Origin: a virus
Direction: 5' to 3' (one strand)
DNA length: 64,000 bases
IMG/VR virus record: IMGVR_UViG_3300017971_000214
Coordinates: 1-64,000 of that record
How positions within the stretch are numbered: position 1 is the stretch's first letter; the number at the start of each line of letters is the position of its first letter. Below the pieces are notes generated by a model. It was given only the letters and a program-made list of their open reading frames with translations, did no database searches and was not told where the DNA came from. The translations under genes were made by a program, and so were the position numbers. This document shows, one piece after another, positions 1 through 64,000 of the stretch.

Positions 1-8664: not shown

Positions 8665-9239
8665 TGGCTGGCAAGCGCAGCACCGCGGTGATGGACCGGC
8701 GCATTAAGATCCACCACATGTGGATGCGGCTGGAGATGCTGGTGGACGTTTTGGAGGAGAACCTTCCGATCATCGAGGAAGCGCTGGAGGATGCGGACCG
8801 CCCCACGAAGAGCTGTTTGGCGCAGGTTCGGAGAGCCCTGGAGAAGATCAACGATGACGACTGAGCGCAAGAAGCCACCTGAAGCGATGACCCCACGGCT
8901 CCTAGGCTACGGCCGAGCGCGCGACTACACAGCGCCCGAGGGCTACGAGCCGGTCGAGGAAGGCCGCCGGGTGTACGCCTACCCCACCGACTTCTTCTGC
9001 TCCCGTTGCGAGGGCTGTGGCTGCAAGAGCTGTAAGTGGACCGGAGAGGAAGCCGTGGCAGCTAGGCTGCGAGCTGCCCGCCGTCGGGGTAGGGCCGCCA
9101 GGAAGGCCGCCCGAAAACGAGCGCACTTGCCCGTAGACCCCGGCGTCCAGTAGTGCTGGAGGCATCATGATCTGGGTAGCCATAGGCGTCGTGCTCATCA
9201 TCGCGTCCCTCGCTGGCGATGAGTGATGCCCCCCACACT

Positions 9240-9860
9240 TGATCTTCCTCCCGCTTGATCTGCCCCCGGCCCGAGCACAGGAGAGGTGCGCCCCGCCCCC
9301 GCCAAACTCCCTCTTTGCCCCGCGGCCCGCCAGCTGGCGCCGAGATATTAAGATCGCCTGGCGCTCGATGGCATCTTCTTCGAGGCCCCAACCGCCAGCT
9401 GGCCTGAACGTCAGCTCGTTCCTGAACGGCCCCCTTTCCTGAACGGTCCGCCCTGGCGCGCCAGCGGCCCCGCCCAAAGGAAGTTTGGCCCGATTTCGCC
9501 CCTGGCGATCCCGAACAGCCAGCTCGGCCCAACCCCCGCCAGCTCGCCAGCCGCCAGCGCCAGACCGCCAGTTCCTGAACAGCCCCCGATCCTGAACAGC
9601 CCGCCAGAACCCTCCCCGCCAGCGGCCCCCACCCTGAACGACCCCCACCCAAACTCCCTCCCCATGCCTACACCTACCACCCCCTCCCACAAATCAACCC
9701 CCGAGCTGGCCCCTGAACGGCCCCTACCCTCTGGCATGATCTTAGAACGCCCCTCCCGCCCCCTAGCTGCCCCCCTAAGCCCCTCCCCCCACTCCAACAC
9801 CCCCTCGCCAGGGCCGCCAGAAAGGCCCTACACGGCCCCGCCAGGGCCTGGAGAAACGTG
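9240..9860. repeat. C-rich non-coding region with iterated CCTGAAC(A/G)G and GCCAGC motifs
   Basis: About 7 CCTGAAC copies between 9403 and 9720, many (C)GCCAG copies, and no credible ORF. Confidence 0.6.
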
Positions 9861-9970
9861 CCAACCCACTGCGCACTGTTGGCACGCTTTTTGGCAGTGC
9901 AAAGTTGGCACAGGGCATGCATATGGGCAATGTTGGCACACTTTTTGGCGGCCAAAAAACGTGCCATTTT
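9858..9970. promoter_or_regulatory. cluster of GCA-N2-GTTGGCAC operator/sigma54-like boxes in both orientations
   Basis: TTGGCAC at about 9879, 9905 and 9933; GTGCCA at 9858 and 9961. Confidence 0.55.
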
Positions 9971-10069
9971 TTGGATCGAAAACTACCGAGTTTGCCCGTT
10001 TTCTCCGCTTAGGCCGCCCCCACCCCCAAACTCCTTGGCGCTACCCCCTCTACACTCCACGGGACCTCA

Positions 10070-10109
10070 CACTACAATTGTTGACCGTGGACCGGGAGGC
10101 TGGTAAGGT
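10070..10109 (+). promoter_or_regulatory. CACTACAATTGTTGACC box fused to a sigma70 -35 (family member 1 of 6)
   Basis: TTGACC-17 bp-TAAGGT; the box recurs at 12360, 14214, 27683, 31356 and 41874. Confidence 0.75.
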
Positions 10110-10227
10110 GGGGCTCTCTCATCGGGCGAAGCCGCTGACGGAAGGCGGGAGAGAGTGGCGGGGGAGAAGGCTCGGGGGGAGGATTGGTTGTTGGAACGGG
10201 CGGCGGTGAGATGGAAAGGCGGCGTGA

Positions 10228-10662
10228 ATGACGCGGCAGACGAGCATAGCGGCCTACAATCAGATCAAAGCCGATGGCACCCTCAGCAAGATGCGTTGGA
10301 TCGTGTACGACTGCCTGTTCCGCCACGGCCCCCTCACCAGCAGGGAGGTCGACAATGGCTTGGGTCCAGGGGAGGACCGACCCAGCTACCACAAGCGCCT
10401 GAGCGAGTTGGAGCGCATGGGGGTCGTCACCACGGTGGGGCGCAAGGTCTGCAGCGTGACGGGCAAGGAGTGCGAGCTGTGGGACGTCACGGCGCTCGCG
10501 ACGCCCATCCCCCTCGATGCTGCTTCGAAGTCCCCTTCTCGGAAGGACCGCCAGGCGGCTGCCGAAGAACTGCGGGACATCTACAAGACCCTCGTGGCCC
10601 AAGGTCACCAGGGCTTCAGCGACAACCTCGTGCGGGTCTGCAAGTGGCTCGCAGCGAAGTGA
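10228..10662 (+). CDS. winged-helix-like DNA-binding protein
   Basis: GPLTSREV...YHKRLSELERMGVV pattern. Confidence 0.55.
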   Translation: MTRQTSIAAYNQIKADGTLSKMRWIVYDCLFRHGPLTSREVDNGLGPGEDRPSYHKRLSELERMGVVTTVGRKVCSVTGKECELWDVTALATPIPLDAASKSPSRKDRQAAAEELRDIYKTLVAQGHQGFSDNLVRVCKWLAAK

Positions 10663-10820
10663 AAGGGAACGAAGGCAGAGCAGTCGGACCGCATGCATAG
10701 GCGCACGAGACGGTACGTCGGAGCGGACGGCAGACGGAGAGAACGACGGGAGGAGCGCTGGACAGGACGGTCGATGGCGGGCCTGAGTGCAGGGGAGTTC
10801 GAGAGAAAGACGGAGAGATG
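10662..10820 (+). repeat. intergenic (GNNN)n tract
   Basis: 28 consecutive tetramers from 10709 to 10820 start with G; the tract ends at the ATG at 10818. Confidence 0.8.
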
Positions 10821-11704
10821 ATCCGACCACAACACGACAACCTGCCCAAGAAGACTTTGATCTGGCTCCTGTTCGACATCGACAACGGGCACGGCGGCTC
10901 CCACCACTACGTCTGGTGGTTCGAATCCCGTCGACAGGCCCGCGAGTTCAAAGCCCGCCACCTCGCGAGCCCCAACCCCCACAAGACCGACCTCGTCGGC
11001 CCCGTGAGAGCGAACGTCGATAGGATTCCCCCACGCGCCCTGAAAGGAACCAGGCTGGACCGATGAGCACCGAAGCCATTCGGAAGACCATCCACTGCGG
11101 CGGCTGCGGTGCCTCCGGTGGAGGAGAGAAGTGATCGCCCCCTGCTGGTGCCCACCCACCTGCCCCTATTGGGGAACCGAGTGCACCCTCTGCCCCTACG
11201 CTTTGATCTGGAGAGCACCATGAACGAGCCCGAACACATCCTCAACCCCGGCACCCAGGTCAAAGTCCACGACGTCCTCGGTGCCCCCCGAGGCATGCTC
11301 ATCAAACCCGAGATTCTAGATCGTCGGACCCCAGGCGTCTCCGGGATGATCTGCGGCTACGTCCCCGGACACGGCGGCGATGTCTACTGGGTCCGGCACG
11401 ACGGCGAAGAAGATACCGGCTCCGCCTACGGCTACTGGGAGTTCGATCTGACCGAAGAAGGTGACCATGAGCTGGCTCAGCCGTAGACGACAGCGAAAAC
11501 ACGTCGAGTCGATCCTGAAGCAGTGCGGCTGCGTCTGCTTCTGCCCCAACTGCCGAACCCCCCTCAACGACCAACCAGGCGAGGCCCTGGACGACAGCAT
11601 CTACCGCTACTCCTGCCGCTGCGGAGCCAAGCCCTGCTTCGACTTCGACTACCCCGTCCCCGTCAAGGTGGCCGACCACTCGATCCCTGAGGTATAGTCC
11701 CCCC

Positions 11705-12088
11705 ATGGCTACCAGGAAGCTGAGCGAGGCGATCTCCGAACTGCGCGACATCATCGGCGAAGGCGATTGGGGCAAGCTGGACGACCCCAACTTCGAGTTC
11801 CCCAAGCGCAAAGGCCCCACCCCAGGGGAAAAGACCGCCAAGGCCCAAACCAAGGCGATGGAAAACCAGGCCGCCAAAGCCCTCGGCGCTGCCGTGGTGA
11901 AGAAGATCTTGGACCAAGGCTTCCGCATCGCCTCCCTCGGCACCAGCAAGATGAGCTTCCCCACCAGGCCCCGCGTCGCCAAAGCCCTCGGGCTCAAAGA
12001 TGCGCAGATCTCCAAGCTCACCAAGGCCGGCGTCCGCGTCGTCCCCAGCAAGAAAGACCCGAAGTACGACTGGTACTTCGGCGACTAG
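11705..12088 (+). CDS. hypothetical basic protein
   Basis: ORF with GAGG RBS and coding-type bias. Confidence 0.6.
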   Translation: MATRKLSEAISELRDIIGEGDWGKLDDPNFEFPKRKGPTPGEKTAKAQTKAMENQAAKALGAAVVKKILDQGFRIASLGTSKMSFPTRPRVAKALGLKDAQISKLTKAGVRVVPSKKDPKYDWYFGD

Positions 12089-12359
12089 CCTCACCCGTGA
12101 ACCCCTACCGCGCAAAGCCCCCGCCTCGGCACCGCGGTAGCTGGTGGCAACAGCTCAAGTGCCGACTCGGCTGGTGCTTCAAAGAGCTGGATTGGATCGA
12201 AGAGACGCCCATGCACGACGTCTGGCACCAGTCCTGCCCCTTCTGCGGCGCCTCCGCCAACGCCATCGACGAAGGCTCCCCCCGCTGGAAAGACGACCAC
12301 CCCCTCAACCACAACAACCCCCGCGTTCCCCAGCCCCGCAGAATCCAGAGCTGAGCCTC

Positions 12360-12412
12360 CACTACAATTGTTGACTACCATGTTGACAATCATTGTCACT
12401 AGGTGATATGGT
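12360..12412 (+). promoter_or_regulatory. operator box plus sigma70 promoter of the RAMP-like operon
   Basis: CACTACAATTGTTGAC at 12360, TTGACA at 12383 and TATGGT at 12407. Confidence 0.7.
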
Positions 12413-12452
12413 CGTGGCATCTCTTCGGACGCTAGCAAAGGAGTAGCAAGAG

Positions 12453-13178
12453 ATGGCGCGAGCGAAGAAGCAAGAGAAGGTAGTCAAGATGTCGGACGTG
12501 TCGGTCCCGGTCATCACGGGGCGCACGGCGAAGGGCCGGGCACAGAAGGTCGACATCAACGTCCCGATCCCCGCCTACATCGAGCTGATGGTCCACGTGC
12601 GAGGAACGGAAGGCGGCGAGCTGCTGACCAACAAGCTGAACGACGACATCCTCAGCGACAACCCGGCGGAAGCGAAGCTGAAGAAGCAGCACCGGCTCCC
12701 AGCGGAGGTCTACGAGCGATCCAAGTACCTCGACGCCGAGGGCAACGACTGCATCCCCGGCGACAACTGGCGCCGATGCTTCGCCGATGCAGCCGTCACC
12801 ATGGACGGGGTGTCCAAAGCGAGCCTGCACCGCGAGATGGTGATCCTCGATGAGATGCCCCGCCTCGACTACAAGGACGTCTACATGCGGCGCGACATGG
12901 GTCGGGACTCGGGAGTGAACCGAGCGCCCCGCTTGATCTTCCGGGCGGCCTACCGTGGGTGGGAGTGCAAGATCCCAGTCCGCATCATGCTCAACGAGAC
13001 GACCTTCGAGCGCGCCGTCGCCCTGTTCAAGATGGCCGGGCTCTGCATCGGCATCGGGGACTGGAGACCCGGAGCACCCAAGGGGGGATCCAAGGGGACC
13101 TTCGACGTGGTGTCGGTGGAAGTCATCGGCGGCACGGTCACGATCAAGGAGCTGCAGGCGGAGCCCAAGGCTGCGTAG
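12453..13178 (+). CDS. RAMP/Cas7-like RNA-binding protein, candidate effector of the downstream periodic array
   Basis: N-terminal strand VHVRG..ELL, then Y..EG..CIPG.NWR.C..DAA, and a C-terminal glycine-rich loop AGLCIGIGDWRP....GSKGTFDV typical of RAMPs. Confidence 0.7.
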   Translation: MARAKKQEKVVKMSDVSVPVITGRTAKGRAQKVDINVPIPAYIELMVHVRGTEGGELLTNKLNDDILSDNPAEAKLKKQHRLPAEVYERSKYLDAEGNDCIPGDNWRRCFADAAVTMDGVSKASLHREMVILDEMPRLDYKDVYMRRDMGRDSGVNRAPRLIFRAAYRGWECKIPVRIMLNETTFERAVALFKMAGLCIGIGDWRPGAPKGGSKGTFDVVSVEVIGGTVTIKELQAEPKAA

Positions 13179-13186
13179 GGTGCGCC

Positions 13187-13678
13187 ATGGCGAAGAAGAA
13201 ACGCCTCCTGTACGTCCCGGCCGCCAAAAGCGGGATCTCCGAGGAAGAGGCGCAGGTGTGGGGCGAGGAGCTGACCAAGTTCACGGGCAACCCCAAAGAC
13301 CTCGGGGCCAATGCCGAAGAGGTCTACGATGCCGTGAAGGCCGACCCCTCGCACCCGCTGCACCCTTTGATCTTCTACGTCTCCCAAAAGGAGGCGGCCA
13401 GACGCCACTACATCGAGCACATCCGCAAGTGTTCGCGCAGCATTCAGGTTCAGTACCGGCCCCCGCACAAGCCGAACAACGTGGTGCTCACCCGAGCCTT
13501 CCACAACGTCGGCGGCGACTACTACCGGCTCGATGACGTGATGAAGAGCGACGAGCTGCGGGCTCGGGTGGTGGCCACGGCGGCGGCAGAGGCACGGGCA
13601 TGGGCGAAGAAGTACCGCCTCTACAAAGAACTTGCAGGACTGGCCGACACCATCGACCAGTATTTGGATCAACTTTGA
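13187..13678 (+). CDS. helical accessory protein between the RAMP-like gene and the array
   Basis: Co-operonic 163 aa ORF; its stop codon abuts the first array unit. Confidence 0.75.
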   Translation: MAKKKRLLYVPAAKSGISEEEAQVWGEELTKFTGNPKDLGANAEEVYDAVKADPSHPLHPLIFYVSQKEAARRHYIEHIRKCSRSIQVQYRPPHKPNNVVLTRAFHNVGGDYYRLDDVMKSDELRARVVATAAAEARAWAKKYRLYKELAGLADTIDQYLDQL

Positions 13679-14212
13679 GTGGAACGGTAGGGAACGGTTG
13701 GGCCGTGCGTGGCTTTGCCCCGCCCGGCTTGGACCGGCAATGCGAGGAGCCCCGTCGCGGTGTGATGCTGCCGCGGGGCACCAAACCAAGCGTCACCGGG
13801 ATCGGCTGTGAATGGCATCGTTCGGCCGCGTTCGGTAAGGCTCGGCCCGGCAATGCAAGGAGTCCTATCACGGATGATCTCTGTCGTAGGACGCCAAACG
13901 GTGCGGAACGGAAGGGCCGTGCAGCGCACGACCGCGTTCGGCAGCGCCCCGCTGCGTGCGGTTCGGTGGGGCAATGCAAGGAGTCCTATCACGGATGATC
14001 TCTGTCGTCGGTCGCTATTCGGAAAGGCTGTCCCGAACGGCAGCGCTGGGCACCGCATGGCAGGGCAGCGCAAGGAGCCTGGTCGCGGATGATCTCTGCC
14101 GCTAGGCACTACTCCCTCGGAGTGGAGAGGCACGTCCTCGTAGCGCTAGGCATAACCCGGCGCGGCTTGACAAAGCACGGAGCCCCATCACGGCGGAAGC
14201 TGTCGTGGGGCG
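13679..14212 (+). ncRNA. five-unit array of pentamer-periodic (mostly GGY-NN/NGY-NN) tracts, each followed by GGAG and a hairpin; candidate guide-RNA array
   Basis: Tracts at 13681-13745, 13789-13858, 13900-13979, 14021-14073 and 14119-14178. Hairpins at 13750-13778, 13863-13891, 13984-14012, 14078-14106 and 14183-14210. Confidence 0.8.
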
Positions 14213-14213
14213 C

Positions 14214-14253
14214 CACTACAATTGTTGACCATAGTGGGGCTAGGTGATAGGGT
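14214..14253 (+). promoter_or_regulatory. CACTACAATTGTTGACC box promoter
   Basis: TTGACC-17 bp-TAGGGT. Confidence 0.7.
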
Positions 14254-14274
14254 GGTGGCGTTCTCTCGGCTGCG

Positions 14275-14553
14275 GGGGAGAGAGTTGACCGGATGGGTCG
14301 GCGGGATGTCAGAACGAATGATCATCGGACGGTAGGACAGCGGGAGCGGGCGAGGAGTCGGCATGTCCAACGGTAGGAGCGCAGGAAGGCTTGTTGATCA
14401 CGGCAGACCGCACGATGGTTGACTGGAAGGCTAGAAGGAAGGCGCGCTCAAGACAGTGGTGCGGAAACGGTGGTAGGCCGGTACGCATGACAGAACAGCC
14501 GGGGGCTAATTGGTTCGATCCTGGGAACGTCTGAAAGAAAGCGAGAGCCTGAG
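14275..14553 (+). repeat. intergenic 4-nt-periodic G tract
   Basis: gatg ggtc ggcg ggat gtca gaac gaat gatc..., with phase slips; lies between a promoter and the ATG at 14554. Confidence 0.65.
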
Positions 14554-14803
14554 ATGAGCAAGACATGCTGGGACGATCACACGGCTGCGACTGCCGAGCA
14601 AAACGAAGAGCTGGAGCGGGCGGTAGCCGACGTGCTGAACCGGGCCTGTCGAGAGAACATCGCCAACGTGCCCGACTTCATCTTGGCCCGTGTGATGGTC
14701 CGCGCCTTGGCGGCTTTCGAGGAGTCGTTGCAGGCACGGAATGCTTGGTTCGGGTTGGACAAGAAAGATCAAGAACCTATACCGATACCGGAGGGAGCCA
14801 GAG

Positions 14804-15901
14804 ATGATCGACTGGAAGGCTCTGAAGAAGGAAGTCGACGACGAGCACGGTGCGCTGGACGAGTGCGAGTGCTCCGATTGCATCAAGCTGATTGAGGAAG
14901 CCGTCAGTGAGGGCTGGCGCTGTGAGATATGCGGCTACGATGGGGAGCCCTTCTCCTTCGCCTGCGCCTGCTACGACGAGAACGCCGCCTACTGCTTCCC
15001 GCGGAGCCCCGGCACAGGATGCTTCCACGGGCAGCTAGGATGCCCTCTGTGCGACGAGGGGGAGCGGCTGGATGTGGTGACCCGTGCGTTGGTGCGTGCC
15101 CTCAGACGGGCGCCTGAGCCCCTTAGCAGGCAGCTCTTCGCCGAGGCCAAGAAGGTGGCGATCGAGACCGGGCAGCCTGTCGTCATCACCCAACAGAAGG
15201 TGGCTAGTTCGGAGGAGATCGAAGAGCTGAAGCGGGTGCTGAAGCCGCGCCCCAAGAGCGACCGGCCACGGCTCCAAGCCAACCACACCAAGCCCGAACC
15301 GGAGACGAGGACCGAGTCCGACAAGCCATGGCGTGACCCCTGCCCCAAGTGCAAGACACCCGCCAACCCCAGAGCCTACTCCTGCAAGAACTGCGACCAC
15401 TCGTGGCTCCCCGTCGCCACCCAAGAGCACGACATCCTCCAAGGCTTCTACAAGGTCGCCATCGCTGAACGTGATCACGAACGCCACCTCGCCCTCAAAG
15501 CCGAAGCCCAAGTCAAAGCCCTCCGCAAAGAGGCCGAAGCCCTCGCCGCCGAATCCGAAGAGGCCCGGTCAGGAGAGTCCGAAGAGCTGCAGATCTTGAG
15601 AGAAGAACTCGCCGCGGCCCGCATCGAACGCGACGACGCCCGCCGCCTCGCCGTTGACCTGTACGAGAACTTCCCAGACCCCACCTACGAGAACTCCACC
15701 CTCGACCGCTGGAAGGCCAACGACCCCAAGCTCGAACACGAGTCCGTCTCCGCCCAAGGCTACGAGCGCATCGTTCAGCTGCTGCTCAACCACGCGAAGC
15801 TGCAACACGACCACGACTACCTCTCCGCACCTCCAGCTGATCTCATCGAGCTGTACCTCGTCGAGCTGCGCGCACACCAACGAGGCGAAGGCCATGGCTG
15901 A
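14804..15901 (+). CDS. hypothetical mosaic protein with Zn ribbons and a coiled coil
   Basis: Multiple CxxC pairs; long ORF with an RBS. Confidence 0.6.
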   Translation: MIDWKALKKEVDDEHGALDECECSDCIKLIEEAVSEGWRCEICGYDGEPFSFACACYDENAAYCFPRSPGTGCFHGQLGCPLCDEGERLDVVTRALVRALRRAPEPLSRQLFAEAKKVAIETGQPVVITQQKVASSEEIEELKRVLKPRPKSDRPRLQANHTKPEPETRTESDKPWRDPCPKCKTPANPRAYSCKNCDHSWLPVATQEHDILQGFYKVAIAERDHERHLALKAEAQVKALRKEAEALAAESEEARSGESEELQILREELAAARIERDDARRLAVDLYENFPDPTYENSTLDRWKANDPKLEHESVSAQGYERIVQLLLNHAKLQHDHDYLSAPPADLIELYLVELRAHQRGEGHG

Positions 15902-16637
15902 CCGCGTCCACCAAGCCGCTCAGAACCTGCTCGATGCCCTCCCCAGATGCGCCTGCGGCTCCCCCGCCTGCGCCATGCTCCCAGACGGCTCCGACATCTG
16001 CCCCGACTGCATGGGCGACGAAGACCAGGACGCCGCCGAGTTCTACTACGACTGGCACAACATCGCCGACGAGCTGCAAGAAGCCCTCGAAGCCACCAAA
16101 CCCAAGACGACCCCAGGTGTCGTCCCCTTCGACTACGACGGATCTTTTTCCCGAACCATGACCGGATACGTCGAAGAGCCCAACGACGGCCCCTACTCCC
16201 CCGCAAGCACCCGAATCCGCCCCGGCGGCTTCTTCGAATGCGACTTCTGCGGCACCAACACCAACGCCCGACTCCGCAAATGCTGCGCCCTCGGATACGA
16301 GTTCGATGGCGGCACGTGGCCGCTGACCGCCGGAGCCCCCGTCATGAAAGACAACCGACCCCAGCCCCACCCCGTCCCCACCTCCCTCAACCCCGACCGC
16401 ACCAAGGTGCGCATCCGGACTCTTCAACCCTCCGTCGACCTGTCCCCCAAAGACGCCCGCGAGCTGGCACTCAAGCTGGAGACGATGGCCGACAAGCTGG
16501 ACAAGCCACCCCCAGACATCCTCTGCCCCAAGTGCGGCTTCGACGAGCACGCCACCAAAGACATCTACCCGCCCGTCCACATCTGCGCCAAGTGCAAGCA
16601 CCAGTGGACCCCCGAGAAACCCGAGGGACGATCATGA
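15894..16637 (+). CDS. hypothetical multi-Zn-ribbon protein
   Basis: CxxC pairs; coupled to its neighbours. Confidence 0.6.
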   Translation: MADRVHQAAQNLLDALPRCACGSPACAMLPDGSDICPDCMGDEDQDAAEFYYDWHNIADELQEALEATKPKTTPGVVPFDYDGSFSRTMTGYVEEPNDGPYSPASTRIRPGGFFECDFCGTNTNARLRKCCALGYEFDGGTWPLTAGAPVMKDNRPQPHPVPTSLNPDRTKVRIRTLQPSVDLSPKDARELALKLETMADKLDKPPPDILCPKCGFDEHATKDIYPPVHICAKCKHQWTPEKPEGRS

Positions 16638-16918
16638 GCGACGGAGCCGAAGAGCGCCGCGAGGCCGCCGACTACACCTACCACGTCCACTGGTCCCCAG
16701 AAGACGGGGAGTACGTCTGCACCTGCTCCGAGTTCCCCTCTCTGAGCTGTCTCGCCATTCACCCTCTGGTGGCCTTGGCCGAGATGCTCCCCGTCGTGGA
16801 CGCCGTCCTCGAATCCATGCGAGAGCACGACGAGCCGCTGCCCGAGCCTCTGCGTCCGCCGAGCCCGGTACGCTTCATCGTCATGCCCCCCGCACGCCCC
16901 AAGGAGCCCATGAGATGA
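16634..16918 (+). CDS. HicB-like antitoxin N-terminal domain protein (orphan)
   Basis: YTYHVHWSPEDGEYVCTCSEFPSLS..A..P..AL matches the HicB partial RNase H fold pattern. Confidence 0.7.
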   Translation: MSDGAEERREAADYTYHVHWSPEDGEYVCTCSEFPSLSCLAIHPLVALAEMLPVVDAVLESMREHDEPLPEPLRPPSPVRFIVMPPARPKEPMR

Positions 16919-17190
16919 TCATCGAGATGCACGCAGGCCGTGGGTACGACCTCGCCAAACACTGCTCCCGACTCCACCTCAAAGCCGAGTCCGACGAGGA
17001 ACGAATCATCCTCGCCCGCCTCGCCCACCTCGGGATGAAAAACGATCTCGTTCGAACCCTCGCCCAGCTCCTCCCCAAGAAGGACCCTGCGGGACTTCCC
17101 CCCACCAAAGACGGAACCTCCGACCCCTAGACCCACATGTAGGGAAAAACCCGACAACCCGTAATTTATTTCGGAGATGATCTAAGAGAC

Positions 17191-18786
17191 ATGGCCAAGC
17201 CGTTCGATGATCTGCGTAAGCAGATGAGCCCCGAGCGCCGGGAGAAGAACCGCGGGGACGCCGAGAAGGAACTGGCGGGAATCGAGGACTGCGTGAACCC
17301 GTCGAAGGGCTTCCACGATCTGTCCTTCAACCAACTCGCCGAGCGCGTCCACGCCCTCGCCTGCATCATGGCCGTCGTCGATGGCCCCATGCCTACCCGC
17401 GAAGAGCTGGACGCAGGGCACGACGAGGCCATGGCCGTCGCCGGGAAGCTGTTCGAGCTGTCCGATGGCGCCGAGGAAAGCGCCCCGAAGAAGCAGCTCG
17501 CCCGGTCGAGAAGCTACGCCGCGGCCGTAGCGGGCACCCTGTTGGGAATCGCTGAGGGCCTGAAGAAGATCATCCCCGAGAAGGACCCTCCCGAACTACG
17601 ACTGCTCTGGGACGTGGCCCACGATCTCGCTTCCGAAGGTCAGACCTTCTACCCCTGCTCGCTCTGCGACCACTGCGTGTCCAACGACGAGGAAGCCTAC
17701 TTCTGCCTGAAGCACGAGCGCGGGACCGACCATGACGAGACCTGCAGCGACTGGAAAAGGAAGGTGGAGGAGTCGGCCCGAGCCCTCACCGTTTCAAGGG
17801 AGCTGGGGGCGAAGGAGATCAAAGAGTTGTACGAGGCCGGACCCGAGGGGCTGGAAGCGGCGGCGATCTACGAGCGAGCCCGAGCCCAGATTCAGACGCT
17901 GGAGAAGCAGCTGAACGACGCACGGCAGACGGCGCTGATGTTGGCGACGAAGGTCGACCGGGACCAGATACCCGACGCGGTGCACACGAAGCTGGACCTG
18001 TGGGAGACCGAGCCCATCGCCGAGCTGGCTCGAATGGTGGACGGCCCGCGGCAGCCGGAGGGGTTGCCGGACCCGAAGGACTGCGCGCCGCCTTGGACCG
18101 CCTTCTACGTGGACGGCTACCCCGAGGCCATCATGCCTGCCGGCCGACCGGGGGACGTGGCCATCGTCCGGGGGCTGCCCGAGGAGCTGGTGCAGAGGAT
18201 CATCCAATGCGCCAACGCCGGAGTGCTTCAGGACCGGCTCAAGCCTGGTGAGGTCGAAGAGGCTGTTGCCAACGCCCAGCGGCTGTTCGATGGGTCGAAG
18301 CGTGACGAGATCATCCAAGACTTCTTGGAGAAGACCGCACCGAAGGAGCGCGAGTGCAAGGTATGCGGTGAGACCTACACCGGCATGAGGATGATCTGCG
18401 GAAAGCACGAGTGCGAGATGACCCTGCAGCTTCGCGCCGTCCAAGGTCGTGCCATGCGCCCTATCGACTACTGCGGAGACAACGCGCCGCGAGGGGCGAT
18501 CTTCTTCAACGACTACGTCAAAGCCCCCACGCCTCCGCCCGAGAACCCCTACGAGTGGGAATGCCTCGGCAACGGCTTCAAGCTGAGCGTCGAAGAGGAC
18601 GCTAGCTTGACCCGCGTCGCCCACGTCTACCCGAGTGGGGACCCTGAAAGGCCATGGATGGGAGAGGCCCATTGCGGCGTCTGGGGCATCAAGCGCCCCA
18701 CGTTCCGAACGAAGGAAGAAGCGAAAGCGTGGTGCGAGAAGAAGATCGAGAGTCCAAGAGAAGAGACACCCGAGGAGACGCAATGA
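17191..18786 (+). CDS. large mosaic hypothetical protein
   Basis: 531 aa ORF with strong codon bias. Confidence 0.7.
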   Translation: MAKPFDDLRKQMSPERREKNRGDAEKELAGIEDCVNPSKGFHDLSFNQLAERVHALACIMAVVDGPMPTREELDAGHDEAMAVAGKLFELSDGAEESAPKKQLARSRSYAAAVAGTLLGIAEGLKKIIPEKDPPELRLLWDVAHDLASEGQTFYPCSLCDHCVSNDEEAYFCLKHERGTDHDETCSDWKRKVEESARALTVSRELGAKEIKELYEAGPEGLEAAAIYERARAQIQTLEKQLNDARQTALMLATKVDRDQIPDAVHTKLDLWETEPIAELARMVDGPRQPEGLPDPKDCAPPWTAFYVDGYPEAIMPAGRPGDVAIVRGLPEELVQRIIQCANAGVLQDRLKPGEVEEAVANAQRLFDGSKRDEIIQDFLEKTAPKERECKVCGETYTGMRMICGKHECEMTLQLRAVQGRAMRPIDYCGDNAPRGAIFFNDYVKAPTPPPENPYEWECLGNGFKLSVEEDASLTRVAHVYPSGDPERPWMGEAHCGVWGIKRPTFRTKEEAKAWCEKKIESPREETPEETQ

Positions 18787-18803
18787 CCAAACCCGTTCTG
18801 CCT

Positions 18804-18860
18804 GAGAGTATGAAGCTGCCGGCCATTGCGATCATGACCGGCCTGCGCCAGATGTTCCCC
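18804..18860 (+). repeat. 57-bp direct repeat, copy 1 (copy 2 at 20125-20181)
   Basis: Both copies encode ESMKLPAIAIMTGLRQMFP; they differ at 2 positions. Confidence 0.9.
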
Positions 18861-19507
18861 GCCCTCCCCAACGCGGGGGCGCCGGTTCCAACTCGGGGGC
18901 CGGACGGTGCGGGACTCGGAGCTGTACGCCAGAGTGATGAATGGAGCTGTCATGGCGATGTGGGAACATGATCTGAAGAAGCACGCCGACAAGGTCGACA
19001 ACCCCGAGGCACTGCCCTCGGACGCACACTACGTTCTGCTGCTGTTCAAGGAGCGATCTGTGTACGTGGCCGACCACATCAGCGCATTGGCGGACACGCC
19101 GACCCGAGGCTACCCGGCCCACGATGTCTCCTTTCGAGGCTGCGAGTACTGGGTGGCGAAGGACGGCCACGAGATGTCCGCCGTCATCGAGCTTCTGGAA
19201 GAGGCCAAAAAGAGCTGCGACTACAGCAGCAAGCCCACCTACGTGGTGCTCAGGGCCAAAGCCCTGAAGGTTCGAATGCAGCCGATGCTGGATGACTTCG
19301 ACGAGCTATGAAGATCATATACAAGGGTCCGCACGAGAGTGTGGTCAAGAAGGTCGTCTGCAAAGAATGCGGGGCGACCATCGAGTACGTACCCAATGAC
19401 GTGGAGACCCTGTGGTCCGGCAAGGACTACGACGGGGGGCCGGACGGGGCCACAGGATTCAAGTGCCCCCAGTGCGGCAAGAACGTGATCCTCACAAGGT
19501 GGTAGCC

Positions 19508-20101
19508 ATGAAAAAGAAGAAGACGAAGGTTCAGAAACGGCCGACCTTTGCTCAGCTGCGGGACGCGCTCCGAACATCGGAGATCGAGGGAGATATGCTG
19601 AAGCAGCAACTCAAGGACAAGGACGACTCTCTTCGAAAGGCGCGCGCACAGGTCAGGGAGTTGCGAAAAGAAGCCAAGGCGTATCAGCAGGCCAAGGAAC
19701 AGCAGAGGAGAGCGCAAGAGGCTTTCGACCACTCTTCCCCTGGGGAGCAGTTGAAGGCAACGACCAACGTGCTGCGGAAGCTGCACAAAGATCGGCTGAC
19801 GCTGCTTACGACCTACCCCGCTAGGTCTTTGCTGTCTGTGTTTTGCTCGACTCGCGCCGACGAGGTGTCCGAGGAACTGCGGGAAACCAGGGCCTCGATG
19901 GAGGATGCCAGGGAGAAGATCAAGAACATTGCCGAGGGAACTTCCGTGACGGACGCCTCGGAGCTGATGGTACTGGACGACATCGTCCGCATTCTCATCG
20001 AGCGCACGGCGTTACTCACCAAGCTGGAGCTGGGATGGCGTCGGGAGAGTGTTTCTTGGGACGTGGCTTCGCCTGCAGTCCCTTGTTACCGGGAGCCGTG
20101 A
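19508..20101 (+). CDS. hypothetical coiled-coil protein
   Basis: Coupled ORF with heptad-like composition. Confidence 0.6.
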   Translation: MKKKKTKVQKRPTFAQLRDALRTSEIEGDMLKQQLKDKDDSLRKARAQVRELRKEAKAYQQAKEQQRRAQEAFDHSSPGEQLKATTNVLRKLHKDRLTLLTTYPARSLLSVFCSTRADEVSEELRETRASMEDAREKIKNIAEGTSVTDASELMVLDDIVRILIERTALLTKLELGWRRESVSWDVASPAVPCYREP

Positions 20102-20564
20102 TGTCTGATTCTCCAAAGCGGCCCGAGAGCATGAAGCTGCCGGCCATTGCGATCATGACCGGTCTGCGCCAGATGTTCCCCAAGGTTCCTGAGGACCGCT
20201 TCCGCGAGGTGGTCACCACCGAGCTGGCCAACGCCGCCATCGAGACCGCCACCATGAAGGAAGACCCGGACTTCAAGAAGCTCGCGGTGGAGGTGGCCGA
20301 GCGGGTCAAGAAGAAGTTGAGGGAGGAGCTGTCGTGACGGTCACCTTGGTCACTTTGGGTAGCGACGAGGACGCAGCGCGCTTCGTGGGGAAACGCGTGG
20401 AGGTCTATGTGGAGACCGGCAACTTCGCACGCGTCGTGGGCTTGGCCCCTAGCGATGAGACCTACGAGGGCATCATCGTGCGCGCCCACCGTCGTGCCTT
20501 CGTGCTGGAAACAGATCAGGGAAAGGTCAAGTGTACGTGGGGCCAGTTACGGAGAGAGCTGCCA

Positions 20565-21091
20565 TGAGCGCGCCTGAGTCTAAGTCCGTGCCTCGGAAGT
20601 ACTACGGGGTGTTCCGGCGCAAGGGGCTGAACAGCGTCTACTCGAAGCGCCGCACGGTGGCCCACTTCTCGGACTCCGACCCGAGTTCCAAGTTCGGGGA
20701 GATCGAAGAGGGGGATCACTTCATCGCGATGGGCCGGTCCGGTGCCGCCGAGCGCGGGCTGCTCTGCCACGTGGTGAAGGTGAGCCGCGAGCCGTTGCTG
20801 GAGCTGCTGACCGGGGAAGAGCTGGTCAAGCTGGACTGCGCCGGGGAGGGGCAGCTCGACGAGTACTTCGAGTCTTGGGACGAGTTCCACCCTGACGCCA
20901 AGGCGGCGACCAACCCGATAGCGCTGCGCGTCGAGTTCGAGCCCACGGATACCTGGGTAGACATTCCGCAGTCGCCCATGCAGACGATCATCAACACGAT
21001 GGCTCGGGTAGCGTATGCGGAGATCGTAGCCATAGAGGACGCGCGGGTGTTCGCCGACCTCAACCGCTGCTTGGAGGGAGCACCGCCGTGA
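20565..21091 (+). CDS. hypothetical protein, possibly ASCH/PUA-like
   Basis: KRRTV... and F..W......W/A..NP...RVEF resemble the ASCH pattern only weakly. Confidence 0.4.
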
Positions 21092-22279
21092 GCCGGCTGA
21101 GCACTCACGCTCGGTTCGGAAGGAAGCTGTGGTTCACCGGGCATCTGAAGCGCACCAAGGATGGGCGCTTTATCTGCGCACTTCACCCCGATGTTCGCCT
21201 CGTACACCCGCGCCCTTCTAGTTGGATCTGCCCGGTCTGCTACGAGTCCTACGAGCAGAAGCTCGGAAGAAAGACGATCACGCTGTGGCGGCGCCGGCTG
21301 CCCAAACCGCGACGGACGTTCCCCATGCACCGGACGAGACCCGCGAGGGAAGAGACATGACCATCGACGAAGCGTGGGACCGCTGGCTGAACGCGCAGCC
21401 TGTGATGTCGCACGAGGCGCTGAAGGCGGCCAAGACGGCGTTCTACGCGGCGTTCCCTGCGGGCGGTGGAGCGCGGGCGGAGCGCATCGAGCCGGTCATG
21501 AGGGCGGCCCGCAGTCTGGTGCACGAGCAGGGGGACCACAACGATCTCTTCTGCGCGTTGCAGCGAGCCTTGGAGGAATACGATCGTGAACTCACCGGGT
21601 GACTTGATGCTTCAGATGCTGACCGCATACCGCAAGTTCGTCGAGCGGGAGGGCCACGTGGTGGTGGTTCTCTACGGCGACAACCTCGCGGCGGTGCTGG
21701 AGCCCGACGCTCCGCGGGTGCAGGCACTCATCAAGGGCATCGACGAAGAGACGGACATGTCGGGAAAGAAGACGGAGGCCAACGGGACATGAAGGTCAAA
21801 GAGCTGATGATGGCGCTGGTTGGAGTCGACCCCGAGATGGAGGTCGTGATGAGCGCCGATGCCGAGGGCAACCACTACGCACCACTTCGGGTGGTGGACA
21901 CGGACGGCAACAACTACGGCGATGGGGAGATCGGACTCCGCGAGCTGACGCCTGCGTTGCAGGAAGAGGGCTACTCCGAAGAGGACGTGATGGAGGGCGG
22001 GAAGCCGGTCGTAGTGCTGTGGCCATGATGGGAGACGCCGAACCATGAGAGAAGGCGCTGAAGAAAATCAGAGAATGGCGATGCTGGCAGACTTGATCTC
22101 AAGTGTTCCTGCCGACCACCCGAACTACTTGCCGGTGCTCCTGATGCACGAGATGCTGCTACAGCTTCGAGATCTGCGATGCGAGGCATCTGATCACCAC
22201 CATGCCTTGGCTGTGCACAACAAGTACGTGCGGGGCATGCTCGTTGACATTCGGAACGCCGTCGATGATGAAGAATGTG

Positions 22280-22627
22280 ATGTCGACTGAGCCTGACATC
22301 CACGTGACCTCCACGCCGGGCTGCGTCTCGGCTTCGATGCGGCACTCCAACGTGTGGGTGTCGCTGGCGGAAGCCAACGAGCTTCGACCGGGCTTCTGGT
22401 GGGTCTGCCGTGTGAAGGTTCACCGAGGCTGCGAAGGCAAGGGCATCGGGAAGGCCCTTGTTGGGGCCATGAAGGCTGCTTGTGCTGAGCAGGGTGCGGA
22501 GGTGCTTCAGGTCGCGCCAGGCGGTTACGACGGCGATACGGCCCGGCAACGGGGCTTCTACGCGGCGTGCGGGTTCGAGCCCGAGCCGGACGACCCGGAG
22601 GGGCCGATGTATTGGAGGCCCGAGTGA
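22280..22627 (+). CDS. GNAT-family acetyltransferase
   Basis: V....EGKGIGKALV (motif A) and FYAACGF (motif B). Confidence 0.8.
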   Translation: MSTEPDIHVTSTPGCVSASMRHSNVWVSLAEANELRPGFWWVCRVKVHRGCEGKGIGKALVGAMKAACAEQGAEVLQVAPGGYDGDTARQRGFYAACGFEPEPDDPEGPMYWRPE

Positions 22628-23771
22628 CCGTGGATTTTTGGATCCCCCTAGTCGTCGTGCTGTGTGGTGTAGGCTTTCCAGCGTGGTGGGCGCTGCGGGA
22701 GCAGCGCAAGAACATGCAGCTCCGTGAGGAGCTGGTGGTGGCCAAGATTCGTTTGGAGCACAAGGACGAAGAGATCGAGCACCTGCACGAAGAGATCGCC
22801 TTCCAGAAGGAGATGCGCAAGCACGCCGACGACTTCTTGAAGCAGGTGAAAGGTTGGATCTTTTCGCTGCCCGACGACGAAGACGAGGACGAAGAAGATG
22901 AAGATGAACCCCTTGACCCAAGCTGACCTTCGCGGCGTTCAGTGCCAGACCCCCGGTTGCGACCATCAGGGGCATGGGCCTCTGTTCCTTCACGGCCGCT
23001 GCCACCCCGAGGCGGGGACTTGGGCGAGCTACGAAGATGGTGTGATCACCATCGTGTGTGCCACTTGCGAAAAGCTCGTGGTCAAGGTGGCAGTAGCGGA
23101 GGGCGGATCATGAGCCGGTTCGACAACCTCCAAGTCCAGATAGCTGAGGCACAGCTCCGCACTATGAAGGAGTTGGAGGCCCACGCCACCAAGCTCAGAG
23201 CCTTGGAGCTAAAGAAGGCCGAGACCGAGCTGGACACTGCCCAGCGCCTCAACCTGCTGGCGGTCCGTCTTGGCGACGACCAGAACCTACCCCCTATCAA
23301 GTTGTCCTAGATATGGCTCTCAACACGAAGCTGAAGCTGAAGGTGGCATTACTCTCCACGGGAAAGAGCCAATACGTCTTGGCTGGAGTTGGGGCGGCCA
23401 CTGGTCCCCACGCATGTGAGGAGCGCGAGGTATGAGGTTTCCCTGGATCAAGATCGCCGAGTTCCTGCGGCTCCCCGACCCCTACGAGCACCTCGACGGC
23501 TGGGCGTTCGACGGCAAGCGGGTCTTCGCCGACACGTTCGTCCAACGGAGCGGCCCTCCCGACGGGGAGATCCCTCCGGCGGGTTCTGACTGGTGGTGGT
23601 CCTACTTGGTCGGGAAGTCGTTTCGCCGGGACTGGATCTTCGACAACCGGCGAGAGGCGGTCGAGTACGCTTTGGAGTATCTCGACAAACGCATCGAGCG
23701 CTTTCAGGGGATCCGAGAGCGCGTAGTCCACGAGTGGAAGGGGCACCTGAAGGTCGCTGACGCCTAGGGAC

Positions 23772-23791
23772 ATGCGTCCATGTGGACGTAT
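23772..23791. repeat. 20-bp imperfect palindrome, copy 2, inside a longer hairpin GGGACAT..ATGTCCC
   Basis: Identical to 4463-4482. Confidence 0.8.
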
Positions 23792-25776
23792 GTCCCCTAC
23801 CTGGGGTGTGGTGATCGGGTCCGAGCTGCGGTATTGTTGGGCAGCTAGGAGTCCAGCATGCGCAACAAGAGCGAGAGCGTTCGAGAAGATCTGGAGTCGG
23901 TTGGGATCTTGTCCGAGGACCCTGCACTCAAGGCGTTCCAGGCTGCCTACAACATCGCGAAGGACCTGAAGGCCAATCCGGACTGGGACAAGCGCACGCA
24001 GCAGATCGCCAAGAAGTACTTCGATCTGACGCACAAGGCGGCCTACGAGAAGGACCGAGTGAAGGGGGCTAGGGAAATGCTCGACCAGCTCCGAGCCGAG
24101 CGGGACGCCGCGGAGTCTCTTGCCAAGGTCGCGGCCAGCCACATCAAGTTCTTCAAGGCTGCCTTGGAAGCCCACCTGAAAGACCAGGACTAGCCTCCGA
24201 TGGGCCGCCTGCAGCGCCTCTCCGCCGAGGCCGGAGCCATCACCTCTCGGGATCCCAAGAGCCCCGAGGCTATTCTGGACACCGCCAAGTCCGAGGGCCT
24301 ACACGTCCCGAGCAAGTACGACGTGGACCGCCTCGGGCGCCTGACCTTCAAGCTCGGCTCCGTCAAGTACACCTACACGTGGGGGCACAGCGCCAAGAAG
24401 CTGTTCGTCAGCCTCACCGTGGATGGCAAGACGTACACCGGGACGAGCGTGGCAGCGCTGAAAGACCTCGCCGACGCACTCAAGAAAGTAGGTGTGAAAT
24501 GAGCCCGAGCCCCTTCCGCCGAGCGAACCTACTGCTCGAAGAAATCCGAGACCGTCTCAACGAAGGGCGCCCCGAGTGGCCCGAGCGCGTGCAGCTCTAC
24601 AGCTGGGAAGTCGGGGGCCGCACGCAGATCTTGGACGCCAAAGGCAAGAAGGTCATCGAGGTCGCCAACCTGAAGACCGCCAAGAAGCTGCTGCACATGC
24701 GGGGCTACAAGCCCGACAGCAAGAGCAGCATCCTCTGGTGGTCGAAGAAGTAGACCCGCCCGCGCCAACGCCCCCTACGGCGAGGCGCAGGTTCCTGGCG
24801 AGCATATCAGCGCGAGCGGGCCATCTACTACTGTGCGCGAGCGCGCTGGAAATTTCACCGCCCCTGCTCTTTTTCCGCGAGGGCTTTGGCGGCGTCCTCT
24901 ATCAACGCCACGTTGAGCAGGAAGGCCGCGATGAGTACGCAGCCTGCTACACGCCACCAATCCTCTTCGACGAAGTTGGCGCTCGCCATGACGACACAGA
25001 GGGCCGACAGCACGACCTTCCAGCTCACTCGCAAAGCAGCACCTTTTTCTCGGACTGCTTCACCCACTCCAAGTCTGACCAAACTACCTCCACCAACGGG
25101 TGCTTCGACTTGTGACTCGTGCTCGGGTTCATCGCCAGCAGGAACCGAGGGAGAGAATCGCTGCCCATGTAGGCCGCGACGATCTCTCCCTCCTTCCCCC
25201 GATGAGCATAGGCCGGGATGTCGGCCCCCGCTTTGATCTTGGCGGTGCTGCCGACGAGGTTCGTGTGAATCGTGGACATGGTGGAGAGCCTACACTACAA
25301 ATGTAGACCAGTCACGTTATGGTGTCGGGCCTGTCGGTCCGGTTGGACACATCAGGCCGTCGCCATCGAGCCCCACAGCGGGCGCAGTACTTGGCGTACT
25401 TCAGGTCGCCCATGTGGATCTGACCACATGTGCACCACCACCCCATGTAGCGAGGCGGTCCTGGGATCTCGATGGTCTCGATCTCCAAGTCGACCTCGGG
25501 AACCTCACAGGAACTCGAACTCACCGGGCTTCTCCTTCGGCTCTTCCTTGTCGTGGTCCGGCCAGCGCCCTAGCAGCTCCAAGCGCTCCCGCTCTTCTCG
25601 GCACCGTTCACAGGCGATGCGCTCGATAGGGCACCACCAGAACGCCAAGGTCTCCGTGACGTTGTTCGCCAAGATGGGCGCGAGGTTTCTACCGCAGAGA
25701 GTGCGGCACTCCTTTTCCCCGAGCGGCTTGTCCTTCTGCGCCTCGTCGAACTCGTAGTCTCGGTGATGACGGATCA

Positions 25777-26892
25777 CTACCAGCTCCCATTGCGCACGCC
25801 GTCCGCGCACTGAATGACCTTGTCGGGAGGCACGACCACTGACTCGTTGCTGGGGAACACGCCGATGCCTTTCTGGAAGCCGAGCGCCAGCACGCTCTTG
25901 ATGGCCTTCAGGTTCTTGCCTCCCTCGGCGATGGGCACGCCTTCGAGGTAGTGATCGAACCAGGGCATCCCCCGCTCGGCGTAGCGCTCCGCAGTACACG
26001 GCGTGGGAGGGGGCTTGTGCTTCGTGATGGCTTCCCAGGCGAAGCTGTTGGCGAGATGCACGTAGACCCGGCTCGACATGCTGCGCTTGGCCCACACATT
26101 CTTGCCGAAGGGATCCTTGTGGATCTGCTGCTTCATCTTGCCGCCGGCCCCGAGACCCATATCCGCCTTCACCGGAATGAAGTGGTCCTCGGAGGCTTCC
26201 ATGGCACACCAGTCCATGGTCGCTGCGCCGGCCTGGTCACTGAGAAGGATGCCCTTCGTCTTCACTTCGCCTGCGCTGCGCATGGCGCACCGGCGAGCTG
26301 AGCCTGGACGCTGAGGCTTCGGCTTCGGGTAGCGCTTCTCGTACTCGTCCCCCTTCATCGGGTAGACCTCGATCTGCACGCCCCCGAACTCCTCCTTGCC
26401 CGTCACCTGCTGCTCCACCGTCAGACCCCAGCCCAGTGGCATCGCCACGAACTGGCGGATCTGCTCCTTGTCCACGCAGAAGCCGTCCAGCCAACGCTGC
26501 GGAGGCGCCACCATGTAGTCGCCCTTCTTCATCTTCTTCGTCCACTCCTCACCGTTCACCGCGTTGACCTTGCCGGCCGCCACGCGGATGGCGAAGGGGT
26601 ACGGCGCTCGACCGAAGACCCGATTGGGCTTGAAGTTCAGCCACATCGCTTCGGCCTGATACATCGGCAGCATCACGCCGCCGTGCTCGACCCACTCCGC
26701 AGGGACTCGATCCTTGCAGTCGTCCACGAGCTTCACCGGGAACGTCCCGAAGCCCGGAGGAAGCGGATAGGTCTTGTCGTCGTCGGGGATCCTGAACGTC
26801 CGCTGGAACTCGACCTCCAGCTTCGCTTCCGGATGCACCTCGGGGAACTCGAACACCAACACGTTTCGCTGCAGCTCCAACATTTCGATCAC
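25777..26892 (-). CDS. conserved uncharacterised protein (FQRTxRIPDD..YPLPPG family)
   Basis: FQRTFRIPDDDKTYPLPPGFG, LPMYQAEAMW, QRWLDG, RQFVAMPLG and MGLGAGGKMKQ motifs. Confidence 0.75.
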   Translation of the reverse strand: MIEMLELQRNVLVFEFPEVHPEAKLEVEFQRTFRIPDDDKTYPLPPGFGTFPVKLVDDCKDRVPAEWVEHGGVMLPMYQAEAMWLNFKPNRVFGRAPYPFAIRVAAGKVNAVNGEEWTKKMKKGDYMVAPPQRWLDGFCVDKEQIRQFVAMPLGWGLTVEQQVTGKEEFGGVQIEVYPMKGDEYEKRYPKPKPQRPGSARRCAMRSAGEVKTKGILLSDQAGAATMDWCAMEASEDHFIPVKADMGLGAGGKMKQQIHKDPFGKNVWAKRSMSSRVYVHLANSFAWEAITKHKPPPTPCTAERYAERGMPWFDHYLEGVPIAEGGKNLKAIKSVLALGFQKGIGVFPSNESVVVPPDKVIQCADGVRNGSW

Positions 26893-27057
26893 CTCGTCCT
26901 TCCTCGCCGTAGGCCCGCATCTGAGCCTCCATCACTTTCGTCTTCAGCTCGGCGGGAGTTCCCCGCACGAACCGCGCTTGCTTCCCGGTCTCCCGGATGA
27001 CCGCCTCGATGGGACGGCCCTGCTTGTCGAACTGCGTGAACTCGACTTTGACTTCCA

Positions 27058-27525
27058 TCACCACTTCCCTGTCCGCACTTTCTTGGCAGTGTCTTCGACC
27101 ATGCGAATCGCCTCGTCCGGTTCGAGCTTCCCCACGTCGATGTAGTAGACGTAACGAATCTGAGCAGAACCGGCGGCCACGTTCAGTACGTGCCGCGCCC
27201 ACTCCGCGGTACTCATGCCCGCTCTAGCCGCCGCCCTCTGGTAAGCAGCGAGCGCCGCGGCTTCCACCCGAATCGAAAACGGGGCAGGGCGCTTGGCGTG
27301 CTTGCTGCCAGGCTTGCGTACCGGACGGTCCCCAAGCTCCTGATGGCGTTGCACGTGGCATCCGGTGCAAAGCCATTCGACTGCTAGCGGTTGGCTGTAG
27401 TCCGGATGGTGCGCTTGCAAAGGAACCTTCGCGTTGCAACACGCGCAGCGCTCAGGCCGAAGGATCGTGCCGTTCTTCAAAGCCCTCTTTACGGCCCGGT
27501 GCGCTTGCTCCTTGGCAGACTTCAT
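27058..27525 (-). CDS. HNH-type nuclease domain fused to an RHH-like DNA-binding domain
   Basis: CACC...AHHPDYSQPLAVEWLCTGCH followed by FSIRV...AAARAGMSTAEWAR. Confidence 0.65.
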   Translation of the reverse strand: MKSAKEQAHRAVKRALKNGTILRPERCACCNAKVPLQAHHPDYSQPLAVEWLCTGCHVQRHQELGDRPVRKPGSKHAKRPAPFSIRVEAAALAAYQRAAARAGMSTAEWARHVLNVAAGSAQIRYVYYIDVGKLEPDEAIRMVEDTAKKVRTGKW

Positions 27526-27682
27526 GGGTCCATTGGTAGTTCAAGTGAACTTCCAAGTCAACCCGGAAAGTCAGGCACCTTGCGTGCAGGCTGCCCCCGC
27601 AGATTCTCAAGCGTAACCAGAATCATCCGATGCAGCGCTTCCGGATCGGAAGGCAGGTGTTCGATGGTCATGCCGAGACCCA

Positions 27683-27721
27683 CACTACAATTGTTGACCA
27701 TCCGAGTCAATGTGGTAGGAT
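27683..27721 (+). promoter_or_regulatory. CACTACAATTGTTGACC box promoter
   Basis: TTGACC..TAGGAT at the start of a + strand operon. Confidence 0.7.
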
Positions 27722-30468
27722 GGGAGCGGTCCAACGAGCGGGCGGAGTAGGAGAGACCATGGCGAACGAGCGGCCCGGCGCGCCGGAGACGGGGCTGACC
27801 CCTGAGCAGAAACGGGGGTGTGCGTGGGCTCTTCTGCTAGGAATCATCGGGGTCATCATATTCGGGCTCTACCTCATAGAACGCGATGACCGGCACGACT
27901 GTGAGATCCGGTCCTGCGTGGAAGGGAGAACGCCGAGGCTCATCGACGGGGTGTGCATCTGCGTAGTTCTGCCGGGAGGGGAGCGATGAAAGATCCTTCT
28001 CCTTGGGGTCCGTTCGAGTACTGGCGCAAGGGCTCCACGCCGAAGGGCTACGTCTGTTCGGTCTGCGGAGACTCTGGTGTGCGGCTATGGCGGCAGTCGA
28101 ATACGATCGCTTCCTGCATCGAACTGATGTGTCGCGGCTGTGCTCTGAAGAACCAGACGGGCAAGGGGCACATGCAGGGGCTAGAAGGGATCAAGACGGA
28201 CTGCATCGGATGGCTCGTCCCCGCTGTACCCACCGAGGAAGGCAACACCTTCTGGGGCTATACGTCGGTCCCTCCGTCTGGTGTCAAATGGTGGTACAGC
28301 CTACCGAGTTGGGAGGGAGCTGGGGCATGACGGGAGCCGAGAAAAAGCTGGTCTACTTCCTGACCCTCTACGCTGACGGGCTCTGCACGCGCGACGAATT
28401 GGTGACGCAGCTCGCGATGCTCCCTCCGAGCGTCTTGGCGCTGGTCCCTGACAACGGGCGGCAGCCCCGCGACGACTTCCCCGGCATCCGCCCCGACGCT
28501 GAGAAATTGCGGGAGCAGATCAAAGACTCCTCCGTCACCATCATGAGCAGCAGCGGCCACTTCTACACCGCGGCCGACTTGCAGGACGACGAACCATGAG
28601 CAGTGATCTCTTCGACGCCGAAGACCACAAGGGCATCTCCATCGACTTGGAGATGAACGTCCACAACACCTTGTTCCTGACGGCGCTGGGAAAAGAGGAG
28701 CGGGACTACGGGGAGCGCGGCGAGGAGATGGTGACGTTCACCTTCCGCCCTGATGAGAAGGGGATCGAGCAGGCTCGCGGGATGCGCGATGCGTTGGACA
28801 AATGGGCACGGCATGCGGGGGGAGTGGAGATCCAAACGAACATGCCGCCCAAGTTGAAGGCAGTGCTCGACGCGCTGTACGAATGGCGTGACAGTCTTCC
28901 TGCTGTTCCTGGGGATGCTACCGATGGCGTGGCTGGGAAGCTCATTCACGCTACGGATGAGTGGAGGTCAATCGGATGAGTACCTACAGAGATGCAGCGT
29001 CTGAGGCGCAAGCCAAGACGCAGGTGATGATGCTGGAGCTGATGCAAGCGATGACCAAAGCGTCGCTGGCTTTTCAGGGAGACGACTTGGCCGAAGCTGC
29101 CATGAGCATGCGCGACGCTGCTGGGGCGCTGAAGAAGCTAGCAGCCGAGTTCGACAAGACGGCCGACGAGATCCAAGAGGAGATCAGCAAGAACCAGAAG
29201 GACCGCTGATGGACCGCTGCGACACCGAGGTGTTCGAAAAGGGGGAGCCTTTGCTACTCGCTTCCACCGGGGAGACGGGGGGCAACAAGCTGTTCGAGGC
29301 TTGGGTTCAGCGTGTGGCCCGTGTGTCAGGCCAACGTGTGGACTGGCACTACTCGGGGGGCATCGCGCAGGTGCTGACCCTCGGGGACCTGGAGCAAGCG
29401 GGCGTCGCCGCGCGCAGCCTGGAAAGCGAGCTGCCTGAGGGTCAAAGGATCATGCGCTGGTTCGTCTCCGGCGAAGCCGGCGCGTATCGTAGGGGCGTGA
29501 CCGAGGAGCCGGAAGGCGCCATCGCCGGGTTCACCGATCTGAACGGGGAGCAGCAGTTCCTGGTGAAAGCTGAGGACTGATGCGGAAGCTCGATTCGTTC
29601 GACAAGAAGATGGTGATCGGCATCGCCATCGGAATCGCGATGGTAGCGGTTTCGATCTACATGCGTTGCGGGATGCATCAGGAGTGCCAGGAGAAGAGCT
29701 GCCCCGAAGGTCACGTTCCGGCCCGAGTCGACGAGCGCTGCGTATGCTTGTTGGAGGCAAAGTGACGATCTACGTGGACGAGACCGGTCATGTGTGGGAG
29801 GAGCGTTGCTTTCCTCCCCCCTTGGATTGGAAACCGGGCAACGTCATCAAGGTGCGCGGAGCCCGCTTCTCCATCGTCAGCATCCACCGCGAGCTGTCGC
29901 CTTACCCGCGGGAGCCCAAGAACAAGGTGGTGATTCGTGGGGTGGATTAGGCGTGCCCTCCAAGTGCTCTGGGACTGGTTCGCTCCTGCGTCTCCGGACG
30001 ACGAGTACACCATCCGGCAGGGCGTCCGGGTTCCCGCCTGCTGCGAATGTGGCGTGGAGGTGAAGAACTTCAAGGATCGCAACGTAGTGGACCTGACGGA
30101 GCCGGGTGACGTGGACAAGCGCGTCGTGCGGTTCGGTTTGATCTGTGACTCCTGCTTGGAAGTCAGAGGGAAGGTAGACGGTTCGGGCTGAAGGTACGAT
30201 CTGGTGTTGGAGAGGTTAGCCGCATGCTCGTGCGACGGAGAGGTTGATTGCATGATTCATGATCTCGTAAGCGAGCTGGTCGCGCGCCTTCGCGCGAATG
30301 AAGGTGCCAGCGCAGAAAACTTGGTCCAGAGGCTCGAACGCGAAGCCAAGGAGTTCGTCTGTCCTGTGTGTGGGGTAGGCACAGACGATCCCTTCGTGGG
30401 GTTGGTGGAGGAGCCCCAAGCCAAAGTCATTTTCTACTGCCCTGCGTGCAACGATTTGGGGAGCAGCG

Positions 30469-31350
30469 ATGCCTGAGTTCGAGATCATTTACTCAGCCCT
30501 TCTTGAGTTCGACGACCGAGGAGACGCCAACGACTTCGCGCGAGCTACGGACGTGAACAACGACTTGCGCGGGGCGCTAGAGGGCAACGGTCGGCGGGCG
30601 GTGAAGCGGCTCAACATTCAGGTGCAGGAGATCGAGGACGCCGACTTCTTCCTGGACCCCGAAACCCCTGAAGAGGAAGTAGACGAGGCGCTGCGCAAGC
30701 TCAACATCGATCCAGAAGAGCTGAAGGCAAGAGGAAAGAAGTTCATGGATGACCTGTTGAAAGAGCGCCAGTTCATGTGCCCGCGCTGCAATACTCAACA
30801 TGACCGCGGCGCCGTGGACGGCTTCGGGGTCTACCGCTGCCTGAACTGCGGGTACGTCGGTCCACGCAAGCCGAAGGTGTCGATGGTCGAAGCCCTGCAC
30901 AACGCTCGCAGCTACCTGGATGCCAAGCGCGCCGCAGCACAAGGTCGTCCTGCCTCCAAGATGTCTCTCGCTGAAGAGATGCTGCACAACCTCTACGACT
31001 GCGCCGAATGGTGGCGGTTCGAGACGGACGCAGCCGTGGAGAAAGCGGCTCAGCGGGCGCGTGAGGACGAACGTGAGAAGTGCGCCAAAGTCTGCGAAGC
31101 GATGATCATAGGAGGCCGAGCTTGGACCGAGGACCAGGCCAAAGCCGCCGAGGTGCTGCACGCCGCGGCCAATGCCATCAGGAATAGACAGGACGAAGCC
31201 GAGAGGCTGGACGAAGCCATCCAGCACGCGGCTCAGGTGGCAGCGAGCTACGACGGTACGGCCTCCGACTCCCCCTGCGCTCGCGAACACCGGCAGCTCG
31301 CTACGTGGTTGCGGGAGTTGAAGGAGCGCCGAAGCAAGGACGAATCGTAG
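30469..31350 (+). CDS. hypothetical protein with Zn ribbon
   Basis: CPRC..CLNC; 293 aa ORF with an RBS. Confidence 0.65.
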   Translation: MPEFEIIYSALLEFDDRGDANDFARATDVNNDLRGALEGNGRRAVKRLNIQVQEIEDADFFLDPETPEEEVDEALRKLNIDPEELKARGKKFMDDLLKERQFMCPRCNTQHDRGAVDGFGVYRCLNCGYVGPRKPKVSMVEALHNARSYLDAKRAAAQGRPASKMSLAEEMLHNLYDCAEWWRFETDAAVEKAAQRAREDEREKCAKVCEAMIIGGRAWTEDQAKAAEVLHAAANAIRNRQDEAERLDEAIQHAAQVAASYDGTASDSPCAREHRQLATWLRELKERRSKDES

Positions 31351-31355
31351 TGCTC

Positions 31356-31395
31356 CACTACAATTGTTGACCATCCCAACACTAGCTGATAGGTT
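31356..31395 (+). promoter_or_regulatory. CACTACAATTGTTGACC box promoter followed by a 4-nt-periodic leader
   Basis: TTGACC-17 bp-TAGGTT; the leader to 31493 reads ggat ggat ggcc tggt ggtt... Confidence 0.7.
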
Positions 31396-31964
31396 GGTAG
31401 CGTCTGAACGATGGATTCATGGATGGATGGCCTGGTGGTTTAGCGTCGGGTAGCACGCGGGACGGCAGGGCCGGAAGGCTGGAAGAAAGACGATGGGATC
31501 TGATCTCTACATGCAGCACAGTATGTACTGCCAGCACGAGTTCCCGAAGCTCATGGCAGCGTGCAAGAGACTTACCGAGCGATGGCGTTCCGCTGACGCG
31601 CACAAGATGTTCCCTGCCGCCGAGAGGGCTGTGGCCGAAGAGGTCATGAAGGGCTGCGCCGAGGCGCTGGAGAAGGTCATCAAGGAAAGCGAGTTCGGGC
31701 CATGAGTTCACGACGCATCGACGTGGTTCTTCGCAGCACTGTGCCGTTCGGCAACTTGGGGACGAAGGCCGTAGAAGTTCGACGCAAGATGTCCTTCGAC
31801 TGGGAGCCGGGGGAGGCGGGCGAGGAACCGTCCAAGTTCCAGCACGCCGTCAGCGACCCGAAGGAGTTCAAGAAGATCTTGGCGCTCACCATCATGAGGG
31901 GAATCGAAGCCGAGATGCCTCGCATGGTGGACGAGTTCATCGACGCCCTGGAGGAGAATGGGTA

Positions 31965-32135
31965 GGCCACGTCGGCTGTCGGTCGGACGCAGGGATCCAA
32001 GGTCGGAAGGAAGGTCAGATAGGACGCAAGCGGAGCGGTCGACTGGGAGTACACACGATCGGACGAAGGGATGAACGAACGGAGGCGCGACGTCTAGGAC
32101 GAGAGCCGGAAGGGGCGTAGGCCCGAAAGGAAGCC
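31965..32135 (+). repeat. intergenic 4-nt-periodic G tract
   Basis: gtcg gtcg gacg cagg...gaag gaag...aacg aacg gagg cgcg; ends at the ATG at 32136. Confidence 0.65.
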
Positions 32136-32920
32136 ATGACTACGAGCCAAGATGCAATCGCATTCCTGAAGAGTCACAAGGACCACGGGGTTTACCCTGC
32201 CGATGACCCGGCCCGCAAGCGTAAGGGGCTGCTCTGCTCCAGGTGCGACGTGCTCTGCGAGGTGTCCTTCGCGGAGTGGGCGCTAGAGCCCGCGCTGAGG
32301 GCCTGGGAGGCCGAGCAGCGAGAGGCGATGGCCCAGGCTTCCGAGGAGCGAGGACGCCTCCAGAGGGCTCTCAGAGCCCAGCAAGAGGCCCTTCTGCCAG
32401 AGGTGCGAATGGGGGCCAACTGGTGCGGAGACTGGGAACCATGAGCGACGTGGCTTTGATCTGTCACCTGCCTCGATCCCGGCGCACGACCTTAGGGATT
32501 GCACGAGCGCGAGAGATCTTCGAGGAAACGGAGTGCACGATACAAGAGCGCGTAGGTGTACGTCCCTTGCATCTGAATCCCGGAGTGCCACCCATTATGC
32601 GCTTCGGTGGATGTCTTCTGCGCTCCAACTGCAAAGGGTGCAAGGAAGAACCCTTCGAAGATCCATGTGGGCGTCGGGACAGCGAGCGTCCCTTCCCGAA
32701 GTGGGGGTTTTCGATCGCGTTGGACAAGTTCGACCAGGCATTCATCGAGAACAACGACGAGAACCACACGTTCCGGTACAAGCATGCGGAGGTGGTGGAG
32801 GTCATGACGGAGGTGATCTCCAAGACTCCCGAGCTGGCGCCGGAGATCTGGTGGGACCGAGGCTTCGGGCACTTCGTCTACAACCTGTTCTTCGAGCCCG
32901 ATGCCTGGGAGGGCGTGTAG

Positions 32921-33508
32921 ATGTACAAGGGGAAGATCCCGTTCACCCGTGAGGGGCGCCTGATGAACTACGTGCACGAGTACAGCTCGATGCACAAGCC
33001 GCACGAGTGGCGGGACAACCACGAGTTCCAAGCGACTCTCACCTTCCAAGGGTTCGAGCGCGGGCGCAGCGCGGCCCATGGCATCTTCCGGGACGAGGAA
33101 GGTCAGCGTTTCGTCATCTTCCTGAAGGACGTGGACAAGCTGATCACTTCCGGAGCCCTTCGGACCGGCGGCATTGCCAGCGGCACGTGGTGCTACTGCA
33201 AGCGCGGGACGAACTACGGGGTGCAGCCGGTCAAGCTCGACATGCCTGAGCCCCCGAAGCCGTGGGTGTGGGACCGCGACGCCAAGGACCACTGGACAGC
33301 GCACGTCCCCGGCGCCGAGCTGACGATGACGGTGTGGGGCGGCTTGGGGGCTCACGAGCCTGAGCCTATCCCCGGTGGTTGGACGTGGGAGGTGTGGGGA
33401 CCTGACCCGGCCAACCCGGACGAGCCCGACTTCACCGGGAAGGTCGGTTCATTCGAGGCCGCTCAGGCTGCGGCGGAACAGTGCCTGAAGGAGAACAGCT
33501 GGGGATGA
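32921..33508 (+). CDS. hypothetical phage protein
   Basis: ORF with RBS; contains GRSAA and KRGTNYG. Confidence 0.65.
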   Translation: MYKGKIPFTREGRLMNYVHEYSSMHKPHEWRDNHEFQATLTFQGFERGRSAAHGIFRDEEGQRFVIFLKDVDKLITSGALRTGGIASGTWCYCKRGTNYGVQPVKLDMPEPPKPWVWDRDAKDHWTAHVPGAELTMTVWGGLGAHEPEPIPGGWTWEVWGPDPANPDEPDFTGKVGSFEAAQAAAEQCLKENSWG

Positions 33509-34584
33509 GCGAGAGGAAACTACGCCAACCGTGCCCGGTCTGCGGATCTACTGACCCCGGAGAGGACCCCTGCTGCAACCCCAAGTGCGACGGCATGTGG
33601 GGGACCAACTGCTACCACTGCCACTACCCCCCGTTTCTGACGATGGTGGAGGCGGAGGACATCCCGGACCTCGTCGAGCGCGTGAAGAAGTACGCGGGGG
33701 CCATGAACGCCGAGGAGATCCGCAGGAAAGAGCGTGAGCGCTGCGCGGACCTCTGTGACGAAGAAGCTGACCAGATAGGCTCTGGGCCGATTGGCGCTTT
33801 CCGCGCCTGCGCTCGGCGCATCCGAGAGATGGCGGAGGGATACATCCCGCGCCCTCGGAAGAAGACGGGCAACCGTCGAAATGCTTCTGACCCCACGGAT
33901 TGGATCGAAGCTGTGAATCAGATCTTGTACGACCTCACGGACCGCCGCGGGTTGCGCCAGGCGTGGGAGAGCATCGACGTGGACATTCGGGACGAGATCA
34001 AGTCCGCGTGGGTCGACATCGTTTGCCGTGGCATGTTGAAGGCGCGCGAGCTGGAGCGCTTGAAGGTTCTCCGCAACCTCTACAGTCGGTTCGGCTATGA
34101 CGAAATCGCGGTGCCTCGCGACGAGCTGTCGGAGGACATCATCTGGAGCTGCACGATGGACGAGGTGGCAGCGGCGCGGACCCAGGAGCGGCAGGCCATC
34201 GTCGCGGAGCTTCAGAAGATCTTCGACAACACCATGATGAACCAGGATGGCAAGACGGCCCTGGCGCTCAGCATCGACCATCTCAAGAAGCTCCCCGCTT
34301 CGTGGCCCGACGCTCCTTCGGCGGACGAGCAGCGGACTGCGGCCATGACCGCCTGGACTGTTCGTCAGATGCGGAGGAGCAGTCTGAAGAAGTCCGCCGA
34401 GGCGGTGAAGGATATGATCGACTCGCTCACCGAGGCGGTGTCGAGCTTGGACGCGATGCCTGACGTGCTCGCAGACCGCATCACCGCGCGACTCACCGAG
34501 CACTTCAACAATGGGTCGGTACGCCGAGACAAGGAGCAGGACCGTGATGCTGGAGAGCCCGAAGAAGACGACTCGTCTATCTGA
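33505..34584 (+). CDS. mosaic hypothetical protein
   Basis: Long coupled ORF. Confidence 0.65.
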   Translation: MSERKLRQPCPVCGSTDPGEDPCCNPKCDGMWGTNCYHCHYPPFLTMVEAEDIPDLVERVKKYAGAMNAEEIRRKERERCADLCDEEADQIGSGPIGAFRACARRIREMAEGYIPRPRKKTGNRRNASDPTDWIEAVNQILYDLTDRRGLRQAWESIDVDIRDEIKSAWVDIVCRGMLKARELERLKVLRNLYSRFGYDEIAVPRDELSEDIIWSCTMDEVAAARTQERQAIVAELQKIFDNTMMNQDGKTALALSIDHLKKLPASWPDAPSADEQRTAAMTAWTVRQMRRSSLKKSAEAVKDMIDSLTEAVSSLDAMPDVLADRITARLTEHFNNGSVRRDKEQDRDAGEPEEDDSSI

Positions 34585-35249
34585 GGCGGAGCGCCGGGAG
34601 AAAGCGCTCGGGCACGAGTGCCCCGACTGTGGAGGGCTCATCCAAATCGTTCCTGCCTCGGTGATGCACGAGGCGCACGAGGAAGGGGAGGTCGCACGGC
34701 GCTGTCTGCTCTGCCCCTTCATCTGCTACATAGGCGACGATCCTCTGCACTACTCGCTAGAGGAAGAAGAGACGGTGATAACACCCATCTTCCCGGCCGC
34801 TGACGCGTTCCGAGGCTTCAACGAGGCAGTGAAAAGGATGGCCGATCAGATGGCTGCGGTGGTGGCTGCGATGTCGATCCCTCCTATGCGCTTCGAGCTT
34901 CCTCGCTTGCCTTCTCTCACGCTGCGCCAGGACTTGGAGGAGCTGGGAGAGTTGATCACCGGCCCCGACGACTCGGAAGAAGAGGAGCCCGAAGAAGATG
35001 GCGACGATCGACGTTACAGCGACATGTGATCGCTGCGAGAAGCAAGAGCGGCACAGCATTCCGATCAGCCAGCTCAAGAACTCCTGGTGGAAGCCGCACG
35101 ATTGGCTGTGGATGACCGCAGCGATAGGGTTCGACGCCCGGTTGAACGTGAAGACCAGGGCTCATGCGCTAGTGTGCCCCGAGTGCCAGGACAAGATGGG
35201 CGTGCACAAGGATTTGAACATCTCGATGGGTGTGCAGACGGAACAGCGG

Positions 35250-35360
35250 TAGGTACGTCGGAGCAATGGGCAGGTGGCACGACACGCGGTCGGTCGGTTC
35301 GGCTGGCCGGAGGTCGGTTGGAAAGTTGGCCCTACTTGGCGACGGCGGTAGCGTGGGAAC
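35250..35360 (+). repeat. intergenic 4-nt-periodic G tract
   Basis: gcgg tcgg tcgg ttcg gctg gccg gagg tcgg ttgg aaag ttgg. Confidence 0.65.
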
Positions 35361-37509
35361 ATGAGTGCAGAGATGAGACGAGGGCGGCTCGTGCAAGACC
35401 TTCAGGGATACGCAGAGTACGTAGCTGAAAAGATCAAAACGGCCTTCAACACGATGCCTATGGATCGAGCACTTCCGGCCACACGCACGGCGCGCGAAGA
35501 GCTGAGGCTGTTGGAGGAAGCTCGGGACACCGCGATGAAGCTCGACATCGACGACATGCCGGCAGTGGTGAAGGTGAAGCAGGTGAAGCCGTGAGTGGGG
35601 GCGATGATGGATACAACGCCGAGCCCCTGAACTTCGGCTGTGTCATCTGTCACGCTGCGAGCGCGAAGCACGAGAGTCCTGGGGACGAAACCAAGGTCAT
35701 CCTGCTCATGTTGCTGAAGGGTGATTCCTCGGCGGCGGAGATGTACGAGGACTTGTGCTTCTTCCACCGTCGCATCATGAACGACTTGCTGGAGACGACA
35801 CCGGAGGCGGTATGAACAGGCGAGAGTTGATCAAGTTGGGAGCCCTGGCTCCTCTGATGGCGTGGTTCGAGCGGGTGTTCGGGCGCTTCTTCCCCGAGCG
35901 CGCCCAAGAGAAAATGCGGGGCTTCCGCCTGTACTTGGACGGCGAAAGCGTGACCTTCCCTGATGCAGTGTCCTTCGAGCACGACCCCTCGGAGTCCTTC
36001 AGCATGGCCTTCTGGTTCAAGACTCAGGCGAAGGACGCGGAGGTGAAGACGCAGCGCAGGAAGAAGATCCCAGCGATGCGCGTGAAGATCTCCAGGCTGT
36101 TCAGCCGCTTGAAGCCTGACGGGCAGTGGCACCACTTCCAGTGTAGCTACGACGGCGGCTCAGACCGGTCCCCAGAGGTCATCGTCCACGAGCCCCCGCC
36201 CGGAGGCATCGAGTTCTGGAAGGGGTAGGAATCAGCCATGTAGGTCTGGGTGGGACACATCGTGATCTCGGCGTGTTGACAATCAGTTTCCTATGTGATA
36301 GGTTAGTATTAGAAGCCCAGAAGAAGGGCACGAAAGAGAAGGCAGAGATGAGCGAAGCGGACAAGGGATTCAACAACGAGCGGCTGCTAGCGAAGGCCAA
36401 GGAACTGGCTGCGGCGGCCAACGCTGCTACGGGCTCCGACGACTTCAACGCCGGGATGCTGTCGGTGTACAGCTCGGTGGAGAACGACCACGGAGAGTTC
36501 GTGGTGATCTGGACGGCCAATCTGGGCAAGTTCTCCTCGAACGGCGGCGGCGAGACCATGGAGCGGGCACTGAAGGCGCTGGAGGACAAAATCGCCCGGT
36601 TCGCTTCCGCGCAAGCGGGCGGCTGATGCAGCTGACCGAAAAGCAGAAGCAGGCCATCGAAGACTGGGTGTTCGAAATCAGTGCCAAGGGGCTCATCGAG
36701 ACCGGCGAGTTCGGCGACGACTTTCGCGAAGCCGAGGCTGCGATCCTCCAGTACGTGAAGGAGCTGAAAGAGAAGGCCCTGCGATGATCACCGGAGACTA
36801 CGAGTGGACCCCGGAGGAATGGGCGGAGGTACAGAGGTATCTCGAATCTCCGGATCGGCAGGTCAAACACCAGCCGGGGTGTCCGGGGTTCGAGCCCTCT
36901 GAGGGCGTCGAGCCCTGCGGAGGCGTCTTTCAGTGCGGGCGCTGCGGGAGGTACTTTGGCTGGTGTTACGGCGCCTCGGACGGCACAGAGGCCGACGAGT
37001 GGTGCGACGACTGCTGGTACGAGGTCTACGGAAAGAAGCTCTCCACGGGCTGAGGAGACCAACATCATGAAGACTTGGTGCATCGTTCGTTTTCATTCCA
37101 TCGGCTCGGACCGCTCCATGTGCGGACCGCTTGGACGAGAAGGGTGCTTTCCGAACGGGCAGATCTCCACAGAGGTGATGCGCTTCCGAAGCCGCGACAC
37201 TGCCGAGGAGTTCATGCGCCAGCACTTCCCCGACTTCGGTGCAGCGGACCACGAGGTAATGACCCTCGATTCGATCACTTTCACCGTGACCACCCACCGG
37301 TACTACAACGGCAAGACCCGCGTGGTGTTCCGCGGACCCTACGACGAAGCGGTGGCGTCCTACTTCATGTGGAAGGGCCGGCACGCCGACGAGGTTCCGC
37401 GTGTGAAGGTGTCCCTAGATGTCGAACTAGACCTGTCCGTGGCTTTGGAAGAGCGCGGGCATCTGATGCAGATCTGTGAACCGCAAGTGGCCTAGAGAGG
37501 ATCAAGTCG

Positions 37510-38121
37510 ATGGGAGACAGAAAGGTACGCGACACTTCTACGAAGGAAGAAGCCACCATAGTGATGATCGACGCCGCGTTGGGAGGGAACAGCGGCGATG
37601 CCATCGAGCGCCAGGAAGCTCGGGGGCAGCAGGACTTCGTGAACAGCACGCAGCTTCCGGTGAAGGGAAGCAACGACGAGGCGTTCACCAAGATGGGAAT
37701 CAGGTTCGGCGTCGCTGTCGAAGGCGAGCTGTTCCGCCACGCCGACCTACCCGAATGTTGGTCCAAGCAACCTACGGAGCATTCAATGTGGTCGAAGCTC
37801 GTTGACCGGAACGGCAACGAGCGAGCTGAGATCTTCTACAAGGCCGCGTTCTACGACCGTCGCGCGCATATGCGTGCCTGTCGCCGGTTCAGTGTCCGGC
37901 ACGACTACGAATACGAGAACAAGAACGAGGGCGAGCTGCGGATCTGCGTGTTCGACATGTGGGGTGGCAAGGAGACGGTGGTCTTCACTGCCGAGGACTC
38001 CTTCACCAAGCGCGAGGAGCGCTGGGAGAAGGACGACGGTCTGACGAATCAGTGCAAGGCGTGGTTGGTGGAGAACTACCCCGAGTGGGAAGACGCGAGC
38101 GCCTGCTGGGACAAGGAGTAG
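37510..38121 (+). CDS. conserved-type phage hypothetical protein
   Basis: GAGG RBS; IERQEARGQ...FYKAAFYDR. Confidence 0.7.
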   Translation: MGDRKVRDTSTKEEATIVMIDAALGGNSGDAIERQEARGQQDFVNSTQLPVKGSNDEAFTKMGIRFGVAVEGELFRHADLPECWSKQPTEHSMWSKLVDRNGNERAEIFYKAAFYDRRAHMRACRRFSVRHDYEYENKNEGELRICVFDMWGGKETVVFTAEDSFTKREERWEKDDGLTNQCKAWLVENYPEWEDASACWDKE

Positions 38122-38127
38122 CGGGCC

Positions 38128-38799
38128 GTGTGGGAGCTAGACGACTACCACAAGGGGCCTCCCCTGAAGCTGCACGAGCTGCGTGACTTGGAGGACGGGG
38201 AGGTCGTGTGGGTCGTCTACTACGACTTCACGTCTGATGGTGGGAGGGAGCCAAAGATCGACGGCCCCTCGCGCATCGAGGACCAGGGGGACGGCTTCAC
38301 GTGGCTGCTCGACGAAGCTGGCTGTGAGTTCGCCATGGAAGGTGAAGACGACGAGGAGTGCTTCGACGACGGGGGCGATGGCTCGGGCGAGATGCGTCTG
38401 TACAAGGCCGTACTCGGCAAGAAGAACGCCGACATCAAGATCTACAAGTACGCGCTGGCGCTCTCTGACGGTGCGTCTCCCGTCTGCATCGTGCAGATGC
38501 CCGAAGGGGCGCGGGTGCTGAAGGTTGCCGCAGCTACGGTGACGACGGGGTTGCCTCCGGACGGTTACCCCCGTGACGAAGAGCGCATGTTCCTCTGGGC
38601 TGCGGTAGACCCCGCCGCGCCTCCAGTGAACCGCGAGTTCGAGGTCTACCCCACGGGGCTTACCAGCTTGCAACCTCCAGTAGACGAGCTGATGCACCTG
38701 GACACTGTGCTGATGCACAACGGCACGCTGGTCTTTCACGTGTTCGAGCGTGATCCCGAAACAGCCGCGCTGATGCGGGAGGCCAAGGCATTGCGATGA
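38128..38799 (+). CDS. two-domain hypothetical protein
   Basis: C-terminal IYKY..MP.GA.VL..LWA.VDP..TG..VFHVFE module. Confidence 0.6.
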   Translation: MWELDDYHKGPPLKLHELRDLEDGEVVWVVYYDFTSDGGREPKIDGPSRIEDQGDGFTWLLDEAGCEFAMEGEDDEECFDDGGDGSGEMRLYKAVLGKKNADIKIYKYALALSDGASPVCIVQMPEGARVLKVAAATVTTGLPPDGYPRDEERMFLWAAVDPAAPPVNREFEVYPTGLTSLQPPVDELMHLDTVLMHNGTLVFHVFERDPETAALMREAKALR

Positions 38800-40424
38800 G
38801 TGAAAGTGCCAAGCACCAGTGGGAGCATCTGAGCACGTCCATCGAGAAGAAGTACGTGTCCTGGTGCCACAAGTGCGGGGCGGTCAGGGTAAAAGCGCTG
38901 AAGATCGACACGGATAAGGCATCGTCGCACTACGTCACTTGGTACTACGCGATGGGGACCAAGGCCGCGCTGAAGCACTCTCCGCCTTGCTACCCCGTAG
39001 AGCTGCACAAGGAGTGCCAGGGGCTCGCCGTCGCGCTGGAGACCGCCATCGAGAAGCTGGAGAAGGCTGAGTCCGACAACGCCTTCCTGCGCAACGAGCT
39101 GAAGGAGCTGATGCCGCCGCTATGAGAGACTTGCAGATCAGATTCCACTGGGACCCGATGCCTTGGGAGAGGCAGCGCGACCGAGGAGAACGCCTGGTGA
39201 CCTGGCACCGCGTGCCCCGAACTGGGGACTTGGTGAATCTCATTCTCCAGAACGAGGACTCTCAGGGGACCCTGGCGACGTTCGAGGTCAAGCATGTGCT
39301 CTGGAACGCTGACGGGCTAGACGGATCTCAAATCCACATCTTGCTGCACTCCACAGGACACACCTACGGCGTCTGAGCGCGGCCCGAGCTGGCGGTTCGC
39401 GAGGGCGCTGGAAAACTCCCGCCTCCGAAGTTTGCCGCGCTCCGCGCCGAGCTGCCGCCTGTTGACTATCGCGCTGCTATGCGATACTGTCACGACATGG
39501 AATGCGCGCACTGCGGGAGCAAGGAGGGGGTCGAGCTGGAGTCCTCGCGGACGGCCTACCCGAAGAAAGAGGAAGAGCCTGATCCCAACGCCCCCATTCC
39601 ACTGTGCCGCAAGTGTGCCAAAGAGCATCATGAGTATTGGAACGAGATGTGGCTGAACGCGATGCCAGAGATTTGATCCTATGCGACCGTGAAGGTTGTG
39701 AGGAGCCGGCAACCCGAATGTTCATACAGGGGCCTCCGAGCAAACGCCGGTTCACATGCAACCCCTGCGGCGAGAACAACGAAGTGCTGTTCGCCGAAGG
39801 CAGCGTAGGCAATGCTCCGCTGCGGGAGTGCTCGATATGCGAGGCTCTGAAAGCGATTCGAAGACAGGCATGGAAGCTGGGGCTGATCTCGCAGCAGCGC
39901 TACGCGACCCTCTGCCGTTGGCATCCGGAGTGGTGATGAGTCTACCTGCCCTATCCGCTGTTCTGCGCAACCTTCGCAACGACGGGGAGCACGCGCTAGC
40001 CGGCCGCATCGAGCGCGAAGCGGACCGATGGCAATGTCCGACGTGCACCTTCCGATCAAACCCCGGCTTCGAGTTCGCGGGGCCGCCGCCGGCCACCGAG
40101 GACGAGCCCATCGCCGTGTTCCACTGCCCGTTCTGTTCGCCCGAAAGGGTGCGAGTCGATGATGGTCCTGAAGATCCTAGCTAGGTGGATCATACGCAAC
40201 GAGCTGGCGGAGCTAAGAGGTACTGCCGCCATGACTCGGAGGTTCTTCCACTCGTGGCGTTCGGGCGCGCGGCTGTGGGAGCGGTACGCCCACTACTTGG
40301 AAGAGAAGTACGACTTGGACGAGGACTTCAACGACTTCTTTTGGACACTCTCTTCCGAAGAGCGCAGGGACCCGGCGTCTTCGGACTACGTACCAGGGTT
40401 CACACCAAGGAGAAGCGAGAGAAA

Positions 40425-41453
40425 GTGAACGACAAGATCAAAGGTTCGATCGTTGGGCTCGCCTGCGGCGATGCTCTGGGGGCTCCCGTGGAGTTCCTGA
40501 ATCAGACGGAGCTGATCACTCGGTACGGCTCGGACGGTATCAGAGATCTCGAAGAGTCCTACGGAGTGGAGGGCGCGTACACCGACGACACGCAGATGAC
40601 CCTCTCAACTGCGGAGGGTGTCGTGGCGGCACGTACTGCAGAGGGGGATGGCATCAACGTCGACCCGGTGCCCTACATCTACGGGGCTTACATCGAGTGG
40701 CGCCGGGGCCAGCTCGACCACGCCAACAATCGCGGGCCGGGCAACACCTGCCTGAGTGCCCTTTCCGGGGGCGTAGCGGGGTCCTCAGCAGCCCCGGTGA
40801 ACAACAGCAAGGGTTGCGGTGGGGTCATGCGCGTCGCCCCTGTGGGGCTCGTCTACAGCGGTACACGGGCTTGGAAGTACGGGCTCGAAAGCGCCGCGTT
40901 GACGCACGGGCATGAGGGGGGATTCTTGCCAGCAGCCTTCCAGGCGCTGATGCTATCCAGAATCATGTCCGCGCCGGAGAAGGAAGCGCCGGCCAAGACG
41001 ATCACGGAGGCTGTGGGGGCGGCGATGAACATGCTCGAACGCTCCCCGAGAAGCGAAGACCGCGACACCTTCGCGGCGATGGTCACGCAGGCAATGAACT
41101 TGCACCGGCAGACCAAGTGGTCCGACGAGATGGTGCTGCGGAAGCTCGGCGCCGGATGGGTAGGCGATGAAGCATTGGCCATGTCGATCTTCTGCGCCAT
41201 GCGCTACCCCAACAGCTTCGAAGGCGCAGTCACCTCCGCGGTCAACTACTCCGGAGACCGGGACTCGGTGGGGTGCATCACGGGCGCCATCATGGGGGCG
41301 CTGCTGGGCTACTCTTCGATACCTGAACGCTGGGCGGCCAAGGTCGAGAACTACGACCTGCTCGTGTCCGTAGCCGAACAGCTCTCCGAAGCGCGCATCG
41401 AGCCCCCGCGTCGCCCTCAACCCCATCCTCCAAAGACGGTAGGCATCGACTAG
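40425..41453 (+). CDS. ADP-ribosylglycohydrolase (DraG/ARH family)
   Basis: GLACGDALGAPVEF, YTDDTQMT, SKGCGGVMRVAP, ALTHGH and GDRDSVGCITGA motifs. Confidence 0.92.
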   Translation: MNDKIKGSIVGLACGDALGAPVEFLNQTELITRYGSDGIRDLEESYGVEGAYTDDTQMTLSTAEGVVAARTAEGDGINVDPVPYIYGAYIEWRRGQLDHANNRGPGNTCLSALSGGVAGSSAAPVNNSKGCGGVMRVAPVGLVYSGTRAWKYGLESAALTHGHEGGFLPAAFQALMLSRIMSAPEKEAPAKTITEAVGAAMNMLERSPRSEDRDTFAAMVTQAMNLHRQTKWSDEMVLRKLGAGWVGDEALAMSIFCAMRYPNSFEGAVTSAVNYSGDRDSVGCITGAIMGALLGYSSIPERWAAKVENYDLLVSVAEQLSEARIEPPRRPQPHPPKTVGID

Positions 41454-41873
41454 GGTGAAGGTCGAGCTGAACAACATCAAGTTCAACAGCGTCGCGCAGG
41501 CGAGGTTCACCTTCGGCTCGGACGGCAGTGGGCAGAAGTCTACGACGGGCTACCGAGCCTCGAAGCAACTACCAGCAAATTGGATCAAAACCGTCTCCTG
41601 GCTCAACAAGGGGAAGATCCATATCGTTGCGCACGAGCCCATGTTCGCGCAGAAGGACAAGACCGTCCTCACCGTCCAGGTACTCCAACCCCCGGAGCAG
41701 CAGTGGCAGGGCTCCACATTCGTAGAAGACGCCCACACCGTGCTCGTCACGCTGATGCGCCTAGCTCCTCCAACCCACCCCCTTCCTGCTCCCTCAGATG
41801 ATCCCTTCGGCGGCTTGATGGCCCCAGGCGATTGCGGATTCGACCTCCTTGTCTGGACACGCTGAACCTCTCT

Positions 41874-41912
41874 CACTACAATTGTTGACCATTGGTGATG
41901 GTTCAGTACGCT
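41874..41912 (+). promoter_or_regulatory. CACTACAATTGTTGACC box promoter
   Basis: Sixth copy of the box; TTGACC..TACGCT. Confidence 0.65.
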
Positions 41913-41958
41913 GAGACTTAACCATCACGGACGACAGCTCACTGAAAGGACGCTTCGG

Positions 41959-42714
41959 ATGCATGAACCGGAGGACGTGATGGGTCTGAAGCCAGGAGAG
42001 AATCCGAGGCATGTGTTACCGAGACACGAGGAGCGCAAGTCGGTCTTTTACGAGTTCGATCTCGCAACGGTGGCGGAGGCCGCTGGGGTCAACTATCAGA
42101 CGGCACGCAAGGCGGTCAGCACGGGGCGCTTGCAGCTCAAGGACGCGACAGCGGCTGAGCGCTTGCGTTCGGTGGCGAGCTACATCCAGCGGGCGCTGGT
42201 GCACAAGAGCAAGCCCATCCACAGCGACGAGGCTGTAGGCATGCTGAGCCCCGAGATGAGAAAGTGGTGGGCCGATCGGTGGCCCACGTTTGAGCTGTAC
42301 CGATGCGCGCACCCCGGATGTGATGAGTTGCTGTTCGGCCCTGGAGCCTGCGCGGAGCACGGCGGGGAGAGAAGGCCGCTCATCAAGCTCGACACGGACG
42401 GCCATGTCGCGCTTCTGCTGGGACGAGACTATGTCCCGCTACATCGCCTCGTGGCGCAGACGCCGAAAGGTCAGCACACGCACCACCGAGACGGCAACCC
42501 GTGGAACAACCGCTGGCAGAACTTGGAGTCGTTGTCTCCTGCGGAGCACGAATCTCGGCACATGGGGAGTGTGCTGTCGGCCAAGGTCGTCAAGAAGCAG
42601 CCCCCACGCCGCCCCTTCCGTAGCGAAATGGGTGCGGTGTCGAAGGCGGAGATGCAGAAGAAGGTCGACGAAGCCTACATGCGGGGGCTGAAGGACGGGA
42701 AGAAACGAGCGTAG
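41959..42714 (+). CDS. HTH plus HNH endonuclease domain protein
   Basis: LATVAEAAGVNYQT HTH; LHRLV...HHRDGNPWNNRWQNL HNH motif. Confidence 0.75.
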   Translation: MHEPEDVMGLKPGENPRHVLPRHEERKSVFYEFDLATVAEAAGVNYQTARKAVSTGRLQLKDATAAERLRSVASYIQRALVHKSKPIHSDEAVGMLSPEMRKWWADRWPTFELYRCAHPGCDELLFGPGACAEHGGERRPLIKLDTDGHVALLLGRDYVPLHRLVAQTPKGQHTHHRDGNPWNNRWQNLESLSPAEHESRHMGSVLSAKVVKKQPPRRPFRSEMGAVSKAEMQKKVDEAYMRGLKDGKKRA

Positions 42715-42977
42715 CTCATGGCCGCGACGAAGGAAGAGATCAGAGCGTTCTACGAACAGATGCTTGACGAACACGTGGACCTCGCCGAAGAGCTGATGCA
42801 CCTCAGCCGCCGTCTAGTGCGCACGCGCGGCGTGAAGGTAACGCGCTGCGACTTCCTGAACGGACTTTCGATCACCACCATCGAAGACCCCTATGCGGAC
42901 CCTCGCGAGATGGTGCTGCGCAGCGGCATGAGCACAGCACTCGTCAAGCTGGAAGTCGACAAGCCGGAGGGGGACGA

Positions 42978-43637
42978 ATGAGCTGGCAACCTATCTGTCA
43001 TGGTGGACAGGTTCTTCGGACCAAGAAAGCCGCGAGGGAGCGAGCGCGGGAGATCCTGAACGGCTACAGCATCGGAGAGACCTTACTTCCCAAAGACTTG
43101 GCTTTCATGCTGTTGTTGTTTGAGCGGCACCCAGAGTTCGACTTGAAGCGGGGCTGCGGGATAGCATCTGTCCAGATCGAGAGTAACTGGAACAGCCGGG
43201 GGTTCTGGATCACCCGAGTGGACGGATCTAGGACAGACATCAGTTACCGTGCGTGCCTGTCCCCACCGACACACGAGCAGAACGTCAGGAACGCGATGCG
43301 TACCGAGATACGCGACCAGATCTGGGACTTCCGTAAGGAGCATCTGAAACCGGAAGCCCGCTGCTCTGTGACCGACGAACCGTTGACGTCCAACAACGTC
43401 CACGTAGATCACAAGTACCCGTTCGAGGATCTGCTGAGAGACTTTCTCGCCGCGTGGGGTTTGAGCGCGGATCAGATAACCATCCGTCCGACCTTTGACA
43501 AAGAGACGGACACGCTTTTGGCTGACCGCGCCCTGGCTGCTGCATGGCAGAAATACCATGGGGAACGCGCAGAGCTTCGGCTGGTGACGAGGTACGCTAA
43601 CCTCCACCTGTTGAGACGGAAGCCTGAGAGTCGATGA
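42978..43637 (+). CDS. DCL/DUF3223-family protein with an HNH-like C-terminus
   Basis: RHP...KRGCGI...FWITRVDGSRTDISYRACL; HVDH. Confidence 0.7.
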   Translation: MSWQPICHGGQVLRTKKAARERAREILNGYSIGETLLPKDLAFMLLLFERHPEFDLKRGCGIASVQIESNWNSRGFWITRVDGSRTDISYRACLSPPTHEQNVRNAMRTEIRDQIWDFRKEHLKPEARCSVTDEPLTSNNVHVDHKYPFEDLLRDFLAAWGLSADQITIRPTFDKETDTLLADRALAAAWQKYHGERAELRLVTRYANLHLLRRKPESR

Positions 43638-45148
43638 AAGGCCACAGGCGCAATCCACTTGGCCCCCTGCGGATACCGCAGGCCGCGTGGGATGAGATGT
43701 TCGAGGAGCTAGAGCCTGTTCGGCGCGAAAGCGACGGGCGGTTGCTCAAACGCTACAGGCTGGTGAAGTTCGGGGGCGTGCCCATCGAAGACGTTCCCAT
43801 CTGTGTCGAGGACCCGATGGACCAGCTCATTCACTGCGAGCTGATCGAACGCAAGCCGCTGCCGATGCCGAAGACCCCGTCCATTTTCTTCATGGACTAT
43901 TCCTACGGATCGGACGATCCTGAAGGGACAGAGGGAGAAGACCCATGCGAGTGAAGTGCCCCAAGTGCGAACGTGAGTACCCGATTGCTCGGGGAAGTGA
44001 GGTCATCTGCCCCTGCGGGCACCGCTTCCCTGTGAAGGGCAACGAGGTGAAGCTACCGGAGATCTTCTGCGACGAGGACTTCTTCACCCAGCCTTGCCTT
44101 CAGCCTGTGTCGGACAACAAGCCGACGAGCACGGAGGAAGACATCGAGTACTTCCAGAAGAATCTGTACGCCGCCATGGGCATCCCGCCGGACATGCTGG
44201 GGAGGTAGCCATGTGTTTCCACTGCCGCCCCTATCCTCACTGCGAAGTGGTTCTGCAGATCGAACGTCCTTCGGAAGAAGAGCTGCACCTGACCGTCATC
44301 AAGGGCCGCTCGACTCCAGCCGAGGTTCGCTTCGACACTGCCGAGGACGGGTCCGATGTTGTGGAGGTCGCGGTCGCTCCCAACCGCCCGGCCGAACACA
44401 TCAGGTTCAAGTTCGAGCAAGGAGATGGCGACTAGCCCGACAACACGGCACCGTGCCAACGGTGCGGAGAGCCGTGGCCTACGTTTCTCGACCCCGAGGA
44501 GTTCCACATCGACGGGCACTACTGCCTCGGGTGTAGGGCTTTGCGCCAGCGGGAGCGAGAGGCGGTGAGAAGGGGGGAAGCAAAGTGGTTAAGGTCCCCA
44601 CCATGGAAGTCCTAGACACCTACAAGTTCCAAGGTCCGGGTTTCGTAGCAGTGCTGCGTCGCTCTGAGTGCCCCGACGAGGTCCGTCAGGGCGACCGGGT
44701 GGAAGGGTCGGACGGCCGTAGGTGGGCCATCCGCGGGGTGCTTCCCGGAACGGCTGTGGTGGGACAGTCCTTCAACGAGCCCATCATTGGACTCATGCTC
44801 GAAGGGCGCGGAGAACCCAGGATCGGCAAACCCCTGGTGCTCGTGAGCGAGGGTAACGGAGACGCCATCTGGTTTTCTTCCGAGCAGGCCAGAGCTGTCC
44901 TTCACATCCTACGTACCGTCGACATCTGGTCGAAGTACGAAGGCTGCAACCCCGACAGCGCCGGACTGAAGAAGCTGCCTTTGCACGCCAAGCACTTCGA
45001 AGAAGCTCGCACCGAAGGACTGATGGATCAGCTGCGGGTCATCGGCTACGGCGCTCCCAAGAAGTCGTCGAAGAACTCCGCTTGACAATTGCGTAGCGCA
45101 TTGATACAACGGTAGAGCTAAGGACGGCAGTTACCGAAAGGATCGAAG

Positions 45149-46207
45149 ATGGACGAGCTACAGCAGTACATGGGCATTCACGTCGACCACAACTACCTGT
45201 GCCGCGTTCGCGGGCAGGAAAACGGGGGGTGGAACGGCGACAAGGATTGGCAGGGGCACATCAAGTTCCACGCCGAGATGGACGGCCATAAGCTCGTTCC
45301 TCGCTACTTCGAGTCTGACATCGAGGGGCTGCGAAAGCAGGACCACGAGACGGCTCAGGTGGTCGACATCTCTTTCCCCGAACGGTCGGACGAACAGAAG
45401 GAGATCTCCCTGCGCCTTCGGATGCCGGACGGGTCGGAGTTCATGTACACCTTCCAATTCCACCGGTCCTCAGTCCCGAACCTCGTGAGCTTCGTGCGCA
45501 ACAGCCTTGGCGAGTTGGAGCCTCGGTCGGCATTGATCGAGTCAGCCACGACTCGCGAGAAGGCGGCCCCGCTGTTCGCCAATCCGAACGACGCCCTACG
45601 GCCTGCGGATCCGGACGAGGTGGACAAGAGTGCGGTCATGGGTGTGGTGGGCTACGCGACGGACAAGGAAGGCCAGCTGGCGGAGGAAGCGAAGATCGTC
45701 GACTACGCGCCGAGCTTGGACGACCAGAAGCTCATCGTGTTTTGGGAGAAGATGTTGGGGCGTGGGGATGTCGTCGGCGACCCCATCATCGCGCGGACTG
45801 CTTCCGTGGCGCTCATTCGGACCGCCATGCGCGAGCCCGGTAGGATCGTTCCCCTCGCAGCGGTTTGGGGGGCGAGCCGCCGCCTGCTCCATCGGACCAT
45901 CCAGTCCGTTCTTGCCTGCTCCGGTCTATGGCGCTTCGCCAAGAACAACGAGCACACCATCTGCTTCGTCAAGCCCGAGGGGGAAGACAGCTACGACTGG
46001 GGCCGGCTCTGCGAGCAGTGGCTCGCGCCCATCGAGGAGCTGAAGATCGAGGTCCACGCTATCCCCGAGTCCTCGGTGACCAGCATCCCCGGCGACAAGG
46101 CGACCAGCGAGGCGATGAAGGAAGCCCTGGACATGTGCCGTCGTCTCGATGACGAGCACCCCATGGCTCATCACCCGGCCACGCCCCGCAACCCCTTCGA
46201 GAAGTGA
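45149..46207 (+). CDS. hypothetical protein
   Basis: 352 aa ORF after the TTGACA promoter at 45082. Confidence 0.7.
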   Translation: MDELQQYMGIHVDHNYLCRVRGQENGGWNGDKDWQGHIKFHAEMDGHKLVPRYFESDIEGLRKQDHETAQVVDISFPERSDEQKEISLRLRMPDGSEFMYTFQFHRSSVPNLVSFVRNSLGELEPRSALIESATTREKAAPLFANPNDALRPADPDEVDKSAVMGVVGYATDKEGQLAEEAKIVDYAPSLDDQKLIVFWEKMLGRGDVVGDPIIARTASVALIRTAMREPGRIVPLAAVWGASRRLLHRTIQSVLACSGLWRFAKNNEHTICFVKPEGEDSYDWGRLCEQWLAPIEELKIEVHAIPESSVTSIPGDKATSEAMKEALDMCRRLDDEHPMAHHPATPRNPFEK

Positions 46208-47188
46208 TCACTCTCGGCGAACTGGAAGACCTTGTGGGTCGGGCGGCGTCCGCCTCTGAAAATGTGAACGACCCTGCCTTGGCCCACACCCTCCGGGCTC
46301 TCTCGGAGGCGGCCGACTGCGCCCATGCCGCCCTGTTCCGGAAGCTCGTGCAGGACGGAATGCTGAGGGAGGCCCGCGGCAAGATGCCGGAGGAGCCCGT
46401 GGAGGCCCCTAGCAGCCCTCCAGAGGCCCCGGAGGAGCCTGAGGCGGGCGAGGATATCCCCGAGGCGGAAGACGTCTCCAGGAGTCCTCTAGCGGAGGTA
46501 GACCGCAAGTTGGCGGAGGGGCCTGTTTTCCGAGTCCGCCCCCGCAGCTCGACCCGGCGGTGTTCGGTGTGCGGGGAGCCTCAGTGGAAGCGGGCGTCGG
46601 GGTGGGTGTGCAATCGGGGGCACGAGGGAGCAGAGCCGCTGGACGAGTGACATGATCGTCACGTCTTGAGCTTCTGGGCATCTTAGCCTAGAGTATCCCC
46701 CATGCCTCTACTCACCGAAGAACAGAAGCGGCTCATGGGGATCGAACCCCGCGACTTCGGCGGCATGCCTGCCATGTTCCAGCCCGGAGCCTTCCAAGAG
46801 ATGTCTGCCGAGGAGCTGGCAGAGGCCAAGAAGAAGGCCAAGAAGAAGAAGGCCAAGGGCCGGAAGAAGAGGACCGAGGGTCGCCGGTCGCTGACCCTGT
46901 TCCCCACCACGGAGGCCATGGTCAACGCTCTGGAGCGGGCCAACAAGCTCATCCAGCGGGTGAACGCCACGGTCAACCGCGAGCGCCAGGGGTCCTCGGG
47001 CACCGTCATGAATGAGAAGGCGCGCGCCGACATGTACCGGCTCGACCAAGAGCTAGCCACGGCCATGGACGCCGTGCGTTCGGCGAGCGACGCTCTGGAG
47101 TGCATCGAGCAGGCCAAGAAGATGGCTGCCCGCGAGGCGCGCCAAGCCCGCCGTCAGGGCCGCTAGTTCCCCCCACACCTCCGGGAAG

Positions 47189-47217
47189 AAAGGTCGATCT
47201 TCGGGTCGGCCTTTTTT
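47189..47217 (+). terminator. rho-independent terminator
   Basis: Stem with a cUUCGg loop followed by T6, downstream of the ORF ending at 47166. Confidence 0.75.
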
Positions 47218-47227
47218 GATCTTCCTG

Positions 47228-47256
47228 TTGACAATCCTTTTCCTATGTGATATTGT
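47228..47256 (+). promoter_or_regulatory. sigma70 promoter of the helicase gene
   Basis: TTGACA-17 bp-TATTGT. Confidence 0.75.
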
Positions 47257-47287
47257 TTTTACGTACCCTGGGAGAAGGACAGAGCAG

Positions 47288-50071
47288 ATGGGACGAAAAG
47301 CATGGGCGAATCGGCGGAGCGGAACCTGCGAGGCGTGCGGCACTTCGGTGGCGGCGCAGGCCGGCTGGGTGTACCGGGACGATGCGGGTTCCTGGAAGGT
47401 GTGCTGCAAGAGCGCGGTGTGCGGGACGCAGCTCGGCCTCGCTGGGGCGGCCCCCGAGGCGGCGGAGACGCGGGAGCTGACGGCGGACGGTCGCGTACTG
47501 ATGCCCTACGAGAAAGCAGCGCTCCCCTTGCTGCGGGCGATGCCGGGCGCGCGGTTCGACCGTGACGCCTCCCCGAAGTGTTGGCGCGTGTCACTGGATC
47601 CCGGTGACCGGGACCGGCTCTTGGAGCTAGCGGACGAGCTGAAGCTCGCCGTGGCCCCCGAGCTGCGCACCGTGTCGGAGGACATCGAAGCGTTGTCCAA
47701 GCAGCTCATCGCGGACGGCCTGTACCCCTTCCAGGTGAAGGGCGTGTGTTGGTTGCGGCAGCGACGCCGCGCGTTGCTCGGCGACTCGATGGGACTAGGA
47801 AAAACCATCCAAGTCTTGTTTGCCCTACCCCATCCAAAGGGGTACGGTAAGAATCATGCCGAGAGGAGTGTATCCGAGAACGTCAAATCAGCTCAGAGCC
47901 GCCAAGGAGAATCTAGCCAAGGGGCGGCAGCCGAATGCTCGGCGAAAAGCAAAAGCGACGATGCGGAAGACAGCTCAGACGCCGGAGTGGCGCGCAAAGG
48001 TAAGCGAGGCCACGCGTCGTGCGATGCAGCGTCCCGAAGTGCGAGAGAAGCATCTCAAAGGTCTGAAGGGGAATCCAGTAGGATTCAAGGGGGGAAACGG
48101 ACAGCCTCCAGTTCCGATAGTCGAGTTGGCGGCCATTTTTCTGGAGCCTCTGGGGTTCGTGAGGGAGCTACCAATACGGACGAAAGGCCACGGAACGGAG
48201 TTGCGAGCACCGACACACTACAAGGCAGATTTAGGCCAGCCGGAACTGAAGATCGTAGTGGAACTGGACGGTCCGAGTCATTGGAACAAGCGCCAGCAGG
48301 ACAAGGATCGGAAGAAGACCGAAATCCTGGAAGCACTGGGTTGGACGGTGATCCGCATCCAGCACGGGCGATCGTCATCTGCCCGGCGAGTCTCAAGCTG
48401 AACTGGCGCGACGAGTGCAAGCGGTGGCGTCCGGGCCTGAAGCCTGTCGTGCTCTCGGGTCGCGGCAGCTTCCGGCACCCCGAAGCTGGAGAGGTCATCA
48501 TCACGAACTACGACATCTTGCCGAAGCTACCCCGCTGCACCTGCAAGGCGCACGGTCAGCTGAAGTACGTATCGGGCACCTGGGAGTGGGTGTGCGAGAA
48601 GTGCTCCAAGAAGAGCAACGCCACGGTGACCATCAAGGCCGACCCCGTGCTCGACCTCTCGGGCAAGGGGATCGTCGTGGTCGCCGACGAGTCCACCGCG
48701 GTCAAGAACTTCAAGGCCATCCGGTCCAAGGTCTTCAAGGCGCTCGCCGTCACCGCCGACAAGGTGTGGCAGCTGTCGGGCACCCCGATGCTCAACCGCC
48801 CGTTTGACCTCTACGGGATGCTCCAGTCCGGAGACATGGCCTACGAGGTGTTCGGTGGCTGGAGGTCCTTCCTCCGCTGCTTCAACGGCTACAAGAACCG
48901 GTGGGGCGGCTACGAGTTCGGCGAGCCTCTTCCCGAGACCCCTGAGCGCCTGCGCCGTGTGATGCTGCGCCGGCTCAAGACCGAGGTGCTGACTGATCTC
49001 CCTGAGGTCACCTACCAGACCCTCACCGTCAACAGTCTCGACAAGGGCCTGAAGGCGGAGCTGGACGCCGCGTGGAGCGCCTGGAACGACGAGGCCGAAG
49101 CACTCGACGGGCTCGCCGATGGTGCCCCCGCAGACCTTCCTCCCTTCGAGCAGTTCTCGAAGCTGCGCGCGAAGCTCGCTGCCAGCCGCATCAACGCGAT
49201 GCTTGATCTGGTCGAGCAGTACGAGGACAACGAGCAGCCGCTCATCGTCTTCTCCGCGCATCGCGCCCCCATCGACACCTTGGCCAAGCGCGAGGGGTGG
49301 GCCGTCATCACCGGCGACACCAACGCTGAGGCCCGCAACGAGGCCGTCAAGCGCTTCCAGAGCGGCGAGCTGAAGGGCATCGGCCTGACCATCAAGGCCG
49401 GCGGCTACGGGCTCACGCTGACCCGCGGCAGCCACCTTCTGTTCGTCGACCTCGAATGGACCCCCTCCGCCAACGCGCAGGCAGAGGACCGGGCTCGTCG
49501 TATCGGGCAGACCGCCGACTCGATTCAGGTCACCCGCATGGTCTCCGACCACCCGCTCGACCAGCACGTCCTACGGCTTCTCGCTGAGAAGACCGCCATG
49601 ATCTTCAAGGCTGTCGAAGCCGAGGTGCAGTACAAGCGGGCGCCCAAGCCCAAAACCGCCCAGCCCAGCGGTTGGGTGCAGGAGAGCGACGCGGACCAGC
49701 AGGCGCGCAAGGATGCCATCGAGCAGGCCGCCAAGGAGGCCGAGAAGGCTCAGGCGCAGAAGCGCATCGACAAGATCATCCTCCAGGAAAAGGACCGTCA
49801 GGGCACCGCTCCGGGCGAGACCTTGGAGCTGACCTCCGAAGTCCGCCAGGCTCTCACCGATGCCTTCTACTTCATGAAGAGCGTCTGCGATGGCGCGCAG
49901 GAGAAGGACGGCCAAGGGTTCTCCAAGCCCGACGTCTACCGCACCGCGTTCCTCGCATCGTGGATGGACACCGGAGAGGAGACCGCGTTCCGCGCGGCGG
50001 CCATGATCCTCTGCCGCTACAGGCGGCAGCTCGGCAAGCAGTTCCCCATCCTTTTCAAGAAGGCGGCTTGA
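47288..50071 (+). CDS. SNF2/HARP-like helicase with a 175-codon in-frame insertion
   Basis: LYPFQ, DSMGLGKT, VICPASLKLNW, ADES, LSGTPMLN, GYGLTL and QAEDRARRIGQ motifs. Confidence 0.9.
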   Translation: MGRKAWANRRSGTCEACGTSVAAQAGWVYRDDAGSWKVCCKSAVCGTQLGLAGAAPEAAETRELTADGRVLMPYEKAALPLLRAMPGARFDRDASPKCWRVSLDPGDRDRLLELADELKLAVAPELRTVSEDIEALSKQLIADGLYPFQVKGVCWLRQRRRALLGDSMGLGKTIQVLFALPHPKGYGKNHAERSVSENVKSAQSRQGESSQGAAAECSAKSKSDDAEDSSDAGVARKGKRGHASCDAASRSAREASQRSEGESSRIQGGKRTASSSDSRVGGHFSGASGVREGATNTDERPRNGVASTDTLQGRFRPAGTEDRSGTGRSESLEQAPAGQGSEEDRNPGSTGLDGDPHPARAIVICPASLKLNWRDECKRWRPGLKPVVLSGRGSFRHPEAGEVIITNYDILPKLPRCTCKAHGQLKYVSGTWEWVCEKCSKKSNATVTIKADPVLDLSGKGIVVVADESTAVKNFKAIRSKVFKALAVTADKVWQLSGTPMLNRPFDLYGMLQSGDMAYEVFGGWRSFLRCFNGYKNRWGGYEFGEPLPETPERLRRVMLRRLKTEVLTDLPEVTYQTLTVNSLDKGLKAELDAAWSAWNDEAEALDGLADGAPADLPPFEQFSKLRAKLAASRINAMLDLVEQYEDNEQPLIVFSAHRAPIDTLAKREGWAVITGDTNAEARNEAVKRFQSGELKGIGLTIKAGGYGLTLTRGSHLLFVDLEWTPSANAQAEDRARRIGQTADSIQVTRMVSDHPLDQHVLRLLAEKTAMIFKAVEAEVQYKRAPKPKTAQPSGWVQESDADQQARKDAIEQAAKEAEKAQAQKRIDKIILQEKDRQGTAPGETLELTSEVRQALTDAFYFMKSVCDGAQEKDGQGFSKPDVYRTAFLASWMDTGEETAFRAAAMILCRYRRQLGKQFPILFKKAA
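47856..48401 (+). mobile_element. nested +1-frame DUF559/Vsr-like putative homing endonuclease
   Basis: Basic helical N-terminus followed by YKADL...VVELDGPSH...D.KK...L...GWTVIRI. Confidence 0.8.
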
Positions 50072-50072
50072 G

Positions 50073-50588
50073 ATGTCGAAGGGAAAGAAGCGCAGGAAGG
50101 GCGAGCCCACAGGAAAGCAGCGCCGACGAGAGAAGGCCCGGCTCCGATTCGTGCGGACGGTTCAGGACTTCTGGTCTGACTTCGAGGAGTGCCCTCTGTC
50201 CGAGGACTACATCAAGGCGAACCCCAAGGCCGTGGAACAAGGAGACCGCATGTTCTGGAACAGTCGCTACCACGTGTGGCTGCGCGACTTCCACTCCGAG
50301 GCGTTCGACACGACCATAACGCACCTGTCGATCAAACGGAACGACAAGGAGCCGTTGCACGACTGGAGAGATCTGCAGAGGATCAAGAACGAGCTGTGCG
50401 GCGAAGAACGAGAGGCCATCGAGCTGTACCCTGCGGAGTCGCGGACTGTCGATTTGGCAAATCAGTATCACCTCTGGGTGTTCCCGGAAGGGGTGAGGGT
50501 GCCCCTAGGATTCTTCGAGGGGCAGATGAAGGGCACACCGAAAGAAGCGGAAGAGATAGGCGCGAAGCAACGTAGGTTCGAGAGCTGA
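50073..50588 (+). CDS. conserved-type phage hypothetical protein
   Basis: HLSIKR...WRDLQRIKNE...EAIELYPAES...N.YHLW. Confidence 0.7.
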   Translation: MSKGKKRRKGEPTGKQRRREKARLRFVRTVQDFWSDFEECPLSEDYIKANPKAVEQGDRMFWNSRYHVWLRDFHSEAFDTTITHLSIKRNDKEPLHDWRDLQRIKNELCGEEREAIELYPAESRTVDLANQYHLWVFPEGVRVPLGFFEGQMKGTPKEAEEIGAKQRRFES

Positions 50589-50765
50589 AACCCCTTGCTT
50601 TCTAGCAAGAACTGAGCCGGGCACGGACTAGAGATCGACCTCAAAGTCTTGCCCGGTTGTTCTTTTTTGCTGTAGGGTCCGTACCGCAACGACAACTAAC
50701 CGCGAGGAGTGCCGAGGATCACGCTTGGTGCGTGACGGCCCTCGCCGAACCGTTGAGAGGAGTGG

Positions 50766-51425
50766 ATGGGAGCTGAGTCGATGACAAGTCTTGTGCTTCT
50801 GAATGTGATCTTCTCGTTGACGGCTATGGTGCCGACCTGCCCTACGGACATGGTGGAGTCCGGGGCGGGAACTTGCATCGACCGATACGAGTGGCCCAAC
50901 AAGCCCGGCGTGAAGCCGCTGTTGGGCGTCAGCGGGATTGCAGAAAAGCACGACGTGCGCGAGGGTCTAGTGATGGACGCTGAGCGGCTTTGCGCCAGCG
51001 TCGGAAAGCGGGTGTGTCGTCTCGAAGAATGGCGATCGGCATGCCGCGGAGAGCAGTCCGCGCGCTACCCGTTTGGTGAGAAAATTCCCAAGCTGCTCAG
51101 CAGGGAAGACGCCCCGTGCAACTTCGCCAAGTTCTTCCGAGAACCGAACTGGATGAAGATCTACAACCGCGACGCCAAGCACATGGCGTGGTTGGATCAG
51201 AGTGAGCCCGCAGGTGCCCGCGAAGAGTGCCGGAGTGCGAGCGGAGCATACGACCTCATCGGCAATGCTGAGGAGTGGGTCCGATGCGGGCAAAAGAACA
51301 AGTGGGGTTGGTGCTTGGTCGGCAGGTACTGGTCGCAGGCTGTCGACTGCTCCGCTGTAGTCACAGGTCACTCTCCGAATTGGCACAGCTACGAAAGCAC
51401 TGCTAGATGTTGCTTAACTGTTTAG
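50766..51425 (+). CDS. exported formylglycine-generating-enzyme (FGE-sulfatase) domain protein
   Basis: Signal-like N-terminus; CIDRYEWP, GKRVC..EEW..AC, YPFG and YDLIGNAEEWV. Confidence 0.8.
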   Translation: MGAESMTSLVLLNVIFSLTAMVPTCPTDMVESGAGTCIDRYEWPNKPGVKPLLGVSGIAEKHDVREGLVMDAERLCASVGKRVCRLEEWRSACRGEQSARYPFGEKIPKLLSREDAPCNFAKFFREPNWMKIYNRDAKHMAWLDQSEPAGAREECRSASGAYDLIGNAEEWVRCGQKNKWGWCLVGRYWSQAVDCSAVVTGHSPNWHSYESTARCCLTV

Positions 51426-51462
51426 TAGACAAGAGCCTTCGCAGCAGGATACAGTCGCATGC

Positions 51463-52227
51463 ATGAAGCCCGGAAGGCCGCCGAAACATGGGCATGCGAA
51501 GACTGGGTTCAGGACTTCTGAGTACGTCGCTTGGGTGAGCATGATCTCTAGGTGCGTCAACCCGTCGCACAAGAGCTTTGGCCTCTATGGAGGTCGTGGC
51601 ATACGTGTTTGCGCCAGATGGTTGGATTCGTTCTCCAACTTCCTTGCGGACATGGGAGTGAAACCAGACCCGTCGTGTTCTGTAGATCGCATAGACCCCG
51701 AAGGGGATTACGAGCCACGCAACTGTCGTTGGGCCACCCCGAAGCAGCAAGCCAGGAACAGGAGAAATACGACGTTCCTTACTTCAGAAGGGACAACGAA
51801 GTCTTTGATGGACTGGGCTGAAGAACTGGGTGTTTCTGCAACTGCTATTCGGGAGCGGCTGCGCCGAGGTTGGTCAGACGAAGAGGCGTTGAGTACGCCT
51901 TTCAAGCCTAGGCTAACGAAGGGGACCGTACTCGCCATCTGCAAAGAGTACGATCTAGGGGGTGTGACGATCACAGACCTAGCAACACGGCACGCCACCA
52001 ACCCTTCTACAGTGCAGGCCATTTTGAGCGGGCGGCAGTGGGGGGACGTGACGGGAAGAACGTACACGCCGGTGGTGGGGAGAAAGAAGCCAGTCCTGCT
52101 GAAGCGCGGGGAATCACTTATCACCAAGATCCGAAGGATGATTGATCGAGGTATGTCCCAGCGGGCTGTGGCGCGCGAGCTGGGAACGTCACACACGACG
52201 ATAGCGCGCATTCTTGAGGAGGACTGA
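51463..52227 (+). mobile_element. free-standing HNH-type homing endonuclease with C-terminal HTHs
   Basis: W.SM..RC...YGGRGI.VC.RW...F..DMG...SVDRID..G.YEP.NCRWAT..QQARN; lower GC than its neighbours. Confidence 0.8.
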
Positions 52228-52228
52228 C

Positions 52229-53611
52229 ATGCTGGAAAAGACCCTAGCCTACCTGATGATCTTGATGTTCTCGCGCGAGGCGCCAGGCATCATGAAGAAC
52301 ACGCCTCAGATGGAGGCACGCCGTCAGGAAATCACCCAGCTCGCGAAGATCCACGCGGAGGTGGCTGCCCCCGGCCACTTGGTTGACCCACAGACCGACG
52401 CCGCCCTTCTCGCAGCAGTCAGCTGGTTCGAGTCTCGTCACATGCTCAAGCCGCGTGACGGCGACGCACGCTACAACCAGGCGCAGCAGAAGCTCGTGGG
52501 CACCGTCGTCGGACCGATGCAGGTGTCGAAGGCAGCTCCGCAGATCGTGCCCACGTGGTCCATTCTGGGTCCGAAGTACAAGGGGCTCACGGTCGAGAAG
52601 ATGCGCGACCCCCGCAAGAACGTCGAGTTAGCCTACGACATCCTTCGTCAGTGGAAGGACCAGTGCGAGGGTTCACCCGGCGTTTGGATCACCGCCTACG
52701 GCTGGGGCCGTTGCCCTGGGAAGACCTTCGGGCCGAGCGAGCGCACGGTCGACTGGGAGGGCAAGCGTCGCTGCAAGCTCGCAACCCAGACGATGATCCG
52801 CATGGAGAAGGCAGCGCGCACGGACCCCAACTTCACCTACACCGTCCCGAAAGACTGGTACTGCGGTCATGAGACAGGGGTGACGAAAGCATCCCTCAGC
52901 TCAAAGGCCCCCGCCGATCCTACCGAGGAATGGCTTCTCGAACTCGCGCTGAACTTCGCGCCGCCTGCACGAGCCCACCAGTTCCCTGGCTGGGAAGAGA
53001 CCGTTGCGGAACGCACGGCCCGATACCGAGAAGTCGTGAAGGACATCCGAGAAGTCGTGTTCGACAAGAAGCAGCGCCCCATTCCTGGGATGTCTCGGTC
53101 CCGCACGGCGGCCTACATGTTGGCTCTGGGCATTGGAGAGAGCGGGCTCGACCCTGATGCGGACAAGGGGCCGTGCTACCGCGACAAGGGTTGGTGGCGC
53201 CGGTGCGACGCGGGGCAAGCCGCGAGCATGTGGCAGGTGAAGATCGGAAAGGGTTTTCTGTTCGACCGGGATCAGAATCGAATCTGGATGAAGGACCTTT
53301 TCGCCGACCGCAAGGTGGCACTGCGCATCGCCCTTCGAGCTGTGCGCGGGTCGTTCTGGGCCTGCCGGAAGTCCGAGCCCAAGCACCGCCTCGCGGTCTA
53401 CGGTTCAGGTTCCTGCTCGAACAAGGCCGGCATGGTCGGTTCGGAAAAGAGGTACGCTCTTGCCACCAAGCTGTGGGGGCACACTACGATCCCTAAGCCC
53501 GCGCCGACGCCTCCAGAGGCGGAAGAGAAGCCCGAACCCGAAAAGGACCCAGATCGCGTAGTTCTTCAGACCGTTCCAGGTCCAGTGGCGCTCAAGCCGG
53601 CTACTCCATAG
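52229..53611 (+). CDS. protein with two lysozyme/lytic transglycosylase-like domains (putative muralytic enzyme)
   Basis: WFESR...GPMQV...AY and IGESG...SMWQV...VYG repeat the SLT E-S/GxMQ/AY pattern. Confidence 0.55.
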   Translation: MLEKTLAYLMILMFSREAPGIMKNTPQMEARRQEITQLAKIHAEVAAPGHLVDPQTDAALLAAVSWFESRHMLKPRDGDARYNQAQQKLVGTVVGPMQVSKAAPQIVPTWSILGPKYKGLTVEKMRDPRKNVELAYDILRQWKDQCEGSPGVWITAYGWGRCPGKTFGPSERTVDWEGKRRCKLATQTMIRMEKAARTDPNFTYTVPKDWYCGHETGVTKASLSSKAPADPTEEWLLELALNFAPPARAHQFPGWEETVAERTARYREVVKDIREVVFDKKQRPIPGMSRSRTAAYMLALGIGESGLDPDADKGPCYRDKGWWRRCDAGQAASMWQVKIGKGFLFDRDQNRIWMKDLFADRKVALRIALRAVRGSFWACRKSEPKHRLAVYGSGSCSNKAGMVGSEKRYALATKLWGHTTIPKPAPTPPEAEEKPEPEKDPDRVVLQTVPGPVALKPATP

Positions 53612-53629
53612 CTCGGAGCGGGCAAACGA

Positions 53630-53661
53630 AAGGCCCCATGCCTGGGTAGGCGTGGGGCCTT
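53630..53661. terminator. hairpin between convergent genes
   Basis: AAGGCCCCATGCCT-gggt-AGGCGTGGGGCCTT. Confidence 0.7.
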
Positions 53662-53682
53662 CGTCGTTGCTGGGGTTGTGGT

Positions 53683-54030
53683 TCAGCCCTTGTCCGTGCA
53701 GGCGTGGCGGTCCTCGCACGTTTCGATCTTCGCTATGCACGCAGGGTGCAAGTCCACGCCGTTCTTCTCGGCGTTCTTGAAGACATCCACGCAGCTCACG
53801 CCTCCCGGCGTAGGCTCCCACAGAGGGCGCCCATCACGGGACATGCACTGCAACTCCTCGTAGCGCTTGCACGCCGCCTCCGCCGGATCCACGTCCGGAG
53901 GGAGCACAGGGTCTGGCTCTACGCCGGCATCCGGAGCTGTTGGGATGTGGGGATCCGGGCAAGCCGGGCACCCTACAGCCGTGACGGCGAGGAACAGTAC
54001 AGGGGTCAGTAGTAAAAGCAGCTTCTTCAC
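53683..54030 (-). CDS. Cys-rich lipoprotein
   Basis: MKK-hydrophobic signal ending in AVGC lipobox. Confidence 0.7.
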   Translation of the reverse strand: MKKLLLLLTPVLFLAVTAVGCPACPDPHIPTAPDAGVEPDPVLPPDVDPAEAACKRYEELQCMSRDGRPLWEPTPGGVSCVDVFKNAEKNGVDLHPACIAKIETCEDRHACTDKG

Positions 54031-56069
54031 TTCACGAACTCCTTAGGGATCTTGACTGCCCACCAGTCAGTGACTTGATGCCAAGCCACCCACTCCCAGG
54101 ACATCCGAAAGAACCCTCCCGAGTGGAACCCAGAGGGATCTGACGCACCCCAATCCTTGCCCCAGGAATTGAGAACCCAGAGGCCGTCTTGGTCGTAGGC
54201 CACGGCGCACATCATGTGCCGCCCGCTGAACCCCTTGGGAGGCTTCAGCGGCTCGGGGTTCTTGATGCCCTTGTAGCGCTTGAAGTCGTCATCGACGATG
54301 GTGCCGAAGATGACAGGGTGGCCCTGGGAGATTGCCGACCGCACTTCTTCAGCTCGGCCTGAAAGGCCCCAGATGTTGTAGTAGCCCTCGATCCACTGCT
54401 GGTCGATGGCCGCGGCAGTGGCGTCGAAGTCCGGAGGTCGGTTGATGTTGGCCGGATCGAAAGCCCACATCTTCTCCTCGCAGAAGCCCATCCCTTTGGT
54501 GGCCTGCCAAGCGAGTCTGGGGAAGCATCCGAGATCTAGCTTCTCGGTCCCTCCCCGGTTGCGCGTGTGCCAGTAGCCGAACATCACGCTGAGGGGCTTA
54601 CGGTCAGCTATTCCGTGGACGCCCTGTGCGATGAAGTGCTGCTGTTGGATCGACTGCCACACGCAGTTATGTACGGCCACTCCGTCCGCGATGTAGGTGT
54701 GGTCCCCTTCCACTTCTAGGTTGTAAACCGGGAAGTTGGCCGGGGTTTCAGGGATGTTCACTTCACGGATACGACACAAGAATCCCAGATCGTGTTCCTT
54801 GTACCAGGAGTAGGATGCGATAGTAACGTCGTGCTCCTCCAGAACCTCTTGAAACTCGGGGAACACTCGGAGGATGTTTTTCCCATAGAGACTCAGTTCA
54901 CGCCCAGGGGCGTTCTGATGATCTTGTTCGCGTCGGAGTTGGGTGCTCAGCTTGACTCCGCTAATGGAAGCCAGCCTAAATAGCCCCCGATGGAGGGCTT
55001 TGGAGCTGGTGACTCCTTGAACAGCGGCACTCTTTCGTATCGAGCCGTCTTTCTTCTTTCGGAATCTTACCGGCTCTGAACTGCCGTCTCCTTCAAACCA
55101 ACCTCGAAGAACGGCCAATCGAGTCGAGAGCGGAGCGCGGAAACACACCGTAGGCATGTACTTGTGCAGCGCTCCCTCCCCACAAAGATTGTGGAATACC
55201 TGGGCTAAGGTGGAATTGTGGACCAGCACGCGGGAGGTTGACTCCCTGGATGGGGGCTCGTCCAAAACCCCTTCTACCCCGAATACATCGCCCAGAGCCT
55301 CGATCACGAAGTTGTGCAGGGTGCTTTCTTCGCGGGCAAAAGTGAAAGCAAGCCCCTGGAGGGTTCCCGAAGGCTTCAGGAAAGATCCCTCAGCCAAGAA
55401 CAGTCCGATGAGACGTCCGAGAGTAGAGTCCAACACGACTTCGGACGGAAGTTCGCTCCCTTTCCTACCCTGATACGCTCGAATCTTGTCATTTTCCTCC
55501 CAGAAGTCGCCTTCCAGATAGTCACGTGGACATAGGACTGCATCGGGCTTGTCACCTGACAGATCCAGGTTGGCCGGGAGAAGAACGTAATCCCCCCCTT
55601 CCAACTCGGAAGCCCTCTTCCACGTTAGTGGTCCCGCCTCGAAACTACCGTGCTTGGCCCGAGGGGATACATTCGGAAATACAGCGAAGGGGTGTTCCTC
55701 TGTAGCCGTCGCCGGGTAGATCCAACCTTGAACATTGATCTCGTATAGCGTTCCGTTGTAGGAGCGCTCCGAACATTGAGCCACGGTTCCTACTCGGCCT
55801 GTATGAGTCCGAACCCTGTTGCCAGGGACCAACTCTTCGATGGGCCTTTCGGTGAAGTCTTCCATCACGACCAACGTTCCGGCCGGGAAGCACGAGTTGG
55901 TGTTGCGCTGGTCGTTGATGAAGTCGATGAACTGGATCATGTCCATATGCTCAGACGGGGCAGCCGGAAGGCTCACCCCGAACAGAGCAGTTTCATCCCC
56001 GACCAGTTTGAAGTCGCGGTCATCGACCGGCGACGGGATGTATCCCATCCCCCTCTCGACCATCGTCAC
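54027..56069 (-). CDS. papain-like C1 cysteine peptidase interrupted by an intein
   Basis: DQRNTNS|CVWQS, GRHMMCAVAY and LNSWGKDWG catalytic motifs. Confidence 0.88.
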   Translation of the reverse strand: MTMVERGMGYIPSPVDDRDFKLVGDETALFGVSLPAAPSEHMDMIQFIDFINDQRNTNSCFPAGTLVVMEDFTERPIEELVPGNRVRTHTGRVGTVAQCSERSYNGTLYEINVQGWIYPATATEEHPFAVFPNVSPRAKHGSFEAGPLTWKRASELEGGDYVLLPANLDLSGDKPDAVLCPRDYLEGDFWEENDKIRAYQGRKGSELPSEVVLDSTLGRLIGLFLAEGSFLKPSGTLQGLAFTFAREESTLHNFVIEALGDVFGVEGVLDEPPSRESTSRVLVHNSTLAQVFHNLCGEGALHKYMPTVCFRAPLSTRLAVLRGWFEGDGSSEPVRFRKKKDGSIRKSAAVQGVTSSKALHRGLFRLASISGVKLSTQLRREQDHQNAPGRELSLYGKNILRVFPEFQEVLEEHDVTIASYSWYKEHDLGFLCRIREVNIPETPANFPVYNLEVEGDHTYIADGVAVHNCVWQSIQQQHFIAQGVHGIADRKPLSVMFGYWHTRNRGGTEKLDLGCFPRLAWQATKGMGFCEEKMWAFDPANINRPPDFDATAAAIDQQWIEGYYNIWGLSGRAEEVRSAISQGHPVIFGTIVDDDFKRYKGIKNPEPLKPPKGFSGRHMMCAVAYDQDGLWVLNSWGKDWGASDPSGFHSGGFFRMSWEWVAWHQVTDWWAVKIPKEFVK
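54666..55892 (-). mobile_element. LAGLIDADG intein (409 aa)
   Basis: CFPAGT start, ATEEHPF block B, LIGLFLAEGS and LRGWFEGDGS motifs, and VYNLEV...AVHN|C end. Confidence 0.93.
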
Positions 56070-56449
56070 TTCTCCGGGGCCGGGGTGGGAGCAGGGGTGG
56101 CTTCAGGAGCGGCCGTTGCTGGCGCTGCGGGGGGCTCAGGAGCCGGTTTCGCCTCGGGGGCGGCCTCAGGGGCCTTCTCGCACTCGGGGCATTCTGGACA
56201 CGCCCCAGCGGCCCCAGCGGCCTGCGCGGCAGCGGCCTGCTGAGCTGCGAGAATGGAGTCGATGAAGGGCCGAAGCTGCTCCTCGGTCTCACAGACATCC
56301 TTGAACGACACCCCGGTCTGCTCCGCATAGACGGCGCAGGCGTGGCGAGCAGCTTCGAGCGCAGTGCGCGCGAAGGGCTTGATTTGGGGGCAGCCCGTCA
56401 GCACCGTGAGGGCCGCTGCGATGAACACGAATCCGATGAGCTTCTTCAC
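56066..56449 (-). CDS. lipoprotein with Pro/Ala-rich tail (possible spanin-like)
   Basis: LTGC lipobox; coupled to the peptidase gene. Confidence 0.65.
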   Translation of the reverse strand: MKKLIGFVFIAAALTVLTGCPQIKPFARTALEAARHACAVYAEQTGVSFKDVCETEEQLRPFIDSILAAQQAAAAQAAGAAGACPECPECEKAPEAAPEAKPAPEPPAAPATAAPEATPAPTPAPEK

Positions 56450-56880
56450 TTGTCCTTCTCCTTGTCGTCCTTGGAGTCCTCGTCTTCGGAAGCATCTTCT
56501 TCCTTGTCCTCGGAGTCCTTCTTCTTCTCGTCCTTCGAATCCTTGTCGTCTTTCTCCTCTTCGGGATCAACGCCATCGACGACAGCATCGAGAACTTTGT
56601 CGGCCACCTCCAGAGCTGGGAGAGGCTTGGGCGCGTTGGCCTTGCCGTCCACCATCCGTTTGAAGGCGAGCAGGGCTTTGTGCAAGTCGATGCCCATGGA
56701 ACTGCACAGACGGATCAGTGCGGCCATGCGTGGGTTCTTCTTGCCGTACTCGATCCACGCTTCGGGGCTCTTCTTGCGAAACAGAATGTTGAGGACGGCG
56801 CTGAGCACCATCCAGGCTAGGGGAATGAGCCAGTAGCTGTGCTTGGCCCACAGATCTTGCAAAGTCTCTTGAATCTCCAT
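56446..56880 (-). CDS. small membrane protein (holin-like)
   Basis: N-terminal TM helix, charged C-terminus, first gene of the cassette. Confidence 0.5.
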   Translation of the reverse strand: MEIQETLQDLWAKHSYWLIPLAWMVLSAVLNILFRKKSPEAWIEYGKKNPRMAALIRLCSSMGIDLHKALLAFKRMVDGKANAPKPLPALEVADKVLDAVVDGVDPEEEKDDKDSKDEKKKDSEDKEEDASEDEDSKDDKEKDK

Positions 56881-57001
56881 GGGATCCTCCAACGAGGGGG
56901 AAGCATACCGCAGATCTTGGAAGCAGGACCAGCAGAGAGCGGGCACCACGGAAAACTCCCCAGATAGACAATCTGGTCCCTTAGAGGTATGGTGGTGGAG
57001 C

Positions 57002-57613
57002 ATGGGTGAACAGGTGATGATGTTCTCCTCGGACGTGATGCGCGGACCAACTGGGGAACAGGAAATAGAACGCCTTCGTGCTCGGGCAATGGACTGCATG
57101 ATGTGTCGTCTGGCAGAGAGCCGGACGAACGTGGTCTTCGGTGTGGGGAATGCCGAACGCCCTCCGGTGGCCTTCGTGGGTGAAGGTCCAGGAGCCAACG
57201 AGGATCTGAAGGGTGAGCCGTTCATCGGCCCGGCCGGTCAGCTTCTCGACCAGATGCTCGACGCGATGGGGTTGCAACGCCAGGAAGTGTTCATCACCAA
57301 CTGCGTCCTGTGCCGACCACCAGACAATCGGAAACCACACCCCCACGAGATCGGAGCCTGTCGCGAGTTTCTTCTCGGACAGCTTCGAGCAGTGGATCCC
57401 AAGTGCATTGTGGCGCTGGGAGGTTCTGCAGCTCAAGCACTCTTGGGGACCAAGAAGCGTATCGGAGCCCTCATGGGGGAGTGGTACGAGTGGGAGGAGA
57501 CGCCTCTGCGCGCCACGTTCCACCCGGCCTACCTGCTACGCGACCCCTCCCAAAAGCGGAAGGCTTGGGACGACCTCCAGGCCGTTATGCTAAGATTAGG
57601 GATAGTCAAGTGA
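57002..57613 (+). CDS. udg: uracil-DNA glycosylase family 4 (4Fe-4S)
   Basis: CxxC.L, VGEGPG..ED..G.PFIGPAG, CRPP.NR.P and TFHPAYLLR. Confidence 0.92.
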   Translation: MGEQVMMFSSDVMRGPTGEQEIERLRARAMDCMMCRLAESRTNVVFGVGNAERPPVAFVGEGPGANEDLKGEPFIGPAGQLLDQMLDAMGLQRQEVFITNCVLCRPPDNRKPHPHEIGACREFLLGQLRAVDPKCIVALGGSAAQALLGTKKRIGALMGEWYEWEETPLRATFHPAYLLRDPSQKRKAWDDLQAVMLRLGIVK

Positions 57614-58147
57614 TTCCCCCGACAGGGAGACCGGTCGCTCGTGTACTCCTTCAGAGGTTGCTCGATACGTCGGGACTAGGAGAAAGACATGGTGGCGGCT
57701 ACAGCGGAGGAACTAGAAGTTCGCTGCATAGGTTGCGGAAGACCCATTGCAGAAGGTGAAAAGATCTACCGGATCGCCAAGGGAGATCTCGACAGCGGAG
57801 AGTTCGACGAGCACTCGGAGTACGGCTCCATGCATGAGGAGTGCTTTCATCGAGCTGTCGAGTCCCCCCGTTCGGTGCTAGAGGAAGTGCGACGCATCTC
57901 CCGAAAGCAACGACGGCGGAGGTCATGAGCGGTAGAAGCACGATCGACCAGCTGAAGTTGGATTTGGAGCTGGAAGGGTACGAACCCGGAACGCCTCAGT
58001 TCGACGTCATGCTCCGGCAGCGCCAGGTGGAACACTGCGTGGAGATGAAGGAGCTGCCGAGCTGCGAGACGTGCCCAGCATACTTCGACTGCGAGATCAT
58101 CAAGGCACACCTTCGTGACCTCCGGTACGGAGTGGAGATAGATCAAG

Positions 58148-58411
58148 ATGGACCCGATGGAGGAGCAGGAGCTGCTGACCGAAGTGGTTCGGGCGCTGGT
58201 GGATAACCCTCACGTCGTGCAAGTGCACGAACGAAGGTCCAACGGTGCTTCTCACATGATCATATGCGTGGATGCTCAGGATCGCGGAAAGGTCATCGGC
58301 AGGTCCGGGGCCACCATGCGCGCGATGCGCGTACTTTTTGGAAGGATCGCTGCGGTAGAAGGCCGCAAGATCTTCCTACACGTGGAAGGGGACGAGCGCT
58401 GCTCGGCGTAG
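58148..58411 (+). CDS. khpA: KH-domain RNA-binding protein, KhpA/YlqC family
   Basis: ALVDNP..V.V...D.GKVIGRSG.T..AMR. Confidence 0.85.
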   Translation: MDPMEEQELLTEVVRALVDNPHVVQVHERRSNGASHMIICVDAQDRGKVIGRSGATMRAMRVLFGRIAAVEGRKIFLHVEGDERCSA

Positions 58412-59001
58412 GAGACCTTGTGGACCTGATAGCTGTACTTGTTGGCGGAGTCGTTCTAGGCGTCATCCTCACCCTCGGCATTCTGCGGTCTCGTAAGAGC
58501 CCTGCCCCCCATCTCGTGGAAGAAGTCCCTGAGGTGGACGAGCCGGGCGACGTGTACGAGGTAGCCTTCGGGGCCGCGGAGGCGCCAGAGGCCGCGGTGA
58601 CTCGTCGGGGAGGTGCAGTCATCTTCGGGCTGCCGCCGCGGGCACAAGAGCCGCAGGAGAAAGACGAGGAGATCGTGGAAGCAACGATGCAAGAAGACAA
58701 GGTGCTGGTCGAAGGTCACCCCTGTGTCCACCTATCGGGGGAGACCCCGCCCAACTACAAGCCCTCGGAGTGCTCGGGGATTTGCCAAGCCCCCGGCCAA
58801 AACGGTCGTCCCTGTTTCTGGGCTTCCAATGCGGCATCGAAGTGCCCCTACTTCCGCCCCAAAGTGCTTCCCAGACGGGTGAAGCTGAAGCGTGTCGGCT
58901 GACGTTGACAATCGTTTAGCTACCTGCTAGTCTGGTTCCGTCATACCGAATCGATCAGAGGCCGCACTGTGCCGCCGGATGAACGAACGGAGGAACCAGA
59001 A

Positions 59002-59505
59002 ATGAACGAACTGCTCTCAGCGCTCAAGACCCTGTTCTCGCACACCCTGTTCGCTGGGCCTGTTTCCGAACTGTCGATCGCCCAGATGGCGCTCGTCTAC
59101 AAGTTCGTGGACGCTGTCGAGAAGGCGGCGCAGGCGCGCAAGAAGGAGCTGAAGCCTACGCTCCTCGCCTACGCGCAGGCCAACGGGGAGAAGACGGAGA
59201 AGGGGCACTATCAGGCGTCTGCGGACGGGCACAAGATCATGAACGAGGTCCGTCAGGCCACTGAGCCTAAGATGGACGACTTCCGGGAGCTACTGGAAGA
59301 GAAGGGGCTCAAGTTGACCACTGCCTTCAACGAGGTGAAGACCCTCGTGTACGACCCGAGCAAGGTGAAGCACCTGATCGACGTAGGCAAGCTGGAGGCA
59401 GACGAAGTCGACGAGCTGCGCAGCACCAGCCATGCGCTGAAGGTCACGCTGAGCAAACCAGCGGCCAAGGAGCTGAAGGAGTCTCTACCCCCGAAGGGGG
59501 AGTGA
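59002..59505 (+). CDS. hypothetical protein
   Basis: GGAGG RBS; follows the promoter at 58906. Confidence 0.7.
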   Translation: MNELLSALKTLFSHTLFAGPVSELSIAQMALVYKFVDAVEKAAQARKKELKPTLLAYAQANGEKTEKGHYQASADGHKIMNEVRQATEPKMDDFRELLEEKGLKLTTAFNEVKTLVYDPSKVKHLIDVGKLEADEVDELRSTSHALKVTLSKPAAKELKESLPPKGE

Positions 59506-59713
59506 TGTCCTGGATCGGCAACCAGCTGTTGCCGGCCGTCATGGATGCGCTGCACGCGCCGGGCGGTAGCGGGGAGTTCCGAAGGCCCTCGTCTGCCGCC
59601 CAGCTTGCGAGCTGGCTCCGTGCGGTTGGCTGCGAGTCCGAAGCGAAGTACGTCGAGAAGATGAACGAGGCTACCTTCCAGACGCTTCTCGACTACTTCC
59701 CCCTCGAAGACTC

Positions 59714-60265
59714 ATGAGCCTACCAGAGAACCTGCACACAGCGGAGGGGGCGTTGGAGTTCGCGGAGGTGGTGTTTCGATCCGCCAAGGCGAGGTTCGAC
59801 GAGCGCGGGGCCGTTGGCGCCGCGTCGTTCCTTCTCGTAGATCTAAACCCTGAAACCGGTGAGCCCTTCGAGGACGGTACGAAGGTGACCGTGGTGGAGG
59901 GAGGCGACCAGACGCCAGAGCAGCACGCGGCCGTCGTGGGCAGGAACGCCAAAAAGTATCGAGCTGTAGGAATCCTCACGCTGTTCGAGGCTTCGATCGG
60001 TGACGTATCCGAGGACGACGGCCCTTCAGAGAGCGAAGAGATGAACGAGTTCTTGTCCGGGTTCGAGGACACCGATCCGGACGTCAAGGTGACCCCCGCA
60101 GTGCTCGCGACATTCGAGCACCTGCGGTTCCGACCGCGCACGCGGGTGTGGGGTGCGCCCGTGATGACTGTGGACGGCTCGAAGGTGCTCGGCGCTTTCG
60201 AGGAACGAACCAACGAGGTGCAGGGGCTCAACCACTTCGGGAGCATCCTGACCTTCTACGACTGA
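59714..60265 (+). CDS. hypothetical protein
   Basis: Coupled ORF. Confidence 0.65.
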   Translation: MSLPENLHTAEGALEFAEVVFRSAKARFDERGAVGAASFLLVDLNPETGEPFEDGTKVTVVEGGDQTPEQHAAVVGRNAKKYRAVGILTLFEASIGDVSEDDGPSESEEMNEFLSGFEDTDPDVKVTPAVLATFEHLRFRPRTRVWGAPVMTVDGSKVLGAFEERTNEVQGLNHFGSILTFYD

Positions 60266-60544
60266 GGAACCATGAGAGACGGCAGTGGAAGCAACGATTT
60301 CGAGATCTCGGTGGAGGTACTGGTGGAAGGGCGAAACGCCATCAAGGTGCTGACCGAGCATGGCGACGAGGCGTGGATACCTCACTCCCAAATCCGCCAG
60401 GGGTCGGACGTGGAAAGCAGCGGGGACGAGGGCGTGCTCATCATACCGATGTGGCTAGCTCGCAAAGAAGGCTGGGCGTAGGCGCCACGCTTTACAATAG
60501 GCAGCACACTTGGTAACTTCGGAGCACGAAAAACTGGAGGAGAG

Positions 60545-62632
60545 ATGACAGAGCTGAGCATCCAGCGCATGGGCTCGGGTGAGTTCGAGCCCAAAGCCGG
60601 CCTGATCTACAAAGACGTATTCGACCTGATGAGCCTGTACGAAGGGCTCGCGTTCCGGGCGCCGACCATCGTGGTTGGCCCGAAAGGCATCGGCAAGACC
60701 CTGAGCATCCAGGCGTTCGCGGCGCAGCAGGACTGTCCCATCGTGACGTTCGACTGCTCGGAGGATGTTCGTCGCCAGCACTTGATCGGCATCTTCGTTC
60801 TGCGTGGGCAGGAGACTCCGTTCGTCCTGGGGCCGCTGACGACGGCGTTCGAGGTCGCCAACGAGGTGGGGCAGTGCATCCTGTGTTTGGAGGAGATCAA
60901 CTGTCTCTACCCCACCACTACCGTCTTGGTCCCCTCTGGCGAAGAAGTTCCGATCGAGCGGCTGCGGTTGGGAGATCCTGTTGTTGGATTCGATCCTGCG
61001 GGCGGTCAGTGTTTAGCGCATGTGGTAGAAACCCGGTATCAACGCGCTGACTCCTCATATACAATAGAAGCCGGTGAGGAAATCATCAAAGCCAGCGAAA
61101 ACCACCTCTTTTGGACAAGGAGGGGGTGGGTCCCCGCGAAGTTCCTCCAAGAAGGGGACGAAGTCCTTCGTGTGTGCGAAGTGTGGTTGCCGCAAAAAGG
61201 ACCTGAGGTCTCTTCGGGCGCACGAACGGATGGCTCACGGGAAGAATCCGATGAAGAATCCGGAATGCGTCGTGAAGGTTCACACGGCGGCTCGGAACGA
61301 GAAGATTTCAAAAGCCGCAACAGCGCGGTGGAAGGACCCGGAGTACCGGGAGACGATGAGCGAGTTTCTACGGGAGTTGCGTCCCATGGACAACCCCAAG
61401 GTGAGATCAAAGATGTCCGAAACCCAGAGGCTTCGGATGCTTTCGGAATGGAGGGATCCGAAAAAGAGAGAACGTCGCTTGGAGAGTTGTCGGACGCCGG
61501 AGTTCCGAGAGACTGCGGCGAAAGGGGGAAAGAAGACCGCTGCGTTCTGGAGGTCCCCAGAAGGAAGAAAGATAGCTTCGATGCGCTCCAAGAAGCTCTG
61601 GGCGGACGAGAGACACCGGAAGCTCATGTCCGAAAAGCGAAAACAGCATCTACTGGATCATCCAGACAAGAAGATACAGTTCGTACATGCGGGATGGAAC
61701 GCTCAACGCCCAACGAAGTTGGAACGTCGGGCCATAGAGATTCTAGTCGACCTTCCAGTCTTCTACACAGGGGACGGAACGAGATGGATCACTACACCCA
61801 AAGGGCGACATTTGAATCCGGACTTTTCGGTGGAAGGCAAGAAAGTGATTCTTGTGGATGGGGACTACTGGCACCCACCGAATCAGAAGAGGTCAGAGAC
61901 TTTGGCCTACAAGAGCGCGGGATTCTCAGTTCTTCGCTTGTCGGAAGACCAAGTGAAGAACCATCCAGCACTTGTGCTAAAGCGGGTCCAGAAATTCCTC
62001 TCTGGGTAACCGTTCGAAGAGTCACCCGAAATCTTGAGGCTACTCCTCTGTGCGAAATCGGCCTTACTGGTCCTCACACTTACTTTGCTTCGGGGCTCGG
62101 AACGCACAACTCACTGACACCCCAGATGCAGAAGGTGCTCAACGCCCCAACCGACTGGCGGCAACGCATCGAGGTGCCGGAAGCTCGGAAGGTGTTCCGG
62201 TTGGAGAAGGGCAAGAAGATTTGGGTAACGGGGACGATGAACACTGCGGTATACGGCGGCGTGTACCAGCTCAACGAAGACCTGAAGAGTCGCATGAGGC
62301 TCGTTGCGCTTACCTACCCGAAGTCCTCCAAGGAGAAGGAGATCATCGCCGCGGTCCTCTCCGACACGTCTCTGGATCAGTCGGTAGTCGACCGGGTGAT
62401 TCTCCTTGCGCACGAGACTCGACAGCAGTCGTTGGAGTACGCGCTCAGTACACGCGACGTCGTGCAGTTGCTGGAGGACATCGCGGCTATGGATTTGACC
62501 AGGGCGCTGCGCATCGTACTCGGCAAGTTCGACGACACCGACCGGGACACGGTGGCAGAGAGAATCCAAAGCATCTTCGGCGTGAGCTTCGATCAGACCT
62601 CGCGGCGTCGCGGGGCTGCAGCGAGGGCGTGA
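60545..62632 (+). CDS. MoxR/CbbQ/NirQ-type AAA+ ATPase with an intein at Walker B
   Basis: GPKGIGKT, LCLEEIN|SL, GTMN, LNEDLKSR and LSTRD. Confidence 0.88.
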   Translation: MTELSIQRMGSGEFEPKAGLIYKDVFDLMSLYEGLAFRAPTIVVGPKGIGKTLSIQAFAAQQDCPIVTFDCSEDVRRQHLIGIFVLRGQETPFVLGPLTTAFEVANEVGQCILCLEEINCLYPTTTVLVPSGEEVPIERLRLGDPVVGFDPAGGQCLAHVVETRYQRADSSYTIEAGEEIIKASENHLFWTRRGWVPAKFLQEGDEVLRVCEVWLPQKGPEVSSGARTDGSREESDEESGMRREGSHGGSEREDFKSRNSAVEGPGVPGDDERVSTGVASHGQPQGEIKDVRNPEASDAFGMEGSEKERTSLGELSDAGVPRDCGERGKEDRCVLEVPRRKKDSFDALQEALGGRETPEAHVRKAKTASTGSSRQEDTVRTCGMERSTPNEVGTSGHRDSSRPSSLLHRGRNEMDHYTQRATFESGLFGGRQESDSCGWGLLAPTESEEVRDFGLQERGILSSSLVGRPSEEPSSTCAKAGPEIPLWVTVRRVTRNLEATPLCEIGLTGPHTYFASGLGTHNSLTPQMQKVLNAPTDWRQRIEVPEARKVFRLEKGKKIWVTGTMNTAVYGGVYQLNEDLKSRMRLVALTYPKSSKEKEIIAAVLSDTSLDQSVVDRVILLAHETRQQSLEYALSTRDVVQLLEDIAAMDLTRALRIVLGKFDDTDRDTVAERIQSIFGVSFDQTSRRRGAAARA
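60902..62110 (+). mobile_element. intein (403 aa) whose central region is a low-complexity shadow of an out-of-frame gene
   Basis: CLYPTT start, ASENHLFWT block B, and HTYFASGLGTHN|S end. Confidence 0.88.
61074..62009 (+). CDS. nested +1-frame C2H2 plus helical repeat plus Vsr/DUF559-like endonuclease
   Basis: CAKC..L..H...H finger, W.DP repeats, and PDF...ILVDGDYWH...GFSVLRL.E; start codon uncertain. Confidence 0.8.
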   Translation: MRKSSKPAKTTSFGQGGGGSPRSSSKKGTKSFVCAKCGCRKKDLRSLRAHERMAHGKNPMKNPECVVKVHTAARNEKISKAATARWKDPEYRETMSEFLRELRPMDNPKVRSKMSETQRLRMLSEWRDPKKRERRLESCRTPEFRETAAKGGKKTAAFWRSPEGRKIASMRSKKLWADERHRKLMSEKRKQHLLDHPDKKIQFVHAGWNAQRPTKLERRAIEILVDLPVFYTGDGTRWITTPKGRHLNPDFSVEGKKVILVDGDYWHPPNQKRSETLAYKSAGFSVLRLSEDQVKNHPALVLKRVQKFLSG

Positions 62633-62678
62633 GGTGCGGACTCCTTTTTCTCCCCCCGCGGACCCGCTAGCTGCGGCG

Positions 62679-64000
62679 ATGTCGGAAGAGGCTGAGTCCG
62701 CCGACACGTTGGCGGACTTACGTCGGTACTCGGTGCTCAAGTCGGTGGCCTACAAGACCGTCGACATGTTCTCCGGCATCACCAAGCGGCGCTTGTGGCT
62801 GAAGGACGGCTCCTTCGTGGGGACAGACGGGAACGAGATCAGAGTTCCCTTCTCCGATCCGGACTTCTACCAGCTGGTGGAGCGCCAGCTCGCCCACGTC
62901 CTGTTTCGCTCGGACGCCAAGGCCAAGAAGGTGTTCGTCCGGGACTACTCGATGAAGGTGGCGGAGGTAGCCAAGAAGATGGGGGTCGAGCTGAACGCCG
63001 GCCACCTTCAGGGAGCCATCGGCCACATCATCACGGTTCTGGAGAAGCGCCGCGTCACCTCCCTGTGGGGGATCTTGTATCCCGGCAGCCACCAGCTACT
63101 GAAGGAGATCGACCAGGAGTCCGTCGCAGAGCTGATGAATGAAGCGCACGGGAGCCTACTCGCCTATCTGACCTGTTTGGAAGGCGACGGAGCGTCGGTC
63201 GGTGCGGGGGAGATGGATCGATTCCGGCCCTACATCGAGGAAGCCTTCCGGAAGGTGCACAAGCGGGGGTTCTCGGCGACGCTTTCGATCTCCAAGTGGC
63301 TCGTGATGCAGTTCGTCAACGAGATCATCCGAGAGCTGAAGGACATCCCACCCCCTCCCCCGCCCATGCCTACGCCCCAAGGGCAGCCCGGCTCTGCTGG
63401 AAGCTCCGGCGAGAACGATTCAGAGAGGGAGGAAGGTGACGACTGCGACTGCGACGCCCCGAAGGCTGGGGGCAGCTCGGAGGGATCCGGAGAAGAAGGC
63501 GATGAAGGCTCCCAGGAGCCCTCTGAAGGCGACGATGGGGAGGGGGAGGGCGACGCCCCCGACGAAGGCGACGAAGGGCAGGAAGGGGCCTCAGAGGGGG
63601 AAGAAGACGGGGATGGGGATGCCCCCTGGAACCCGCCGCCTCCGCCGGCTACCGGGGCCGAGCGTACCCAGGCGCTGAAAGATCTGATCGACAAGCTGGG
63701 GAAGGCCCCCGAGCAGGTGAAGGACACAATGCTGGAGTCCAAGTTCACCAAGTCTCGGCACTCGCCTAAGGCGCAGGCGCTTGCTTCGCAGGCGTTGAAG
63801 GCGGACGTGAACAACCCGGACAAGTTCGAGGACAGCCTGGATGACTCCGAGCAGGAGATGGAGGACATCCTGGATGCGGCTCTCCGAGCCATGCGCCAGA
63901 AGATGCACCACGACGAGTGGTTGCAGAAAGATGCGATGGCGAAGATCAGCTTCGTCGACAAGGAGGATCAGAAGCACGCCCGGCAGCCCATGAGCTTCGA
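62679..64000 (+). CDS. probable CobT/VWA-type partner of the AAA ATPase (runs off the window)
   Basis: Open frame to the window end; TDG..I.VP...QLAHVLF metallopeptidase-like segment and acidic linker; adjacent to a MoxR-type ATPase. Confidence 0.6.
   Translation, partial: MSEEAESADTLADLRRYSVLKSVAYKTVDMFSGITKRRLWLKDGSFVGTDGNEIRVPFSDPDFYQLVERQLAHVLFRSDAKAKKVFVRDYSMKVAEVAKKMGVELNAGHLQGAIGHIITVLEKRRVTSLWGILYPGSHQLLKEIDQESVAELMNEAHGSLLAYLTCLEGDGASVGAGEMDRFRPYIEEAFRKVHKRGFSATLSISKWLVMQFVNEIIRELKDIPPPPPPMPTPQGQPGSAGSSGENDSEREEGDDCDCDAPKAGGSSEGSGEEGDEGSQEPSEGDDGEGEGDAPDEGDEGQEGASEGEEDGDGDAPWNPPPPPATGAERTQALKDLIDKLGKAPEQVKDTMLESKFTKSRHSPKAQALASQALKADVNNPDKFEDSLDDSEQEMEDILDAALRAMRQKMHHDEWLQKDAMAKISFVDKEDQKHARQPMSF

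Follow-up and report, generated by a model that had tools for sequence, protein, structure and literature searches.

What could hold a G at every fourth position of an untranslated phage leader while leaving the three bases in between free? The question is raised by positions 10709-10820 of the virus record IMGVR_UViG_3300017971_000214, where 28 tetramers of the form GNNN follow one another without a break; the last of them is GATG, and its ATG opens an ORF at 10818-11066. The original prediction, made from the letters of the DNA, described this run as one of a dispersed family of leaders recognised by their period rather than by their sequence, and the run proved exact in length and position. 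Here we analyse the window (the whole stretch of DNA under study, that is, the first 64 kb of the record) together with the other half of the record and a set of related phages.

The record comprises 126,260 bp with 62% G+C, and CheckV estimates its completeness at 68%. Its protein set contains a portal, a prohead protease, a tail sheath, a gp19-like tail tube and a UvsX-like recombinase, along with a major head protein assigned to phrog_138, which we take to be the gp23-like head protein. This combination of structural and recombination genes marks the phage, by gene content, as a T4-like myovirus. Gene calling with a purpose-built codon model yielded 168 genes, almost all on the + strand. 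The first 60 kb form an early region of small genes without known function, separated by many spacers of 100-300 nt. ARAGORN detected no tRNA genes anywhere in the record, Rfam gave no matches at gathering score within the window, and near and distant DNA searches of the INPHARED phage collection matched no annotated relative. A search of IMG/VR for close homologues of the early proteins returned none.

A four-nucleotide G register in the early region

Within the window, G recurs at exactly every fourth position over at least 10 units in seven runs: 596-683 (22 units), 10158-10233 (19), 10709-10820 (28), 31445-31492 (12), 32097-32136 (10), 35289-35332 (11) and 7935-7974 (10), the last of which lies inside coding sequence. 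The corresponding runs of at least 10 units with A, C or T in the fixed position do not occur in the window. A period-4 scan of the whole record, as the original prediction had advised, found nine runs of at least 10 units, whereas 50 shuffles that preserve local composition (100-nt blocks) average 1.28; the longest observed run has 28 units, compared with 13 in the shuffles. When a few misses are allowed, the pattern extends to 416 units over 1,663 nt, grouped in 29 in-phase blocks. G occupies the phased position in 372 of these units (89.4%) and 27.7% of the off-phase positions, and the three longest runs are fully phased (28/28, 22/22 and 19/19 G). The pattern is strongly strand-specific: (GNNN)x16 with at most two mismatches finds 91 forward placements in the whole record and 2 on the reverse strand. 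C-phased tracts are absent from non-coding DNA, and the period-4 segments inside genes are few, short and at chance level. The tracts are confined to the coding strand and are almost entirely non-coding, as had been claimed for a smaller set of them.

The lack of any shared primary sequence, also claimed at the outset, extends to the repeats within each tract. At lags of 4-24 nt, identity at positions 2-4 of the tetramers is 0.16-0.39, compared with the 0.26-0.30 expected from composition, and each tract holds 10-33 distinct tetramers. The tracts are therefore not decayed tandem repeats, and an origin as a tandem repeat or decayed microsatellite was rejected, there being no repeat signal at positions 2-4 at any lag. 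These positions are nearly free, being mildly A-rich at position 2 and T-poor overall; in the pooled exact tracts, G fills 92% of phased positions and 38% of fourth positions, pyrimidines fill 37% of second positions, and the commonest of 242 tetramers are GAAG (11), GAAC (10) and GACG (10). Chains of G at spacings of 3, 5, 6 or 7 nt stay at or below shuffle level in the tract regions. The tracts are 41-45% G and 20-23% C, and the predicted folding of their RNA resembles that of shuffled sequences in all eight tracts assessed (z from -0.38 to +0.38). Because lag identity is lacking and folding is like that of shuffles, neither sequence nor structure carries the signal. What is kept is the phase, although not over unlimited distances: spacers with several blocks change phase every 3-45 units, by +1 (one 5-nt step) 14 times, by -1 six times and by +2 four times, and no motif marks the junctions. 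In-phase blocks reach 45 units, and many have 10-26. The tetramer feature is real, statistically extreme and unexplained.

All five further tracts named in the original prediction exist, at 10134-10231, 14259-14553, 31401-31492, 31966-32134 and 35237-35332, and four more lie beyond its list, at 35-349, 447-775, 30150-30257 and 44526-44590; all are on the + strand. Its description of the element as genome-wide has to be narrowed: tracts occupy 9 of the 51 intergenic gaps of at least 60 nt in the window, leaving the other 42 free, and the second half of the record, with 15 gaps of that length, has none. Where they occur, they span whole untranslated spacers, Shine-Dalgarno sequence included: they set in at a promoter or at the stop codon of the gene before and continue up to the start codon of the gene after. 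At the start of the contig, the region at 35-349 comprises about seven blocks (for example, 117-193 with 16 of 19 units phased and 194-279 with 17 of 21). The next region, 447-775, is phased in 41 of 45 units over 595-775 and ends 34 nt before the ATG of an HTH_8 gene (809-1063). Tract 10134-10231 forms the 5' untranslated region of a winged-helix gene (10228-10662), with the G of the ATG in phase, and the reported tract, in its full extent 10663-10820, is the spacer between that gene and the ORF at 10818-11066, with GGAG just before the ATG. The region at 14259-14553 passes through four to five in-phase blocks from an inferred transcription start to the ATG at 14554. Tract 30150-30257 (16 of 18 units phased over 30186-30257) shares its first part with the end of gene 29964-30191 and leaves 212 nt to gene 30469. 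Tract 31401-31492 makes up the 5' untranslated region as far as the ATG at 31493, and tract 31966-32134 fills, in two blocks (14/17 and 24/26 phased), the interval between the stop codon at 31965 and the next ATG, at 32136. Tract 35237-35332 (21/24 phased) sets in 15 nt ahead of the stop of gene 34998-35252, and 59 nt lie between its end and the called GTG start at 35391; the short tract at 44526-44590 (10/11 and 4/5 phased) ends at the GTG start at 44585.

Three of the tracts follow directly on a promoter, in agreement with the original prediction. The 17-nt motif CACTACAATTGTTGACC is present in seven copies in the window, all on the + strand, where 0.06 would be expected, and it is followed by a -35 element TTGACC, a spacer of 16-17 nt and a -10 element TAnnnT. 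By this layout the element is a sigma-70-type early promoter with inferred start sites. The copies ahead of tracts are those at 10070-10109 (-35 TTGACC, 17-nt spacer, -10 TAAGGT; inferred start near 10117), 14214-14253 (TTGACC, 17 nt, TAGGGT; near 14260) and 31356-31395 (-35 element, 17 nt, TAGGTT; near 31402). The tracts at 10134, 14259 and 31401 begin about 0-17 nt from the inferred starts, and the remaining ones begin at, or shortly after, the preceding stop codon. At the other end, six tracts stop within 5 nt of a start codon (10228, 10818, 14554, 31493, 32136 and 44585), and in all six a ribosome-binding site of the GGAG or GAAAG type lies inside the G register. Tracts do not agree in where the register stands relative to the start codon, and apart from the promoter their flanks share no k-mer of 9 nt or longer. 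The proposed dependence on period rather than sequence is thus supported by a strict phase, the lack of a sequence signal, strand specificity and the overlap with ribosome-binding sites. A strand-specific period in untranslated leaders would be most economically explained by a protein that reads the register.

The adjoining VIPR locus and other register-read RNAs

A system of this general kind lies next to the tracts. The gene at 12453-13178 (+ strand), preceded by a copy of the promoter motif with one mismatch (12360-12376, + strand), encodes a 241-aa RAMP/Cas7-like protein that profile and structure matches assign to the VIPR family. This Vipr protein has 898 relatives at E ≤ 0.001; a profile built from 50 of them matches SUSP1 Vipr (PDB 36pp) with E = 4.8e-19 over 183 positions, and an AlphaFold model (pLDDT 87.8) matches Csm3/Cas7 chains with E of about 1e-5. 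Its G-loop, GDWR, corresponds to the published GGY-holding residues D177/W178/R179, and the seven IMG/VR loci with an identical G-loop motif all have period-5 G arrays within 2 kb. Downstream on the same strand, a 163-aa gene in the vap (vipr-accessory) position (13187-13678) has no Pfam match and only weak TPR-like matches in the PDB. It is followed by a vrRNA array (13683-14213, + strand) of five units, each with 8-13 YNNGG pentamers and then a conserved tail hairpin, whose stem changes compensate between units. Judged by sequence and structural model, the locus at 12360-14213 is a canonical VIPR system, and so of an already-described kind.

The main-text description of such systems has a small RAMP, Vipr, acting with vrRNAs of 9-16 YNNGG units and a fixed tail, whose NN bases pair with DNA while every third base is skipped (10.64898/2026.04.26.720920). 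Vipr is described as polymerising with one protomer per repeat and the G's flipped into pockets (10.64898/2026.04.26.720927). The tetramer tracts resemble vrRNAs in being phage-encoded, intergenic RNA after promoters in which a fixed G part keeps a strict register and the other bases are free. The two also differ. The unit is 5 nt in vrRNAs and 4 nt in the tracts; GGY is fixed in the former, whereas the tracts have a single fixed G with no preference for GG or Y; and the invariable 3' tail of vrRNAs has no counterpart. Tract blocks reach 45 units with frequent phase shifts, and they cross ribosome-binding sites into start codons. G chains spaced at 5 nt are no more frequent in tract regions than the shuffle mean, so a pentanucleotide pattern is not found there. 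The tail, loop and handle motifs of vrRNAs occur solely in the five array units (13736-14213) and at none of the tracts, and vrRNA tails do not align with the stretch downstream of tract 30150-30257. The repeat types named in the main text are YNNGG, NNNGG, YNNNG and NNNNG, with a "pentanucleotide motif across types" (10.64898/2026.04.26.720920); our comparison applies to these main-text descriptions, and supplementary logos might hold non-pentamer variants. In the structural study, none of the terms for a 4- or 5-nucleotide unit that we looked for occurs (10.64898/2026.04.26.720927). By period and by tail the tracts thus appear to stand outside VIPR, and the VIPR code is, on the same sequence comparison, their closest known relative.

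That relative is also close by. Vipr lies 1.6 kb from one tract, and tract 14259 does follow the pentamer array, as originally noted, although at about 45 nt rather than about 60 nt. Three of the nine tract-bearing gaps fall within 2.3 kb of the vipr-vap-array locus, among the roughly five gaps that surround it (hypergeometric P of about 0.035); the others are 11-32 kb away.

Other RNAs read in a fixed register are more distant. The Bacillus TRAP protein reads (G/U)AG repeats with 2-3-nt spacers, in about 11 copies, as a ring on trp leaders. The analogy drawn in the original prediction holds in so far as short spaced repeats in an mRNA leader meet an oligomeric reader that can occlude a ribosome-binding site, but the tracts carry a single G at strictly 4 nt, repeated as many as 45 times, and neither GAG nor UAG is preferred. 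A TRAP-type leader was rejected as an assignment, the tetramers being diverse and GAGN-type units not dominant. In class 1 CRISPR systems, a RAMP filament likewise sits on RNA in fixed register with one base flipped per subunit. The crRNA spacers there have no periodic base, the register being set by the protein alone, and a repeat handle and a cas operon are needed. Viral nucleoproteins and coat proteins offer a third comparison, in which a single base placed at the protein's footprint is recognised only in the right phase; in the assembly origin of tobacco mosaic virus, G recurs at every third base. Promoter elements of paramyxoviruses and filoviruses are described as hexamer-phased (PMC7643936), and Cas7, in the main-text account, flips every sixth crRNA position (10.64898/2026.04.26.720920). 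These viral signals differ in belonging to RNA viruses, with footprints of 3 or 6 nt, few repeats and roles in encapsidation or polymerase entry. A literature search for GNNN or every-fourth-nucleotide signals found nothing relevant beyond the paramyxovirus analogy.

Candidate readers and distribution among relatives

Two proteins had been suggested as readers in the original prediction, and both genes exist. The RAMP-like protein is Vipr itself (12453-13178), but its role as reader is not supported: it keeps its GGY-binding G-loop residues, its own array is pentameric, and the tetramer pattern has no placement in any of five records that carry a close Vipr, of which two are complete (63 and 40 kb). 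The other is a KhpA-like KH-domain protein encoded at 58166-58378 on the + strand (PF13083, E = 1.5e-14), and KH domains bind about 4 nt. This gene, which the gene calling had missed, belongs, however, to a conserved block shared with two relatives, G003 and G004, that both have zero tract placements, and on this ground we rejected it as a tract-specific partner; the two complete phages with Vipr, also tract-free, lack it. Vipr, the KH gene and the tracts come together only in this genome, a sample of one. A second RAMP did not emerge: phmmer found no vipr paralogue in the record (only the self match lies below E = 0.4), Pfam identified none among 165 distinct called proteins, and hhalign of the Vipr profile against record proteins of at least 100 aa reached a maximum of 8.7% probability, in a weak comparison whose self-match control is missing. 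The candidate readers are then a RAMP missed by sequence methods or encoded in the genome's unsequenced third, Vipr in another mode, and the KhpA-like protein.

The original prediction counted absence from relatives as evidence against itself, and such an absence is what we find, in relatives that share no early genes with this phage. The major head protein leads to 54 related loci at 61-91% identity, and the records of ten relatives (62-185 kb) hold 0-5 placements of (GNNN)x16, compared with 93 in the phage record. Those of the relatives' placements that were inspected look like coding or chance matches. Vipr is absent from five of these relatives, and the same five have no DNA that resembles the window's first 20 kb. 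Because the ten relatives are almost without tracts, the element is dispensable for the phage group. One relative, G001, has the promoter motif too, in three copies, but its leaders are short and the 12 kb examined contain no homologues of the early genes; an IMG/VR scan for the motif returned this relative and one unrelated low-GC match only. The winged-helix protein has a single metagenome homologue (46% identity), at a locus where genes are packed and tracts absent. A search for longer, fused relatives of this protein found none, and Pfam likewise detected no fusion of a Cas7-like protein with a winged helix in the record. Exact (GNNN)x20 matches at least 118 loci in IMG/VR, and among the matches listed nearly all are tandem or coding repeats. 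As far as we can see from these sequences, the tracts are confined to this lineage among the records examined.

Competing accounts of the register

What the tracts do has to be judged from their form and position. We tentatively favour, at somewhat less than an even chance, the reading that they serve as tracks: a protein would polymerise along them in 4-nt steps and so gate translation of early genes. It would sit on the single-stranded tract RNA with one subunit to every four nucleotides and a pocket to receive each phased G; the coating would hide the ribosome-binding site and cover naked RNA, so that the tracts would act as gates, coded by period, on nine early genes at the level of translation or stability. 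A polymer of fixed footprint is suggested by a phased single base on one strand with no conservation of sequence or fold, and the hiding of the ribosome-binding site by the fact that the register runs through the Shine-Dalgarno sequence and the tract fills the untranslated stretch. Transcription of the tracts, a filament in 4-nt register and the gating of translation are all steps that we infer. Vipr steps 5 nt on GGY/NN and Cas7 6 nt on crRNA; the tract protein would step 4 nt. Against this reading, the phase changes every 3-45 units would break a single continuous filament, and both named candidates occur without tracts as well (Vipr in five of five records, the KhpA-like protein in G003 and G004). 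The search for a reader protein, the near absence of tracts from ten relatives and the 42 tract-free long spacers of this phage also count against it.

A doubtful but serious alternative is that the tracts are tetramer-coded guide RNAs, from a variant of VIPR with a 4-nt register and possibly orphan. A RAMP filament would then hide each G and offer the free bases for gapped pairing with the DNA of a rival element, and the effector would be encoded elsewhere, either in the missing third of the genome or by a competing phage. The grammar is vrRNA-like, a fixed G with hypervariable N, and the published consensus reaches NNNNG (main text of 10.64898/2026.04.26.720920); all published types are nonetheless described there as pentanucleotide, and the tracts have no GGY. 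The tracts are intergenic, follow promoters and are enriched around the VIPR locus; many blocks, at 10-26 units, are close to vrRNA size (9-16 repeats), and several phases per spacer resemble multi-unit arrays. On the other hand, they have no conserved tail or handle, and the record yielded no second RAMP. Orphan vrRNAs are reported in phages (10.64898/2026.10.15.759431). Contigs of closer relatives from two wetland runs align to the flanks and apparently skip tract blocks, as fast-changing guides would, although the joints (115>431, 497>630, 656>768 and 117>265) are of low identity and unreliable.

No target for such guides was found in about 1 Mb (the phage's own genome and 65 loci taken from records of relatives and others) under eight gapped pairing rules, the best matches equalling those of shuffled controls; the canonical vrRNAs had no target in the same 1 Mb either, so this search has little power. 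The triplets left after removal of each G are not coding-like, with a log-likelihood of -4.47 compared with -3.79 for genes and with 14 stops in 359 triplets, and dinucleotide-versus-codon models gave nothing decisive. Moreover, a guide would have no need to cross the ribosome-binding site to the start codon. In a combined reading, which we likewise regard as unlikely, phages would possess a fourth register of protein-read RNA, one of 4 nt after the 6 nt of Cas7 and the 5 nt of Vipr, in which a filament protein reads the phased G. This phage would draw on its tracts as a store of guide-like or orphan RNAs against rival phages and also as switches that conceal ribosome-binding sites of its early genes. 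Guide storage and gene control would then be one molecule.

It is improbable that the tracts are the young or relic by-product of an array-expanding or other mutational process and are now mere spacer. Their absence from the ten relatives examined is what such a history would leave, as is their restriction to a lineage-specific early region without DNA similarity to relatives; the free positions lie at background composition, and no partner protein, target or structure was found. Nevertheless, 1.66 kb has been kept despite the compactness of phage genomes, and a G phase of 89-100% beside randomised neighbours requires either a very recent origin or selection on G. The tracts also sit exactly between landmarks of transcription and translation, on one strand. 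We know of no process that writes GNNN.

Lower still in probability, and highly unlikely, is a compositional device without a reader, in which RNA that has no G-less stretches of 4 nt or more, or that is G-rich and C-poor, would evade Rho, RNase E-type cleavage or ribonuclease toxins. The composition fits (41-45% G, 20-23% C), and a perfect tract excludes every G-less 4-mer. Avoidance of that sort, however, needs a maximum gap between G's and not a fixed phase, which here holds for up to 28 units, and the pattern is missing from 42 of the 51 long spacers of the same phage. With G in 27.7% of off-phase positions, a phase that does not drift points to a ruler rather than to a rule against G-less 4-mers. 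Hidden coding read in quadruplets or by serial frameshifting can be set aside as next to impossible, for although the G-initial units resemble GNN codons and a 42-codon ORF (10693-10821) spans the reported tract and ends as ATGA on the next start codon, the window and the rest of the record contain no tRNA genes, the register varies relative to the start codon, phase shifts are frequent and the triplets freed of G are not coding-like.

Taken together, the tracts probably mark an undescribed RNA code that is read by a protein. RNA elements read by register escape homology and structure searches, and VIPR showed in 2026 that a register code can programme DNA recognition. If the tracts are indeed tracks for a protein that polymerises in 4-nt steps, they would constitute a second such code, with a different step and in mRNA leaders, and would widen the known range of protein-RNA codes. 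They would also provide a substrate for finding a new RNA-coating protein and bear on how the footprint of RAMP filaments has evolved. Since the tracts are easy to synthesise and to scramble, the hypothesis can be put to the test without culturing the phage.

Possible tract turnover and in-gene runs

Across positions 1–808 of the window, related-strain contigs from two wetland metagenome runs (X4 and X5) match the flanks of the tracts and skip the tract blocks. The corresponding contig joints pass from 115 to 431, 497 to 630, 656 to 768 and 117 to 265; such low-identity joints are unreliable. With that limit, the skipped blocks hint at faster turnover of tracts than of genes. Exact runs with G at every fourth base also occur inside long genes of the whole phage record, at 64409–64460 (13 units) and 74550–74589 (10 units). 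Both probably arose by chance in G-rich coding sequence, although the longer of them, at 13 units, matches the maximum obtained on shuffling.

Sequence around individual tracts

The gap that separates the first tract region from the ATG at 809 (776–808) holds TTGGCACAGTTGTTGTAGGG, which resembles a sigma-54 -24/-12 element (TGGCAC-N5-TTGC). Directly downstream is a gene coding for a protein with a Fis-type HTH_8 motif. The tract at 10663–10820 is crossed by an ordinary 42-codon ORF (10693–10821), whose own TGA overlaps the ATG of the downstream gene (ATGA); this ORF could have arisen by chance, the sequence being T-poor, or it could act as a coupling uORF. A 1.2-kb C-rich stretch (8865–10069; C 38%, G 28%) precedes the promoter at 10070; here no confident gene was found on either strand and the ORFs gave no Pfam hits.

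VIPR locus and KH-domain gene

The window contains a complete canonical VIPR locus (12360–14213), comprising a promoter, vipr (241 aa), a gene for a 163-aa partner and five YNNGG guide RNAs (vrRNAs), each followed by a conserved tail hairpin whose loop is ATGATCT and in which a C-C mismatch is conserved. The locus is of an already published kind. No targets of the five canonical vrRNAs were found in the local data (~1 Mb: the phage's own genome plus 65 loci from relatives' and other records). A KhpA-like KH-domain gene lies at 58166–58378 (PF13083, E=1.5e-14); in its place, codon-model gene calling reported 57925–58206 in another frame. The KhpA-like gene shows synteny with a uracil-DNA-glycosylase-family gene in the related records G003 and G004.

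Early promoters and early genes in a relative

The major head protein of the relative G001 is 86% identical to that of this phage. A 17-nt early promoter motif is common to the window and the G001 region examined (108500–120500), which has three copies, whereas none of the window's early genes was found in that region. Between the two phages, promoters seem to have been kept while the early gene cargo was swapped.

Follow-up and report, generated by a model that had tools for sequence, protein, structure and literature searches.

A very probable VIPR (Viral Interference Programmable Repeat) locus on a large uncultured phage

Introduction

What kind of system does a phage carry when a 241-aa gene and a 163-aa gene are followed on the same strand by a 537-nt non-coding array of five units (12453-14214, + strand)? 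The question is raised by IMG/VR virus record IMGVR_UViG_3300017971_000214, whose first 64,000 nucleotides form the stretch of DNA analysed here (the window), the whole record being 126,260 bp long with a G+C content of 62%. A preliminary description made from the letters of the window had proposed a candidate non-CRISPR RNA-guided system, suspected a resemblance to VIPR, and raised the possibility that the system was novel.

VIPR, a CRISPR-like RNA-guided DNA silencer of viruses, was first described in 2026 (bioRxiv 10.64898/2026.04.26.720920 and.720927); a third preprint is available (bioRxiv 10.64898/2026.10.15.759431) and the number of published systems is given as 667 (PMC13142463). The locus at 12453-14214 is considered here, with high confidence, to be a complete VIPR system, carried by an uncultured phage that measures at least 126 kb and looks lytic. 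The assignment to VIPR was made because the first gene product is homologous by profile to the Vipr protein of phage SUSP1, the residues that contact RNA in that protein are conserved, and periodic arrays are found in the relatives. The proposal of a non-CRISPR RNA-guided system is supported on the same grounds, and the suspected resemblance proved well founded, the protein being a member of the Vipr family by profile and the array having the anatomy of published VIPR arrays.

The possible novelty of the system was not borne out. Both the mechanism and the biology of VIPR are already in print in the three 2026 bioRxiv preprints, so that the locus is one more member and opens no new question. 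What it adds to the family is a high-G+C, environmental, large-phage example that departs from the SUSP1 reference in three usable ways: the first repeat position is relaxed, the tail is a simple hairpin, and the accessory gene is a different one. These differences could help to define the essential features of vrRNA recognition.

The Vipr Protein

Both genes lie as first described, ORF1 at 12453-13178 (+, 241 aa) and ORF2 at 13187-13678 (+, 163 aa), with the start of the second 9 nt past the stop of the first. They provide the minimal non-CRISPR layout of vipr and one accessory gene, with neither cas genes nor a CRISPR array.

ORF1 is the vipr gene, and by profile homology its product, with the C-terminal end AGLCIGIGDWRPGAPKGGSKGTFDV, is a small RAMP-like member of the Vipr family. 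A profile built from 128 family members was compared with the PDB and returned SUSP1 Vipr (36pp_D, E 3.6e-18, chain residues 3-193 of 202) as the sole significant match, the next match standing at E 0.47. A comparison with SUSP1 gp039 by hhalign gave a probability of 98.9% (E 3.5e-17, 173 columns), and the single ORF1 sequence alone reached only E 0.056 against SUSP1 Vipr. In the alignment, R164, D203, W204, and R205 of ORF1 correspond to SUSP1 R138, D177, W178, and R179, respectively. The cryo-EM paper names R138, W178, and R179 for the binding of G2 and Y3 of the repeat; these three residues and D177 are all conserved in ORF1, and the ORF1 G-loop AGLCIGIGDWRP and R164 align in sequence with the G-loop and the thumb residue R138 of SUSP1. 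An RRM/RAMP fold is predicted for ORF1 through this homology to SUSP1 Vipr.

The Vipr family of ORF1 comprises 898 representative clusters. The nearest relative of the protein, P0002, shares 47% identity, and its locus had no match in the viral or metagenome contig collections. Searches for closer relatives by word index recovered only the proteins themselves, while a narrower family alignment found no related loci in the genome contig collection.

Putative Promoter and vrRNA Array

The putative promoter region (12360-12412, +) consists of a phage-specific box, CACTACAATTGTTGAC, followed by a sigma-70-like site, TTGACA-18-TATGGT, at 12383-12412. The box is present in seven copies in the record, all on the + strand. 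A second copy of this putative promoter box, at 14214-14250 (+), adjoins the last tail of the array; it closes the cassette and is probably the start of the following transcription unit.

The array spans 13679-14215, and in each of its units repeats of 5 nt with a fixed B-G-Y and a variable NN follow one another up to a closing GGAG and hairpin. On the + strand, unit 1 (13681-13782) has 13 pentamers (13681-13745) and a tail at 13746-13782; unit 2 (13799-13895) has 12 in-phase pentamers (13799-13858) and a tail at 13859-13895; unit 3 (13900-14016) has 16 pentamers (13900-13979) and a tail at 13980-14016; unit 4 (14034-14110) has eight pentamers (14034-14073) and a tail at 14074-14110; and unit 5 (14119-14214) has 12 more degenerate pentamers (14119-14178) and a tail at 14179-14214. 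The starts of successive tails (13746, 13859, 13980, 14074, and 14179) are spaced 113, 121, 94, and 105 nt apart. The array had been described beforehand as five non-coding units after the partner gene, each tract ending in GGAG and a related hairpin. This account held (tail spacings 94-121 nt), unit 1 reading exactly as first quoted and the hairpins being related through compensatory changes; the 10-16 pentamers then given per unit apply to units 1, 2, 3, and 5 (13, 12, 16, and 12) but not to unit 4 with its eight, and unit 5 is the more degenerate.

When 70 pentamers were counted back from the five tails, position 2 was G in 59 and position 3 was C or T in 56, with positions 4 and 5 mixed; position 1 was G in 39, C in 18, T in 9, and A in 4. 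The VIPR preprints characterise vrRNA by 9-16 tandem 5-nt repeats with a conserved GGY or related consensus and a hypervariable NN, and their consensus variants include the YNNNG type. The present tracts of 13, 12, 16, 8, and 12 repeats agree with this description, the one deviation lying at position 1, and the structured 3' tail is represented by the GGAG and hairpin common to all five units. The consensus fold of the hairpin contains 14 predicted pairs, 6 of which are kept through changes on both sides; the hairpin of unit 3 is present in the consensus fold and absent from the single-sequence minimum-energy fold. An Rfam search of the array gave no match. The sequencing runs listed for this DNA include no RNA run, and contigs from four DNA runs were identical in sequence and contained no variant arrays.

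Accessory Gene and Related Loci

ORF2 (13187-13678) occupies the vap position and belongs to an unnamed family. It had no match in Pfam, NCBIfam, or PADLOC, matched PHROG 15946 (E 3e-5), and in the ESM Atlas fell only among unnamed viral clusters. A moderate link to the partner genes of related loci was detected by hhalign (probability 68.6%, E 4.6e-5). The hallmark of the type II VIPR clade of SUSP1 and P. fulva, vap1 as the accessory gene, was not found in ORF2 at the sequence level: BLASTP against SUSP1 vap1 gave E 0.41 over 15 residues only, and the partner-gene profile gave an hhalign probability of 0.03% against the same protein.

SUSP1 (NC_028808.2), an Escherichia phage with type II VIPR, carries vipr at 28474-29061, vap1 at 28031-28471, and a 530-nt intergenic array. 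The present locus is likewise phage-borne and likewise combines vipr, a small partner gene, and a same-strand downstream array of about 530 nt; its small Vipr protein is homologous by profile, with the thumb Arg and the D-W-R of the G-loop conserved, and its vrRNA units of about 100 nt, recognised here from sequence alone, are similarly built of 5-nt repeats followed by a structured tail. It differs in the length of the protein (241 aa vs 195), which is extended at its N-terminus and has GAPKGGS inserted behind the G-loop, in the third repeat position (mostly C here, T in SUSP1), and in having no upstream vrRNA and a partner gene with no detectable sequence similarity to vap1. In the consensus fold the tail is a plain hairpin after GGCAA-TGCAA-GGAG, whereas that of SUSP1 has a pseudoknot.

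The preliminary description had suggested looking for 5-nt-periodic downstream arrays in homologues, and these are indeed present: in 12 of the 16 related viral loci, in-phase GG tracts occur on the strand of the genes and never on the opposite one. The legend of fig. S18 in the VIPR paper describes “staggered arrays”, and the staggered GGC-NN VIPR loci on IMG/VR contigs (L002-L009) resemble the present locus in their Vipr homologues (26% identity), in a partner gene of 154-170 aa that appears related to ORF2 by the hhalign link given above, and in their arrays on the gene strand. Unlike here, each unit there closes with GGCAG and is followed at once by the next, no hairpin tail intervening, the genes have arrays on either side, and G fills repeat position 1 in 91-100% of the units (67%, 6 of 9, for L004).

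Candidate Targets of the Guides

Under the published 1-nt skip rule, the first 11 NN of guide 1 (22 fixed bases) were found to match exactly in three Gluconobacter genomes in a search of 596 Gb. The 12th NN matches as well, bringing the agreement to 24 of 26 positions, and the final NN is mismatched. Prophage genes adjoin the PF00589 integrase ORF that contains the site, and the skipped base is at codon position 3. When up to three mismatches were allowed, guide 1 matched 43 places in 38 of 401 genomes and the reversed control matched 4. Of 12 guide 1 loci fetched after this search, 8 were PF00589 ORFs in the same frame. Guide 1 is a candidate guide against the conserved GKGGKTR-coding stretch of a tyrosine integrase gene in a prophage or satellite. 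In the VIPR preprints, SUSP1 guides are likewise described as having targets in mobile-element recombinases with the skip on the wobble base (bioRxiv 10.64898/2026.10.15.759431 and 10.64898/2026.04.26.720920).

By skipping the wobble base, guide 1 would read the stretch coding for the peptide (F)GKGGKTRHVLV in the catalytic domain of tyrosine integrases, which could allow the phage to keep the integrase or excisionase of resident prophages or satellites silent even as synonymous changes accumulate. Were the integrase target real, a distant phage lineage would come under the published idea that VIPR guides hit the essential recombinases of competing elements by way of codon periodicity.

The proposal that the locus is a VIPR system whose guide 1 matches an integrase by coincidence, the real targets of its five guides lying outside the searched collections, also deserves serious consideration, its probability being put at roughly one in three. 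The exact match represents only one independent locus in one genus, the final NN fails to pair, no other guide converges on the Gluconobacter prophage, and the runs bearing the phage are labelled as sediment, seawater, and wetland metagenomes. These are not known to be typical habitats of Gluconobacter. Against coincidence stand a chance expectation for the exact match in 596 Gb that is estimated at about 0.07-0.1, the excess of near-matches over the reversed control with integrase ORFs prevailing among those fetched, and the placement of the match, which falls in the recombinase of a mobile element and puts the skipped base on the wobble position, as published for SUSP1 guides.

None of the guides matched the phage's own genome above the level of shuffled guides at skips of 0, 1, or 2, and the absence of a self-target is also reported for published VIPR systems. 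In viral contigs, exact 1-nt-skip seeds of guide 1 (NN 2-11), guide 2 (10 NN), and guide 5 (10 NN) each gave 0 matches, while the last nine variable NN of guide 3 gave four chance-like matches at which the other 14 positions agreed 2-6 times. A further 12 chance-like matches to NN 5-14 of guide 3 were obtained in metagenome contigs, with the first four NN agreeing at 1-5 of 8 positions and the flanking peptides unrelated; the 14 variable NN of the same guide, with up to three mismatches, had no match in the 121 genomes from the phylum to which G002 belongs. Over the 40 kb around the Gluconobacter integrase, guides 2-5 did not rise above shuffled guides, the short guide 4 having been compared with these surroundings and the phage's own genome only.

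Weighing against the integrase target, the match comes from one orthologous gene in a single genus, and Gluconobacter is not known to be the host of the phage.

CRISPR and Non-Guide Alternatives

According to the published VIPR work, VIPR and the Cas7 filaments of class 1 CRISPR systems have in common a fixed RNA period occupied by one subunit, base flipping induced by the thumb, and a glycine-rich loop. VIPR differs from these filaments in a period of 5 nt with two informative bases as opposed to 6 nt with five, and the present locus lacks cas genes, CRISPR repeats, an adaptation module, and a Pfam RAMP match; it is not a member of class 1 CRISPR-Cas (Cas7/Csm3/Cmr4). The gene had initially been called RAMP/Cas7-like, of which the homology by profile to a solved Vipr stands and a match to RAMP/Cas7 family models does not. 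It is most improbable that the locus is an orphan or degenerate CRISPR-Cas remnant, in which a leftover Cas7 or Csm3-type gene accompanies a decayed CRISPR array. Such an origin would accord with the description of Vipr proteins as RAMP relatives in the published work and with the glycine-rich loop of the ORF1 protein, but neither a Pfam RAMP match (PF03787) nor Cas1 (PF01867) was found in the whole record, 0 of the 128 family members matched a RAMP or Cas family at E values up to 0.1, the 5-nt repeats have no 25-40 nt repeat-spacer structure, and the only significant solved relative is Vipr. The earlier remark that cas1 and CRISPR repeats are absent is confirmed, the window containing no CRISPR-like repeat family.

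Equally hard to sustain is the view that the array contains no guides and either codes for protein or serves as a DNA repeat to which proteins bind, as they do to iterons. It is overlapped by open frames of 132 aa (13600-13998, +) and 154 aa (13669-14133, -), in a record of 62% G+C, a composition at which spurious ORFs are common. Its period, however, is 5 nt, and a 3-nt signal is absent (G autocorrelation 0.22, 0.34, and 0.18 at lags 5, 10, and 15 vs -0.05 at lag 3), the third-position G+C of the minus-strand ORF is 0.65 against mostly 0.75-0.9 for the genes of the record, the tails keep an RNA hairpin via compensatory changes, and strand-specific arrays flank the Vipr genes of SUSP1 and of 12 of the 16 relatives. 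The arrays of SUSP1 were shown to be RNAs in the VIPR paper (bioRxiv 10.64898/2026.04.26.720920). Dinucleotide-preserving shuffles of the present array reached the observed 9 of 10 in-phase G-Y units in 0 of 1000 cases, and the windows with at least 8 of 10 such units on either strand of the 126,260-bp record all fall inside the array.

Proposed Mechanism

For the locus read as a VIPR system, its layout suggests that the promoter at about 12383 would drive a single transcript over vipr, the accessory gene, and the array, which may then be cut into five vrRNAs of roughly 95-120 nt. Both the production of vrRNA and its binding by Vipr are putative, by analogy with SUSP1. If the SUSP1 structures are a guide, one Vipr protomer would bind each 5-nt repeat, sequestering the fixed B-G-Y triplet and presenting the two variable bases, and the hairpin tail would cap the 3' end of the vrRNA. 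The resulting filament is envisaged to pair with double-stranded DNA through its NN dinucleotides, each third base of the target being passed over, and may silence transcription of a competing mobile element.

Relaxed First Repeat Position

Position 1 of the repeat is G in 25 of the 45 called units (G 56%, C 27%, T 18%), compared with 41 of 54 units in SUSP1 (76%) and 82-100% of units in 12 relatives. D203 of ORF1, the counterpart of the G1-binding D177, is kept despite this relaxation. It is tentatively suggested, at rather less than even probability, that guide 1 is a family-level anti-recombinase guide and, separately, that this Vipr clade tolerates C or U at repeat position 1; tolerance of this kind with the G1-binding Asp kept would, if true, imply a repeat-recognition pocket unlike the solved one of SUSP1. 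The replacement of SUSP1 H17 by N60 was considered as the source of the relaxed position and rejected, as relatives L002-L017 also have N there. Among the 10 relatives aligned, of which L011, L012, and L017 have no called tract on the gene strand, the share of units with G at position 1 runs from 67% (L004, 6 of 9 units) to 96% in the seven N-bearing loci that do have called tracts.

A Further VIPR Locus

The vipr gene (12453-13178, + strand; 241 aa, with an AAGGAG ribosome site upstream), ORF2 (13187-13678, + strand; 163 aa, beginning 9 bases past the vipr stop) and a non-coding array region of 537 bases, extending after ORF2 to 14215 on the same strand, form an additional member of the VIPR (Viral Interference Programmable Repeat) kind, varying in small ways from the reference and having a single plausible target in nature. 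VIPR has been in print since 2026 (bioRxiv 10.64898/2026.04.26.720920, 10.64898/2026.04.26.720927 and 10.64898/2026.10.15.759431), and its system, mechanism, and biology are already described. In these preprints, VIPR comprises the Vipr protein, an accessory vap gene, and guide RNAs (vrRNAs) in which 9-16 GGY/NN repeats are followed by a structured tail; it reads double-stranded DNA with one base skipped per NN, silences transcription of competing phages and satellites, and occurs as seven types, and its repeats may follow other consensus forms, YNNNG among them. The locus is consistent with this description.

The Vipr Protein and Its Partner

The 241-aa protein had no match in Pfam, NCBIfam, or PADLOC and matched the unnamed PHROGs family phrog_4652 (E 2e-6). 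An exhaustive HMMER search (E <=0.001) recovered 898 related representative clusters, the nearest being 47% identical, and a profile built from 128 of these matched the "SUSP1 Vipr protein" 36pp_D of the Escherichia phage SUSP1 over nearly its full length (E 3.6e-18), this being the only solved protein matched (next E 0.47). The SUSP1 vipr gene was located in NC_028808.2, the accession being confirmed from the record, and comparison with SUSP1 Vipr by hhalign gave a probability of 98.9%. According to the cryo-EM work in bioRxiv 10.64898/2026.04.26.720927, SUSP1 Vipr contacts G1 of the repeat through H17 and D177, G2 through R138 and W178, and Y3 through R179; at the positions aligned with H17, D177, R138, W178, and R179, the window protein carries N, D, R, W, and R, respectively. 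The RNA-guided, VIPR-like reading put forward in the preliminary description is thus supported by the 36pp_D profile match, the conserved contact residues, and the arrays found in relatives. Weak tblastn matches to Vipr (E 5e-4 to 6e-4) were also seen in "hypothetical protein" genes of the cultured actinophages Gordonia phage Ecliptus and Mycobacterium phages Saal, Quico, and Florinda (OP820472.1 10347-10964; NC_023580.1 37111-37566; NC_028751.1 37827-38282; NC_028889.1 38007-38462), which by this similarity may be unannotated Vipr genes.

For ORF2, no named family was found in Pfam, NCBIfam, PADLOC, PHROGs, or the ESM Atlas. Most relatives carry a gene of 154-170 aa at the same position, and a profile of seven of these partner genes aligned with ORF2 over 111 columns (68.6% probability, E 4.6e-5). 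Neither sequence nor profile comparison revealed similarity to SUSP1 vap1, and six vap families are listed for VIPR in bioRxiv 10.64898/2026.04.26.720920. Given the lack of a named family, the apparently related genes in the same position, and the want of likeness to vap1, ORF2 is regarded as a putative accessory gene in the vap position.

The Predicted vrRNA Array

Five GGAG-plus-hairpin tails begin at 13746, 13859, 13980, 14074, and 14179 (+ strand), and reading backwards from each in 5-nt steps yielded 70 pentamers, with well-phased tracts of 13, 12, 16, 8, and 12 pentamers in units 1 to 5. Position 2 was G in 59/70 and position 3 was C or T in 56/70; position 1 was G in 39, C in 18, T in 9, and A in 4, while positions 4 and 5 held mixed bases. 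The 5-nt periodicity is real: autocorrelation of G across the array peaked at lags 5, 10, and 15 with no peak at lag 3, none of 1000 dinucleotide-preserving shuffles of the array matched the observed 9/10 in-phase G-Y units, and every window with at least 8/10 such units in a scan of the whole record lay inside the array. Fourteen pairs make up the consensus structure shared by the five tails, six of them with compensatory changes on both sides, and the hairpin was present in the minimum-energy fold of four of the five whole units; no Rfam match to the array was found. The two genes and five-unit array of pentamers and hairpins previously described are accordingly confirmed by the ORFs, the 70 pentamers, the shuffles, and the tail covariation. 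The final two pentamers, GGCAA TGCAA, are almost invariant, and on this near-constancy are probably a handle rather than guide.

Certain features depart from SUSP1. Repeat position 1 is G in 41/54 units of SUSP1, as opposed to 25/45 called units of the window array. Among the 12 relatives for which tracts were called, the figure is 82-100% of units, excepting locus L004 (6/9). The H17-to-N change was rejected as the cause of this relaxation because GG-strict relatives carry N there too. Unlike that of SUSP1, the window tail is a simple hairpin, and the vrRNA found upstream of vipr in SUSP1 is absent.

Whether homologues also have 5-nt-periodic arrays, a question raised in the preliminary description, was answered in the affirmative. 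Among 16 IMG/VR loci with Vipr relatives (24-32% identity), scanned on both strands for at least 6/8 in-phase GG, 12 showed gene-flanking periodic tracts on the gene strand and none on the opposite strand, so homologues do not lack such arrays; of the four without a tract, one runs off its contig after 270 nt of gene sequence. As a positive control, the same scan recovered the SUSP1 vrRNAs, one upstream and three downstream. Long arrays whose units end in GGCAG, without hairpin tails, were observed in the distant relatives L002 (2600-2919 and 4244-4701), L003, and L005-L009, the next unit beginning on the last G to give a one-base phase shift, in agreement with the "staggered arrays" of the fig. 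S18 legend in bioRxiv 10.64898/2026.04.26.720920.

Among the sequencing runs listed as containing the locus, none is of RNA. Contigs from four DNA runs were aligned to the locus. Those of run X2 span it entirely, although X2 is not independent since it may be the record's own source sample. The other three runs, labelled wetland or sediment metagenomes, covered 7-14 of 30 bins each with contigs of 151-152 nt, and no variant arrays were seen within this partial cover. A single C>T at 13925 in a contig of run X3 (depth 2), converting CGCAC to TGCAC at the semi-variable scaffold position 1, may be an error.

Candidate Targets of the Guides

No guide exceeded shuffled guides in the phage's own genome under skip rules of 0, 1, or 2. 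Public collections were then scanned with exact seeds built from the published 1-nt skip rule. Seeds of guides 2 and 5 had no match in viral_contigs; those of guide 3 had four viral and 12 metagenome matches, with the remaining positions at chance level and unrelated flanking translations, and full guide 3 (<=3 mismatches) was found in 0/121 genomes sampled from one phylum.

For guide 1, the first 11 NN (22 fixed bases) matched exactly in one orthologous gene of three Gluconobacter genomes, against our estimated chance expectation of 0.07-0.1 in 596 Gb; the 12th NN matches and the 13th mismatches, giving 24/26 positions. The site lies within a 283-aa ORF matching Phage_integrase PF00589 (98.6 bits) and PHROG integrases, and its coding-strand reading is F-G-K-G-G-K-T-R-H-V-L-V, each skipped base falling on a third codon position. 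This stretch we take to be the beta-hairpin motif, conserved among tyrosine recombinases, that bears the catalytic lysine. Besides the integrase, the surrounding prophage (8620-19712 of the Gluconobacter region L040, G002:C1) encodes a small terminase, a CII-like activator, and a DNA methyltransferase, along with several PHROG families, and is conserved at the orthologous place in the three genomes. With <=3 mismatches, the guide-1 pattern occurred at 43 places in 38/401 genomes of Gluconobacter's bacterial family (four for the reversed control), and of 12 such loci examined, eight were ORFs of PF00589 sharing that frame, and the remaining four had no family. The match, with its skip on the third codon position, parallels the silencing by SUSP1 VIPR of a satellite's excision recombinase via codon periodicity, as described in bioRxiv 10.64898/2026.10.15.759431. 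The exact match represents a single independent locus in one genus, Gluconobacter is not established as the phage's host, and the other guides, scanned around the integrase, do not converge on this prophage. The site is a candidate target at which real anti-integrase targeting appears fairly likely.

Putative Promoter Boxes and Genomic Setting

The IMG/VR virus record amounts to 126,260 bp (61.7% G+C; completeness ~68% as estimated by CheckV), the window being its first 64 kb. A sigma-70-like site, TTGACA-18-TATGGT (12383-12412), stands ahead of vipr, and before it lies the 16-nt box CACTACAATTGTTGAC, itself containing a TTGAC -35-like element. Seven copies (<=2 mismatches) occur in the record, all on the + strand, at 10070, 12360, 14214, 25293, 27683, 31356, and 41874, so that the VIPR cassette is flanked by two, one before the promoter site and one immediately past the array (14214). 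The box looks like a promoter element specific to the phage, and together its copies are probably a set of promoters or operators of the phage's own, serving a single temporal class of genes.

Elsewhere in the window, PHROG matches comprised a nicotinamide phosphoribosyltransferase-like gene (7492-8661), an ADP-ribosylglycohydrolase (40185-41450), a large DNA helicase (47288-50068), and an HNH endonuclease (51463-52224); of 28 larger ORFs scanned, 15 had no match and six more matched only families of unknown function. The closest phage relatives of the helicase, 25-31% identical, are from Thermus and Caulobacter phages.

What the first reader, a model, noticed from the sequence alone, without database searches (positions are those of the whole stretch)
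47828..48401. Endonuclease gene hidden in the +1 frame of a helicase, with no intron or intein
Seen: between motif I (GLGKT) and motif Ia (VICPASLK), the SNF2 helicase carries 525 extra nt (47837-48361). The helicase frame stays stop-free but reads as S/G/A/R-rich low-complexity sequence. The +1 frame (ATG at 47856) encodes a clean DUF559/Vsr-like nuclease whose tail overlaps motif Ia. I see no intein C/S...HN motifs and no intron core. The insert is bounded by a direct repeat CCNCATCCA (Pro-His-Pro) at 47828-36 and 48353-61. Inference: this is a homing element that stays neutral by being translated as a disordered loop, or one that is skipped by ribosomal bypassing between matched codons. Either would be a third lifestyle besides introns and inteins.
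Basis: partly seen in the sequence, partly recalled or inferred. Interest (0 to 1): 0.8.

Follow-up and report, generated by a model that had tools for sequence, protein, structure and literature searches.

The report
Hidden homing endonuclease inside phage helicase
A selfish DNA-cutting gene lies one base out of step inside a phage helicase gene, with no intron or intein to remove it, so the helicase is probably made with an extra floppy loop; this splicing-free layout was first published in 2025 for other genes.

Summary
A 525-nt insert (47837-48361) sits between motif I and motif Ia of a phage SNF2 helicase. Its +1 frame encodes an intact DUF559/Vsr-like (E-D-H-D motif) endonuclease. The helicase frame stays stop-free, and I found no intein or intron signature. 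Codon choice keeps that frame open: 0 stops against 5.9 expected (1 of 5000 synonymous shuffles). The same holds in every nested relative, whereas two non-nested relatives carry 4 and 5 stops.

Two wetland metagenomes hold the empty allele of a phage about 99% identical in the flanks. The insert-bearing allele also differs in 51 nt to the left and about 85 nt to the right. That looks like co-conversion during a recent recombinational gain.

Related endonucleases split into two clades. One is nested in inteins of DExH helicases. The other is intein-less, mostly in SNF2 helicases at other sites near the P-loop.

The 9-nt direct repeat is not beyond chance, and bypassing has no support. The "third lifestyle" is already in print (Arsenault et al. 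2025, hidden HNH in a methylase). Earlier notes of this scan report it with other nucleases in other phages' SNF2 helicases. This is therefore a new variant of a known kind. Read-through and helicase function remain untested.

The parts
47228..47256 (+). Promoter-like site upstream of the helicase start (TTGACA, 17 nt, TATTGT, with TG). It is the only such site in 47000-50300, and none lies next to the endonuclease gene.
47288..50071 (+). SNF2-family helicase gene: 927 aa with the insert, 752 aa without it.
47786..47836 (+). Left flank (helicase codons S167-P183, including GLGKT). It differs from the empty allele although the 211 nt upstream are identical. I read it as a co-converted donor tract.
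   Evidence: X3 record 18 ends at 47785 and runs on unlike the window
47837..48361 (+). The 525-nt insert. In the helicase frame it reads as 175 stop-free, hydrophilic residues (K184-P358), predicted disordered.
47812..47855 (+). Leader of the endonuclease gene. It aligns with the conserved leader of sister elements but lacks their -10 box. An AAGGGG motif lies 13-18 nt before the ATG.
47856..48401 (+). Endonuclease ORF in the +1 frame (181 aa). It has four N-terminal helices and a DUF559/Vsr-like nuclease domain with E136, D138, H142 and D151. The last 11 codons and the stop lie in helicase DNA, over motif Ia.
48362..48445 (+). Right flank with raised divergence from the empty allele: 8 differences in 48372-48481, clustered at 48430-48445, against 6 in the next 420 nt.
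47828..47836 (+). Left copy of the 9-nt direct repeat. The right copy is at 48353-48361. The match is 8 of 9 bases and is not beyond chance.

Best explanation
This is a free-standing homing-type endonuclease gene of the DUF559/Vsr-like superfamily, with the E-D-x-H-D residues of the I-Bth0305I type. It is carried in a 525-nt insertion that is never spliced out.

The insertion is a multiple of three, and the endonuclease's codons are chosen so that the reading frame one base upstream, the helicase's, has no stop. Ribosomes on the helicase message therefore read straight through. They would make a helicase with a 175-residue hydrophilic, disordered loop between the helix after the P-loop and the motif Ia strand. 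The endonuclease would be made separately from its own ATG in the +1 frame of the same transcript.

The cassette entered this phage recently by recombination with a donor helicase allele, and short stretches of donor flank came in with it.

Shown: the anatomy, the absence from homologues, the empty allele, the selected stop-free frame, and the absence of intein or intron signatures. Inferred: read-through in vivo, retained helicase activity, endonuclease activity and its target, and homing as the route of entry.
For: (1) The insert is private. It is absent from P0002-P0008. 90 of the 91 homologues that could be scored have short motif I-Ia spacing. Only 2 of 70 aligned homologues have a private insertion of 60 aa or more, and the other one, P0081, carries a sister element at another site.

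(2) The empty allele exists. Contigs of runs X3 and X4 (two studies) match the flanks at 0 differences in 211 nt, 2 in 276, 6 in 420 and 2 in 176. They leave the window at 47785 and rejoin it at 48372. Their loose ends read D-M-G-L-G and L-K-A-L-P-E-N-G-R-V, the insert-free sequence.

(3) The host frame is open by selection. The window has 0 stops against 5.87 expected, P about 2e-4. All 36 distinct nested relatives have 0 stops, and so do the 8 further nested ones, against 1.5-11.4 expected. The third frame carries stops about as expected. The non-nested clade members L048 and L054 have 5 and 4 stops in that frame. In L044 the endonuclease frame is broken after 47 codons while the 894-aa host ORF stays open.

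(4) The DNA is selected as an endonuclease. Mean pairwise identity is 0.532 in the endonuclease frame and 0.265 in the host frame, and it is higher in 55 of 55 pairs. E136, D138, H142 and D151 are invariant in 14 of 14 sequences. The match to DUF559 is E 2.5e-9, and a profile hits PDB 3hrl_A at 1.5e-8.

(5) There are no splicing signatures. The protein has no Hint or intein family. The residues at the ends of the insert are K184 and P358, followed by A359. Rfam finds no intron at E<=1 in 46500-50500. The ORF fills 506 of the 525 nt.

(6) AlphaFold2 keeps both halves of the helicase core confident, and only residues 205-351 fall below pLDDT 50.
Against: No RNA or protein data exist; no RNA run is listed. 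The insertion is very recent, since the flanks are 99-100% identical to the empty allele. The open frame in this copy could therefore be inherited rather than maintained here, and the helicase has had no time to decay if it is dead.

The site lies inside RecA-like domain 1. Most sister elements sit instead in the linker before the Q motif. No second helicase with an insert at this site was found, so the donor is unseen.

In two sister loci, L006 and L053, the host frame is broken just after the element, so these helicases may tolerate damage.

The window's copy lacks the promoter consensus of its sisters and has only a weak ribosome-binding motif.

A low-pLDDT loop is what AlphaFold2 gives for any orphan insert. 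The fold match to I-Bth0305I is weak (E 1.3e-2).
Confidence: 0.68

Rival explanations
1. Dead on arrival. The cassette landed in the RecA-like core and inactivated a dispensable helicase. The stop-free frame is only inherited from the donor element, where it was selected, and will decay here.
For: The gain is very recent. The site lies inside the ATPase core, between motif I and motif Ia. Sister loci L006 and L053 have broken host frames. The published ShiLan case sits in a non-essential gene (PMC11855218 section 4.1).
Against: The insert lies exactly in the loop between helix 172-179 and strand 360-364, with both sides modelled at pLDDT above 90. The co-converted flank encodes an intact GLGKT and helix, which implies a donor helicase that had kept this arrangement. 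Across the family, host frames stay open over a divergence of 45-60% endonuclease identity, which is not expected if hosts were routinely dead. The same insert-bearing sequence is found in two runs, though both may be the source sample.
Confidence: 0.2
2. RNA splicing. The insert is an unrecognised self-splicing intron that carries its endonuclease ORF.
For: Endonucleases of this type occur in group I introns: I-Bth0305I in a phage recA intron (PMC3239194, search listing and start of abstract only).
Against: Rfam finds no intron at E<=1. The ORF occupies 506 of 525 nt and runs 40 nt into the downstream exon, leaving no room for a ribozyme core. An intron would not need the host frame free of stops, yet that frame is selected.
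Confidence: 0.04
3. Translational bypassing or another recoding event skips the insert between the two CCNCATCCA copies.
For: A homing-endonuclease cassette with a 50-nt bypass exists in T4 gene 60 (10.1101/2022.08.31.505936 and 10.1101/2024.12.09.627546, search listing and start of abstracts only). Sister loci L006 and L053 carry an 8-nt insert with a stop inside the P-loop codons, which would need recoding.
Against: In the window no stop follows the would-be take-off codon. The 525-nt gap is ten times the known one. The repeat is at chance level. Bypassing would not select for an open host frame.
Confidence: 0.02
4. Protein splicing by an unrecognised, very small or degenerate splicing element.
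For: The sister clade of this endonuclease lives in the same +1 register inside inteins.
Against: The protein has no Hint or intein family, whereas 3 of 3 intein-type hosts that I tested have one. There is no Cys, Ser or Thr at either junction and no His-Asn at the end. All 175 residues are constrained by the endonuclease frame.
Confidence: 0.02

Closest known systems
ShiLan domain and Pacc40 gp60 insertion: 'hidden' out-of-frame HNH endonucleases in actinophage DNA methylase genes (Arsenault, Gosselin and Gogarten, Genes 2025, PMC11855218; abstract and sections 3.6 and 4 read)
   Same: An in-frame insertion absent from relatives. The host frame is stop-free and reads as a disordered, unassignable sequence. 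A nuclease ORF lies in another frame of the same strand. No intein or intron is detectable. The proposed mechanism is read-through as a loop.
   Different: The nuclease family is DUF559/Vsr-like rather than HNH. The host gene is an SNF2 helicase, and the site is inside its RecA-like core. The phage is an uncultured one at about 62% G+C, not a mycobacteriophage. Three things are added here: a codon-level test that the host frame is under selection, an empty allele with co-converted flanks, and an intein-nested sister clade.
Non-canonical inteins with the homing endonuclease out of frame or antisense (Gosselin, Arsenault and Gogarten, bioRxiv 10.1101/2025.01.02.630785; abstract and sections on HEN variation and non-canonical inteins read)
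   Same: A Vsr-like/EDxHD-type endonuclease is overprinted on a host frame that stays open. The related loci found here (L001-L004, L010-L042) have this layout in DExH helicase inteins, with the endonuclease in the +1 frame.
   Different: In those cases an intein removes the overprinted stretch after translation. The window has no intein. The preprint reports the Vsr-like type as antisense, whereas the relatives found here are on the same strand in the +1 frame.
Fractured genes: split inteins flanking a free-standing Vsr-like endonuclease gene (Dassa et al. 2009, PMC2677866; passages read)
   Same: The nuclease superfamily is the same. The endonuclease gene sits inside a replication or repair gene, and its 3' end overlaps the downstream host coding region.
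   Different: There the host gene is broken into two ORFs that are rejoined by trans-splicing. Here the host ORF is continuous and no intein halves exist.
I-Bth0305I, founding EDxHD homing endonuclease (Taylor et al. 2011, PMC3239194; search listing and start of abstract only; PDB 3r3p)
   Same: The E, D, H and D residues are present, and the nuclease domain has a weak fold match (E 1.3e-2, probability 0.99, TM 0.50 on the target).
   Different: I-Bth0305I is encoded in a group I intron. The profile built here does not hit it by sequence at E<=0.01.
T4 gene 60 / mobA cassette (50-nt ribosomal bypass; 10.1101/2022.08.31.505936, search listing and start of abstract only; the mobA link is recalled)
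   Same: A homing-endonuclease cassette that leaves the host protein intact without RNA or protein splicing.
   Different: There the extra RNA is skipped by the ribosome. Here it is most likely translated.

Membership tests
Hidden out-of-frame homing-endonuclease insertion (ShiLan type) | In-frame insertion absent from close homologues | tested here: met
   the empty allele is seen at DNA level
Hidden out-of-frame homing-endonuclease insertion (ShiLan type) | Host frame free of stops through the insertion, beyond chance | tested here: met
   0 stops observed, 5.87 expected, 1 of 5000 shuffles; one search gives the controls
Hidden out-of-frame homing-endonuclease insertion (ShiLan type) | A complete nuclease ORF in another frame of the insertion | tested here: met
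Hidden out-of-frame homing-endonuclease insertion (ShiLan type) | No intein and no intron detectable | tested here: met
Hidden out-of-frame homing-endonuclease insertion (ShiLan type) | The nuclease is of the HNH type | tested here: not met
   DUF559, with no HNH family. This is why I file it as a variant rather than a member.
Hidden out-of-frame homing-endonuclease insertion (ShiLan type) | The insert is retained in the mature RNA and protein | not testable with these tools
   No RNA run is listed. This has also not been tested in the published cases (PMC11855218 section 4.4).
EDxHD homing endonucleases (I-Bth0305I) | Conserved E, D, H and D catalytic residues | tested here: met
   E136, D138, H142 and D151 are invariant in 5 of 5 sequences and 14 of 14
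EDxHD homing endonucleases (I-Bth0305I) | Vsr-like fold matching PDB 3r3p | tested here: inconclusive
   3r3p_A at E 1.3e-2, probability 0.99, TM 0.50 on the target; no PDB match at E<=0.001. In one search the profile hits 3hrl_A but not 3r3p.
EDxHD homing endonucleases (I-Bth0305I) | Site-specific cleavage of the insert-free allele | not testable with these tools
   Needs an enzyme assay on the empty-allele sequence
DUF559 (PF04480) | Score above Pfam's gathering cut-off | tested here: met
   37.4 bits against 20.6
Intein | Hint/splicing domain blocks in the host frame | tested here: not met
   none in the whole protein or in the 175-aa insert. The positive control gave 3 of 3 intein-type hosts.
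Intein | Cys/Ser/Thr as the first residue, His-Asn at the end, and Cys/Ser/Thr at +1 | tested here: not met
   The insert starts with K184 and ends ...H-P358, and the next residue is A359
Group I or group II intron | Match to a ribozyme covariance model, and room for a core outside the ORF | tested here: not met
   no intron family at E<=1; the ORF fills 506 of 525 nt
Gene 60-type translational bypass | Take-off codon followed by a stop, and a matched landing codon about 50 nt on | tested here: not met
   The host frame has no stop, the gap would be 525 nt, and the repeat is at chance level
Fractured gene (Dassa et al. 2009) | Host gene split into two ORFs by split-intein halves | tested here: not met
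   One continuous 927-aa ORF with no intein halves
SNF2 family helicase (the host gene) | SNF2-rel_dom plus Helicase_C above the cut-offs | tested here: met
   91.7 and 45.7 bits

The most novel reading that the evidence does not exclude
One endonuclease lineage, always in the +1 register, may have three ways of living in the ATPase genes of phages. It sits inside inteins, it is read through as a loop with no splicing, and in L006 and L053 it sits beside an 8-nt insert with a stop in the P-loop codons that would need a short ribosomal hop or a -1 shift.

On this reading its stop-free minus-one frame is a heritable pre-adaptation. It lets the gene colonise new positions around the P-loop, including the core of a RecA-like domain. 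Some copies carry their own promoter, written so that the host frame reads it as the peptide L-D-F-S-L-C-P-L-Y-N. The window's copy would then be a freshly homed example that is caught together with its empty allele.
Probability: 0.2. Interest if true: 0.75.

Novelty: new variant of a known kind. Interest (0 to 1): 0.45.

Why it matters
Homing endonucleases are usually said to survive inside genes only with the help of a self-splicing intron or intein. This locus adds a second nuclease family and a new, more demanding site, the core of an ATPase domain, to the recently described splicing-free route.

It also comes with material that makes the idea directly testable. There is an almost identical empty allele to use as a cleavage and homing substrate. 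There is a clear prediction for protein size, 927 against 752 residues. There are natural controls: relatives in inteins, relatives that are not nested, and a relative whose endonuclease has decayed while the host frame is kept.

There is a practical point too. Gene callers miss such nested genes and annotate the host as one long 'helicase', as in the four GenBank phages seen here. Nuclease content and mobile-element load of phage genomes are therefore under-counted.

Tried and rejected
- blastn of the helicase gene against GenBank phages: no match.
- A scan of viral contigs with the insert-free homologue P0002: no pattern match. The empty allele's DNA therefore came only from short contigs.
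- RNA evidence: no RNA holder is listed for window 47500-48700, so neither splicing nor expression could be examined.
- Read laying gave no 'joint' row for the empty allele, because its flanks next to the insert differ from the window. The empty allele was read from loose ends instead.
I do not count them as independent.
- A second helicase with an insert between motif I and motif Ia was looked for in viral contigs, JGI metagenomes and GTDB genomes with endonuclease profiles. None was found.
- The direct repeat as a target-site duplication or as take-off and landing codons: rejected as chance level.
- A search of viral contigs for the 8-nt P-loop insert motif found only L006's own contig.
- The promoter tool did not list the leader site in L045, whose -10 box ends in G. 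It did list the site in L060 and L043.
- The careful tree search did not finish, so only the quick tree is reported.
- One script ran into the time limit because of an unbounded loop and was corrected.
- Literature searches for an out-of-frame or overlapping homing endonuclease in a helicase without an intein returned only the 2025 preprint and a recoding review.
- Supplementary tables of the two Gogarten-group papers, which list further out-of-frame elements, could not be seen. They may already include Vsr-like or SNF2 cases.
Full report
**What is there.** The window is the first 64 kb of a 126,260-nt linear viral record with a CheckV completeness of 68. On the + strand an SNF2-family helicase gene is open from 47216 to 50071. 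Homologues support the ATG at 47288, which gives 927 aa. Pfam finds SNF2-rel_dom (E 5.6e-26) and Helicase_C (E 8.5e-12). GLGKT is encoded at 47792-47806 and VICPASLK at 48374-48397.

Between them lie 175 extra codons, at 47837-48361. Seven close homologues (66-91% identity to the window in the alignment for five of them, 49-50% for two) lack exactly this stretch. They read ALPENGR(A/V) where the window reads ALPHP, then the 175 aa, then ARA. Of the 120 listed homologues, 91 could be scored by a motif regex. 90 of these have 14-19 residues between GxGKT and motif Ia, and the window's protein has 189. In a 70-sequence alignment only the window's protein and P0081 have private insertions of 60 aa or more.

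The +1 frame holds an ORF from the ATG at 47856 to the stop at 48399-48401, 181 aa long. It matches DUF559 above Pfam's cut-off, at 37.4 against 20.6 bits. The host-frame reading of the insert matches nothing at E<=0.01. It is rich in S, G, A and R, with 8.2% hydrophobic residues against 24.7% in the endonuclease frame. The insert has a lower G+C than its flanks.

**Is it more than chance?** I shuffled synonymous codons within the endonuclease ORF, which keeps its protein and its codon usage. This gives a mean of 5.87 stops in the helicase frame, and only 1 of 5000 shuffles had none. The observed count is 0. The third frame has 10 stops against 8.15 expected. So codon choice specifically spares the helicase frame.

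354 of 5000 shuffles of the two junction stretches reach it, and so do 91 of 640 pairs of window stretches 525 nt apart. Its right copy is simply the conserved end of the endonuclease.

**No splicing element.** Pfam finds no Hint or intein family in the protein. As a positive control, 3 of 3 intein-type hosts of related endonucleases gave PT-HINT and Intein_splicing hits, while 0 of 6 SNF2 hosts of sister elements did. The insert begins with Lys, ends with His-Pro and is followed by Ala. Rfam in permissive mode finds no intron at E<=1 in 46500-50500. The ORF fills 506 of the 525 nt and runs 40 nt into the downstream helicase sequence.

**Relatives.** A tblastn of the endonuclease against GenBank phages gave 40 records. 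I opened four of them: Pseudomonas phage MR14, Corynebacterium phage phi673, and Vibrio phages K391 and 104E43.1. In each the match lies inside a gene annotated as one long helicase or hypothetical protein, always in its +1 frame. These hosts are DExH helicases with an intein in motif II (DEC|F...HN|CHH). The endonuclease overprints the intein's linker.

A profile scan of IMG/VR gave 37 loci. In 42 of 42 loci, counting the window and the four GenBank phages, the endonuclease is nested in a long ORF whose frame lies one base upstream, while the remaining frame is closed. All 36 distinct sequences have 0 stops in the host frame, against 1.5-9.5 expected.

Most of these loci are inteins. The closest relatives of the window's gene (45-60% identity) are not. 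L006, L007, L008/L009, and then L043-L047, L049, L053, L055-L058, L060, P0081 and L073 sit in continuous ORFs without intein signatures. Nearly all of those ORFs are SNF2 helicases. Their usual site is the linker just before the Q motif. L006 and L053 sit between the Q motif and motif I. The window's site, just after motif I, is unique in this set.

A quick maximum-likelihood tree separates an intein-less-plus-free clade (16 rows) from the intein-nested group (32 rows) by a branch with 98% SH-aLRT support. The careful search did not finish.

Further shuffles give 0 stops against 4.4-11.4 expected in seven of the eight additional nested loci; the G+C-rich L053 has 0 against 1.97 expected (P = 0.10). 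The non-nested clade members L048 and L054 have 5 and 4 stops in that frame. The open frame is therefore not a by-product of the protein sequence. In L044 the endonuclease frame is cut after 47 codons while the 894-aa host ORF is intact.

Across 11 intein-less elements, the mean pairwise identity is 0.532 in the endonuclease frame and 0.265 in the host frame. It is higher in the endonuclease frame in 55 of 55 pairs.

**The empty allele and how the insert arrived.** No RNA run holds the stretch. Logan contigs of two runs that may be the source sample span 47387-48900 without a difference.

Two wetland metagenomes from two studies, X3 and X4, hold a close relative. Its contigs match at 0 differences in 211 nt (47575-47785), 2 in 276 (47300-47575), 6 in 420 (48481-48900) and 2 in 176 (48627-48802). 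They leave the window exactly at 47785 and come back at 48372. The loose ends translate as D-M-G-L-G... and ...L-K-A-L-P-E-N-G-R-V, which is the insert-free sequence seen in the protein homologues.

So the two alleles differ by more than the 525 nt. They also differ in the 51 nt to the left (47786-47836, which includes synonymous changes in the GLGKT codons) and in a patch to the right (8 differences in 48372-48481, clustered at 48430-48445). Identical DNA outside and a replaced tract around the insert is the pattern expected from double-strand-break repair with co-conversion of donor flanks. Because the replaced flank encodes a proper P-loop and helix, I infer that the donor was a helicase gene carrying the cassette at this same site. 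That donor was not found.

**The endonuclease.** E136, D138, H142 and D151 are invariant in 14 of 14 clade members, and the clade's proteins end ...LGW-V-R-L-K-H. The window's copy has lost its own stop and borrows 11 codons of helicase DNA.

AlphaFold2 (14-sequence alignment, mean pLDDT 84.2) gives four N-terminal helices and an alpha/beta nuclease domain at residues 87-169. The borrowed tail is disordered.

Foldseek finds no PDB match at E<=0.001. I-Bth0305I (3r3p) comes at E 1.3e-2 with TM 0.50 on the target, and Vsr at about 0.08. A sequence profile hits the DUF559-like structure 3hrl at 1.5e-8 but not 3r3p. I therefore file the protein in the DUF559/Vsr-like superfamily and call EDxHD membership likely but not shown.

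**The helicase.** AlphaFold2 (70-sequence alignment, mean pLDDT 82.7) models the core confidently on both sides. Only residues 205-351 fall below pLDDT 50. The insert hangs between helix 172-179 and strand 360-364.

From the general topology of RecA-like domains, that loop lies at the end of the sheet away from the ATP and nucleic-acid sites. This is an inference, not a result. A disordered prediction is also what any orphan insert would give.

**Mechanism and rivals.** The best reading, at about 0.68, is a cassette that is never spliced. The helicase is read through it as a loop. The endonuclease is made from its own ATG on the helicase transcript; only the helicase has a promoter-like site (47228-47256).

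The main rival, at about 0.2, is that this very recent insertion killed a dispensable helicase and the open frame is merely inherited. An intron, bypassing and cryptic protein splicing are each unlikely for the reasons above.

**What is known.** The layout is in print. Arsenault, Gosselin and Gogarten (Genes 2025, PMC11855218; abstract and sections 3.6 and 4 read) describe the ShiLan domain and the Pacc40 gp60 insertion. [quoted passage not shown] Experiments are still outstanding there.

Their preprint (10.1101/2025.01.02.630785; two sections read) reports inteins with out-of-frame or antisense endonucleases, including antisense Vsr-like ones. Dassa et al. 2009 (passages read) described Vsr-like endonucleases in split-intein 'fractured genes'.

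I reached the ShiLan paper through earlier notes of this scan. Those notes also report HNH, endonuclease VII and LAGLIDADG genes hidden in other phages' SNF2 helicases, and intein-overprinted Vsr-like genes. The same stretch was noted once more from another window. My own literature searches for this nuclease type in a helicase without an intein found nothing further. Supplementary lists of the two papers were not available to me.

**Verdict.** The finding is real, selected and recently mobile, but it is a new variant of a kind described in 2025. What is new is the following:
- the nuclease family;
- the site inside the ATPase core;
- the codon-level evidence with natural controls;
- the near-identical empty allele with exchanged flanks;
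- the sister relationship to intein-nested copies in the same register.

Noticed in passing
L006:3561-3595 and L053:1027-1062: In the two sister elements that sit between the Q motif and motif I, the host ORF ends right after D-E-M-G. An 8-nt insert beginning with a stop (TGA or TAA) follows, and G-L-G-K-T then continues in the -1 frame. The feature is shared by two loci whose endonucleases are both about 60% identical to the window's. Skipping the 8 nt restores a perfect DEMGLGKT, and a -1 shift would read L-T-G-L-G-K-T. This is a candidate short hop, frameshift or split gene, and perhaps a way to destroy the endonuclease's own target.
   Followed up: partly
L060:2438-2466; L043:2935-2963; also L044, L047, L056: Sister elements at the pre-Q site carry a conserved leader with a near-consensus promoter (TTGACT, 17 nt, TATAAT; 11 of 12 in L060, the best site in that locus), 38 nt before the endonuclease ATG in L060 and 37 nt in L043. 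In the host frame this DNA reads L-D-F-S-L-C-P-L-Y-N. It explains a 'conserved peptide' seen in hosts of 33-65% G+C. The window's leader aligns with it but lacks the -10 box.
   Followed up: partly
leaders of L007, L008, L053, L055, L060; window 47837-47855: Just before the endonuclease ATG most elements carry a stretch that looks like P-loop codons (M-G-L-G-K; the window reads K-G-Y-G-K-N). It is in varying register with the host frame. It may be a fossil of an ancestral target at motif I. All three insertion sites of the clade lie within about 100 nt of the motif I codons.
   Followed up: no
L044:2992-3132: A near-copy of L043 in which the endonuclease frame stops after 47 codons while the 894-aa helicase ORF stays open. 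This is a decayed endonuclease in a host frame that is kept.
   Followed up: partly
L048:2803-3590: Here the endonuclease is not nested. It is fused in frame behind a first copy of the Q-motif region, and a second Q motif with its own ATG follows the stop. This is a split-gene layout with a duplicated target region.
   Followed up: no
L073:2013-2531: The same endonuclease clade (55% identity) is nested in the +1 frame of a much larger open frame (over 1100 aa) that shows no helicase motifs in the flanks I printed. The 3.3-kb contig is binned with a Patescibacteria MAG. The host frame has 0 stops against 4.43 expected.
   Followed up: partly
P0021, residues about 235-465: An SNF2 homologue of 929 aa has a low-complexity stretch of about 230 aa after motif Ia that other homologues lack. 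It is possibly another hidden element. No DNA was available.
   Followed up: no
window 48403-48463 in runs X1 and X2: A low-depth 151- to 195-nt contig in the likely source sample carries the same variants at 48430, 48435, 48440 and 48445 as the empty allele of X3 and X4. This hints that both alleles coexist in that sample. It is a single low-depth contig, so the hint is weak.
   Followed up: no
window 51463-52227 (+): A 254-aa ORF three genes downstream of the helicase has several helix-turn-helix hits in its C-terminal part (best E 8.9e-9) and no enzyme domain. Its function was not examined.
   Followed up: no
L001, L002, L003, L004 (GenBank phages MR14, phi673, K391, 104E43.1): The deposited annotations show one long helicase or hypothetical gene. 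They mention neither the intein nor the overprinted endonuclease.
   Followed up: partly
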